Assembly (NCBI GenBank): GCA_964036045.1
Contig: OZ038379.1
Coordinates: forward strand, 13,578,001 to 13,642,000
Length of the DNA: 64,000 nucleotides
DNA from: Eutreptiella sp. 'Long Island Sound 2002'
Lineage: Eukaryota > Protista > Euglenida
Direction: 5' to 3'
Below are positions 1 through 64,000 of this stretch, in pieces. The notes under the pieces are model-generated. The model was given only the letters and a program-made list of their open reading frames with translations, did not search any database and was not told the DNA's origin. Made by a program: the position numbers and the translations under genes. The first letter of the stretch is position 1. Each line of letters starts with the position of its first letter.

Positions 1-867
1 AGCTCTGCACACCAACATTTTTTATGCTTTCATTTGTCACCGTGACAAGCTCTGCGCACCAACGTTTTTTATGCTGCGTTATTTCGTCTTCTGCCGCAAT
101 TTCTGTGCCCCACAGTGTGCGTGTACGGTGGTACTACGGTCGGTGGTGGGGGACCGTCACTTGGTGACCGTCCCCCAGGGGGTGGCGGGGGGCCGTCTTT
201 TCTGGGATGGGGAAGGACGGGGGGGGGGGGGGGGTACTAGAAACCCATCCTTTGTGATACTTTGGGCATCAGTGTTGTTTGACGGCAGGCTTTGATGCTG
301 CTTCCACATTGGGGATATGCCATTTTCACCCAGTTTCACCCATTTCCACCACTTTCACACATTTTGTGCTCATTTCCACCACATCCACTCCTTTCTAGGT
401 TTATTTCTCCCCGTCATGGGTACCCCAAGGAGGCAAGTGTTATGTAGCCATATTGACACATATTTTGTTGGTCCTTTCACTGCTCATGAAACAGGGATTC
501 TAACGAGAAGATGAAGAGTATGTGGCATGTTAGACATCTTACGTGCGATTTTGATGTTAGCTGTCTGACACAATTGTGTGATATTGTGTTAGTACACAAG
601 TTCAGCTACAAGGGATTCCGGCACACACAAGTTTCAGTGGAGTAAAGCCCATCACATTTGGAAGCAACATTTTTCAGTGAAAGAAAACAGAACAAAATTT
701 TCCGTGTCAGATTGCAATTTTTGCACCCCTCGGCTACTTTGTACCCCCAAGGCTCGGGTAGTTGGGGTCGCCTAATTTCAAGGGCGTTTGGAAGGGGTGT
801 GCCTGGGGGCTCTTGGGGGGAAATCTAGTCTAAAAGTAGCGCGGTGCGCACAGCACAAGGATTCCCC
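1..867. mobile_element. Right part of a short non-autonomous G-ended element (copy of 57443-58648)
   Basis: Ends in GCGCGGTGCGCACAGCACAAGGATTCCCC, matching the right ends at 54747 and 58648. Confidence 0.6.
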
Positions 868-1889
868 AAAAAAATCATGTCCAGGAGCTAGAGTGGGATA
901 CAATACACACCGTATTGTACAGTACGGTACCAATAAGTTTGTATGGATATCAAGAGACCCTTAATGGTCACTTACAAATGGGGACACATCCGGTGTCAGC
1001 TGCTCCATTTGTCATGCGTTTGCAGCTGAATTCAATAGGTGTCATCCAGACATGTCCCGAAAGTAGCAACATCAACCCAGAGACCACTAGGAAGTAATAG
1101 CGCCTATCCATGTTCGCAACATAACAGCTCCCATCCATTACAGTTTGTGTGGTGTTACCATTGGCAGGTGCTTTACAAAGTGCACATGGTGCAAATATTG
1201 CCCCACCTGTCAGATTGGGCGAAACACAAAGCAGCAATTGTCAAGAGGCCAGCCCTTTGAGCCCCTGTTAGCAGGGGAGCAGAAAAGATGCTCTATGGAC
1301 TGCCTGCCCCTTGAGCCCCCTGTCCGGGCGGGGGGGGGGGGGGGCTCCCGCAGCCCAGATGGGCTGTTTGCGCAACAGGAGCGGGAGCCCACCAGGGGCA
1401 GACCAGCCGTGAGGGGGAAAGGGACATATGGTGGACGGTCGGGACAACGCGTGGAGGAGCAGGGCACTTGGGCCTCACGCACACAGAACCACAGCGAGGC
1501 AGGTTATGGACAGCCTGTGGACAGAGGCGTGTGGACAGCAAAAACAGTCAAACGACCCCGGCAACAACTAGCATATCCTCAATACCCCGGGAATCCCTCA
1601 GGCATGGCTTACTCCCGGTAGCTTCCAACCCCCCTCCCGTGGCATCTGCTCCTGATGATATTCCTCAGGGAGGCAGCCCAGGTCACGTTCTGGTTCAACC
1701 CAAGTGAGTGATCGTGGCCGGCAACTGCAACCACCACCATGAACGAAGGCTGTGCCTTGGGCACATCCCCTTAGTCATGTTCCGGGCCTGCTTCCCAGGC
1801 CCATCCTATGTGCCACCCTCCATTGGCTGCCGCACTGTAGCTGGTGGCTGGGCATGGCCCTACTCGAGGCAACGGTGCAGTGTCTGTCG

Positions 1890-1930
1890 CTCCTCTGTTT
1901 CCCAGTGTCTATTTTTTCTTCGGCAGCAAG
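1890..1930 (+). promoter_or_regulatory. Pyrimidine tract plus AG just upstream of the importin ATG (possible cis- or trans-splice acceptor)
   Basis: CTCTGTTTCCCAGTGTCTATTTTTTCTTCGGCAG and CAAG lie 7-11 nt before ATG 1937. Function is inferred only. Confidence 0.3.
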
Positions 1931-1936
1931 GCCCCC

Positions 1937-2083
1937 ATGGATCCCCAAGCGCTGTACCGGACTCTTGAGGGGACGTTTAATATCGACAACAACGTCCGTC
2001 AACAAGCAGAAGCACAACTGAAGCAGGCGGAATCTCACCCCGGATATTTGGGGATCATTTTCCAAGCAGCTTGTGCTGACCAG
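1937..2083 (+). CDS. Importin-7/8 (Nmd5/Sxm1)-like karyopherin, exon 1 (start of importin-beta N-terminal domain)
   Basis: MDPQALYRTLEGTFNIDNNVRQQAEAQLKQAESHPGYLGIIFQAACADQ resembles the importin-7 N-terminus (MDP...R..AE.QL). Donor CAG|GTCCGC at 2084, phase 0. Confidence 0.85.
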
Positions 2084-4178
2084 GTCCGCAACGGCTCCCC
2101 TCTGCAGTGTTTCTTGGCTCTCCCCGATCGCCTTCCCCTACAGCTCTGCCCCTGCATGAACCCCGCCCCCCACCCACCTACCCATGACCCAGCCACCAGA
2201 CTTGCTGCTGGTGCTGTGGCGTGAGTGGGGAGAGCTGAGTGGAACTGAGTCAGACATTCAATGTGTGCGGACCCTACTGAGTGCTGGACAGGCCCCGGGC
2301 GAATCCTAGTGAGTACAGATTGCTGGTCTGGACACTGACAGCAAATGTGCTGCCCAACTCTTGCGCAAGCACGGCCTTGTCGAAGCGCGGCGAGCCGCTC
2401 CTGATCGTTGCTTTTTTGACCGCTAGTTTGCTGGTTGAGGGGAAAAGATGACACGGATGTGAGCCCATGGTAGTGGGGGAGGGGGGCGTCCTGTGCTTAG
2501 CCAAGGCTGCTATCCCATGATGACACGCGGGTGTTGTGCGGTACACAGGCCCAAACTGAACGTCGACCTGCCGCCGCCCTAATCCACTCCACCTTTGAGC
2601 AGAAGTGGGCCGCACTCCAAGGCATAGTGCCGCTGAGAGCAGCCACAACTCGTACATGCTAGGCATATCTGGTTCTTGTTGATGCCCCTCTGCATGTTTT
2701 TGTGTGGGGGATTAGTATTCCGGCCGCTCCCGGATCATAACTGCAGAAGATATGCACGCTGCTCCGCGTCATGCCTTTTGTGCTTGAGGTGCAGTTGCTT
2801 CGAAGTTTGAGCATCGTCTTTTTTCACGCAGCAATTGGTTTCCATGTTGATCAGGCGCTGCAAGGAATGCAAACGGAGCATAGCAGGTTTTCCATGCCGC
2901 GACCACCGACTACTGCCGCCGTCCGGGCCACCACGGCCGGTTGTGCGTGTCAGGGGACTGCGGGAGGCGGTTGTGGTGTGTGGGTGTATGTGGTGCATAG
3001 CAAGCGTAACGAAACTCCCTAGCACCAAACTGGGGGCTGGCGATCGTTTGCTGAAAGCAGCCCCCGGAGTTGTGCTGCGTTCTCTATTTCTTCATGAATC
3101 AATGGCTGGGATTGCCTGACGCGGGGGCATTCAGTCTTATCAGAATCAACCAGTTGTGCAGGTGCCTCAGTAGCATCAATGGTGCTCCGCTTTATGGTGC
3201 TTCGTTGGGGGTGTGGACTGCAACGGGACGGAGCAGCTGCCTTTCGAGAACCCCCCCCCCCCCCAACCACCACCACCACCCCACCCTTCCAGACCCCCAA
3301 ACCTGCACCCATGGGGCAGCAGATTTGTCGCCTGCACAGTGGCACCGTCACGGCTCGCTTCCTGCTTTGCGAGGTTCATGTACCCCCCGTGCAACGACCA
3401 CCTTGTCCAACGACCACCCGCTGGTCCAACAGTGAACCATTGCCGGTCGTTGCGTGAAGGGGGGGCGCGTATTGTGTCTGTCAGAATTTCCCGCTTTTGC
3501 CCCCTTCCTTACGGTGGGCGGGCAACGGTGCTTTGCCCCCACATCTGTTGAGTCAAAAACGCTCAGAATTCCAGTCTTCCAGAAAACACCCAGACCTCTT
3601 CACCTCCCCACCTCACGCCACGATCGCATACTGCGGACGGGTCCAGCGCGTGGACAGCACAACGCTCGTGCGCGACACCTTCACGTGGTGTATTGTACTC
3701 CAGGAACCGGTGACCAACGCATTGTCCTGCGATGTGATGTGCGCGGAGCCGTCCGACCGACGTGGAATGCACCCGAAGGACTGATGGCTGACAAGTGCGG
3801 GGGATATTCAGTCACTCAGCACCGACAACTGAGCAGGGCGCTCCTCTCTCACCCCGTCTTTTCTTTTTTCTTCTTTGTTTGCGCCAAGAAGCGCCCTAAG
3901 GAGCGGCCAAAACAACTGCTCAACCGGCGTCGGTTGCCATCCAGCCGCCTTCGGATACCCTGCAACTGCCGTCAGAGCTGCCGCCCAAGCGCCCGAAGAT
4001 GACTGGGCGTATGTTCAGCCACCCCCCCCCCCCCCCCGGCCGCCTTTTAGGGAATTAGGGAGGGCCCAGCCATTGAGCCCCCTCACGCCGCAAGTGTATG
4101 GCCCAGAACACCACTGAGACGCCCCCAATGCCCCCCCTCTTGCTTCCCCTGTACTTTGCTGGCCCATCGTCACCACAG

Positions 4179-4796
4179 GTCAATGCCGACATCCGTCTGG
4201 CTGCCGCCCTCCGCTTCAAGAACAGGCTGCGCAACGAGGACTGCGACGAGGACTGGAAGTCCCCGGTCCAAGAAGATGAGGAGGTGGTGGTGAAGAAGGC
4301 GTTGAGCGCCGTCATCAAGGCCCCTTCCGAAGTCAGGAGCGTGCTCGTGGAAGGGCTGCGGAGGATCTTGGAGTACGAATTCCTTTCCTGGGAAGGCCTG
4401 GTGACGGAAGTGATGCAAGGCCTGAACATGCACAAGATTACCGGGGCCCTGTCCGTACTTCGGGTGCTCTGCAAGCGATTCGAGTACAACAGTGCCGCCC
4501 CATTGTCACCCCAAAATTCCAATTCCAATTCCCTTCCACACCTGACGTCCAACGGCAGCCTACCGCCAATGCCCCCGGGCCCAGTGGCCCACCTGCCCGT
4601 GCCCCGCCCCCGGCGTGCCATCGACGTGCGGCTGGCTCCACCTCCTGCACCGCTGTCTGCGGCGAGAGGCCTTGTGCTGCCGCCCCCCGCACCGCCGGCT
4701 GCTGTGCCTGGCTCGGGCCTCCGAAGCAGCGCTATGCCGGACGGCCGATTGCCAGGTTTCGAGCCCATGCGGGTATGCGCCTCGGCTCTGTGCTGA
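4179..4796 (+). CDS. Importin-7/8-like exon 2. Homology ends near RFEY (~4490); the frame continues as a Pro-rich tail to TGA, or a donor at 4492 is used.
   Basis: Acceptor CACAG|GTC at 4178/4179 joins in frame to give ADQ|VNADIRLAAALRFKN...W...AP.EVRS.L.E.L..I...F..W.GL...GALSVLRVLCKRFEY, the importin-7/8 pattern. Confidence 0.8.
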   Translation, partial: VNADIRLAAALRFKNRLRNEDCDEDWKSPVQEDEEVVVKKALSAVIKAPSEVRSVLVEGLRRILEYEFLSWEGLVTEVMQGLNMHKITGALSVLRVLCKRFEYNSAAPLSPQNSNSNSLPHLTSNGSLPPMPPGPVAHLPVPRPRRAIDVRLAPPPAPLSAARGLVLPPPAPPAAVPGSGLRSSAMPDGRLPGFEPMRVCASALC

Positions 4797-4914
4797 CTGA
4801 CGATTGGGGGGCTGTGGCTGGGGTTAGTGCGTACGCTCGGTCTGGGGCTCTAGCACGGGCAGATGCTGGCTGGGGCTGGTGAGAGCCTCCATACGTGGCT
4901 AGATCTTCTGCTTT

Positions 4915-6919
4915 TCGGTACGTAATCTGCAGCGCCAGGCTGCTTGGGGTTTGGCTAATGACGGGCCGAGGGCGGGCAACAACGCCAACAGTGGAGTGCA
5001 CCCGAGGGGAGGGTGGCCCATGGCGATTGGAGGCTATTGGACAGTGGCAGGAGAGCGAACTGCCTTGATTCGGGGAATGACTGTGTCTTGGTGATCAACG
5101 GCGTCAGCAGGGATCCCATGGCAGTTGGAGGCTGACTGCTCTTGGTTGCAGTTTGTGCCTGGTGCGGTTTGATGGGACTGGGCAGCGGTTTGGATGGCGT
5201 TGTTGCATGGGTTCCGGACACCCATGATGCCCCCCCCCCCCCCCTGTTGCAGCAGCATTTCCTTGTCTAAGCACACCGATTTATCTCGCTGTTTTCTACC
5301 GCAGCTTCTGTATTGGCATGCCAGCTTTTTTTTACACAACTTGGCCTCATTCAGTTTTCTGTTCCAAATTGCTCTTGTACTCTTTGCGACTCCCTTTTTG
5401 GTGATCCTGAATGCACACGACATGGGTGCTGTAAAGCAGCAAGGCAACACGTGGTTATGGTACCATGCCTGCTCCCTGCATGTTTTTGTACTGTATGGTA
5501 CTGAATTGTACGTAAATGTGCACCACGTGCATGGCGCCCTGCATTGAATTGTACTGACACTGCACTATGTATGCCCTGCCCACTTCAAGCTCTCTGAACA
5601 GTGCACACTGTTCCCTGTGCGCATGTCATGTTTTCGGGATTTTGTGGGGGAGATATTAGGCCCCAATTCAGTGCTGTGATGGTGTAGCAGCACCATTTTG
5701 AGTATCCTGAATCCGTGGTGAATGTATTAGCGAAAAGTGATTTTAATCTGAAAAAAAACCCGGCCCACCTTTCGGTGCACTGTTGACACAGTGGCACCCT
5801 CGTAGACTATATTTTTGCTCAGTTTTTCGACATTTGCTCAACTGCTTTACACCCGATGCATTGCCTCTTGATCCATTGTGGCGGTGTGTAGTGATGGGAA
5901 GGCATGTCGCATGGGCATTGATTCACCAAGCAGCAGCAAGCATGTGCCAGATGCTAAAAAGGCAGAACTCAGCAGGGAGGAATGATGCATGACTTGGCTA
6001 CTTGACTACTTGACACGTGCAATGGAACCCCACAAACCTTGAGTAAACAAACTCAATGGCAGCCAAAAAGCGGTGCAGCCAGTTGAGGGTTGGAAAGCCT
6101 GTCAAAAGCAGTATTTCTGAAACTGTTTTGGGTCCAGAGACCACCAGGAAATATCAGCATCCATTTGGGGCCCAGTAGGACATATCAGCACCCATCCAGA
6201 GACCACCAGGAAATATCAGCCTCCATCCAGAGGCCTCCAAGAATAACAACATCACACTCCTCACTCCCAAATTTTCCCTTCGTTCCTAGGAGGAGGTCGT
6301 TTTGGGAATGTAGGGCACCTATGCTATGGTGGGTGCCATATGCATCAAAAGCAGCCAAATTGACCGTGTCAGGTCCATTTTCGGCCCACAACGGGACACA
6401 AACAGGCCAATGATGGTCATCACAGCCAAGAGACATAGCCTTGAACAGCCATCCTTTCAGCTATTCCAAGTGGTCTCCATTCACTTCGTGATGCGAATTG
6501 GCAACGCATTTTGCAACCCCCCATGCCCCTGATCTCAGCATGGGCCAGGGAGCCAGCTCACCTGGGTGACTCAATGCCCTTGGGGCAAGTTGTTGCCCGT
6601 GAGGTGAATCAAAGCTCCTAGTATGCGTCAACACCCCAGCGGTGAGTTAGTGTCCAGGTGTCATCTGTAATCTTGAGATCTCGGGTCTTTCACCTCTAGC
6701 AGACAGCACTGTGCTTGCATGATGCAAACACTGGGTCTCCCCCCCCTCTGGGCAGGCAGTCTGGGGCTTAGTGACGTGAACGGAGCAAAAAGGAAAACAG
6801 TGCACAAAGGATTGTATTCTCTGGCACCTTTCTCCCAATGCAGCCCCCTCGCGTGTATACTGACAGTCATGCGCACGTTGACGCCCACCTCACGCTTAGG
6901 TTTGCCCGCTTCGCCAGGA
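4915..6919 (+). repeat. Ectopic copy of the HIRA intron 16664-18645 with 3 nt of upstream and 20 nt of downstream exon
   Basis: Matches 16661-18665 at offset 11746, with one SNP seen (ctaatg/ctgatg). GT at 4918 and AG at 6898-6899 are retained. Confidence 0.95.
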
Positions 6920-7299
6920 ACGAGCGAGCAGTGCATCGAAAAGACCGCAATCGAGCGAGAGGAAAACGTTGCCGAAGTGTCCCGACAGGCGGAGCAGGGA
7001 AGAACAGGTGCGTTGCTGCGGCGAAGGGTGAGGTTGAGCCTCGGGTTTGCTGGGTACTACGGTACGGACCTCCAGTGCGGTACGTGGGGACAAGGTCCGG
7101 GGGCCCGCCACACTACAAGGAAGAGGCTCAAATGGGGGAGAGGCCCCGCCATGATGCTTAAGCCGGTTTCAGGTCCACAGGGAGACCAGCATCCCCCATC
7201 GCAGCCCCCTAAACAGGGGTGTCCCGGGGGGTGAGCCAGTAGGCACCATGGGGAAGGTCATGCGCGCCGGATTGAGCCGCGTCTCCTCCTCTTCCTCCT

Positions 7300-10200
7300 C
7301 GTACATTGGGACCCTCCCCTTGGGCACTGTACGTATCGTACATTGGGACCCCCCCCTTGGACACTGTCCATATTGTACAGCGGGACCCCCCCCTTGGGCA
7401 GGCACTGTACATATTGTACAGCGGGACGCCCCCCTTGGGCACTGTACATATGTTACATTGGGACCCTCCCCTTAGGCACTGTACATATCGTACATTGGGA
7501 CCCCCCCCCTTGGGCACTGTACATATCGTACATTGGGACCCCCCCCCTTGGGCACTGTAGATACCTTACATTGGGACCCCCCCCCCTTGGGCACTGTACA
7601 TATCTTACATTGGGACCCTCCCCTTAGGCACTGTACATATCGTACATTGGGACCCCCCCCCCTTGGGCACTGTAGATATCTTACATTGGGACCCCCCCCC
7701 CCCTTGGGCACTGTACATATCTTACATTGGGACCCCCCCCCCTTGGGCACTGTACATATCGTACATTGGGATCCTCCCCTTGGGCACTGTACATATCGTA
7801 CATTGGGACCCCCCCCCCTTGGGCAGTGTACATATTGTACATTGGCACCCTCCCCTTGGGCACTGTACATATTGTACGTTTGGACTCTCCCCTTGGGCAC
7901 TGTACATATGGTACATTGGGACCCCACCCCTTGGGCACTGTACATATCGTACATTGGGACCCCCCCCCCCTTGGGCAATGTACATATTGTACATTGGGAC
8001 CCTCCTCTTCGGCACTGTACATATCATACGTGGGGACTCTCCCCTTGGGCAATGTACATATGGTACATTGGGACCCCACCCCTTGGGCACTGTACATATC
8101 GTACATTGGGACCCCACCCCTTGGGCACTGTACATATCGTACATTGGGACCCCCCCCCCCCTTGGGCAATGTACATATTGTCCATTGGGACCCTCATCTT
8201 GGGCACTGTACATATCGCGCATTGGGACCCTCCCCTTGGGCACTGTACATATTGTACATTGGGACCGTCCACTTGGGCACCGTACATATCGTACATCGGG
8301 ACCCTCCCCCTTTGGCAGTGTACATATCGTACATTGGGACCCTCCTCTTAGGCACTGTACATATTGTACATTGGGACCCCCCCGCCTTGGGCGCTATACA
8401 TATGGTACATCGGGAGCCCCTCCTTGGGTATTGTACATATCGTACATTGGGACCCTCCCCTTGGGCACTGTATATATATCGCACATTGGGACCCCCCCCT
8501 TGGGCACCGTACATATCGTACATTCGGACCCCCCCCCCTTGGGCACTGTACATATCGTACATTGGGACCCCCCCCTTGGGCACCGTACACATCGTACATT
8601 CGGACCCCCCCCCTTTGGGCACTGTACATATCGTACATTGGGACCCCCCCCTTGGACACTGTACATATCGTACATTGGGACCCCCCCCCTTGGGCACTGT
8701 ACATATCGTACATTGGGACCCCCCCTTTCGTGCACTGTACATATCGTACATGCCCGCCCCCCCTTGGGCGCTGTACATATCGTACATTTGCACCCTCCCC
8801 TTCGGCACTGTACATATCTTACATTGGGACCCCCCCCTTGGGCACTGTACATGTCATACATTGGGACCCCCGCCCTTGGGCACTGTCCATATCGTACATT
8901 GGGACCCTCCCCTTGAGAATTGTACGTATTGTACATTGGGACCCCCCCTTTTGTGCGCTGTACATATTGTACATGCCCCCCTCCCCTTGGGCGCTGTACA
9001 TATCGTACATTGGGACCCTCCCCTTGGGCACTGTACATGTCATACATTGGGATCCCCCCTTGGGCACTGTACATATTGTACATTGGGACCCTTCCCCTTG
9101 GGCACTGTACATATCGTACATTGGGACCCCCCCCCTTGGGCACTGTAGATATTGTACATTGGGACCCTCCCCTTGGGCACTGTACATATGGTACATTAGG
9201 ACCCCCCTTTTTCGGCACTGTACATATGGTACATGCCCCTCTCCCTTGGGCGCTGTACATATCCTACATTGGGACCCTCCCTTTGCGCACTGTACATGTC
9301 ATACATCGGGACCGTCCCCTTGGGCACTGTACATATTGTACATTGGGACCCTCCCCTCAGGCACGGTACATATCGTACGTTGGGAACCCACCCCTTGGGC
9401 AGTGTACGCATTGTGCATCAGGAATCTCCCCCTTTGGCAGTGTACATGTCGTACGTAGGGAAACCCCCTCTTGGGCACTGTACATATCGTACATTGGGAC
9501 CCTCCCCTTGCGCGATGTACACATTGTACATTGGGACCCTCCCCCTTGGCTATTGTACGTATCGTACATTGGGACCCCCCCCTTGGGCACTGTACATATC
9601 GTACATTGGGACCCCCCCTTTTGGGCACTGTACATATTGTACATGCCCCGCCCCCGTTGGGCATTGTACATATCGTACATTGGGACCCTCCCCTTGGGCA
9701 CTGTACATATTGTACACCCGGACGCCACACCTTGGGCACTGTACATATCGTACATTGCCCCCCCCCCTTTTGCGCACTGTACACATCGTACATTGGCCCC
9801 CCCCCCTAATGGGCACTGTACATATTGTACATTGGGACCCTTGCCCTGTTGGGCACTGTACATATCGTACATTGGGACCCCCCCTTTTGGGCACTGTACA
9901 TATCGTACATTGGAACTCTCCCCTTGGGCACTGTACATATCGTACATTGGGACCCCCCCCCCTTGGGCACTGTACATATCGTACATTGGGACCCCCCCCC
10001 CTTGGGCACTGTACATATCGTACATTGGGACCCTTGCCCTGTTGGGCACTGTACATATCGTACATTGGGACCCCCCCTTCTGGGCATTGTACATATCGTA
10101 CATTGGAACTCTCCCCTTGGGCACTGTACTTATCGTACATTGGGACCCCCCCCTCTTGGGCACAGTACATATTGTACATTGGGACCCCCCCCCTTGGGCA

Positions 10201-12668
10201 CTGTACATATTGTACCTTGGGACCCTCCCCTTGGGCACTGTACATATTGTACATTGGGACCCTCCCCTTGGGCACCATACATATCGTACATTGGGACCCT
10301 CCCCTTGGGCACTGTACATATTGTACATTGGGACCCTCCTCATGGGCCATATACATATCTTACATAGGCACCCCCCCCCTTGGGCACTGTACATATTGTA
10401 CCTTGGGACCCTCTTCTTGGGCACTGTACATATTGTACATTGGGACCCTCCCCTTGGGCACTGTACATATCGTACATTGGGACCCTCCCCTTGGGCACTG
10501 TACACATTGTACATTGGGACCCTCCCCTTGGGCACTGTACACATTGTACATTGGGACCCTCCCCTTGGGCACTGTACATATTGGACATTGGGACCCTCCC
10601 CTTGGGCACTGTATATATTGTACATTGGGACCCTCCTCTTAGGCACTGTACATATCGTACATTGGGACCCCCCCCCCTTGGGCAATGTACATATCGTACA
10701 TTGGGACCCTCCCCTTGGGCACTGTACATATCGTACATCGGGACCCTCCCCTTGGGTACTGTACATATCGTACATTGGGACCCTCCCCTTGGGCAGTGTA
10801 CATATTGTACATTGGGACCCTCTCCTTGGGCACTGTACATATTGTACATTGGGACCTCTCCCCTTGGGCAATGTACATATTGTACATTGGGACTCTCCCC
10901 TTGGGCACTGTAGATATCTTACATTGGGACCCCCCCCCCTTGGGCACTGTACATATCTTACATTGGGACCCTCCCCTTAGGCACTGTACATATCGTACAT
11001 TGGGACCCCCCCCCCTTGGGCACTGTAGATATCTTACATTGGCCCCCCCCCCTTGGGCACTGTACATATCTTACATTGGGACCCCCCCCCCTTGGGCACT
11101 GTACATATCGTACATTGGGACCCCCCCCCCCTTGGGCACTGTACATATCGTACATTGGGACCCCCCCCCCTTGGGCACTGTACATATGGTACATTGGGAC
11201 CCTCCCCTTGGGCACTGTACATATCGTACGTTTGGACTCTCCCCTTGGGCACTGTACATATGGTACATTGGGACCCCACCCCTTGGGCACTGTACATATC
11301 GTACATTGGGACCCTCCCCTTGGGCACTGTACATATCGTACATTGGGACCCACCCCCTTGGGCACTGTACATATCGTACATTGGGACCACCTCCCCTTGG
11401 GCAATGTACATATTGTACATTGGGACCCTCCTCTTGGGCACTGTACATATCATACGTGGGGACTCTCCCCTTGGGCAATGTACATATGGTACATTGGGAC
11501 CCCACCCCTTGGGCACTGTACATATCGTACATTGGGACCCCCCCCCTTGGGCACTGTACATATCGTACATTGGGACCCCCCCCCCCCTTGGGCAATGTAC
11601 ATATTGTCCATTAGGACACTCATCTTGGGCACTGTACATATCGCGCATTGGGACCCTCCCCTTGGGCACTGTACATATTGTACATTGGGACCGTCCACTT
11701 GGGCACCGTACATATCGTACATCGGGACCCTCCCCTTTTGGCAATGTACATATCGTACATTGGGACCCTCCCCTGGGGCAATGTACATGTCGTACATTGG
11801 GATCCTCCCCTTGGGCACTGTACATATCGTACATTGGGACCCTTCCCCTTTGGCAGTGTACATATTGTACATTGGGACCCTCCCCTGGGGCACTGTACAT
11901 ATCGTACATTGGGATCCTCCCCTTGGGCACTGTACATATTGTACATTGGGACCGTCCGCTTGGGCACTGTACATATCGTACATTGGGACCCTCCCCCTTT
12001 GGCAGTGTACATATTGTACATTGGGACCCTCCCCTGGGGCACTGTATATATCGTACATTGGGATCCTCCCCTTGGGCACTGTACATATCATACATTGGGA
12101 CCCTGCCCCTTTGGCAGTGTACATATTGTACATTGGGACCCTCCCCTGGGTCACTGTACATATCGTACATTGGGACCGTCCACTTGGGCAATGTACATAT
12201 CGTACATTGGGACCCTCCCCCTTGGGCACTGTACATATCGTACATTGGGACCCTCCCCTTGGGCAATGTACATATTGTACATTGGGACCCCCCCGCCTTG
12301 GGCGCTATACATATCGTACATCGGGAGCCCCTCCTTGGGTATTGTACATATCGTACATTGGGACCCTCCCCTTGGGCACTGTATATATATCGCACATTGG
12401 GACCCCCCCCTTGGGCACCGTACACATCGTACATTCGGACCCCCCCCCTTTGGGCACTGTACATATCGTACATTGGGACCCCCCCCTTGGACACTGTACA
12501 TATCGTACATTGGGACCCTCCCCCTTGGGCACTGTACATATCGTACATTGGGACCCCCCCTTTCGTGCACTGTACATATCGTACATGCCCGCCCCCCCTT
12601 GGGCGCTGTACATATCGTACATTTGCACCCTCCCCTTCGGCACTGTACATATCTTACATTGGGACCCC
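7300..12668. repeat. Minisatellite/satellite array of roughly 145 copies of a ~37-bp unit (CATTGGGACCCTCCCCTTGGGCACTGTACATATCGTA)
   Basis: Continuous tandem units with variable C-run length and recurring variants. No unique spacers. Confidence 0.98.
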
Positions 12669-13056
12669 TTCCCCTTCTCCCTCCCCTCTTGTGTCAAACA
12701 CCTATGGCTGTGGGGCCCAGCATATGAGGTCCCTGTTGTACAGTCCAACTTCCCCTCCCTCTCCACCGTTGCATGGTCCAAAGGTTCTACAGTCTGGCAC
12801 CTGCTTGGAAGTCAAGAGGCACAGCGATCAGTCGATGAAACGCAAATCCTTAGAATTCACCTGATTCTCCAAGAGGCGGGGCACATTTCACTGTCCATAC
12901 CACGCATTCCTGAAGCCCCCCTCGTTCTGCGAGCACTCACTATCCAGATGCAAGCCGCACTCGACAACAAAAATCTGGGGCGGTGGGCAGAACTAATGCA
13001 GGCCAGGAACCGATATCTACCGATATCTACCCTTCCTGTCCCACCCTGCACTGGCA

Positions 13057-13485
13057 ATGGCCAGGAGACTGAGTCATGTACACCGCTGGTTCATTTCCCT
13101 GACGCCCCCCCGCAATGTCATCTACCTGGTGTACAATATATGGCTTCAGGTGGTGTACATTGGCCTCACCACAGGGGCCCTGGTTAGCCGGTTGAGGAAA
13201 CACATGACTGACAGTCTGGCTGACGTGGATTGTGCCACCTTACACAAACACATGGCGAAAACGGACCTCTCAGGCTGGGGAATTCTTCCACTGCAATGGG
13301 TCGAGGACGACTGGCACGCGAGTGTGCGTGAACGACACTGGTGGTGGATTTTCAGGCGCTGGGCTTGCAACGACGTCCCACCAGGAATTAGTACCCAGGG
13401 TGAGGGATCCAAATCTCGAGGTTGGCTTAACCAAAGAGTGCTGGCGGCTCTGCAGGGTATCCGTGATGCGACTGGCCACGAGTGA
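13057..13485 (+). pseudogene. GIY-YIG endonuclease domain of the Penelope-like element
   Basis: VIYLVYNIWLQVVYIGLTTGALVSRLRKH...VRERHW carries the GIY-YIG Y/Y-G/R/H/E signature. Confidence 0.85.
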
Positions 13486-15658
13486 AGTTTCTTCAGTCAG
13501 AACTCCAGGACCTGGCTAACCGTCTCTCTATCCCATTGTATGTCCTTGGTCACATGACCGTACCCAATCTAACCCCAAATCAAAATGCGGCAATTCACAG
13601 AGTTATACGCGCAATGGTGAAATCATGCAACATTGCAGCGTGGGAAAAACAAGCGCTACACAAGGCCGTACGAGTGGTACGCTCCAACCCAGTCACAGTG
13701 CGAAGTCTTTTTGAAAAACAGAGTAGGAAAGGAGACCGAGAGGCCCAAACACCACAATGCTCATGCGCCAGCATCACATCAGAGCACGGCCACGTCATTG
13801 AAATTGAAGGCCACAAAGCGCTTATCCCTGTGTACGTTCAGGGCCTCGATGCAACTACCCTCCGCCCCAATGACTCCCTACCACTAAAGGGCACTAAAGT
13901 CAGAGCGCGCCTTTTCAAGGACATTACTAAAATAGCAGGACAGATCGGGGCAGAAGTGCCTAACCTCCAGCACATGCTACCCTCAACCCTGTGGTGTGAG
14001 TCAGGGTCCACTGTGCGCCACGTGGAGCAGCAAGCAGCAGCCATCTCTGCCTCCCACTACGTACGAATCGTGGACAAGGGGGTGGGGGTCATGTGGGGAT
14101 TTTGCCGTCAGTGGATGTGGGATATACTCGAGGAATTCCTGATCCAAGAAGGGTATACCAGATGCACCCAGTCCCAACAGCACATCACAGCACGGATACT
14201 GAAGATCATACAGTCCAACAGCTAGGACAATGACCCAGTTGGGCGCATCGCCTCCCTGTACCTCATCGGCAAAGCAAAAAGTCTGGTTAAACAGAAATGG
14301 CTCTGGAGACCCATCGCCGCACTCCCGAAACCCCTCTTACCAAAAAAGGACCTCACAATCGCAGCCAGAGCCATGACCACATTTCTGAAACTGGTGGCAG
14401 AGGAGACCCCTGGAAACTTCATGGTCCACCCAGTTAATCGCGTGGCTGACTGGTTTCATTGGTTGCATCAGTTGGTTGCTCTTATATTGTTGAACTGGAC
14501 TGCAAAGACCAGTTCAACCACGTACCCCCCAGTTGTGTGGAGTCACACATGGCCGAGTCCAGCAAGTGGCTCGCCAAGCGGCGTTGCTGGCGCATGAAAG
14601 ACATCTGCTGGAGTGTCCACAGAGACAGTAAAAAGTTGGACAGGGCAGGGCAGGGGGCCTCAGGAAAATTTTGGTACATCACACACGGGGACCTCAGCAA
14701 CAAAATAAATTTCGAGCTACAAAACAACAACTATGTGACCGCGGCAGGGTCCCTGTGGCAAAGGACAGGGTGTATTCCCATGGGCGGGTCATTCTCCGCA
14801 CAGGCGGCGGACCTGCACTGCCAGTGGGGGGTGTACATGAACAGGGCGCGCTTCAGAGACCTTGGGGAACTCCGCATCACTGACACAGGTTTCATATACT
14901 GGGATACCCCCTGGGGAGCACTCACACTGTGCCAATTTCGAGACAACATTCTTATGGCCACAGCCTTTGCCGACACCCCAGCCATCAAAATAGTTAAACG
15001 TGTGTGCCACCTCCTACAGCGATGCTGGAACCTGCGGGTGCTGTGTCCATGTGATACACCGTGTACCCAATCCTGTCTCCAATCCTCCACGACAGCTATG
15101 GGTTTCTGCATGGTATGTTCAACGGATGGGGAACCCACGGCGTACACACATCCGAGTTCGCTGGATAGTGCATGGGATCTAAAAATGGGCCCCCCACTGA
15201 TGACGCCGACCCACGCCTCCCAACAGTACCTGCGGACAGTCCTCACAGGCGTTTTATGTAACTCCCGCCAATGGTGTCGAACCCCCCTTGCACAGCTCTT
15301 GACGGTGACAGCGTGGGGCCAAGTGTCAATTAAATCGGGCTACAGTCCCAGAGCCCTCAGGCGGGCCATGCACGCTGCGATCATCAGGGGCCTGGCAGCC
15401 TCAGACCACCAACCACAGTTCGTGGTGCGATTCATGCACCACATATCCGAGCTCCTACCCCTTCCACGATGCTGTGCTATCCACAGAGTGCTCCAATGGG
15501 TGAAACGACATGGCCAGTGGGCAGGAGGGGCATATGCCACATGGGTGCTCCCGAAACACCTGGCACAAGTGGGTATCACAGGAGACTGGAGCCACGACTA
15601 CACCCCCCTCCACGATCATTGGGTCTCGGTAAAACAACCGGGACATGTGTGTGTGTGA
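13482..15658 (+). pseudogene. Linker and reverse transcriptase of the Penelope-like element (interrupted)
   Basis: PLE-type RT motifs spread over two frames with one premature stop. The catalytic motif reads FRDN. Confidence 0.85.
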
Positions 15659-16011
15659 TCGCGCGGTTACGTGTGGTCCATGACCCTGCCTGCATGGCCT
15701 CCCCTGTCTCCCCAGTCTCCCCTGTATGCCTACCTCCCCTCCAAAGACAGTCAATCCAGGGGCATGTAAGTGATGCTGCAAGGTACACAATGTCCTCCCC
15801 TCCTCAGACCTAAAGGTAGTGACGACAGGGAACACTGCAGTGACTCCATGAGAACAGTGGATGAGAAACAATGTGCCCTGTCCCGTTACCTTTCAGAAAG
15901 GCGCCTAGCCTCCATGACAATTTTGTAATTGTGGCCTGACGAGTCGTTTTGATCAGTGCCTGCCTGTCTGCGATCAACAGTGGGTTGGGTTCTCTTGATC
16001 ACTGTCACGAA

Positions 16012-16038
16012 GTGTGTGTGTGTGTGTGTGTGTGTGTG
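16012..16038. repeat. (GT)n microsatellite
   Basis: Directly visible. Confidence 0.9.
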
Positions 16039-16107
16039 CCTCATCTGATCCCCATGGCCATTTTTTGTGTGTGTGTGTGTGTGGTTGGGTGGTTGCACCT
16101 AACACAG

Positions 16108-16191
16108 GTTGATATTTTGGGCAGTCATGAACACGAACTCCTCCAAGGGGTATTTCCTGGTCTGTTGTACAGTGCAGAACTGAATACGGGA
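16108..16191 (+). CDS. Possible upstream HIRA exon (VDILGSHEHELLQGVFPGLLYSAELNTG)
   Basis: Acceptor ACACAG|GTT and donor GGA|GTAGGT give phase 0/0, compatible with the exon at 16577. Similarity to the post-WD40 region of HIRA is weak. Confidence 0.35.
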
Positions 16192-16576
16192 GTAGGTGAG
16201 GGCACAAGCACATGCTGCGTCGCGCTGAACCCACTGTCCAGAACTGCATTTGCTCTTTCTCTACCAACAGACCGAAAGACGTCTAGGACAGCTCTGCTGT
16301 TCCTGAGGAGTTTTCTTTCACCGCTTTTCTTGCTCTGTTCTTGTTTGCGGTTCTCGTTGTGTGTGTGCCTCATGTCAACCACCAGCCACATGTTTGACAC
16401 CTGCCGGCACCTGCCAAAAATTTTGCCGACACCTGCCGACACCTGCCATGGCAGGTGTTAGCTTCAGGTATGGTTCTGCCTGTACGTTCCTTTACCCCGC
16501 CTCCCCAAAACCTCTCCCTTCACCCTGAAGGACCCCCGCATTTCCCGCACTCAATCCAGCCACATCCTTGTCACAG

Positions 16577-16663
16577 GTCCTGACAGACGCTGAGTTCAAC
16601 AGCGAACAGACGACCCCTGATGGCCGCAAGCGCCAGCGTATCCAGCCCATCAACCACTTGTCG
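16577..16663 (+). CDS. HIRA: HIRA exon carrying the ASF1-binding B-domain
   Basis: VLTDAEFNSEQTTPDGRKRQRIQPINHLS resembles the HIRA B motif (T.DG++RI.P). Acceptor CACAG and donor GTACGT, phase 0/0. Confidence 0.75.
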
Positions 16664-18665
16664 GTACGTAATCTGCAGCGCCAGGCTGCTTGGGGTTTGG
16701 CTGATGACGGGCCGAGGGCGGGCAACAACGCCAACAGTGGAGTGCACCCGAGGGGAGGGTGGCCCATGGCGATTGGAGGCTATTGGACAGTGGCAGGAGA
16801 GCGAACTGCCTTGATTCGGGGAATGACTGTGTCTTGGTGATCAACGGCGTCAGCAGGGATCCCATGGCAGTTGGAGGCTGACTGCTCTTGGTTGCAGTTT
16901 GTGCCTGGTGCGGTTTGATGGGACTGGGCAGCGGTTTGGATGGCGTTGTTGCATGGGTTCCGGACACCCATGATGCCCCCCCCCCCCCCCTGTTGCAGCA
17001 GCATTTCCTTGTCTAAGCACACCGATTTATCTCGCTGTTTTCTACCGCAGCTTCTGTATTGGCATGCCAGCTTTTTTTTACACAACTTGGCCTCATTCAG
17101 TTTTCTGTTCCAAATTGCTCTTGTACTCTTTGCGACTCCCTTTTTGGTGATCCTGAATGCACACGACATGGGTGCTGTAAAGCAGCAAGGCAACACGTGG
17201 TTATGGTACCATGCCTGCTCCCTGCATGTTTTTGTACTGTATGGTACTGAATTGTACGTAAATGTGCACCACGTGCATGGCGCCCTGCATTGAATTGTAC
17301 TGACACTGCACTATGTATGCCCTGCCCACTTCAAGCTCTCTGAACAGTGCACACTGTTCCCTGTGCGCATGTCATGTTTTCGGGATTTTGTGGGGGAGAT
17401 ATTAGGCCCCAATTCAGTGCTGTGATGGTGTAGCAGCACCATTTTGAGTATCCTGAATCCGTGGTGAATGTATTAGCGAAAAGTGATTTTAATCTGAAAA
17501 AAAACCCGGCCCACCTTTCGGTGCACTGTTGACACAGTGGCACCCTCGTAGACTATATTTTTGCTCAGTTTTTCGACATTTGCTCAACTGCTTTACACCC
17601 GATGCATTGCCTCTTGATCCATTGTGGCGGTGTGTAGTGATGGGAAGGCATGTCGCATGGGCATTGATTCACCAAGCAGCAGCAAGCATGTGCCAGATGC
17701 TAAAAAGGCAGAACTCAGCAGGGAGGAATGATGCATGACTTGGCTACTTGACTACTTGACACGTGCAATGGAACCCCACAAACCTTGAGTAAACAAACTC
17801 AATGGCAGCCAAAAAGCGGTGCAGCCAGTTGAGGGTTGGAAAGCCTGTCAAAAGCAGTATTTCTGAAACTGTTTTGGGTCCAGAGACCACCAGGAAATAT
17901 CAGCATCCATTTGGGGCCCAGTAGGACATATCAGCACCCATCCAGAGACCACCAGGAAATATCAGCCTCCATCCAGAGGCCTCCAAGAATAACAACATCA
18001 CACTCCTCACTCCCAAATTTTCCCTTCGTTCCTAGGAGGAGGTCGTTTTGGGAATGTAGGGCACCTATGCTATGGTGGGTGCCATATGCATCAAAAGCAG
18101 CCAAATTGACCGTGTCAGGTCCATTTTCGGCCCACAACGGGACACAAACAGGCCAATGATGGTCATCACAGCCAAGAGACATAGCCTTGAACAGCCATCC
18201 TTTCAGCTATTCCAAGTGGTCTCCATTCACTTCGTGATGCGAATTGGCAACGCATTTTGCAACCCCCCATGCCCCTGATCTCAGCATGGGCCAGGGAGCC
18301 AGCTCACCTGGGTGACTCAATGCCCTTGGGGCAAGTTGTTGCCCGTGAGGTGAATCAAAGCTCCTAGTATGCGTCAACACCCCAGCGGTGAGTTAGTGTC
18401 CAGGTGTCATCTGTAATCTTGAGATCTCGGGTCTTTCACCTCTAGCAGACAGCACTGTGCTTGCATGATGCAAACACTGGGTCTCCCCCCCCTCTGGGCA
18501 GGCAGTCTGGGGCTTAGTGACGTGAACGGAGCAAAAAGGAAAACAGTGCACAAAGGATTGTATTCTCTGGCACCTTTCTCCCAATGCAGCCCCCTCGCGT
18601 GTATACTGACAGTCATGCGCACGTTGACGCCCACCTCACGCTTAGGTTTGCCCGCTTCGCCAGGA
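16661..18665 (+). repeat. Source copy of the duplicated HIRA intron (intron 16664-18645)
   Basis: Flanked by in-frame HIRA exons. Duplicated at 4915-6919 and, partially, at 62685-64000. Confidence 0.9.
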
Positions 18666-18793
18666 CCCTGGAGAGTTCCCAGTGGTAATGGAAGCGATCC
18701 CCAGAGTAGGTTGCACAACCCTCAAGCAAAAGCAAGGGGATTTCGTGGTGTGGACCGCTACAATTCCTTGCGGAGAGGTCACATTGATGGCAG
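18646..18793 (+). CDS. HIRA: HIRA exon, start of the C-terminal Hira domain
   Basis: VCPLRQDPGEFPVVMEAIPRVGCTTLKQKQGDFVVWTATIPCGEVTLMA(G). Acceptor TTAG and donor G|GTATGG (phase 1) join to GG-AAT at 21087, giving the W...TLMAGN pattern. Confidence 0.7.
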
Positions 18794-21086
18794 GTATGGC
18801 CAATGTAAGGGAAAGCTGAAAGTGTGGTCAGGACATTCTTTCAGGGGTCAGTTTACATTGTGTCTGATGGTGTCTGCTAAAGTGTGCATTACCTGCAATC
18901 CATGTGGTGATGCCTGTGATGTTTGTGTGAGGCTGCAGTGAGGGTTGGGCAAAGCTTGGGTGAGGCGATCCAGCACATGCTCCTCTACCCCAACTCCACC
19001 TTTCTGGATATTTTTGAAAGGTACCGCACCGCCGGCACCTAAAATTATTTTTAGTGACGAATGCGCAGGGCCTGGAAATCATAGATCTGAGCCCAGTATT
19101 GTAGTTTTGTTTTCATCTAAAATGTTTGCCCCCTGTATATTTTGCGTTTTGAATTATGGTTTCTGTTTGGTTGCTTGATGCAGTTCCTGGGCCCACGCGT
19201 GTTGTCTGGTTAACTTCAGGATGCCACATGCATACAAAACAGATGTGCTTGCTTCCAAGACCATGCGTGTGCTATGGTTGTGGCGAGTGGAAAATGGTTT
19301 CGGGGCGTATGAGCCCCCCGAAACCCCGTTGGAGGGGGTGGGGGGCTTGGAAACTTATGTCAGGTGGCTTTGGGGCACCTCACACCCGGGGAAGTCATGA
19401 CCTATGCTGCAGCATTCTTTGTATGACATCTCTGATGCCGAGTGTTTCTGCTTGGATTGTGCTGAAATTGCATCGATGCCTCAAGTTGTGTGCGCCATCT
19501 TAGATATCCCCACTGATGCCACTGCAGGCTGCAGCTCAGCCAAGGACTAGAACAGGGTTAAGTTGTAGCTCAGGCTGCACATTGAAGGATGATGCTGCAA
19601 TGGGAGGCTTGGTTGCGACGGTCACTGAGCACCTGGAAATGACTAGCGCCAACGTGTCCTTTGACATAACAACCAGCACCAAAGCTACATGTGTCAAGGT
19701 TGGCCATGGCAGAAGAGCTCCATCTCGGGCGGAGGGGGGGGTTCATATACCCTAAGCAGTTTGCCCCATCCATTGACATTGTACAACACGATGTCGTAAA
19801 CGGAGAACAGCGTCCGCGTTGCCGTGCTGGTGTCGTCGTCATCATCGACGCCACTTTTTGTATCGGTCTGCCGCAAACCTCCTGCAGCATCGTCTTCGGC
19901 ACAACGTATCACAAGAGGAGGGGGAAACAACCAGGCGTAAAGCGCAGCGGTCCACACACCCATATGGATAGCATGTTATGATCGTATTTGCGATCTTTGG
20001 TGACATATCACTCACTTGTAAGCATGCTTGTCTGCCGGCTGACACTGCATATCCAGCAGTTTGGAGGTGCTTGACAACCCCATTTGAAGCTATTGTGATC
20101 CCCCCCCCCCCCCCGCCGCCCCTGCCCCCCCCCCCCCGCCCCACGCACAAGTTTTGAAAGTCATTTCATGGTAACCAATGCGATGCGTGCTACCGGGGCC
20201 TAGCGCGCATCGATACTGGTGTTTGGGTCATTCTGAGGGTTGCAAACCTCAAAAGTGAGGGGTTGCAGGTGGACCATGTGCCATCAGAATTGGATTTCAA
20301 GCCACGCAGCCCAAGATATGGTCCAATCTTGGTTTGGGGCTAGTGGTGGGCAAAACACACCGTTTTTGCACCATTGGGGCCATTTTCAGGGCAATGGTAC
20401 AGAGTTACAAAGGTGAAATAACCTTCCTTGACATGACCAAAGGAAGCCGCTTCGGTAGAGTCAAATAGGGTGCGAAACTCATAAGGAGGGTGCATCTCCT
20501 TTTAATGTCCATAGGCCTATGTACAGAGGTCTGTGGACTTTGAAAGTAAACGTGGAAGACACATAAGGAGGGTGGAAAGCAGCTTTCCCTGTGGTAGTTA
20601 CATGTAGACCGGGTCAGTTGCCTCCTCCCCTGTGGCGGCAGCCCAACCTGCTTTCCAATAATCAATAATTGGAGGGTAATTTGGCGGCCACCGTGCCACA
20701 TCACACCCCAAGTTTTTAGAGTGAAAAAAAAAGAAATTTACCGAAGGACATGTTTCTTTGGGCCATGTTTTGTACACAAACTGTTCGGTACCACCCCCAC
20801 CCCACCCCACGCCCGAAAACACCCTCTTCCAGCACAGGCCTGGCTGTCCGCGCCTGTCTATGAGTACCTGTCCGTGCACATGCATTCCAAAAATCAAATT
20901 CTGTCCCTGTAATTCTGTGCTGTGTTACTGGCGGTGCTGGCAGCTGAATGGAGAATCCAACAATCAAAAGCAGCGCACCCTCGTCACCGTTCCTCCGCGT
21001 TGATATGAGGCAGATTTGTTGTGGATGGTAGACTAAAAATCGGCGAAGGGAATCTCGGAATGGTTGCCCGACTCGTTCCATCCCAG

Positions 21087-21280
21087 GGAATGCAAAGCTC
21101 TTTGTGGCAGTCGCCTGCTCTGACAACCTATTCATCTTGTCTGCGCGTGGCGGGCGGCTTCTGCTGCCATGCATCCATTTATCGGCTCCCATCCGTTATA
21201 TGACCTCCGACACTTGGGACAAGCTGTTGATTGTCACGGATGCTGAATGCATCTGCTGGGACATTTCCAGTTTCAAGAAG
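21087..21280 (+). CDS. HIRA: HIRA exon, Hira domain
   Basis: GNAKLFVAVACSDNLFILSARGGRLLLPCIHLSAPIRYM...LLIVTDAECICWDISSFKK matches HIRA/Hir1 (VAC...S..GRRLL..I.L...I...W D). Donor AAG|GTGCCT. Confidence 0.85.
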
Positions 21281-21971
21281 GTGCCTCTGCCCGCATTGAT
21301 GGATGGATGGGGTTCTTTGTTGCTGGTGTCACTCTGTGACTGTGTTTGGCTCTGTGTAGCTGTGTGTAGCTGTGTGTGGCTGTGTGTAGCTGTGTTTGGC
21401 TCAGTATGGCTTTGTGTGTCTTTGGGTGGCTCAGTTTGAGTGTGGTCTGTTGGTGATGTGTGTGGATCTGTGCGGCTGTGTTTGGCGCTGTGTGGCTCTC
21501 TGTGGTTCTCCCCAGGAGTTGGTCCATCGATTTTGGGCTATCAACGTTTCACATCGTGCAGTGCAGTTAAGGGATGGCAAGGGTTGACACGAGATGCAGA
21601 TGGCTGGGCGTTTGGTTGTCTGCACATCTGGGGCCTCTACAAAGTACAACGGGGCATAGGGAAATTCATCCAAACCTTCAGGAATCAAGACCATGGGCAA
21701 AACCTGTCAAATTAGGGCCATGACACTGATTCCTACTGTGGGCATGATTTGCTAATTGTAGACACTGCTTGCATGTCACAGAAACGAAGAAAAAATATTG
21801 AAGAAGAAGGCCGAAGGCCCCGTTGTCAAAAAAAACAAGGGGTTCGTACGAGGGTTGACCCCTGTGCGTGCTTGCAGTTGTATGCACTTTGGAGATGCTT
21901 ACAACCAGAGAAGACACGATATGTTCATTGTAGACATTGCCTTGATATGACCTGTGACCCTCGTCCCTCAG

Positions 21972-22139
21972 ATGTACTCATGCCCTGTGGGTCACCTGCT
22001 GAGGTCCGGAGTTCAGGACCTCAAAGTCACTGAAGGCGGCTGCTGTCGACTGCAGATCTCGTCCAAAGAGTCGTACATGTATGATCCAGCGGTTGGGGCG
22101 TGGGTTGGTACCTCCGAGTTGGATTTCCCCGACGCCCAG
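21972..22139 (+). CDS. HIRA: HIRA exon, Hira domain. The same frame continues to 22421 past an in-frame TAG at 22170-22172.
   Basis: MYSCPVGHLLRSGVQDLKVTEGGCCRLQISSKESYMYDPAVGAWV matches HIRA (V....LT..G.P...LS.G..Y.F.P....W). Acceptor CTCAG at 21971, phase 0. Confidence 0.8.
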
Positions 22140-22696
22140 GTGTGGCAGCATTGTGGCCCCCCGGTGGCGTAGCTGTTGCATTTCCATGTGTGGGCGCTGT
22201 GTGATGCGGTCCCCAGTTTCAGCGTATTGCAAGAGCTGTGCAATGGGAAGGATGGAGTGTTACTGCCGTTGTGCCAGTGTCAGGTCGTTGCTCAGTGGCA
22301 ACCGCCTCCCCCCTCCCACCTGTGGACAGTGGAGCTGATGAAGGTGTGGCGGATGACGAATTGGGAAAGGGGACTTTACCCCTCGACTTTTGTACACTCA
22401 AAATGCTTAGAAAAGCAATGAATGCCCCTGAAACTCGGATATCAATTGTGGACCCCCCCTCCAGCCCCCCCTGCTCACGCCGCGGGGGTTGGGGTCCAAT
22501 GAGCGAACTGACCCCCCCCCCCCCTTTTTTGCGGATAGAATTCACTGCCACAAATGAGCTGTACCTGCACCAGTTCAGCAACATGCAGTGAGGGGCACCG
22601 GTCCACGCAAGTCACATGTTGGGCATGTGCACGTCAGCACGCAACGGCCTGACCACCAGCAACGCTGGTCCATGGGATGTTAGCACCCTGTTGCGC

Positions 22697-22879
22697 TTCA
22701 CCTCTAGCAGACAGCACTGTGCTTGCATGATGCAAACACTGGGTCTCCCCCCCCTCTGGGCAGGCAGTCTGGGGCCTAGTGACGTGAACGGAGCAAAAAG
22801 GAAAACAGTGCACAAAGGATTGTATTCTCTGGCACCTTTCTCCCAATGCAGCCCCCTCGCGTGTATACTGACAGTCATG
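22697..22879 (+). repeat. Third copy of a 183-bp piece of the HIRA intron (=6689-6871, 18435-18617)
   Basis: Direct match with one SNP (ggggcttagt/ggggcctagt). Confidence 0.92.
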
Positions 22880-23387
22880 GGGGTGACGCTCCCCCAAGTC
22901 AGACCAGACAGACGCCACCCCCCATCCTGGGCACGCCCCGCGGTCAGAGGTGCAGCCTGTGCGGGGCCATTGCATCACTGCCTCCCCACATGTCCCCGCC
23001 CCCCACATGCGCGCGCACGCACACGGACCTACGCCTTCCCCCCGTTCCACAGGCCCCGATCGTGGGAGTGCCCTGCCCCCTCGCGTCGGTGGAGGAGGTG
23101 AAGGGACATGCGCAGCCCCCGGCTGTTGCCCGTGGGCGTGGCCCCCATGCCGCAGCGATACGCGTAGAGACCCACGCCGTGCGGACACCACCGGACCCCC
23201 CGTACCTCTGGTCTGAGCGCACACAGAGCGTACAGACCACACAAGAGCACGCCTTCGGGAATGGCAACACCCCCTCCCCCCGCGGGCCCATAGGCCCCAA
23301 GTGGACGGGGGTTGCGGGGTCATGCAAAGGCGTGACAGAGAACCGTGCAGTCGGCGCACCGAGAGACACAATGCACCCCCGCGTCCG

Positions 23388-24115
23388 TGGGCGGAGGTAC
23401 CTGCGCCAGCTTGGCCTGCAGGTCCCGCAGGTCCCCCTCCAACTTGGCATTGTCCGCCTGCAGCTCCTCGATCTTCGCTTGTGCCGAGGCATCGGGGGCC
23501 GCGGGCGGCTGAGGGAAATGGGGGTGAGGGGGGGGCCAGAGGACAGCGGCACGCAGCTGCACCGGCAGTGGGGCTTGGCGCGCAGACCATGTGAACGCAC
23601 CGCCGGACATGGGGTCACGCAGCAAAATGCCAATACTGCCTCTTTGGAGGCCTCCAGGCCTGCCCCAGTGCCCCCAGTGCCCACACACCCCAGTGCAGCC
23701 CCCTCCAACCCCAGCTTCCACACCTGCATCCCCCAACGCTCCCCCAAGTCAGGCCAGACAGACGCCTGGGGGATGCAGGTGTGGAAGCTGGGGGTGGAGG
23801 GGGCTGCACTGGGGTGTGTGGGCACTGGGGGCACTGGGGCAGGCCTGGAGGCCTCCAAAGAGGCAATATTGGCATTTTGCTGCGTGACCCCATGTCCGGC
23901 GGTGCGTTCACATGGTCTGCGCGCCAAGCCCCACTGCCGGTGCAGCTGCGTGCCGCTGTCCTCTGGGCCCCCCCCTCACCCCCATTTCCCTCAGCCGCCC
24001 GCGGCCCCCGATGCCTCGGCACAAGCGAAGATCGAGGAGCTGCAGGCGGACAATGCCAAGTTGGAGGGGGACCTGCGGGACCTGCAGGCCAAGCTGGCGC
24101 AGGTACCTCCGCCCA
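23388..24115. repeat. Long inverted repeat: ~348-bp arms (23388-23735, 23767-24115) and a 31-nt spacer
   Basis: The arms are reverse complements with only a few mismatches. Confidence 0.95.
23995..24102 (+). CDS. Isolated coiled-coil exon (PPAAPDASAQAKIEELQADNAKLEGDLRDLQAKLAQ), mirrored on the minus strand at 23401-23508
   Basis: Acceptor CCTCAG, donor CAG|GTACCT, 108 nt, heptad pattern. Parent gene unknown. Confidence 0.55.
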
Positions 24116-27100
24116 GGTCCCATTCAACTTTTTCTTCTTTCTGGCCCCTACCCGATGGCGGGATCCAGGGTTCTATCTTCCAATACTCAAGGACAGCCCC
24201 TCTTTGGGCCCCACCAATGAGGACTTACTTACTGGCTTTCAAGCTGGCATGGGTTGGCTGAAAAAAAATTTCTAGTGACCCTGGCGACCCCTGGCGACCC
24301 TGGGGACCCTTGGGCCAGGCTTGGGTCATCATTTGGTGACAATGGGAGTGCATATAACCCATATACCCCAAAAGGATATAGCCCATGCATGTAACCCATA
24401 GTTAGGCCCACCTATTGGTGCCCATCGGCCCTTGAAAGGACCGATTTGGGTTGGAGGCTCCCCAAGGGAATGGTACACAGCTTGCTCCTGCAGTTTTCCG
24501 TCCCAAACAGCTCAAAAATACAACATCCCCACACCGATTATTCCACTTAATGATCAAATATTAGAACTATTGCAGCATGTTCGAGGTCTCCTTTGTGTGT
24601 TTCTTACCTCACTTGGCCATTGGGTGGTTGGGTTGGTGGGTGGCGGCTTCCCAAGGGACTGGTACAATCCTGCCAAATCAATTTTTGACCCTGCCCAGCT
24701 CAAAAATCAAAAATCACTGTGCAGAAGTTGTTACATTAAAGCCAGACAGGCCTGCATACATGGGAACACACCACATACCTCTCTTTTTAGGCCTATTTTG
24801 TGTGCCAGCCGCGAGGGGTTAAATTAGTGGTTGAGCCCCTTGTAAAATCCTTATTTTGTCCAATAACAGTATCCCCCACGAAGGGTGCCCCTGAGTCTGA
24901 GTCTGGTGGTGGAGCCTCGGCAGGTTTGACAGTGTGCCCCTACCTTTCTTTACTGTGCCTCTGAGGTGAAACGAGGGGAACTGGGCGTACAGGTACGACA
25001 CACAATCAGTCAAGTCAGCCGGCAGACAAACAGTGTGGACGAAAGGCATTGCAGGCCAGATATCGCATGAAGTCCATCCCCCCAAAGGCCTTGGAGGTGT
25101 GGGGTCGGGGAGGGGGGTGCCCACACTGACTGTGGCCCGCAGACATCATCTGCTACTGCTGCCATGTGTGAACCAATCGCTTATGCTATTGGTTGCGCCA
25201 TTGCTTGTGCTATTACTAAGGCACTTCAGTCACAGGTTGGACTTGATTGAATGAATGGGTTTACTTGTGCACAGCACTAAAACCACCCGTTCCTCAAGCG
25301 GTTGTGGAACGATGTTTTTTTTTAAAACAAAGTCCTCATCATTACTTGCTGCCCCCCAACTCACTCCATCCTCCTTGAAACCTGGTTGGCTGCCGCCCCC
25401 CCTCTGCCCATGTCCCTGCCCCAGATCCAATCCCTCGCAACCGCACGTGGAGACCACTTCTCCCGCCATGTCCCCCGATAGCGACTGCGGAACGCGCTCA
25501 GACCACCGCCACGTCATCAACGCTGCGACAGCGACAGCGACCGCAGCAGCTTGTAGTTGGTTCCACCACCAGCGTTTGGGGTGGGGACAGGCAGCTGGAA
25601 CGGCCCGTGGTTGCAGCTGTGAATCATGATTGCGTCAATCCGTGCAATTTTGCCCCTTGGAATGTCTTTTTGGTGCGGCATTGTCCACCAGGGATCACCT
25701 CATGGGGTAATTGCAGCCCGGAAGGAAGCACAACAGACGCAAACATTTTGCAGGAAGCATCACAGTTCCAGATTTTGTGTTTTTGGGGGACACCCCCCCC
25801 TGTATCCTTTTGTTTACATATGATGTGGCTGCTTTCATGGCTGCCTCACACAGCCAGCACTGCAATGCGAACGGCATTTACTAGGGTGCTGCTTTGGAAT
25901 AGCTCTGTTTACAGCTGGAGGGTGCAGCTTTGGTATGAATGCGTAGCTTACCACCGGCTATTGAACAGCAGCCGCTTGGCTGTGTCGTCAGGATGGACAC
26001 CATCGTAAGGGACATAGGGAACATGGACCTGGCTTTTTAGGAATACATACGGGGCTGGTTACGGGGGTACAGAGGGCTGGCGTGTCTTCCAAATGACAGC
26101 AGGCTCTTGCTTCTCCCTCTTCTCTTACTCCATTTGCGATGCCCTGCTGCCAACAAAGCAGGGCTGGCCACAGAGTGCCAGCAGTGATGCGAAGCCTTGT
26201 GTGCCATACAACTAGAGCACAGTAGTCAAAGTAGTGCAAGCAGCTTTTTGACCAAAAAAGTAAGCGGGAGAATTATCCCAACAATTTGGAGCATATACAC
26301 AGGTCTGGCTCAGTTCTACCTGTCTGAGCCCATGTAGATGTCTGGGAGCAAAGACTCTGACAGGACTGAGCACCTACGGGTTGCCTGCTGTCGTCCCGCT
26401 GAATTTGTTGAAAGTATTTTGCGGCCAATCCTGGTCACCTACATACACTACACATTTGGCGGGAATGTCCCTTGGGTCTTGGCACTTTGAGGCATTTCTG
26501 CTGGAGGTCGTGCACAGAGAATCAGGAGAACTGTCTGGATCAGGCCTGTTCATTTGCTTTCAACGCTGGCATGTGCGGTTTCTCGTTGGTTTTATTCTTA
26601 TTTATCTTGCCCCCCAGCCCTTCTTGCGCCTAGTCATCGGTTAAGATGTGTTTTTCGCGGCAGGAATATAAATGGGAAGTTGGATTCCCTGTGTGTGTGA
26701 CTGAGGACATCTGATCTGCAGCTCAGAGGTAAAATGCTTCCGTCCTTCAATGGTTGTTGTGAGTGCGAACCTTTGGTGCATACAGATGGGGTCATCTCGG
26801 GTCATCTCAGCGGTAGGCAACAATGAGGGGTGGCCGGAATCAAGGTGGGTAAGTTTATAGTTCCCACTGTATCCTGTTGTCCTACCCTTGTCCAAGCACC
26901 CACTGGGTGAATATGTTCAAATTTGGACCGAATGCTTGTGCGGTTCGTTGTGACAAAGGAATTCGCCGGGGTGCTCCACCTTTTGGTTCGGGGAGGACCA
27001 TAAAGCGGATGCTATGGTGAGTCTCGAATATATCTTTGGTGTGAGGCTACGGGCTGTGGGAGGACAGCTGTGTCGTTGCAGGAAAGTTACCACGCTTGTT

Positions 27101-30100
27101 TTAGCCGACGGCACAATAGCGACAAGCTCCCTGCTGCTGCGCATGTGCCGAGCGCCACGCTGCTGCCCATGTGCATGATTCTGTGCAGCTGCCCATGTGT
27201 GCGGCCCCCTGGTGCTGCCCATAGGCACTGCTCCCTGTTACCCCCCCCATGCACATTGCTCTGCTGCTGCCCGTTTGCAAAGCTCTTTGCTGCTGCCCTG
27301 TTGCACAGCTCCTTGTTGCTGCCTGCATGAACGCGTTGCCATGCTGCCCATGTGCACAGCTGCCCATGTGCACAACTCCCGCTCTGATGTGCGGACCCCT
27401 GTGTTGCCGGCCGAGTTCACTGCTCCCTCCTGCAACACTATACATGTGCTTTTGAGCATAGTTTTGGTGGCATCCCAAAGTCAGTAACAAGGCCCCAGAA
27501 GTAGTGTGCGGCGTCTGGGGAAGTGGCGAGCAGGTCATGGTATTCAACCCCCCAAATTTTCTTTTTACTCCTGCGTAATGAGTACAATAGGGGCACTCTG
27601 TATGCATGATGTGCTTAATCTCTGCCATCATTGTCTCCCACCCAGGGCACGGCTTAGTGTCGAATTTTACCTGTAATGGTGTGGGGGGGCCAGAGGCCAA
27701 AAATGTTTTTGTGTACCTAAAATCGGCCTCCAATTTCGGGCCCCTTTGATAGATTTCTTTTTTTTTTCTTTCCGGAGGAAACATTTTTGATGTGGGTGGG
27801 GGGTAGGTCAGGCAGAGGAGCCCCAGACCGCCATTCCGCCCCTCCCCCACCCCCCAGTAACAGTGATGCCACCTGTCACATTCTTCTTCTGCACACTGTT
27901 GCGTTTGATGTTTTTTCCTTCCTGCACAACATCACCAAGGCACCCTGTCCTGTAGCATGTGTGGGTCTTGATCCTGGGTGCCCTGCCGCATGGTTGTTTG
28001 TTGTTGTTGTTCTGGTTAGTGGTTTTGCAGCTTACAAGTGAGGAGCCGTCACTCTATCCAGGAGGTTGGGCGCGCGCTTGGCCGATTGCCTGGCAGCTCT
28101 GGCTGGGACCCCAAAGAGGGGCCGACATTTGCGAAGGTAAGGGCAAGTGGGATATGGCAGGGAGCACATGACCAGCCAATTTTAAACAAACCACATGTCT
28201 GGTTTCAGATTTGCATTATGTGGCTTGACTGTCATTGTGTGTGCTGGCAATTACAAGGGGGAAATAATACGCCCGGCGTCTCGGATGTGAACACTGGAAA
28301 AAAAAATCACCACTGTCAATTGCCCACCCGAGTGTTTCACGCTTACAGAATGTCAGGAACATCCTATCTGATTCAAGTGAGACAGAAATAATTGTGGCTC
28401 AGAGTTTCTCTCATTGTCACCGTGGTATGGAATGTGGTCAGATCTGTCAATGTCTGTCTTTCAGCAAAGCACAACGTCATGGAGTTGTCTTTTTCATACG
28501 GCATGGGTTTTGGAAAAAGCTTCGAGCCTCTTTCCGCGAGTCAAGAATGGCATCCATTTTTAACAACACCCTGAGGGTCGACATAATTTAGATTGCCAAT
28601 GTGCAACAGCAAGCAGACATGCGGCTGCATTGCGGGGACAGAATAGGAGCAGTCAACTGCAGCTGCAGCCACACCATTTTGTTCCAGGTGTCATGAACGG
28701 GATGCTGTGACTGGGTGGTGGATGTCTGTGGCTTGGATGACCTGTGCGTTATCTCCCAAGACGACACATCTTATGCCCTAGCTGCAGACCCTGACATCCA
28801 GCAGAGAAATATCCTTTTGGAGCTGCAACATGTGAAAGTAATTCAGGATCCTCAAGTGCAGCAACTTTTCACCCAATGACAATGGGCTGCCACCCACTCT
28901 GGTTGCGAGCACAAAGGTTGTACACAGTGGCCCAAGTCGGGCAGGCCAGCCAAAATTAGAAGAGAGGAGGGGGAGGGTGGTCTGGGACCCCAAATTTGTG
29001 TACCAAGAATGGCCCGACCAGATTTTCACCATTGTGAATCTCTATGGTCACTTTGGTTGGGGCTTTGGGCTTTGGGCTATCCTTCCCACCCCGATGAGGG
29101 CCTTATGGGCCCCCGGGTTGCCTCTACAGGGAAGCCAGGCGCAGGCGCACCACACACACCCCGCAGCCAGGCAGCTGGAGGGCGGGGCACACGCCTCCTA
29201 GTGCGGACATGCTTGTGTTGTGCTGGGGTGTGGGTGTGTCCAATGGGGTGCTTGCTGTCGAGGCGTAGGCGGCGCACTGGCTGGCGCAGTGACCAGCTCG
29301 CAAGTGTGGCAAAACAGGAGACTTTGCAAAATCACAACCAAGGTGCGATAAAATTCATAAGTTTCGCATGTCTTTCAGCTCCAGCTTCCCGTTGACTATC
29401 TGTTTGGTAAAAACTTAGAACTTTTGTTGAATAGATTAGAAGAACAACTTGCTGCCACATTTCCCACCCCCTACACAAACCAGCTGCCAATAGTTAAGCA
29501 GCAAGTGAACTAGCTGGGTGGAAATAAAATTGAAAAGAGAGAGGTGTATCTTATATACTTGTTAACTCATTACACTGCATCTGTGTCGCATCAACACATA
29601 TAGATATTTGTGGCATACACAGCATTAAAACAAAGTGTTGGTAGTCAAAAAAAGTACACCCATGAACCCACAGACAACTAAAAGCAGTTCCATTCATCAA
29701 GTGGGTAAGACAAGTGACATTGCAAAAAGAGACTAGCATCTGATGACACTGTGGCCCCAAAGCGCAACCGCATGTACTTGTCACTCCTGCGTTGGCAGCA
29801 GCCCTGTACCGGAACAAAACACACTTTTTATATCAATCAGTACACTATATATATAAACACAAGTCATCGCATCTTTTAGTTCCGCTATATGGCTAGCTAT
29901 ACATGCGGGCATTGTCCCTCCCATTGTATGTAGACTTGCCGCTCACTCTGCACGGAGAATGCCGCTTTTTTCTTGCTATTTACTATGCTTCATCCTACCG
30001 TGCCACTGCTGAGCCTCAAAGGATTGAAAATTCAGCACTCCGTCTCTCCACATATCCTGCGGTGGCAGTGCAGTGTGCTGTGCATTGTTGTAGTGTACAT

Positions 30101-30869
30101 ATACATCAAATCTGTATTTTTGGTAGAGCAGTTGTTCGTTGTGTGGTAGTGCCAAATACCGTTTCGCCTCATGTCCCCCACAACCCAGGATTAAAGACAG
30201 ATCTGGTCTGATTTCTTCATCCCAACACTGAGACACTACTGCTTCGTGTTCAGCAGACATGGTTGGCCCGACAGATAGAAGCGCCCCATCGGGTGTCGGC
30301 ACCAAAGGTGACTGCGGTGAGGCCGGCGACAGTGCTGGCATTGGGGACATGGGGGACACAGGGGACACCGGGTCTTCCTTCATCACATCTGGTGGCGTCA
30401 CTGCACGCTCAGGTTGCAGCGTGCATGTTCGCTGCTGGGATGAGCTGGCACAGTGTGTGTGTGTGTGTCATAGTGTCCCGTGCTGTGACCTTGTGGTTTG
30501 TTGTGGTGGTGATGGTGTGACTGGTTGGGCCACGGGTTTGGTTGTTGTGTTGGCTGGGCGGTTTTTCTGTGCCGTGGCGGGCTGTTTGGGCTTCGTTTGT
30601 TTGCTTTTATGCGTGTTTCGCTGGCGCTCTTTTGGTATTGGTTTTGGTTGCAACAAATTGGCAAACTGGGGTATATAGTACATTGCATCGGTCGCCATGG
30701 CAGGAGTCACACTACCTATTGTTTGTCTGGCACGGGGGGTTGTGGGCTTAGGGAACCTATACCTCTGTTGTTAAATTGGCAAGTTGGGTGTGTATTGTTG
30801 TGCCATGCGCATTTGTATGTGTGGTGGTGCACCGTTTGTGTGTGTGACCTGTATCTGTGCAAGCAGGGT

Positions 30870-31200
30870 TTTTAGGGTTGGGCCCCTCATCTTGCAACTG
30901 CATGTCGTATATATGTTGAAACTTGTGAAATATGGACGTAAGCGGCACATGGAACATACCTGAACGGGTGCACAGGCAGCGAACCTGGGTGATGGCCCTG
31001 TGAATCATTGCTCTGTGGGGTAAGTGCCAGGTAACTGCGGTGTTCCGCGTCCTAGAGCATAGCAATAGCTCACTGGGCACCGCAGGTTCCTCCTATCGCT
31101 ACCCCTCTCCTCTGGTGTAGTACCCTGCCACCGACAGTGAAGAGGTGAGCAAACATTTGCACTGCTTTGAAGTGTATTCTTGTCAATGCCCAAGTTCCAT
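30870..31200 (-). pseudogene. Relic of a second PLE-type reverse transcriptase
   Basis: Minus strand reads LFTVGGRVLHQRRGVAIGGTCGAQ*AIAML*DAE...PFRY, then shifts frame to IFHKFQHIYDMQLQDEG. Parallels the RT at 14750-15050. Confidence 0.6.
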
Positions 31201-31395
31201 TTTTCTTTTTGCGGTTCCATTTTTGAGTGCCATTCCACTATAGACCGATGCCAGAAGTCCTGTCTGCCCTTGATGTATTGATGTGCAAGGCAGGTTCCCA
31301 CCATCCCTCATACATCATGTCACATGGTGCGCATTTTCTCATTGTGGAAGAGGGTGCGCTCCAATAAGTGGCCCAACATGAAATGTGCAACACAA

Positions 31396-31400
<5 letters not shown>

Positions 31401-31445
<45 letters not shown>

Positions 31446-31446
31446 A
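31401..31446. repeat. (TC)n(TG)n compound microsatellite
   Basis: Directly visible. Confidence 0.9.
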
Positions 31447-33473
31447 TGTATGTGTGCGCGGATGCTGAAAGAGAGAGATCAGCGGAACAACACTACAAGG
31501 AACAAGGGGGAAGGGAGCATGTGGAGTTGAACTAATGAGAGGCTCCAAGGCTCCCTTGGTTGTACCATACCAAGAATTGGGTTCCGATGCATTTTTTTGC
31601 AATGCATGTATGTTTTTGTGTACCCTTACAGACAAATGAGACATACCTGCACAATTTTTGTGGGCGCAGAGACACTACAGTGAACGAATGGCAAGGCCTA
31701 CACAAAAGATGCCCCACCAAAGCCTCAAAGCTGAAACAAGCAGCATGCACACAAATTCAGCACCGCACAAAGGCAAAACAAAAGAGTGCTCATGATGCCA
31801 CATATGTTTCGCTTTTGTACACCTCCTGAGTTTCTAGTTAACCCAGCCGGTCCTCAATTAGTCTTCTAGTCTTAACCTTGTCATCTCTTTCAAGAAGCAC
31901 GAGATTGCCTCTTGCTCTCTCATTTGTCATGTAATAGAAACCACATGCTACAATAAATTTGTTAGAAAATTGACATGCGGTTTGAAGTCGATGAGTAGCT
32001 TTGTTCACCTGTCTTTTATGCTCTATACTACCAATTGCATGGATCGCAACACTTTTGTTTCATGCCATTCGCTATCACAATTTGAACTTGCTTGTCTGCG
32101 TGCACCTGATCTAGCTCAGCCTTACAGTATAGTTTCTCTGCGGGACCCGGTCCTGAAGCATATCTCATTTGACGGTGTTGTTGGCTTGTGCCAAGTCAAG
32201 TGTGGTACCTGAAGAAGAACCTGGCATTGAGAAGCGAGATGTGTGAGGGCAAAGAAATGGGTTACAATAATGTGGGCATGTGGCATATGTGCTTTCTTGT
32301 TAAATTGAGATGTCCGTTTTGTAATTACATTTTGTACAAAACCAACCGGGCACAATGCAAAGGCGAACCATTCTATTTGGTCATCCGGAGAAGCATGTCA
32401 TGCACATGGTGTTACATTGGAGGCCATGGAACACATCCAGCGGCGTCCTAATTGAACATGCAATGACGAATTTGTTGGTGTTCTGTGGCACTTAGCATGC
32501 AACCGTTTTGCTTCCCTCCCCCCAAGCCCTCCCTAGACACCAAACCCCTTTCTGCTTGAGAAGCCAAGAACAATAGTGCCTCCCCTTCCACCACCCATCT
32601 GTTGTTATGGATTGACTTTGTGCATTGAGCTGTCCCATTTTCGTACTTAGAACCAACGTTTCATGTTGACCTCGATCTTCTGCCCAATGGGGCCGAAATG
32701 GTTTCAGTTTTCTGAAAATTTCAACTTGAACCACGGACAGGGGGAACATATGTGTATTCTCAGTCATTCCAACCCAACAAGCCGCCCAACTGATCTGCTG
32801 TTTTGGGCCAGTTCCATGCAAATGCGAGGCAAGCCCCATGCACGCTTCAATTTTTAAGAAATTAGGGTGCGCAGATCCATTAAATAGGAGTAAAATCAAC
32901 TCTCCAAATATGCAAAACCCAAGCGTTTGGAACTCGGCACTCCAAAGTGATGTCGGAGGTCACCATCACCATCTCTCCAACGGGGCTTCCTCACTCAAAA
33001 AATCATTTGTGCATCACTATAAGGACCTAGAATGGTTTTTGTGAAGGAAAATTCCAAAGTTTGAAGAAAGCAACGTCACACAAGCTCAATAGATGAAAAC
33101 TTCCATTGGCCCTATTTCGGCATCTATTGGCAACCACTTCTCCATCTCTTCGTGACCGTTAGAGCAAAAGGAAAAAAAGAAAACCGCCTCCGGGATTTGT
33201 GGTGTCTGGACTGGCTACGGACCAACGGCGGTTGGCAGTTAACCAATGGCGGTTGACAGTTGACGGACGGCGGTTGGCAGTTGGTGAGGTTGTTGGGTTG
33301 GTGGGAGCAAGGGGGTCAGGAGAAATGGTCGCGAAGAGATGGAGAAACAGTTGCGAAGAGATGAGGAAACGCTTACAGTCCCCCCTGCCAGGGTGAGGGG
33401 GGTCCCCCCTGCCCTTCCCTTTCCTTCAAAGGTCCGTGCCCCACTTGCCAACAGATGTGAAACTGCTGTCCAA

Positions 33474-33773
33474 ATGCCTGCACTCACCGGGGCCAAAAAT
33501 GTCTGCCTCCATTTTGAGGATACGACGGCCATCATCAGCGTCGACCTTACCACTACACATGGTCCCAACGCTTCGGCTTCGAAGACCCTCATCGGTACGA
33601 CCCTCGGTTACAAACCGATTGGTTCGACGGGGGCCCTGATGTGGCTGACCGTGTCTATGGAAGCAGGCAAGGCTGTAGACCTGAGCGGTGACGTGCCCTG
33701 CCCTGATGGCCTCAAGAACTGTACCCTCGAAGTGGAGGGGCCAATGCTAAAGATCAGTGTAGATTTGACGCAG
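33474..33773 (+). CDS. Exon 1 of a gene with two small beta-rich domains fused to an SF2 helicase
   Basis: MPALTGAKNVCLHFEDTTAIISVDLTTTHGPNASASKTLIGTTLG...LTV, then a second repeat KNCTLEVEGPMLKISVDLTQ. Donor CAG|GTATTG, phase 0. The start codon is inferred. Confidence 0.7.
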
Positions 33774-35238
33774 GTATTGCAAAGGGTTGCCACTGGACAG
33801 GGTGCGGAAAACAACCAATTGTAACTTGGGGTGTATCTTTCGAAAGGGAGTGTGAATTTTATCAAATCGGACATTCCAGCAAGACTTTGTTGAATTGAAT
33901 GATGCCGTCCCACCATTTTGGCCGTACTGTCTGACCGCCGTCGTTGCCCTCCAACCGCCGTCAGTTGCCGTCCAAACGCCGTTGGCCACCCTCCAACCGC
34001 CTTTAGATTGTGGGCCTGAATAATGAGCTAACCTCTGGACAGCGTGAGCTTTTTCCTCTAGTAAAAAACGTCCTGGACGTGCACGACCTGTTTACTGTTT
34101 GGGGGATTGCCTTACAGGACAAGATGTAGCCAGATCAGGAACATCCCCCAGTACTTCACAGGCCGGAGGAAAACCGGGGAAAATGAGAGGGAAGGAAAGG
34201 CAGCGAAGAGGAACGGAGGCAGAATGGGGTAAAATTGGGACAGATAGGGGTGCACACCTTAAATGCGGCACAAACCGAAGTGTAAGAGCAGTTGCTGTAG
34301 TTGTCGCATGGCTGTGTACTAGATGCGACCCCATTTCCACTTTTATCCCCATTTTTTTGCTTGCTTCACCGTTTGTACTGTCGTGACCCTCAACCAAAGA
34401 AAATGGTGTGATGAGAGTCTAGTTGGCTCAGGTGCACAGGTTCACTTTACCTTTTGGTAAGGGTCCTGATTACTGATTAGGCCCAGCCACTGATCCCGGG
34501 GCATGTGCAGGTGGACGAGAGAGAACTTGTCCCGTACCAAACCCCCCACCCCAGTAAGGCCAGTGTGGGGATGTATCTGGTAGAAATTCTGATGGCATTC
34601 CCAGGGAAAACGACCCCTTCAGTAGTCTGAGCCGACCTTTTGGTGCTTGTTCTTCTTCAAAGAAAATGTGGCGCACTTTGTCCTACCAATTATGAAGGAT
34701 TGTGGCGCAGTTCACCCTGTATTAAATTTTTCGCGACATAATTTGTCCTGTACCAAACCAACACCCTCTGTAGAGCGACCACAGGAGGGGATGCCCATCT
34801 ACAAGTTTTTTGAGTGCACAACTGATGTGTTAAGGGGCACCCATGGCTGAAGTTGGGTTTTTGGACTGCCAAGACAAGCTCACGGTCCCTCCTACAACTG
34901 GCCATAGCTGAGTGATGACAATACCCCCGGCGGTGGGTGGCTGGGTTGGTTAGAGGCCCCCCAAAAGGTTGTGTACCTAAGACCGGCCTTCAGGACCGGC
35001 CCCCAACCACCTGTGCAAATTTCATTTTTACCCTTCTCAAAGACTTTTTGGGTTTGGTGGGTGGGTTCCAGGGCCGACCCGGGTCCCACATCGGCCCCGC
35101 GTCACCCCTCCCCTGCCAGCCTGGAATCAAGCCAACACACAGCGAGAGGATGCAGTGCCATGGGCTCCTGACCTTTTTGGGACTTGGGAACACCGACTCC
35201 AACTTTTGAGCCCCAGGATAATGCCCAAGGCGTCTTAG

Positions 35239-35665
35239 AAAAAGGTTTGCGGGGGAGGGGGGTCGTTCGAGCCCCCTGACCCCCCCCCCCCCCCGGGGGG
35301 GGGTTGGAAAAGGGGCTCCCGTGACAGAGCCTTTATAAAGTGGCAGTCTGAGGCCCAGTCCTGGCTCAGAAATGGGGCCGCAAAGTGGCCCGAACGAAAA
35401 TTTTTTTGGAAAAATTCCTCCATATGTACCTCAAAATGATCAGCGCGTCGCGGCGATCATTTTGAGGTATATATGTCGGGGTACCCCGGATCCCCCCCCC
35501 CCCCTCCCCACACACGAACACAAGAACAGTTGCAGTTTGAATGATGATTGCGCACACCCACCCTGTGGGCGCATCCGGGCCTTCTGTCACGGGAGCCATC
35601 CCCCCAGGGGGGGTGGGGTCCAGGAAATTGGGCATGAACGACCTCCCCCCCCTGCAAACCTTTTT
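35239..35665. mobile_element. MITE-like element with ~30-bp imperfect TIRs and an internal 13-bp-stem hairpin (35429-35467)
   Basis: AAAAAGGTTTGCGGGGGGAGGGGGGTCGTTC ... GAACGACCTCCCCCCCCTGCAAACCTTTTT; CCTCAAAATGATC/GATCATTTTGAGG. A related hairpin lies near 46210-46250. Confidence 0.55.
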
Positions 35666-37562
35666 TTACCCACCCCAACACACGGAAAAGGTATCGTTCA
35701 GCACACAGTGGTGGCAAGGGCAGTGGCACGAGTGGGGGCAACGCTTCCGTCAAGCATCCCCACCCACTCTGCCTGCTATCTCTCTCCACCTTCAAAGCAC
35801 TATCCGTCGCTAGGCAGAGCACCCAAGGGGGGGTGGCTCACCCTGTGTGGAATGGGGATCAAAGCCTCAAGCACATGGATTGGTGGGGGGATGCGCACCG
35901 CCAGCTCTTGAGGTTTTACTTGGGCCAGAATCCTCTCTCGCCCTCAGCCAGCCCACTACCTGAGCCGTCTTGTGTTCATAACACCACTAGACCCATCCCC
36001 AGGGCTGTGCTTGAGGGGGACGGAGGCTGAAGGGAGGGTTCAGGAGCGGTTGCAAGAGCGGTTAGTGGCGGCTGGAAAGCGGTTGCAGGGGCCGTGCTGG
36101 CGGTTTTAAAACGGTTGGAGGCCACGGGGGGCGGACAGAAGCGGTTGGGGCGGAAGTGACAGTCATCCTCTAAGTGAGGGGGGGGGGGGGGGTACAGCAT
36201 CCCCTTCGAGCGCAGGCCTGCCCATCACTCATGTCTTCACACATTCATCGCATTGTCCAGGTTCAGTAGCAACATGTGGAGCTTCACCCCCATTTGTTTG
36301 TGTTCCTCGATGCACCCTGAGATCATTGCTTGCTCTCGTGCACTTTCTCCCTTTTGCCCGCTCTTCCGATACCTCACTCCCTCGCTTCACGTTTTGTCAA
36401 ACGTGCGTCACAGATCGCCAAACACGTCTCACACATCGTCAACGCATTGCACAATGCTCAACGTGCTTCACACACCGTCACATTCACTTCATACATCGTC
36501 AAGCAAAAGCTTCATGCATCATCACACACACCTCGTACAACATCACACACGCTATTTCTGCCTTCGGGTCCAGGCGTACCAGGGCATTGGGGGCTCTTAC
36601 TGCGCGGTGTGTGTAAGAAAACAATAGAAGATTTGTTGCATTTTGGTTGTGAGCGATAATGATAGCTGTTTGCTGCTTATTGGTGTGAAACATGATACCC
36701 ACCACGTTTTTGGGGTGGAGCCCCTGCAAGACCCGGGGAATCGGGGGCCAAGCCTTTTGCAATGGCTACTTCCTCCGGAGTACCAATGGCATTTGTCACA
36801 TTAGCCATGGCATACCTCCTCCTATCGCGAGTGTGGACAATGGGTATAGGGGCCCAATTTTTTTTGTCAATACCACGTGCTTGCTAAGTACGGACAACGA
36901 CATGTATTCCCAAACTCGTGCGGTGCGCGTGGTGCGCATCACTGGAAAGCATTGGCCAGCAGGGTACCGAGCACTTTGACCGGGCCTGCTGATCTGAAGA
37001 CGGTCCTGTGTACGAGCACAAGGCCTACATCTGGCCCATCCTCGGGGTGGATTCCGGGCGCAGAAGTCCCTTCTTGCCCCATTGAGGTGCAGTAAATAGG
37101 GAGAACAACCGGAAACTGCGTGGTGCAGAGGAAGTTGTGCCTGGATATGAGCAATGCAGTCCCTCCCCCTCCTCCCCCCTAGAGCCGTAGGGCACTCCGC
37201 CATCGCAGAGGCGAGCAAGTGCAGCGTGATAGCGGTGATCAAAGGGTTGACGGAAGACAAGATCGCACCCCTGTACTGCCCTCCGCACTGAAGTTGACTA
37301 GACCCAGAAAGAAAGTGCTGGGTGCAGGTTGGGAAACAGGACAAGGAGGTCGAGAGTGGCCAGAGGCCTATTGACGCCGCCAGCTGCCAAGAGCAGCCAA
37401 ATTCCAAGGCTTCGTGCCACCCCACCCCCCCTGTCCCGGGTCACTAAGCTAGGGCCTATCCTGAACCCTGTTGTTCAATGGTCAGCCCCGTTGCACCATT
37501 CCTCTAGCCATCCTCCCAGGCCCCCACCCTCCCTTTTCTCGATGTCTCCTATGTACCAAAAG

Positions 37563-38495
37563 GACTGTGGGGCGAGTGGCAGCGGCAAGACCACCGTGAT
37601 CGCCAGCACCTCCGGCAACAAAGCCCTGGGCACGACGAATGTGCTCTTGAGTCTGAACATGTTCGCGAAACACAAACTGAGACTCAACACCCTCGGCCCC
37701 GTGGTTGCCGCGGCCGGAGCGCCGAGTGACGCCGATGCCCGGCCCCTGAGAGACTACCAGCGGGACATTGTGGCACGTTTGGTCCGCGAGGAGCCGCCGT
37801 TTGTGGTACAGATGGCGTCGGGTACGGGGAAGACGGAGGTGTTCCTGGCGTACATCCTGCGGAAGATTCAGGCGGATCCCTCCCTCAAGGTGCTCGTGCT
37901 GGTGCCGACCCAGGCACTGTGTGAGCAGACGTGCGAGCGGGCGAGGGTGGTCCAGCCGGGTCTGGGGGTGGACTATGTGCACACCGAGCACGCGGGCGGC
38001 GCGCACGCCCAGGTCCTGGTCATGACGTATTGTCAGCCGTGGAAAAACCTCCCTGGGGACCGGCAGCTGATCATCTACGACGAGGCCCACCACCTCTCCC
38101 CCAAGAGCAAGACCAACAAGGAGTGGTGGCACCTCTATGCCAAGCCCAAAGCGGACAAGGTCTGCTTCACGGCGACCCCCAACGCCACTATGCAGCCCCC
38201 GGCAGAGCGATTCGGCCGCGTTCTGCGGTACGAGACCCCCGACGGCCTCCTGCTCCCATTCACCATCGACCGGGGGATCGGCACCGTCACCGGCCCATGC
38301 CCCGTGCTGCAGGACTACAGGTTTGTGGTTGGGTCCTCCGGGTACCTGACGTTCGGGGACTTTGTTGGCCGGCAGGAGGTGGAGCTCCTGCGGGCATTCG
38401 TGCGGCGGGGGAAGAAGAGCATCCTGGCCAGGGTGCTCACCTGTGAGCTGGCGAACGACATTGCCAACCAACCGTATATCCGAAAGCTGTTTCAG
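37563..38495 (+). CDS. Exon 2: completes the second small domain, then SF2 (DEAH, ResIII-like) helicase ATPase domain 1
   Basis: Acceptor AAAAG|GAC, in frame with exon 33474-33773 (VDLTQ|DCGASGSGKTTVIASTSGN). Helicase motifs Q (LRDYQ), I (GTGKT), Ia (VLVPT), II (DEAH) and III (TAT). Donor CAG|GTGCCT. Confidence 0.85.
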
Positions 38496-39354
38496 GTGCC
38501 TCCCCACCCGAAGCCAGGGGTACGCTTACGCCCCCCCCACCCCCAGGGTTTACCTTAAGGGGGGGGGTGTCGAGAGGGGGGACCTAAACGCGGCGGAGAG
38601 TGGGCAGCAAAAACCGTAAAACGACCCCGTGGCAACCACCACAACCCCCAGTACGCCAACTACTTGGCTCCACTAATGCGGAAACGACACCAGCAAGAGC
38701 ACCGGCTGCAGCGGCCGGCAGAAAGCAGCGATCCGACGCAACATGCGAAGGGAAGAACGGGTGACTGTCCAGGGCCCCGGAAAGAAACTGCAACCCGACG
38801 GAATGTCACACAGGGGGCTGCCCAACCCGCCCTCCCCTTCGGAGCTGCGGTGAGTTTGATGACCTCTGGCAAGCCTCGCTAGCCTCAATGCCTACAGACC
38901 TGGTCCCCGGTGTGGTGGCCCGGCCCCAACCTTGTGTGCCGCATGTCTCAGACTGTGCCCTGCTGCCCTTGTGTTTCTGCCACCGTGGCATGTTGTGTGA
39001 CCTGCAGCGGCTGCCACTGGTGAGCGCAGATACTTCACTGACTGCATTGCGTAGGGCCTCAGCGCCCCCGGTCAGGACCATGAATTGATGTGGCCGTGTG
39101 TGTTTGTGCGGGTGAAAAACATTCAGGTACATGTGCGTGTGTTGGGCTTCACTGCGCCTGAGTCGCCCAGGGTCTGTCGTGGCCTGCAGCTTCGAGCTGT
39201 GGCTCTGGCCCCGAAACCCTGGAAATTGCTGTTTGCATGCTGGACAGTGGCCACACAGTGGCACTGGGGAATTTTCGAAATTTTGAATTTTCCCTGAAAC
39301 CCTGTATCGGCCCTGGGTTGGGTATGGGCCATCATTTGGTTACAACATAAGTAC

Positions 39355-39616
39355 CCCCCCCCCCCCCTTGTATAAGCTACGCCCTTGTCCAAGCTACAGT
39401 AGGCGTAGAGACTGTAATAATTGTGTACGTAATTTTAATTGCGTACGAAATGTAGTGTGGCCACATGAGACATGGGTTTGTCGTTTTGAAGTTGCCCGAG
39501 CCCAAACCAGCCCCTAAGCCTCAGCCAAAGGCATCTTCAAGTGGTGAGCATGTGCAATTGTTCCGCATGGTGTATGATCCCAAGAAGGGTTTCCAAGCTG
39601 AACATTTGTAGGCTTC
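39355..39616 (+). repeat. Dispersed repeat module: CTACGCC/GGCGTAG hairpin unit plus a KLPEPKP...GEHVQLFR-encoding unit
   Basis: Related copies near 50225-50350, 50980-51310, 51525-51680, 51825-51885, 57570-57660 and, on the minus strand, ~56905-56990. Confidence 0.75.
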
Positions 39617-40172
39617 GCCAGGACGTTTTTTAGCAGACAAGATTTTTTTTTTTTTTTTTAGTTAAAAAACGTGGTCTTGGCGTAGTAGAAAAACTTTGTC
39701 TCGTACGGTTCACTGTTTGTGCCTGGTGCACCCAGTGAGCTGACCTTTGCTATGCCCCCACCCTCTCCCCCATTTGCCTTTTCTTTCCTCACAGGTATGC
39801 TCCCCTGTGCACATCAATGTCCTCCGATTTTGCTGAGATTGCCAGATATGCTTTGTGTGCCTGCTTGCAGGGGGGGGGGGGGGATTGAGGTCCGCAATTT
39901 TTTGCAATTTTCTGCTTACGACATCGCAATCCCTGCGGTTGGTGTTGAGGCCGGGGGGGGGGGGGAATTGCACAGGGCTGGACTGTGGGAACTATTTGAA
40001 ATTTCTGTATGGCATTGAACGGTGACGATGGTACTGATGCTTGTAGCGCGCGCACTTTAGCTGCAGCATCCCAGAAAAACTGGATGCGTGTTTGCTTCCC
40101 TCTCTTTTCCTTTTTGCCTTGCCCCGCATTTCACCTCATTTCTGGTGCAGTGCATTTTCTTTGTTTATTTCT

Positions 40173-42824
40173 ATGGTGAAAACAAAGGCTACGACCAAAA
40201 GTCAAAAGGGGAAGCAAAAACGCATCGAGTTCGTCCGCGAAGTTGCAGCTGAAGTGAGCGCACTACAAGCTGCTGAACGCCGTCGGGCTGCGGACGAAAG
40301 GGCGCAGCTACGCAAAGGCCCGCGTGTCATCGTCAATTTGGACCCCGGAAATTCTCCTCCGCCTTCTGATTCCGACGAGGCAGAGCTGCTGGAGAATTTC
40401 CGTGCCGGGCAGGATCCATTTGCACTTGGAGCCGGCCGGTCACCGTTCAACGTCAGTCAATGGAGACAGGGAAAAGTGCCACTTTGGGCCGAGATGCCGT
40501 GGATTGTCCCCACTACATTGGGACTCATGTGCTTGATTTGTGCTGGGGTTACCGCTGTAAAAACCGGGTGCAAATGGTCTGAAGGTACAGCCTGTCCCTC
40601 AAAAATAAAGGGACAAGCTCAGCAGCATTGTAAGAATGCGAAGCACAACGAAGCAATGCAAGCTGCTCGTGACGTTTCCGCGTTACGCCATTTGCTGCCC
40701 ATCGACATTTTGTACCCGTGGGCCGAAATCAATGCAGCTGGTACCAAGTGTACGCTTTGTGAGGCTGCGCACGAACCGAAATATGGCCCCTGGAGGCTGG
40801 GGGAGGAACCCAGTGCATGGGTGTTGGGCAGGGGTTCAAAGCAGCGCGCGGATCTTGATGCTCATGAGCGTTCCCCTGCGCATCGAAAGGCGATGCCACA
40901 GCCTGTGGCACCCCCCCAGGCCAGCCCTGAACGGGCACCCCGCAAAATTCCGGCACCACTGGTGCGTGCAACGGTCAATACGTATGGCACCCTCAAGGCT
41001 GGCAAAGGGTACAGATTTTTCCGAGAGGTGGCACGTCTGGATCATGTAAAACACGGTGGTTGGGGAATGCAGACGTACCACAGCACTGCCACGTACGAGC
41101 GACTTCGTCGTATGATCATCCGCCAGGGGAAGAAGCGAACCAGGGCTGCAGTTCTACAGTATCCTGCTCTGGCTCTCATTTTGGATGCGGGGACGCGCCG
41201 ATCCGCAAAATCGGAACCCTTGGCAGTCCTCGTTCGAAATTTGGATGGTGAAGTCTTTGTGGGTGTCCTGGACATGGATTCTGAGGCTGCTGCAAGCTCA
41301 ACAGATTGTGACAGGGCTGATGCAGCTGCATATTTCAGATGTGTCCAGGACATTTTTGAAAAATTGGACATTCCCTGGGAACTGATTGAAAAACGCTTCG
41401 TGGCAGTGGTCTCAGATGGGGCCACAGTCATGGGTTCGTTTGTGGATCTGCTGAATATGAAACGGTCCACAGAAAACCGCATTGTCTGGGTCCGCGATGC
41501 AGCCCATTGCCTTATGCGTGCCATTGCCACTGCTAAAGGCGCTTGCAAGCAATGGTTCCAGGCATTGGATCAAACGGTTGCTTTCCTTGCAGTTTTTTAC
41601 CGCACTTCATCCAAAAGGATGAGGGGTTTGCAACGGCATGGTGCTGTCCACTGTTTTGAACGGCGCACAGGCGTTCGCTGGGTGGAATCCCTGGCCCGTG
41701 AATTGCACATAGTTCTGTGTAATTTGTCAGCCATCCAGTTGCACCTGCCTGAATATATTAAAGTGGAATCTGATGGGGAGCGCCGTCACAAGGCCGAAGA
41801 TCTCCTTGCGGCAGTGATGGCACCCCTATTTCAGGTGACCTGCGCTTTTTTCTGTGATGTTTTTGAGGTGGTTTGCGTGACCAGTAAACTGGCTCAGCGG
41901 AAATCGGACCTCAGAATCAATGTTGTACGTGGCATGGTTAAAGTACTTTGTACACAGCTTATTAGCATGCAAACGCATGTTGTTCCGGGGGGCTGGGAGG
42001 ATCAGCTTGCCTTTGACCCACAGTCCAGCCCTGTGCGCGGCTCCCGTCTCCATTTCCTTCGCGCTCTTGTAGCAGACCTTGAAAAGCGGTTTTCAGAGGG
42101 AGAGTGGGTCCAGGCAGAGGGTGTGGAAGAATGGGTGGAGGCATCTTCATGCTCCTGTGAGCGCATCTTCAGTTACGTGACAGCATGTGACCGTGGACAA
42201 ACAATGGAACGCATGTGTGAAACATTGTGGGTGCGTTGCAATGGTGTTGAAGTAGAAGACTGGTGTCCGACCGAGGTGTTTGACGAGTTGCGATTGACAC
42301 AGTTTCGACCAAGGATCCTCAAACAACCGTCCAAGTCACAGGTGCAGGTGGATGATGGTTCCCTGTTACTTTTTGAAGCTTATAAAGATCTTGAGGTTCA
42401 GTCAGTTTTGCCCATGGACCTGGATTTGGATGAAGAAATTAGACGTTTGTGGGCCGTCCCGCGTAGGGCAAGCAAGGGCAAAACAGCATGTACAGCCAGT
42501 GTACCGGAAATTCAGGCCATATATGGTGTTGAAGGGGATCCTGACTCTGACGTAGAGGAGGATATACCCGATTTCCCTGTGTGTCTTACCCCTGTGGAAC
42601 CTGTTGCAACCCCACCCATGCAACCTGAGCCTGTGAGGGTGTCAACGTATTTGAATTTTCAGTATGGTGTGGACAGTGCTGTCCGCAAGGCGATTGCGCA
42701 GCGTACCATCCATGAATGGACTGTCCAGGAATTGCGGTCTATTTGCCGTGGTCATGCGCTGAACGTGCGCGGGTGCAAGAGTGACCTTTTGCAGAGGGTC
42801 ATTGCACATTTCGGCAAGAAGTGA
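40173..42824 (+). CDS. hAT (ZNF862/ZMYM1-like) transposase, ~883 aa, with two C2H2-type Zn fingers and a C-terminal SAP domain
   Basis: Uninterrupted ORF with CxxC...HxxxxxH twice; LILD, SDGA, AAHCL, RW and SCERIFS motifs; terminal WTVQELRSICRGHALNVRGCKSDLLQRV fits the SAP pattern. Confidence 0.85.
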   Translation: MVKTKATTKSQKGKQKRIEFVREVAAEVSALQAAERRRAADERAQLRKGPRVIVNLDPGNSPPPSDSDEAELLENFRAGQDPFALGAGRSPFNVSQWRQGKVPLWAEMPWIVPTTLGLMCLICAGVTAVKTGCKWSEGTACPSKIKGQAQQHCKNAKHNEAMQAARDVSALRHLLPIDILYPWAEINAAGTKCTLCEAAHEPKYGPWRLGEEPSAWVLGRGSKQRADLDAHERSPAHRKAMPQPVAPPQASPERAPRKIPAPLVRATVNTYGTLKAGKGYRFFREVARLDHVKHGGWGMQTYHSTATYERLRRMIIRQGKKRTRAAVLQYPALALILDAGTRRSAKSEPLAVLVRNLDGEVFVGVLDMDSEAAASSTDCDRADAAAYFRCVQDIFEKLDIPWELIEKRFVAVVSDGATVMGSFVDLLNMKRSTENRIVWVRDAAHCLMRAIATAKGACKQWFQALDQTVAFLAVFYRTSSKRMRGLQRHGAVHCFERRTGVRWVESLARELHIVLCNLSAIQLHLPEYIKVESDGERRHKAEDLLAAVMAPLFQVTCAFFCDVFEVVCVTSKLAQRKSDLRINVVRGMVKVLCTQLISMQTHVVPGGWEDQLAFDPQSSPVRGSRLHFLRALVADLEKRFSEGEWVQAEGVEEWVEASSCSCERIFSYVTACDRGQTMERMCETLWVRCNGVEVEDWCPTEVFDELRLTQFRPRILKQPSKSQVQVDDGSLLLFEAYKDLEVQSVLPMDLDLDEEIRRLWAVPRRASKGKTACTASVPEIQAIYGVEGDPDSDVEEDIPDFPVCLTPVEPVATPPMQPEPVRVSTYLNFQYGVDSAVRKAIAQRTIHEWTVQELRSICRGHALNVRGCKSDLLQRVIAHFGKK

Positions 42825-42886
42825 CCACAGTGAATGGTTTATGTGAATCTGAGTTTCAATGCTTGCAGATTGCTTAGTACAGATTA

Positions 42887-43103
42887 CAGCAACCATCCAG
42901 AGGCTACCAGGAAACAACAGCAACCATCCAGAGGCCACCAGGAAATAACAGCAACCATCCAGAGGCCACCAGGAAATAACAGCAACCATCCAGAGGCCAC
43001 CAGGAAAGAACAGCAACCATCCAGAGGCCACCAGGAAAGAACAGCAACCATCCAGAGGCCACCAGGAAAGAACAGCAACCATCCAGAGGCCACCAAGAAA
43101 TAA
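42887..43103. repeat. Seven tandem copies of a 31-bp unit (CAGCAACCATCCAGAGGCCACCAGGAAAKAA) near the right end of the transposon
   Basis: Directly visible. Degenerate relatives at ~6132-6250, ~17878-17996 and ~63903-64000. Confidence 0.95.
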
Positions 43104-45171
43104 CAACTACAGTGCCCACTATGTAAAAATGGCTGGTAACCAGACGCTCCTGCTTTTTTTTTTTTTTCTCAATTAAAAAACGTCCTGGGCCCCAGGCGGC
43201 TGGGCGTGGGGGGAGAACACGTAGCCTTACAGCCGCGAGGTGCTGTCTCTGCACGGAGGGGTTGGCCAGGGGCGAGGAGGACAGAGGGTTTGGTTTGGGT
43301 GAGGTGAACTCCCCCCCCCCCCACCCCCGGACGCCCAGACCCATGGTCATCGCCCTGTGCGACTCGACTGGGTTGGGCGCTCCCGGCTGTCGCGGTCTCA
43401 AGGCGTGCTGGACTGCTGACAGCCCTCGAACCCCGCGGTGGCACACGCGGGAGGGAGATACCGCCGTGCCTGTGTGTGTGGCGTGTACGCTGCTGGGGTG
43501 CCTTTGGGTCTGGGGGCGGGGGGAGGCACGTGCGCATGGGGCGGTCTGTCGCCTGGTGCTTCAGGTGCAGGCAGGGAGGCAGTGGGCGCCTGACGCTAAG
43601 CCCGCCGGTGGAGTCATCGGCCTGGACACGCCTCCTCCAGGTCAACTGACATGCCGCTGGCCACCCCACAACTGCCTGGGGCACGGGGGCGGCTAAGCCT
43701 CACACTCGACTGGGGGCTGCCCGCACTCCTTGACTGCGTTGGCACAGGCGGTGCTGCTCAGGGCTGAGTGGCGTCCCACGGTGGATTGGCTGCGCGGTTG
43801 GAGGGCCCCCGGGGCACGCTTAGCGCTGCCCTGCCCCAGGGCCCGCCCGGGTTGTTCACCCGAGTGGCGGTGCTACTGTCCACGGAGGTGGGAGGGGGGC
43901 AGAGGGCACACCGCCCGAATGACCGCTCCCTTTAGGAGGAGGGGCGGGAGGGGGGGCCTTCAGTCCTCGGGGTGGGGTCAGCCACTCCTGGGCCTGGCAA
44001 GTCTTCTGATGAGTTCATTGCATGTAATGTGTATCAGGTATCGTTACTGCTCCCCAGCCCTCCCCTCACCACCTTTGCCATCACATGGAGGCCTCACGGG
44101 AGTTGTTTGTCAAAGCATGGGCTGTTGCAGTTGTGTGTGTTTTACTGCATATTTCCCTTGCAGACACCCCCCTTGTGCAGACTCTGGGGCGTATTCCCGT
44201 CGTTTCCCCTTAATCTTGTCCGTAGGGCAAGAGGTACTGTGCGGTGCCACGTCTTGTGCCCGTTTCCCGCCCTAATCATGGAGCCGGTCCCAATCTGTCA
44301 TCCAATTCCAAGGCTTCTTTGAACACCTCCACACTCTTTGGGTGTCGAGCATTGCTGTGCTTGTCTGGGCCAGTCTGGGCCAAACCAGAGGGTCCATCTC
44401 CCTCCCACCTCCAGCTCTGTGCTCAGACTTTAGGGTCCACAGACCCTCAGCCCGAGTGCAGAGGCATTGGCCACCGCCGTGGGGGGCCACCAGGCCCGGG
44501 CCCTTGACGCCGACCCCCCCCCCCCCCCAAAGTGGCACAGAAGTGCCGGCCGTCGGCGCGGGAAAGAACATTTTTTTGCTACGGGAGGGGGTCAAAATGG
44601 TTCCCCCCCCCCCCATATCTCTCTGGGACGTTACGTTTCATGCCAACACGGAGCGTTTTCGGGGGTCGGTGCCTTTGTTGCCTCATTTGTGCCCGCTGAG
44701 TGTCCCGGAGGTAGGGGTATGTGGGGTATATTCGGAAAGCCCTTGAAAAGGGCTATTTGGAACACCCTGGGTCTGCATGCTGTACTGACGAGATGTTAGA
44801 GATTTTCGTCCGTTTCGGTTCATGCACGAGCTGCTTGCTGCCTCCTTTTGTCAATAGGCAGCTACCATGTCTGCATACAAATTCACACAACGTGCTGTTG
44901 CCTCCCCCAATGCACCACAGAAACCTTTGGTGCGCAAAAGTCGTGCAAACACCGAAAAGTTTGGCCTCGATGCTCAAAAATATCGTCAGCTACCCCCCCC
45001 TAACCCATGCATTTCTGAAATGGCCTTTTCTCACAGATTTCAAAAAGTATACACATACCCCCCCTACGGACTGAAATTTTGGTGCTCTGGACGAAAAATG
45101 GAGAAAACCCTGAAAATACACGAATTTGCTCCGCGTTGGCATATTCTGAATGTCCCCGAGAGATATGTCTA

Positions 45172-45416
45172 GGGGGAGTATCAGACGCGGTGCGCGCGCG
45201 GTGCATGCGCGGTGCGGGTACTGGGGTTGTTCCGTAGACCCTTTCATCTAGAGCCAATCAGGGGGAATGGTAACGCCTCAGAGCCCAGCAGGTACCATCT
45301 ACAACTCCTCTCCCCGTAGACCATCTCCTGGAGAAGTTGTTCAAATACCTGACGCGGTGCGCGCACGGTGCGCGCGCGGTGCATGCGCGGTGCGCGCGCG
45401 GTGCGGATACTCCCCC
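45172..45416. mobile_element. 245-bp non-autonomous element with an 11-bp TIR and 3-bp TSD CTA (PIF/Harbinger-like)
   Basis: CTA|GGGGGAGTATC...GATACTCCCCC|CTA, with GCGCGGTGC runs at both ends. Confidence 0.75.
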
Positions 45417-46446
45417 CTAGACTCAAAATACTGACAATTTTATAGAGAATTCAATCATGGACGAAAATCTTGGGGAAAAAATTGACCCTCCCCCTCCCCA
45501 ACCTCTATCCAGGGTTCGGGCTGAGCAGGGTGGGTTCGAGCAGAGCGAGGTGAAAGGGACGCCACGGAGACACGGAACAGTCAAGAAATAAAAAAGCAGG
45601 GCGCCGTAGCGCCCCTGAGCCACAGGCACAACATGTTGTCACGTGTTGCACAGCCAAAGCACGACTGGGGCGGCGAGAGTGCGGCCCATGTGAGGAAGAC
45701 GAAAGCAAGTAGGCATGAATGTGTGGGCGGCATGCGCATGCAGCGTGGGGAGCAGACGTGGTATGCGCCACACGCACAACAGCAATGATTTGTTGAGTTG
45801 CCTGACAGACGGAGCGCATGCTGAAATACTGAGACGCCTTTGCGCCAACCAAGGCGCCATTGCGCCCCTAAGGATGGAGTATGACACGACCTCACGACCT
45901 GCGGGGCCAGGGTTAGAGACTAACCGGCACTGTGGGTGGGTGGTGGGTGCGAGCTGACCTCGATGTCCAGAGGAACAGTGCCAATGCACAGCCAGCAGCC
46001 ACCTGGTGTGGTACAGAACTGGTCTACGCTGCAGTGCAGCAAGCAATACACTGAACAATGTGGTTATGACCATGCGCCTGTGACACGGGGGCGTATGCGA
46101 GCCCAGTTTCCGTTGCCTCATGGCCAACCTCTATCCCCATCCCAGCGACTGGGGCCTCCATGTCAGCGGTGAAAAAATTTTTTGAACAATTTCTTACCCC
46201 AACATACATACCTCAAAATGATAAGCACAACGAGGCGGTCATTTTAAGCCATATATGTTGTGGTCCGGGAGCCCCCCCCCCCCCCCCCGGAAATGCACTA
46301 CACACACGCCACAGAACACGGGTTCGAACCCAGGTCCCGGTTGGCCTGCCGTGGAGCCGTCGCTTTTGTTTTTCTGGGAAGCTTGCCTAACAATGGGAGG
46401 GTGTAGGCTCTTACCTAAACGGGCCAAGAAACATTCGATAGCCGCT

Positions 46447-47147
46447 GAGGGTGCCTCGCGCGCGGTGCGGGTGCGCGGTGCGATTTTAGCCCGGTTGGCG
46501 TAGAATGGCGGTACCATGGAATGTTGCCCCAAAGCGGTCATAGGGGCCTGAGCATTGCATTTAGGTGCCCAATTGTTGTGTTTGTGTGGGGTCTAGCATG
46601 TTGGGGTCTCAGGTTGGGTAGCAGGCACCTTGTAGACTCGAAATTTTCGGTTTCGCCTCCTTTGCTTTCAACAGGACACATGGCAATGAATGCTGACTTG
46701 TTGCCGCCCGGTCATGGTGCATGCGGTGGTACATATTCAGCAGTTTGCGCTATCAGCCGTTTGGCCCTTGGAATCATTTCCCGGATGAAATTTTTGACCA
46801 GTCTGCGGTGGAACCTAACACAGATTCGTCAGAGAGTTCCTCAAGCTCTAGTGATGACTCAGGTGATGAGAATGGCACCTCATGCTCTGACGATCCTTGC
46901 GAGGACGACACATAGGTGTCCATATATATCGCCGTTCAGTGTATGAACACGAACGAATTCTGCGCATGACGGAAGACATTTGGTTGACAACACTCATTCT
47001 GTCGTTACCGTCTTCTGTGTAGATCCTTGTCACCGTTTTCTGTGGTGTTTGTGTGGCGTTGTTACCTGAAAAAGTGGTGCAATAATCCGACTCTTGATAG
47101 CGGGCTAAAGCGCGCGGTGCGGGCGCGCGGTGCCTTGAGGCACCCTC
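46447..47147. mobile_element. 701-bp non-autonomous element with an 11-bp TIR and 3-bp TSD GCT
   Basis: GCT|GAGGGTGCCTC...GAGGCACCCTC|GCT; inner TTTAGCCCG/CGGGCTAAA; GCGCGGTGC runs. Confidence 0.7.
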
Positions 47148-47189
47148 GCTGACTTCAGTGAGCTCAAGGCAACATTCGGCCCTCGTTTG

Positions 47190-48933
47190 AGGTGTGCTCA
47201 AACAACGAATTGAGATTTGTGGCGATGACCATATGCCCGTGACGCGGGGGTATATGCAAGCTCTGTATCCGTTGCTTTATGGCCCTCCGGACGGCCCCCT
47301 GACCCGCCCTGACCCAGCCCCCCCCCCTCCCCCCCCGCCGCCGCCCCTCCCTGAAAATGACAGGAAAGTGGGACGGCGGCGTATGGACCAACCCCGACGA
47401 GCCCCCCGTGTCGGTGATCCGGAACTTCCTGGCCCTGGCCCTCCTGCATCAGTGGTGGGAAGCACCCAATAAATTTCACGGGCTGGGGATGCCTAACTGC
47501 ATACCCACTACGGGGGCAGACAGCTGCAAGCACGAGCAGTGGGACAGCCACAAAGCTGCCGCCTCTCCTCTCCCCTTCCGCCCATACGCCCCAAACCCGT
47601 AGAGCCCGAACGAGCCTGACCTTGGATCACATCCAGGGAAAGGAACCAAGGTGTGGCAGAGTGCGCCGTAGTTGACTGCCAACTGCCGCTGATTACTGGC
47701 GAAAACTTCTCAGTTCCGCCCCCCCCCCCCCCTCCCCTGATGCGCAACGACTGATTCAACGACTGATTGACAGTGAACCAGACAGCTCACTTCAAACCCC
47801 TGTTGGCATCCCTGCCTGGACTGCTATTTATGCCTCATGGTTGGTCCGTTGCACTGTAAAATACCATCCGGAGGCACGTCATACCTTCCAATTCTTTTTA
47901 AAACGCTGGTTGGTGGTGCTGCGCTCACTTGCACAAGCACGGTGCTATACACACATTTCTGTGGATCAAATCAAACTTTTCATTGCGGGCATTGAATCTT
48001 TGCAACATGGAGCCCTCGCACACCCATCCCTCATCATCACCCCCCCCCCCCTCCCCCGCCCCCACCGGCGGCGGCCAAGGCTCAACGCCGACTGGAACGC
48101 AAACAAGAGCGAGCTTCAGAGCTGGAGCAGTTGCTTCCACACTTTCCAACGAAGGCTACACGCTAGTCTTCACCGATGGCTCGTCCGAGTTAGTCCCTGG
48201 CATTGGTAGAGTGGCAGGCTATGGGATTTTCTCCTCTGATTTATTGTCCATCTCCGCTTACGTTCCAGTGCACTTACGCCAAACCAACAACACAGCAGAG
48301 CTCTTTGCAGTGCTCCGCGCTATTCAATTATTGCCGCCTGGGCGGTATGCCTTTTGTTCTGATTCTTCCTACGTAATTCTAGGTGCGAGCGGTGCGGCCA
48401 GGCGCTGGAAACTGCGCGGATGGACAGGCTCCTCCGGCCCAGTGTCCAATGTTGAAATTTGGGAGCAACTCCTCAGCGAACTAAGCCAGCCAGACAAAAC
48501 CATTAAATGGGTCAAAGTCCCGTCCCACGTCACAGTGGAGGGCAACAACGAAGCAGACCGGCTGGCGGACCAAGGCCGCCTCTCCAGCCCACTACACCCC
48601 ATACTGCACACACCAAGCACCTTTTCTGATTTTTCACCACCACGGTTTACCCCTCTCAAGAAGGCACGTTTTGCAGCTACGTCAACACATGATCTGTCTG
48701 AGGTCTCACGAAAAATTGTCTTTCAATCTCCAGCAGCAGTACGTTTTTCCTCCGTCACTGCAAGTGACATCCTCAGATCACTAGACCTGGAGCCTTTATC
48801 TGACTCTGACGAGTCGGGTACCATATCAGATTATAGCGACTCTGACACCGTCACCGCCGACGACGACAGTGACAATGACAGTGCCTACAGCACTGATGTT
48901 AGCGACACGAGAAAACGACGCCTCAGCCAGTAG
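47190..48933 (+). mobile_element. 3' end of a 5'-truncated, frameshifted non-LTR-like retroelement ending in RNase H
   Basis: Protein-like frames (47194-47600, ~47740-48050) run through poly-C frameshifts into an RNase H. No RT is present in the window, so the element class is inferred. Confidence 0.55.
48151..48933 (+). CDS. Ribonuclease HI domain with an acidic/basic tail
   Basis: YTLVFTDGS...QTNNTAELFAV...CSDSSYV...WKLRGW...VSNVEIW...WVKVPSH..VEGNNEADRLA, with all D/E/D/H/D catalytic residues present. Confidence 0.9.
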   Translation, partial: EGYTLVFTDGSSELVPGIGRVAGYGIFSSDLLSISAYVPVHLRQTNNTAELFAVLRAIQLLPPGRYAFCSDSSYVILGASGAARRWKLRGWTGSSGPVSNVEIWEQLLSELSQPDKTIKWVKVPSHVTVEGNNEADRLADQGRLSSPLHPILHTPSTFSDFSPPRFTPLKKARFAATSTHDLSEVSRKIVFQSPAAVRFSSVTASDILRSLDLEPLSDSDESGTISDYSDSDTVTADDDSDNDSAYSTDVSDTRKRRLSQ

Positions 48934-51900
48934 ACTGCTTTCTAAGTTTTGAATGTGTCTTCCCACAAAGACAGTATGGGAGGCAGTGTGGTATAGTGGA
49001 TAGCATCGTCAGCGATGCTGGAGCCCAGGGTGCTTCCACTGAAGCACGCGGCACTTCACCCGACATATGGTCCCACAAACACACAGCTATGCAGCCTTGT
49101 CAGCTCGCACGTAATACAGCGATTGTCTACCTCCCCTTTTCCCCTCCAGCAGGAGAACAGAAAGCCGTATGGTTAGGCCGAAGGAGTGCATCAGGCTATA
49201 CGGCCCTGTGATTCACTGCGACACATCAACACAGACGCAGCTTGAGGGCGTGGCTGTTTTTCATGCACCATCTAGCTCAGCAACACACAGGTATTGATCT
49301 TTAGTGGTTCGCCGTCCACAGGTTATATAACAAATGCAGCTGCCACTGGCACCGCTGATTGAAACCTTGTACCTACTTGTTGTACATTGAATAGTGGAGC
49401 ACCCCAACCAAGAAGGGGACACATGCATCTGTGAGAGAACCTCTGGACTAATGGCTGAAAGTGTCTATGGCGGGGACATTCAGTCGATCAGCACCGACCA
49501 TTGATCCCCTGATGCGCAAGCACTGCCTTGTCCAAGCACAGGAGCCCATCTGACCACTGTTATCCTGGTTTTTCCTGACCACAATTTTTGTGGTCAGAAA
49601 TATAACGTGACTCGGTGGTGGTGCGATGGTAGAGGGACAGGGGGGCTGGATCATGCGTTTGGTAGTTCCTCCTGCTCATACCAATATTCTGCTTGCAACT
49701 GCAACCCAATGCTGTCTGTTTTGATGCGATTTTCAGCCATGCTTAATGGCTCTTGCTGGCATGGCTGTTACGTACATCCAGTCCACCAGTGAATATGTGC
49801 CCGCCACAATTATTTGTCCTTCTACTCGTGAGGATGGTTTCGTTCATTGAAGTGCATGTGGAATGGGCATGTGCTTGAGCATCATGCTCCTTTGGACCCT
49901 GGCAAAATTTACACTTGATGCTAAGGGTGTAAAACGGGCCCCCGTCACAGTGAGGAGGAGGTTCTTTTGGTACCGCATGCTGCGCGCAAGCAAGGGTAGG
50001 AGCATGGACCCTGATACCCGAAGAATGAAAGAGATGAAGCCACTTGAGTGCTGTGCATGCTATGTGTTGAAGGGACACAACCTAAACTATAGGGCCTCTA
50101 TTGCCCACCGTCACCGATTCTCTACTTGCACGTGGCCGGGAGGTGCTAAACAAGCGGTACCACGCTGATGAGCTTGTAGAAACCACATGTCTTGGGCCTT
50201 CCATGCAAGTAGATGACTTTGTACCCCCCCCCCTCCTTTGTAATAGCCACGCCCTTGTCCAAGCAATAGTAGGCGTAGGTACCTTATTAATTTGGTACCT
50301 AATTTCAAATCGGTACCAAATGTAGTGCAGCCACACAAGACATGGGTTTGGTGACAAATTTGCCAGCTACATAGGGTCATGGACACATTTGTTGTGAGTG
50401 TTTGCCCACTTGAACCCACATCGCTCTGATTTTCAGGATATTTCTGCACTATATCCCCCTTTCTTGCACCAGCAATCTTCTCTTTTTCAACCCTCCTTGA
50501 TACTCCGGGCCGACATAGGGGCGGTGCAGAGGTGTGGGGTGGAGAGGGGGGGTCCCTTCCCCTGTAACCTTACTTTGGATGAGGCACACAAGTATTAGAC
50601 TTTGACTTTTTGATTGCACCCCTCACGGTACAACCCAATACTCCCTCGCTCCCCCCTGAGGCGAAGTCCTAGTCCAGGTTGCTTGGCCGAGGAGTGCCAA
50701 CACACGCAAGGTGACTTGGATGCAGGATGGCAGCAACAGGGCGCCCTCACCTGTCCTGTTGCATAGAAACACTGCAGTGTTGACAAAATAAAGGCCATCA
50801 GGTGCAGACAATTGTATGGTAGCACACGTGTATCATACTTGTGTGGGCGTCCAGTTATTTTCACACATTCCACCGGTGAGCATGTGGATGCCACAATGAA
50901 GGGACCATCGGAGAAGGGGGAGCTGTTCCTAGTGTTGGGCGACATGAAGGGTGGGCAGGTGGTCACACACCCCTGTGCCCGAGCTCAAACCAGCTCCTAA
51001 ACCACGGGCAAAGGCATCTTCAAAGGCATCTTCAAGTGGTCAGCATGTGCAGTTGTTCCGCATGGTGTATGATCGCAAGAAGGGTTTCCCCCCCAAACAT
51101 TTGCCCGCGTCTCATGCCTCATTGCTTGTTGGAACATGGGTGTGAACCCGAAGTTTCATGTTTCAAACACTTTCTTGTGTTTACCACCCTCCCCCTTTGT
51201 AAGAGCTACGCCCTTGTCCAAGCTATAGTAGGCGTAGGGACCGTATTAATTTGGTACCTAATTTTAATTCGGTACAAATGTAGTGCAGCCGCATAACACA
51301 TGGGTTTGGTGACTGATTCTGATTCGGGGACGGACACCGATGAAGATAAACCCATTTCTGACCTCTCTTCCTCAAGTGATGATTCTAGTGACTCGGATGA
51401 TAATCCCAATGAAGTTATTTGGGCTAAGGCTGCCTGAGGTGTGTGGGGAATGGCCCATGTCTTTGATGGGAAGTTGTACTTTACAAGAGACCACATGCAG
51501 GGCAATTTGATTCCCAAGAATTTGAAGTTGCCCGAGCCAAAGCCAGCCACTAAACCTCGGGCAAAGGCATCTTCAAAGGCATCTTCAAGTGGTGAGCATG
51601 TGCAGTTGTTCCGCGTGGTATATGATCACAAGAAGGGTTTCCAATCCGAACATTTGTAGGCTTCTCATGCCTCATTGCTTGTAGGAACATGGGTATGAAC
51701 CTGAAAATTCATGTTTCAAACACTTTCTTGTGTTTCAATGCCTTTGGGAACGTGGGTGGATGCTAAGGTGCACTCATACCATGCACTTACTCACGTGTGT
51801 GTTGGTACTTGTATGTGTTGCGCGCAAGCCACGCCCTTGTCTAAGCTACAGTAGGCGTAGGGACTGTATTAATTTGGTACTTTTGCCTGGCCATTACAAG

Positions 51901-53364
51901 GGGGGGGGGGGTACACTTGACGTATTCAAGGAATAGGCAGGATGATGAGAACCCAGCAGCACCTCCCAATGGTACACTGGTACGCTAATGGTTTGGGTTG
52001 GGCATCTTGTGCTTAGGGAGGTGTTATGGGAGTTTCATAAGGTCGCCGCACTTGGTTGTTTGGTCGGTAGATTTGCACTGGTTGGGTTGTTTGCACTGTG
52101 TTGCTGAATCACATTGCTTCTGGTGTGATGTGACCGCCGTCCATCTGTTTGGCACCATATTTTTTGTTCTGTGTCATACAACCCTCCTTGTGGGATCCCT
52201 GTGTCCAGCACCTGACTGCAACGTGGAACAATCTTTGTATTTGTGCCTGGTGGAGAGGTGCTCTACATGTGTACAAATGGGGAGCACGTCCTTGCTACGA
52301 TCATCAACGGCCAGTTCTCTGATGAGGACCTATGTGCGGTCCCGCTGGTTCCATTCAGCGTGCTCACCGCCATGGCAGGAACATCACAGCACCAGATCCG
52401 TTGGTGCCATGATGTTCGGTGCCTTCCTTCAGTGCCATTATGTTCGGTGCCATTTTGTACTTCAGTACATCCCAAAAACATATGATGTTATCAGAATCCT
52501 CGAAACCTTTGCTGCTTGTTTCTCTTTTTTGTTTTCATCTCGCTGCGGCGTGGCAGCTGTTGCTGCACTACCAGGCATATAAGATACCAGAAGTGTCTCT
52601 AACCTGTTGGCCACAATTTGCTGTGGCAATGGGCTTTCCATCTGCACAGAGAGTTCCAGGCAGTGCTGCTGAGGCTACACAGAGAGTTCTTGGCAATGCT
52701 GCTGAGGTAGAGTTCGTTCCGGCAAAACATTCCAGTGTGTTCCGGCTATTCTAGTTGCCCGGGGGGGGGGGGGGGGGGCATGCTTGATAGGGTAGGGCAG
52801 TTGTGGGCAACTACTTTGTTTCTATGCTCCCGGGTCTCCAGGAGCCGTGGCAGTCTTACACCTCTGCACTCTGTGTACATGTGTACCGTAGCAACAGGGT
52901 TGCCCCCCAGCGGCGTCTCTTTTCGGGGACATGCCTGACACGCATGAAGCTTTTGGGCTTACAACTCTTGCTGTACAGAATATCTGGGCCAAGATGCCCA
53001 TGCACACCATTGGCCTGACGGCCAGAACTGTCTCCGGTGTCAGACAAAAAAAAGATCCCGCATGTCGTATATTTGTATAACTGTGTGTGTGTGTGTGTTT
53101 TCTTTGATCTGTTCTTGTCTCGCGGTTCTTGACGTGTGTGTTTGGTGTCCATGCCCATGGGGGTAGGAACAATTTTACTGCAGGCTGTTCAGGGGAAACA
53201 GAAGAAGATGGGTTCCTCTTGCACCAACTGCACATGCAATCTTGCTCGTGTCAAGAAGAACTCCACACAAAGGCAAGAAAGCAAAAATGTGCACGTGGAA
53301 CATGAATCACCACGTTCAGTTGACGCAAAGAAGAATGAGAGCAGGCACATGCATTACTTGTAAC

Positions 53365-53515
53365 CAAGCTAGTGCAGCCGCAGCATGCCGCAGCATGCCG
53401 CAGCACCTTTTTTTTGGAGCTGCACATGGGGGCTTTGAAGCATGCCGCAGCATGCCGCAGCGTGCCGCAGCATGCCGCAGCACAAGAAATTTTTCCGTGG
53501 GACCGCACTAGCTTG
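53365..53515. mobile_element. ~150-bp MITE-like unit with an 11-bp inverted repeat and internal GCAGCATGCC repeats
   Basis: CAAGCTAGTGC...GCACTAGCTTG. Confidence 0.45.
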
Positions 53516-53864
53516 CTTGTAACATCAACCCTCAGCAGCTTGTGCAATTTGGGGTTTTGCGAGTGTGCTGTACTACCCAGATTTGTTGATCACCTTGCCT
53601 GGGCCTCCTCATGCAGCAGCCTTCTGTCCACACCAGTGTGTGGACAGTTACACAGAGAGATGGCGCTGAGCCTCAAAAACTAAGACAGGAACCTGCATGT
53701 GATGCTTCTGCTCCTCCCAACAGATGTGTCACCACCGAACCTGTGTGCCATGGAACCTATCCCTGTTGCACATAGTATTTCAAGGACTAACAAACTGGTG
53801 CATTGTGACTCTAAATTACGCAAATAACTTGCCACAGTGTTGTGCCACAGTGTGATGAATCAAA

Positions 53865-53868
<4 letters not shown>

Positions 53869-53894
<26 letters not shown>
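53869..53894. repeat. (TG)n microsatellite
   Basis: Directly visible. Confidence 0.9.
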
Positions 53895-53895
<1 letters not shown>

Positions 53896-54011
53896 TTGTC
53901 TGATCGCAGAGTACCGGGTCCTCTTGTATATACGAGTACCGGGTCCTCTTGTATATACTCTGTTTCCAGTTGATGATATTTTGGTTCCCTGATCTCAATT
54001 GCCCACCCATT

Positions 54012-54747
54012 GGGGGCGCCTTAAGCGCAGTGCGCATGCAGTGCGCGCGCAGTGCAACTATTTGGGCGTTTAGCCGTAGTAGAAACCCATAATTTGTGGT
54101 ACTTTGGGCATTGTTGTTTTTTGGAAGTAGGTTTTGATGCTTTGGGGATATGGCATTTTTGGATGTTCACCCTGTTTCACCCATTTCTACCTTTTTGCAC
54201 ACATTTTTTTCCCATTTCCACCACATCTACTCTTTTTCTTGGTTGATTGATATGGTGATACACTTTGAGGGTGCCTGCTACGGGACATCATACTTCCCTC
54301 CTCATTTCTCAGGCCCACGGATCTCCATGGATCTCAGCATTGGGGATAGGGTGTTCTACACCCGCTCCAATGGCCTGCAACCTCCTGCCACGGTGGTTGG
54401 GACGGCCTAAGACGGACTCCTCCACTTGGAATACTACCAAGATGGGTTGGGAGTGGTGAATTGGCAATGCAAGATGGGGTCCATCTCCTTTGCCATCCCA
54501 AGTTCAGATTCGCCACCTCACTTGCCCTCCATCTCCGCCACCCAACACACAGTCAAGTTCCCCCCCAAAGGCCCCTGGTCTTTCACCACTGCCACAAGAA
54601 CCGGGAAGGTCCCCCTCAAGGTCCCCTCCAGTCCAGTTTGGGTCGCCTAATTCGAAGGGTGTTTCCAAGGGGCGTGCCTAGGGGCTCTTCGGGGGGCACA
54701 TAGTCTAAAAGTAGCGCGCAGTGCGCGCGCAGTGCAAGGATTCCCCC
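54012..54747. mobile_element. 736-bp non-autonomous element with an imperfect TIR and 3-bp TSD ATT, carrying a stop-interrupted beta-barrel-like coding fragment
   Basis: ATT|GGGGGCGCCTT...AAGGATTCCCCC|ATT; GCGCAGTGC runs; MDLSIGDRVFYTRSNG...TVVGTA*DGLLHLEYYQDG at 54327-54490. Confidence 0.7.
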
Positions 54748-56118
54748 ATTGCACTGGATTCCTTTGTCAGTCAGCCAGTCTGACTTTATGTGTATACCAG
54801 CAGCTTGGTCTCTATGCCAATGCAGTGGGCGTTGACCCCTGGGGCCCCCAGGATGTGCTAGACCCGTACTATCCTTGTAGCACTTCTGCGCATTGGGATG
54901 GGTCTGCACACTCTTTTCCAATGTGTGCATGTACTCCACCCACCTGGACATTGACTGATCGATGAGTCCCAGACTGCTTGTCGAGTCTGTTTTTCCTGGT
55001 CTGTGCCCCCTTTTGAAGGGGTGGCCGAATGCCATGCAGCATCCTCTATGGTATCACTTGAAGAAGATGGTGTACAACCTGTGAGGCATCGGCCTGCCTT
55101 GGATGATAGATGTGATTCTGGTCATAACACCAACATATGTCGGACATACAGCCCAAGGCTCGCACCTTACCCCCCACCCCACCCCTTGCGCAAGCACCGG
55201 CTTGTCCAAGCACGCGAACCCCTCGGACCTTCGTTTTCCTGATTTTTCCTGACTGCAGTTTTTGTGGTCAGAAATGTAACGTGACGCGGTTGGGCTCCGA
55301 TTGTAGAGGGAAAGGGGGGCTGGATCATGCTTGTGGTAGTCCCTCCTGCTCATACCAACATTCTGCTTGCAACTGCAACTGCCACTACTGTTCATTTTGA
55401 CGTCTTCAGCACAGAGATTCGAGCTCGGTCACTCTCCCCCCACCATGACACCTAAGGCGTCAGTTCAGCATGGCCGAATGAGTGCCCTGACTCCCTCAAA
55501 CTGAGCTGTCTCCAGGCAGTGAGTATCTGGCAGTGGCTGCCGCTGTATCTTCATAGCCAACAGCAGTCTTCAGGCCTATGACCATCAGCGAAATGTGCAT
55601 ACCAACATCAACACGCTGTACATAGCCGAAGCACACCAATACTGTTGCAGTGGAAATCATGATTGTGCCATTTTGACATGAATTGCAGCCATGGTTACTG
55701 TTGCTATTGCTGGCATGGTTGTTACGTACATCCGGTCCACCGATGAACATGTGCCCGCCACAATTACTGGTCCTTCTAGTCGTGCAAGGTTGGAAAGCGC
55801 TTTTATTCCACAGCTGCTGATGCCCCTGATGGGCAGTGAGGATGTCCAGAACATGCTGAATTTTGCCTGAACAATGTGCTATGGAGCTCTGTTGCGACAA
55901 TTGTGGTTAGGGTGAGGTATGTATGAGTGAGGTATGGGCAGGTGTTCACCACATGTGGTACCATGCATCGTATGCTAGCACGGGCTTGTCTGAGCATGGG
56001 ACCCATCCCGGCAGTTTTTTCCACAAAACCTGTATGATGAAGTCCAGATCCCACTGTGGCAAATATAGGTGATTAAATAGGACCCCGGCTGACAGTTGTT
56101 TTCCTGACTTTCAGCTTT

Positions 56119-56416
56119 GGGGGGCGCACCGTGCGCTGTGCCCGCACTGTGCGAAAAGTCGGCTGTTTTTCACCACTGGTAGCCACGGGTACCGGGGTCC
56201 TGCACCCTACAGCCCCTGCTGGTACACCAGGGATTTTTTGTTTTAGTCTGATGCTTGCCACGGGTCCCAGGGTCCTGAATTCTGCGCCCCTGATGCTGTT
56301 TTGAATGGATGATGCACGCTTCTGTAGGTGGGTGGTTTTCAGGGGTGTTCACGGGATAAACAACGTAATAATTGGCGTCGTGCGCGCGCTGTGCCCGCGC
56401 TGTGTGAAAACGCCCC
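56119..56416. mobile_element. 298-bp non-autonomous element with a short G-rich TIR and 3-bp TSD TTT
   Basis: TTT|GGGGGGCG...CGCCCC|TTT; GCGCTGTGC runs at both ends. Confidence 0.5.
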
Positions 56417-57442
56417 TTTGCGCAAAGGGCTAGTCTCCTGTGGGTCCTGTCCACCGGAATTGAATGATCGACGAGTTCCATTTTGAGACTACCCCCTTAG
56501 GTAAAAACCTTTGTGTCCACTGGTCTACAGAGTGTTGCTCCTCAGAATTTTCAACTTCCCGAATTCCTGACACGCATGACAGCTTGGGCTGCACTAGATT
56601 GTGCATGGTACATGAATGATGTGAGCGGCGCTGTGCCTGCCTTCTGCAACACACCAGCACTCAGTGCTAGTAGGGGGCACCAGCAAAGGAAGAACAAGGG
56701 AGCGCGTCAGAAAATACTACTGTCAAGGTGACCCCCCCCCCCCCTTGGGGGGGGAGATTTCAAGGGGGGGGGGGTACAAACACCAAGTGTTGGTTGGACA
56801 AAGAGTTCCATGCGCGCCTTATGAAACTCCTCCCTAAACACAGGATACCCAGCTCATGCAAAGCACAAAGGGGGCAGAGGCTTCAATTAGCACTTTTCAA
56901 ATTAGCCCTTTTTGTGGTCCCTTTCCATCCTGAAAAGCTGAACATGCTCTCCCGGCAAGGGTACAAAGTCATCTGCTTGCTTGTGCCCAAGAATTGTGGC
57001 TTCTACAAGCTCACCAATGTGGTATTGCTTGTATACCGCAGGGCGCACCCCACAGTCCTCTTTGCATTGAGACACAAATGTATGCTGTCGGTGCGCATGG
57101 TACCGCTTTCGTAGCAAGGGTGCCCCGCTTCTGACAACTGTCATTGGTCCCTCGTCAACCACAGCCCCAAACTCTGCACCGTGCAGAAAACCCACAAGGG
57201 CATACCGGCGAAAAACTTGATGTATAGTCGCAACGGTGAAGTGGTATGTTTTTGTGGTGCCCCCCCCCCCCCCCAAAGGGGGGGAACCGGCCTGACAAAA
57301 GGGGGGGAGATTTCAAGGGGGGGGACCGGAAGTTTGGGGAACATTTGTATCCGCTGGACCTGGGGTGGAGGGCTTATTTGAGTCTTTCTCTAGAGCCTCA
57401 GAACTTGAGACCACTTTCGGATTGTGAGATGGCCTGCATTAA

Positions 57443-58648
57443 GGGGGGCCTTAAGCGCAGTGCGTGCACACTTGACTATTTGGGCGTTTGGCCGTACCCC
57501 CCCCCCCCTTGTCCTTCCCCGCCCCTTGTCCTTCCCCAAGGGGGGTGGGGGACCGTCACTTGGTGAACCCCAAAAGGGCCAAGCCACTGCCCAAGGGTGC
57601 TGTCCAAAGCATTCCTGTGGAAAGTGGTGAGCATGTTCAAGAATTCAAGGTCAAATGGAGCAGGACGAAGAAATTCTACACCCAGCGAGTCAAGGAGAAA
57701 ATTTCATTACATTGGCAGCCCATGGAGCGCGCGCATGATTTTCATGTTGTTGCATTACTTGCTTTCATTCGTCACCGTGACAAGCTCTGCACACCAACAT
57801 TTTTTATGCTTTCATTTGTCACCGTGACAAGCTTTGCGCACCAACGTTTTTTATGCTGCGTTATTTCGTCTTCTGCCGCAATTTCTGTGCCCCACAGTGT
57901 GCGTGTACGGTGGTACTACGGTCGGTGGTGGGGGACCGTCACTTGGTGACCGTCCCCCAGGGGGTGGCGGGGGGCCGTCTTTTCTGGGATGGGGAAGGAC
58001 GGGGGGGGGGGGGGGTACTAGAAACCCATCCTTTGTGATACTTTGGGCATCAGTGTTGTTTGACGGCAGGCTTTGATGCTGCTTCCACATTGGGGATATG
58101 CCATTTTCACCCAGTTTCACCCATTTCCACCACTTTCACACATTTTGTGCTCATTTCCACCACATCCACTCCTTTCTAGGTTTATTTCTCCCCATCATGG
58201 GTACCCCAAGGAGGCAAGTGTTATGTAGCCATATTGACACATATTTTGTTGGTCCTTTCACTGCTCATGAAACAGGGATTCTAACGAGAAGATGAAGAGT
58301 ATGTGGCATGTTAGACATCTTACGTGCGATTTTGATGTTAGCTGTCTGACACAATTGTGTGATATTGTGTTAGTACACAAGTTCAGCTACAAGGGATTCC
58401 GGCACACACAAGTTTCAGTGGAGTAAAGCCCATCACATTTGGAAGCAACATTTTTCAGTGAAAGAAAACAGAACAAAATTTTCCGTGTCAGATTGCAATT
58501 TTTGCACCCCTCGGCTACTTTGTACCCCCAAGGCTCGGGTAGTTGGGGTCGCCTAATTTCAAGGGCGTTTGGAAGGGGTGTGCCTGGGGGCTCTTGGGGG
58601 GAAATCTAGTCTAAAAGTAGCGCGGTGCGCACAGCACAAGGATTCCCC
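57443..58648. mobile_element. ~1.2-kb member of the same G-ended family (TSD imperfect: TAA/AAA)
   Basis: Both ends and several internal blocks are shared with 54012-54747. Confidence 0.6.
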
Positions 58649-59706
58649 AAAAAAATCATGTCCAGGAGCTAGAGTGGGATACAATACACACCGTATTGTA
58701 CAGTACGGTACCAATAAGTTTGTATGGATATCAAGAGACCCTTAATGGTCACTTACAAATGGGGACACATCCGGTGTCAGCTGCTCCATTTGTCATGCGT
58801 TTGCAGCTGAATTCAATAGGTGTCATCCAGACATGTCCCGAAAGTAGCAACATCAACCCAGAGACCACTAGGAAGTAATAGCGCCTATCCATGTTCGCAA
58901 CATAACAGCTCCCATCCATTACAGTTTGTGTGGTGTTACCATTGGCAGGTGCTTTACAAAGTGCACATGGTGCAAATATTGCCCCACCTGTCAGATTGGG
59001 CGAAACACAAAGCAGCAATTGTCAAGAGGCCAGCCCTTTGAGCCCCTGTTAGCAGGGGAGCAGAAAAGATGCTCTATGGACTGCCTGCCCCTTGAGCCCC
59101 CTGTCCGGGCGGGGGGGGGGGGGGGGGCTCCCGCAGCCCAGATGGGCTGTTTGCGCAACAGGAGCGGGAGCCCACCAGGGGCAGACCAGCCGTGAGGGGG
59201 AAAGGGACATATGGTGGACGGTCGGGACAACGCGTGGAGGAGCAGGGCACTTGGGCCTCACGCACACAGAACCACAGCGAGGCAGGTTATGGACAGCCTG
59301 TGGACAGAGGCGTGTGGACAGCAAAAACAGTCAAACGACCCCGGCAACAACTAGCATATCCTCAATACCCCGGGAATCCCTCAGGCATGGCTTACTCCCG
59401 GTAGCTTCCAACCCCCCTCCCGTGGCATCTGCTCCTGATGATATTCCTCAGGGAGGCAGCCCAGGTCACGTTCTGGTTCAACCCAAGTGAGTGATCGTGG
59501 CCGGCAACTGCAACCACCACCATGAACGAAGGCTGTGCCTTGGGCACATCCCCTTAGTCATGTTCCGGGCCCATCCTATGTGCCACCCTCCATTGGCTGC
59601 CGCACTGTAGCTGGTGGCTGGGCATGGCCCTACTCGAGGCAACGGTGCAGTGTCTGTCGCTCCTCTGTTTCCCAGTGTCTATTTTTTCTTCGGCAGCAAG
59701 GCCCCC

Positions 59707-59853
59707 ATGGATCCCCAAGCGCTGTACCGGACTCTTGAGGGGACGTTTAATATCGACAACAACGTCCGTCAACAAGCAGAAGCACAACTGAAGCAGGCGG
59801 AATCTCACCCCGGATATTTGGGGATCATTTTCCAAGCAGCTTGTGCTGACCAG
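59707..59853 (+). CDS. Importin-7/8-like exon 1, copy B
   Basis: Identical in translation to 1937-2083. Confidence 0.85.
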
Positions 59854-61948
59854 GTCCGCAACGGCTCCCCTCTGCAGTGTTTCTTGGCTCTCCCCGATCG
59901 CCTTCCCCTACAGCTCTGCCCCTGCATGAACCCCGCCCCCCACCCACCTACCCATGACCCAGCCACCAGACTTGCTGCTGGTGCTGTGGCGTGAGTGGGG
60001 AGAGCTGAGTGGAACTGAGTCAGACATTCAATGTGTGCGGACCCTACTGAGTGCTGGACAGGCCCCGGGCGAATCCTAGTGAGTACAGATTGCTGGTCTG
60101 GACACTGACAGCAAATGTGCTGCCCAACTCTTGCGCAAGCACGGCCTTGTCGAAGCGCGGCGAGCCGCTCCTGATCGTTGCTTTTTTGACCGCTAGTTTG
60201 CTGGTTGAGGGGAAAAGATGACACGGATGTGAGCCCATGGTAATGGGGGAGGGGGGCGTCCTGTGCTTAGCCAAGGCTGCTATCCCATGATGACACGCGG
60301 GTGTTGTGCGGTACACAGGCCCAAACTGAACGTCGACCTGCCGCCGCCCTAATCCACTCCACCTTTGAGCAGAAGTGGGCCGCACTCCAAGGCATAGTGC
60401 CGCTGAGAGCAGCCACAACTCGTACATGCTAGGCATATCTGGTTCTTGTTGATGCCCCTCTGCATGTTTTTGTGTGGGGGATTAGTATTCCGGCCGCTCC
60501 CGGATCATAACTGCAGAAGATATGCACGCTGCTCCGCGTCATGCCTTTTGTGCTTGAGGTGCAGTTGCTTCGAAGTTTGAGCATCGTCTTTTTTCACGCA
60601 GCAATTGGTTTCCATGTTGATCAGGCGCTGCAAGGAATGCAAACGGAGCATAGCAGGTTTTCCATGCCGCGACCACCGACTACTGCCGCCGTCCGGGCCA
60701 CCACGGCCGGTTGTGCGTGTCAGGGGACTGCGGGAGGCGGTTGTGGTGTGTGGGTGTATGTGGTGCACAGCAAGCGTAACGAAACTCCCTAGCACCAAAC
60801 TGGGGGCTGGCGATCGTTTGCTGAAAGCAGCCCCCGGAGTTGTGCTGCGTTCTCTATTTCTTCATGAATCAATGGCTGGGATTGCCTGACGCGGGGGCAT
60901 TCAGTCTTATCAGAATCAACCAGTTGTGCAGGTGCCTCAGTAGCATCAATGGTGCTCCGCTTTATGGTGCTTCGTTGGGGGTGTGGACTGCAACGGGACG
61001 GAGCAGCTGCCTTTCGAGAACCCCCCCCCCCCCCAACCACCACCACCACCCCACCCTTCCAGACCCCCAAACCTGCACCCATGGGGCAGCAGATTTGTCG
61101 CCTGCACAGTGGCACCGTCACGGCTCGCTTCCTGCTTTGCGAGGTTCATGTACCCCCCGTGCAACGACCACCTTGTCCAACGACCACCCGCTGGTCCAAC
61201 AGTGAACCATTGCCGGTCGTTGCGTGAAGGGGGGGCGCGTATTGTGTCTGTCAGAATTTCCCGCTTTTGCCCCCTTCCTTACGGTGGGCGGGCAACGGTG
61301 CTTTGCCCCCACATCTGTTGAGTCAAAAACGCTCAGAATTCCAGTCTTCCAGAAAACACCCAGACCTCTTCACCTCCCCACCTCACGCCACGATCGCATA
61401 CTGCGGACGGGTCCAGCGCGTGGACAGCACAACGCTCGTGCGCGACACCTTCACGTGGTGTATTGTACTCCAGGAACCGGTGACCAACGCATTGTCCTGC
61501 GATGTGATGTGCGCGGAGCCGTCCGACCGACGTGGAATGCACCCGAAGGACTGATGGCTGACAAGTGCGGGGGATATTCAGTCACTCAGCACCGACAACT
61601 GAGCAGGGCGCTCCTCTCTCACCCCGTCTTTTCTTTTTTCTTCTTTGTTTGCGCCAAGAAGCGCCCTAAGGAGCGGCCAAAACAACTGCTCAACCGGCGT
61701 CGGTTGCCATCCAGCCGCCTTCGCATACCCTGCAACTGCCGTCAGAGCTGCCGCCCAAGCGCCCGAAGATGACTGGGCGTATGTTCAGCCACCCCCCCCC
61801 CCCCCCCGGCCGCCTTTTAGGGAATTAGGGAGGGCCCAGCCATTGAGCCCCCTCACGCCGCAAGTGTATGGCCCAGAACACCACTGAGACGCCCCCAATG
61901 CCCCCCCTCTTGCTTCCCCTGTACTTTGCTGGCCCATCGTCACCACAG

Positions 61949-62566
61949 GTCAATGCCGACATCCGTCTGGCTGCCGCCCTCCGCTTCAAGAACAGGCTGC
62001 GCAACGAGGACTGCGACGAGGACTGGAAGTCCCCGGTCCAAAAAGATGAGGAGGTGGTGGTGAGGAAGGCGTTGGGCGCCGTCATCATGGCCCCTTCCAA
62101 GGTCAGGAGCGTGCTCCTGGAAGAGCTGCAGAGGATCTTGACGTACGACTCCCTTTCCTGGGAAGGCCTGGTGACGGAAGTGATGCAAGGCCTGAACATG
62201 CACAAGATTACCGGGGCCCTGTCCGTACTTCGGGTGCTCTGCAAGCGATTCGAGTACAACAGTGCCGCCCCATTGTCACCCCAAAATTCCAATTCCAATT
62301 CCCTTCCACACCTGACGTCCAACGGCAGCCTACCGCCAATGCCCCCGGGCCCAGTGGCCCACCTGCCCGTGCCCCGCCCCCGGCGTGCCATCGACGTGCG
62401 GCTGGCTCCACCTCCTGCACCGCTGTCTGCGGCGGGAGGCCTTGTGCTGCCGCCCCCCGCACCGCCGGCTGCTGTGCCTGGCTCGGGCCTCCGAAGCAGC
62501 GCTATGCCGGACGGCCGATTGCCAGGTTTCGAGCCCATGCGGGTATGCGCCTCGGCTCTGTGCTGA
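61949..62566 (+). CDS. Importin-7/8-like exon 2, copy B (11 clustered amino-acid differences from copy A, plus one in the tail)
   Basis: Same splice sites and frame as 4179-4796. Confidence 0.8.
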   Translation, partial: VNADIRLAAALRFKNRLRNEDCDEDWKSPVQKDEEVVVRKALGAVIMAPSKVRSVLLEELQRILTYDSLSWEGLVTEVMQGLNMHKITGALSVLRVLCKRFEYNSAAPLSPQNSNSNSLPHLTSNGSLPPMPPGPVAHLPVPRPRRAIDVRLAPPPAPLSAAGGLVLPPPAPPAAVPGSGLRSSAMPDGRLPGFEPMRVCASALC

Positions 62567-64000
62567 CTGACGATTGGGGGGCTGTGGCTGGGGTTAGTGC
62601 GTACGCTCGGTCTGGGGCTCTAGCACGGGCAGATGCTGGCTGGGGCTGGTGAGAGCCTCCATACGTGGCTAGATCTTCTGCTTTTCGGTACGTAATCTGC
62701 AGCGCCAGGCTGCTTGGGGTTTGGCTAATGACGGGCCGAGGGCGGGCAACAACGCCAACAGTGGAGTGCACCCGAGGGGAGGGTGGCCCATGGCGATTGG
62801 AGGCTATTGGACAGTGGCAGGAGAGCGAACTGCCTTGATTCGGGGAATGACTGTGTCTTGGTGATCAACGGCGTCAGCAGGGATCCCATGGCAGTTGGAG
62901 GCTGACTGCTCTTGGTTGCAGTTTGTGCCTGGTGCGGTTTGATGGGACTGGGCAGCGGTTTGGATGGCGTTGTTGCATGGGTTCCGGACACCCATGATGC
63001 CCCCCCCCCCCCCCCTGTTGCAGCAGCATTTCCTTGTCTAAGCACACCGATTTATCTCGCTGTTTTCTACCGCAGCTTCTGTATTGGCATGCCAGCTTTT
63101 TTTTACACAACTTGGCCTCATTCAGTTTTCTGTTCCAAATTGCTCTTGTACTCTTTGCGACTCCCTTTTTGGTGATCCTGAATGCACACGACATGGGTGC
63201 TGTAAAGCAGCAAGGCAACACGTGGTTATGGTACCATGCCTGCTCCCTGCATGTTTTTGTACTGTATGGTACTGAATTGTACGGAAATGTGCACCACGTG
63301 CATGGCGCCCTGCATTGAATTGTACTGACACTGCACTATGTATGCCCTGCCCACTTCAAGCTCTCTGAACAGTGCACACTGTTCCCTGTGCGCATGTCAT
63401 GTTTTCGGGATTTTGTGGGGGAGATATTAGGCCCCAATTCAGTGCTGTGATGGTGTAGCAGCACCATTTTGAGTATCCTGAATCCGTGGTGAATGTATTA
63501 GCGAAAAGTGATTTTAATCTGAAAAAAAACCCGGCCCACCTTTCGGTGCACTGTTGACACAGTGGCACCCTCGTAGACTATATTTTTGCTCAGTTTTTCG
63601 ACATTTGCTCAACTGCTTTACACCCGATGCATTGCCTCTTGATCCATTGTGGCGGTGTGTAGTGATGGGAAGGCATGTCGCATGGGCATTGATTCACCAA
63701 GCAGCAGCAAGCATGTGCCAGATGCTAAAAAGGCAGAACTCAGCAGGGAGGAATGATGCATGACTTGGCTACTTGACTACTTGACACGTGCAATGGAACC
63801 CCACAAACCTTGAGTAAACAAACTCAATGGCAGCCAAAAAGCGGTGCAGCCAGTTGAGGGTTGGAAAGCCTGTCAAAAGCAGTATTTCTGAAACTGTTTT
63901 GGGTCCAGAGACCACCAGGAAATATCAGCATCCATTTGGGGCCCAGTAGGACATATCAGCACCCATCCAGAGACCACCAGGAAATATCAGCCTCCATCCA

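Follow-up and report, generated by a model that had tools for sequence, protein, structure and literature searches.

Young chimeric genes in which a recruited part evolves rapidly are well known, and jingwei and Sdic of Drosophila are examples. A different setting for local change is provided by duplicated genes that undergo gene conversion, in which a peak of divergence can be found (Innan 2003; Teshima & Innan 2008; reviewed in PMC3924837); the opsins are a described case (PMC3213168). Interlocus conversion also occurs within human segmental duplications, in which SNVs are reported to be 60% higher (PMC10172114). Clusters of changes furthermore arise through breakpoint mutagenesis and template switching of the MMBIR or Pol-theta type (PMC5453318), and localized in-frame variation of binding-type protein segments is known from DGR systems. 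A gene of Eutreptiella resembles each of these systems in part and differs from each of them in other respects.

The gene lies in a window of 64,000 nt, which is the whole stretch of DNA that was analyzed, and it was compared with the loci L001-L004 from a second assembly (ENA ERZ25074135). Self-comparison of the window revealed a long direct repeat, 1-6229 (copy A) versus 57783-64000 (copy B), which is 99.4% identical, indels included. The sequence-only reading had described an importin with a hypervariable exon. The location in the N-terminal HEAT-repeat region was borne out, but instead of a plain importin the gene proved to be a chimera, and an expressed one, of an importin-beta-type N-terminus (exons 1 and 2) and a HIRA C-terminus. 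It sits in a multi-copy repeat with a unit of about 58 kb. The repeat and the exons are located as follows:

1-6229, + strand: start of repeat unit A, 99.4% identical to copy B
57783-64000, + strand: start of repeat unit B, which extends past the window end and is 99.93% identical to ENA contig L004
1937-2083, + strand: exon 1, importin N-terminus of 49 codons, identical to the parent gene; copy in unit B at 59707-59853; N-terminus of the protein P0154
4179-4772, + strand: exon 2 in unit A, importin-derived up to 4489 and derived from the HIRA locus from 4486-4490 onward; present in an RNA contig
61949-62542, + strand: exon 2 in unit B, the fusion-gene counterpart
6900-7007, + strand: exon 3 of the fusion mRNA, in frame; positions 652-762 of L005
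18645-22879 (18645-18794, 21084-21292 and 21970-22879), + strand: downstream HIRA-type exons of the same mRNA, from the mapping of L005 and L006; Pfam Hira in P0009 and P0154

Transcripts and proteins both reveal the chimeric structure. In an RNA contig of run X6 with a depth of 80, exon 1 is spliced to 4179 and exon 2 continues to 6906; the intron at the 4772/6900 splice has GT...AG ends. Two JGI metatranscriptome contigs (L005 and L006) represent the fusion mRNA and contain 4179-4772, 6900-7007, 18645-18794, 21084-21292 and 21970-22879. A representative search with the parent exon-2 ORF recovered P0009, a protein of 455 aa that carries the B version of the variable patch. The 90% cluster of P0009 includes P0154 (Eutreptiella braarudii, MMETSP0809, 512 aa), in which Pfam places IBN_N at the N-terminus (PF03810, 24.5 bits at a cut-off of 21) and Hira at the C-terminus. 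Exon 2 alone gave a weak Cse1 match (E = 0.34). These transcripts and proteins place the gene in a marine euglenid of the Eutreptiella type.

Both parents of the fusion persist. The importin parent is present in full length in L001, with Cse1 and TPR_IPO11 domains downstream, and its mRNA is represented by L007-L009; the HIRA-side source of 4486-6919 is L003, at an identity of 99.8%. The two parts meet at a microhomology, ACAA. The parent ORF matched 285 proteins at E<=1e-10, including P0004, P0156 and P0157, which are about 1,000 aa long and have importin-type Pfam domains, and the identity to the Euglena gracilis ortholog is 64%. The k-mer depths in run X6 were 80 for the patch, 89 for 4361-4489, 79 for the continuation into the fusion and 21 for the continuation into the importin, so that fusion transcripts outnumber those of the parent in this run.

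Other searches had a smaller yield. A protein search with the 232-aa exon-2 ORF returned three ENA ORFs only and a 104-aa query had no match, while exact look-up of the A and B ORFs of both strands in the protein collection found none of them. The exon had no match in JGI metagenome contigs with a gapped pattern or with a 32-nt conserved anchor, and Rfam had no match on 1-7300. An antisense ORF (4055-4768, 237 aa) was rejected as a gene; it is absent from the protein collection and is taken as a chance ORF of GC-rich DNA.

L004 is a B-type unit, and the coverage in its contig name is 258x, compared with 23-45x for the other (single-copy) contigs. Judged by contig-name coverage alone, this suggests that L004 is a collapsed repeat of roughly 6-10 units. 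As a separate observation, the segment 4911-6919 has a shorter third copy at 16657-18665.

Alignment of A and B with MAFFT and BLAST yielded 20 substitutions and 4 indels (1, 2, 13 and 1 bp). Thirteen of the substitutions fall inside 4272-4381, which corresponds to 62042-62151 in B, and the remaining 6.1 kb or so contain only seven (at 52, 413, 2473, 2998, 3954, 4665 and 5513). The divergence is thus 12% in the patch and 0.11% in the flanks. When substitutions were placed uniformly in 200,000 trials, the maximum per 110-bp window was 7, whereas 13 were observed. The cluster is real and far beyond chance. The realignment recovered the same 13 in-frame, sharply localized differences that had been noticed from the sequence alone, and also the 11 altered codons, each with a changed residue as listed; the low background held as well, though at 7 differences and not about 8.

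The A/B difference is not an assembly error, because each version is present in independent public data. Words of 31 nt that are specific for A occur in an independent run of 2013, X18 (9 of 13 sampled words), and B is found in several sources, so that the suspicion of a chimeric assembly or of sequencing errors is not upheld. Logan contigs of four runs (X1, X2, X9 and X6), which carry three organism labels and cover DNA and RNA, contain B-type letters only; such contigs lose rare variants, and the absence of A there is no evidence against A. The window, L004, L005 and L006 share one and the same B exon, and L001 and three environmental mRNA contigs likewise agree fully in the parent exon. Beyond A, B and the parent version, a single additional SNP (4360) was found across the samples. 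Between these sources the versions are discrete and stable, and there is no sign of continuing diversification.

The comparison with the parent gene showed that the patch forms the center of a broader zone of difference between both copies and the parent:

4244-4425, + strand: wider zone in copy A; both copies differ from parent exon 2, with about 26 shared substituted letters and in-frame indels of +3, -3, -3 and -9
62014-62195, + strand: wider diverged zone in copy B, the counterpart of 4244-4425
4272-4381, + strand: patch in copy A, the rare, early-branching version; parent-like at 9 of 13 sites, with A-specific words in run X18
62042-62151, + strand: patch in copy B, the common, more derived version; about 9 private changes; identical in L004, L005 and L006

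Upstream of the zone, A and B are 99.2-99.8% (about 99.6%) identical to the parent gene over 4.2 kb, which include the promoter, exon 1, intron 1 and the first 65 nt of exon 2. The divergence between fusion and parent locus is graded, with 1-3% in the distal part, 0.2-0.8% in the proximal part and 13% in the patch; set against flanks at 0.2-0.8%, the patch was also put at 13-19%. Downstream, the 64 bp between zone and joint (4426-4489) are identical to the parent with the exception of one synonymous site. The block of parent homology has a length of about 8.6 kb and ends 60 bp past the patch. Within the zone, the 13 nt next to the block 4246-4258 served as the template from which it was copied, and tandem multi-base changes are numerous, including GA>AC twice.

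The parent state is ancestral; its residues and a DFPxRWP motif are common to P0004 of E. gracilis and other importins; the motif is absent from A and B. Polarized in this way, both copies are altered, as had been surmised from their residues, with about 4 private changes in A and about 9 in B. The private letters of A are at 4318, 4329, 4347 and 4379, and 4318 is changed in both A and B, which leaves 3 changes that are confined to A. Nine parent-like sites in A are interleaved with sites in the B state (4281, 4287, 4300-4302, 4317 and 4339, counted as 6). The pattern is tree-like and free of homoplasy, and one of the polarized changes is synonymous (AAA>AAG at 4331 in B). B is the common derived version, and an intermediate, B', which is the B type with a G at 4360, occurs in a contig of run X2 and in MMETSP proteins.

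The flanks follow the same polarity. At the nearest markers (3954, 4665 and 5513) A is ancestral and all B-type copies are derived, and 4665 and 5513 lie outside the parent homology; the four remoter differences are private singletons. The polarity of these markers shows that A branched off early, as a version of a block that spans 1.5 kb or more, and that it is not a B unit patched from the parent.

Two further sequences combine parent-like and derived parts. The unit L002 has B-like flanks, which differ by about 0.07% outside the patch, and a parent-like patch that continues 330 bp further into the parent exon. It also shows a slipped duplication of 36 nt along with several small deletions, and the B-type sequence resumes at 4380 via the microhomology CTCCC. 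The second case is P0158, the protein of an MMETSP0810 transcript, in which a B' patch is joined to an importin body without other differences from the parent. The depths in run X6 fit an assembly chimera that was formed via the shared 64 nt; alternatively, the parent gene of that strain may really have been converted.

The comparison of A and B yielded 12 non-synonymous changes and 1 synonymous change, which is not different from neutral expectation (Nei-Gojobori, P=0.15). Compared with the parent, pN and pS were 0.096 and 0.091 for A and 0.117 and 0.104 for B, resulting in a dN/dS of about 1. Synonymous change is itself raised in the patch, with a pS of 0.09-0.10 compared with 0.2-0.8% in the intron, and the excess of synonymous and third-position change was significant for the stem (P<0.001) and for A versus B (P=0.03). 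The earlier tally of codons with a changed residue is correct, but it does not carry over to mutations polarized by the parent, of which 1 in 13 is synonymous. Likewise, the skew toward codon positions 1 and 2 exists (11 of 13, in a split of 5/6/2), but it is not significant (P=0.37). An absence of synonymous changes is weak evidence in genes that are rich in GC3.

The residues that changed between A and B are not random with respect to the fold. Nine of 18 polar residues changed, compared with 2 of 19 hydrophobic residues (P=0.013), and the four indels of the zone are all multiples of three and lie where an AF2 model (pLDDT 87) predicts loops or helix breaks. Selection for frame and fold is visible; as to selection that would maintain the difference itself, the polar bias shows no more than a preserved fold.

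Two explanations survive, differential homogenization of the repeat and a local mutation hot spot, and we favor the former. We hold tentatively that the patch is a peak of divergence inside duplicates that are otherwise kept alike by concerted evolution. The patch would then represent HEAT repeats 2-3, the core that a young chimeric gene took over from importin and that has diverged fast. The importin role of the segment may have been lost, as the missing DFPxRWP motif would indicate, and selection would have retained the reading frame and the helical fold alone. Changes would have been acquired stepwise, from the parent to an ancestor of A and B, then to A on one branch and to B' and B on the other. 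The repeat units would have been homogenized with each other, and their 5' region would have taken part in gene conversion with the parent gene. With flanks homogenized in this way, old differences would appear as a narrow peak, A would be a surviving early-branching version, and B, the version seen in cultures and in the sea, would have spread through the repeat.

The anatomy of the gene, its expression, the polarity of the changes and the stability of the discrete versions are observed. We infer that the flanks are young through homogenization, rather than the patch being hypermutated. Linked markers at 3954, 4665 and 5513, together with private SNPs farther away, form the shoulders that are expected of a divergence peak. 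The raised synonymous change and a dN/dS of about 1 fit a greater age of the patch, and not selection alone. The graded divergence from the parent, the stable versions and the surviving intermediates also fit a divergence peak, and the bias toward polar residues and the indels in loops, as a fold-preserving pattern, are counted in its favor. Conversion between parent and fusion gene probably occurs, to judge by L002, with its parent-derived patch in a B-type unit, and by the graded divergence from the parent locus, in a set of only 4-5 sequences.

Some observations are more difficult to reconcile with a divergence peak. Homogenization between A and B would need to stop within about 300 bp on each side of the patch. 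The segment 4426-4489 is almost identical to the parent, so that strong purifying selection would have to act on the respective helix. The changes on the stem include complex templated replacements that resemble repair products. Furthermore, the excess of the patch is about 30-150 fold on all branches (the stem, A, the B stem and the parent-like copy in L002), which a hot spot would explain more directly.

The described cases of divergence peaks share several features with this locus, namely duplicates that are nearly identical including their introns, a short diverged stretch in an exon, and shoulders of linked flank markers; L002 may add conversion between the copies. However, the patch is located at the edge of the block of parent homology, and the peak also exists between two units of one repeat. 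In the opsins, the peak involves few known functional sites under demonstrated selection, whereas dN/dS is about 1 in the fusion patch.

The locus also invites comparison with young chimeric genes of the jingwei and Sdic type. It likewise arose by a recent 5'/3' fusion, is expressed and tandemly amplified, and contains a fast-changing recruited domain. It differs from them in that the patch has no significant dN/dS excess and in that the flanks are far more parent-like than the changed segment. The gene is thus a clean natural example of a new chimeric gene that has been amplified, has RNA levels above those of its parent and has had its recruited domain remodeled stepwise, with at least three intermediate states still present (the parent-like L002, A and B'). 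The case is instructive, but not categorically new in duplicate-gene evolution; it illustrates that concerted evolution can make an old difference resemble hypermutation.

The second surviving explanation, a local hot spot of mutation associated with recombination or repair, is a serious rival, though on balance unlikely. The patch occupies the final 60-250 bp of the homology block of about 8.6 kb, beside the microhomology joint, where breaks or ectopic pairing would recur. Error-prone repair with template switching would add substitutions and small indels in each lineage, and only outcomes that break the frame or the fold would be purged. Such a process would account for the excess of patch over flank on all four branches, for the raised synonymous and third-position change, and for a dN/dS near 1. 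Its expected products are also present: the templated block at 4246-4258, many tandem multi-base changes, the fusion joint at ACAA, and the event in L002, in which a parent tract, a slipped duplication, small deletions and the CTCCC microhomology coincide at the patch.

Five results weigh against the hot spot. The parent and B versions are identical in the genome, in culture and in the environment, which argues against fast mutation now. The changes at the tips of A and B are simple and biased toward polar residues, and a filter acting on whole bursts would rarely yield such a pattern. No hairpin, cruciform or other unusual DNA structure was predicted at the patch (z = -0.57). A search of both strands for local templates of the derived letters (k>=11 in the window and the loci, k>=8 within 700 bp) yielded only 4246-4258. 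Lastly, mutagenesis known to be associated with breakpoints or duplications is far below 50-100 fold (PMC10172114).

The same division is seen in comparison with breakpoint mutagenesis and template-switch clusters of the MMBIR or Pol-theta type (PMC5453318). Microhomology at the joints of the fusion and of L002, the templated block, the slipped duplication and the tandem changes near the joints are in agreement with them. The density in the patch (13-19%) and the recurrence on several branches are far above reported events, and for the simple point changes that make up most of the A/B differences the search returned no template.

A stronger version of the hot-spot explanation is doubtful. In it, a eukaryotic exon would harbor a lasting, site-specific hot spot of 190 bp that changes at 30-150x the rate of its flanks on four independent branches. 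Ectopic pairing and breakage would recur at the homology edge, error-prone repair would follow, and the process would reinforce itself ("divergence begets divergence") while the HEAT-repeat surface of the amplified fusion gene was remodeled. If the hot-spot explanation were true, recombination-associated mutagenesis at a homology boundary could readily be studied at this locus.

Positive diversifying selection on an exposed HEAT-repeat surface, with no difference in age or mutation rate and with a sweep of B through the repeat, is improbable. The ratio of 12:1 between A and B, the concentration of changes on polar helix residues and loops with retained hydrophobic positions, the majority status of B wherever samples exist, and the predominance of the fusion mRNA over the parent mRNA in run X6 are what it would lead one to expect. 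However, the A/B contrast is not significant and pN is close to pS relative to the parent, so that the strong positive selection proposed earlier is not supported. Selection can also not raise synonymous and third-position change, and a dN about 50x the flank rate would be needed on the rare A lineage as well. In addition, multi-nucleotide events are known to mimic the signal of positive selection (PMC10336034).

Roughly as improbable are one or several short tracts of interlocus conversion from diverged exon copies outside the loci that were read, such as older fusion units or pseudogene fragments. SNV clusters in nearly identical duplications arise most commonly by conversion, and the coverage suggests about 6-10 repeat units, two or three of which are sampled here. 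The parent was not the donor, as the interleaved sites and the 4 private letters of A show; any other donor must carry all the changes and indels specific for A and B, and nested events would all have to be confined to the same 190 bp. The DNA contigs of X1, X2 and X9, in which rare variants are dropped, contained no further version that is at least 85% alike, and the searches of the protein collection found no other version. The pool of divergent paralogs that had been suggested earlier has yielded no donor, and the sole known paralog, the parent, gives a tree-like pattern and no tract.

Two simpler forms of conversion were rejected. A single tract from the parent does not agree with 9 parent-like sites in A that are interleaved with B-state sites and 4 private sites, and the polarity signal extends beyond the homology of that donor, to 4665 and 5513. 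That the parent back-converted A, with mismatch repair acting in patches, is less parsimonious. Compared with the conversion clusters in segmental duplications (PMC10172114), the locus is similar in its dense cluster within large, nearly identical duplications and in a third paralog that mostly matches one copy; it is dissimilar in that the patch has no contiguous tract, both copies have private letters, and the flank polarity lies outside the homology. A RIP-like or CpG-deamination spectrum was also rejected, since the G>A changes include only one at a CpG and the spectrum mixes transitions with transversions.

An artefact of assembly or polishing in A, for example a consensus of parent and B-type reads, would be in line with the lack of A letters in the contigs of X1, X2, X9 and X6 and with the parent-like state at 9 of 13 sites, but it is highly implausible in view of the A-specific words in X18, 4 letters that occur in neither parent nor B, the retention of all A/B-specific indels in A, and the ancestral HIRA-side markers 4665 and 5513, for which the parent gene cannot be the source.

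That a programmed system, DGR-like or otherwise dedicated, targets the exon for hypermutation is equally remote: extreme localization, in-frame variation on the surface of a repeat protein and a retroelement 8 kb downstream are shared with DGR systems, whereas adenine specificity, a template repeat, a DGR-type reverse transcriptase or accessory gene and a C-type-lectin or Ig fold as target are not, DGR products do not resemble the indels and templated replacements found here, the organism is eukaryotic, and the versions are fixed and identical between samples instead of being regenerated. The polarized changes started from A in 5 cases, from G in 4 and from C or T in 4, and changes between A and G occurred in both directions. 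Neither the 64-kb window nor some 125 kb of related loci contained a template copy of the patch, and k-mers of at least 12 nt matched there at chance level only. The adenine mutagenesis that had been considered earlier is thus rejected, and two of the counterpoints raised with it, the lack of a third template copy in the window and a broken neighboring RT, were both confirmed; the idea of a eukaryotic diversifier of the DGR type, attractive but mistaken, can be set aside. The ORFs of 13057-16458 contain no reverse-transcriptase domain and only a sub-threshold GIY-YIG match, and the neighboring retroelement fits a 5'-truncated Penelope-like remnant.

The left end of the diverged zone in exon 2 of the importin/HIRA fusion gene has a source close by, namely the neighboring 13 nt (parent 4234-4246, the parent being the full-length importin gene). 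This left block is a single templated replacement, which explains five apparent "substitutions" together with a 3-nt insertion. The features of the fusion-gene region, in window coordinates, are as follows.

13-bp indel, 1785-1797: 140 bp upstream of the fusion-gene start codon, missing in unit B at 59567
Left block of the diverged zone, 4246-4258 (unit A) and 62016-62028 (unit B): direct copy of the adjoining 13 nt
Intra-unit duplicate, 4911-6919 and 16657-18665: 99.9% identical
Satellite, 7299-12676: 5.4 kb with a period of about 37 bp, intronic in the fusion gene, which is expressed
Inverted repeat, 23513-23735 and 23767-23989: 223-nt arms, 96% complementary, with 31 nt between them

Parent-derived sequence was also found in a fusion unit on L002, a contig of the second assembly (ENA ctg10605), of which L002:10050-10600 corresponds to window 4179-4489. 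In this unit, the patch is replaced by parent exon 2 and 330 bp of additional parent exon sequence. Within the inserted tract, 36 nt are duplicated by slippage, and there are small deletions (of 3, 3, 5, 1, and 1 nt). The tract returns to B-type sequence at 4380, where the microhomology is CTCCC, and the unit no longer reads in frame into HIRA. From its sequence, the tract looks like the product of microhomology-mediated, error-prone repair.

Along the sequence that the fusion unit shares with the parent locus, divergence is graded. The distal part (window 53653-55900 versus L001:1441-4250, the parent contig) is 1-3% diverged, whereas divergence in the proximal 6 kb is only 0.2-0.8%, a step that is consistent with a later conversion of the proximal part. 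The B' patch, the B type with G at 4360, is present in a full-length importin, the MMETSP0810 transcript protein P0158, which was compared with window 61949-62259 and is 100% identical to the parent importin outside the patch. Either P0158 is a transcript-assembly chimera, joined via the shared 64 nt at 4426-4489, or the parent gene of strain CCMP1594 has really undergone conversion.

The intra-unit duplicate comprises a HIRA intron and the beginning of the next exon. In the fusion gene, it makes up intron 2 in its 3′ half and exon 3 in its first 20 nt. The fusion mRNA jumps from 7007 to exons past 16.5 kb. Next to the satellite, on its downstream side, is a Penelope-like remnant, in which 13057-13482 gives a weak GIY-YIG match.

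The inverted repeat lies in a stretch of 64% G+C, shortly 3′ of the last mapped exon of the fusion gene. The metatranscriptome contig L005 does not stop where the fusion mRNA ends (22879) but runs on, as L005:2211-5124, into window 26362-29273, which lies 3.5 kb farther downstream in the DNA. The transcript could be polycistronic or a read-through product, or the contig could be chimeric. In the upstream flank, the 13 bp are kept in unit A and in both L001 and L002, but unit B of the window has a deletion there, which might influence the 5′-UTR or promoter of unit B.
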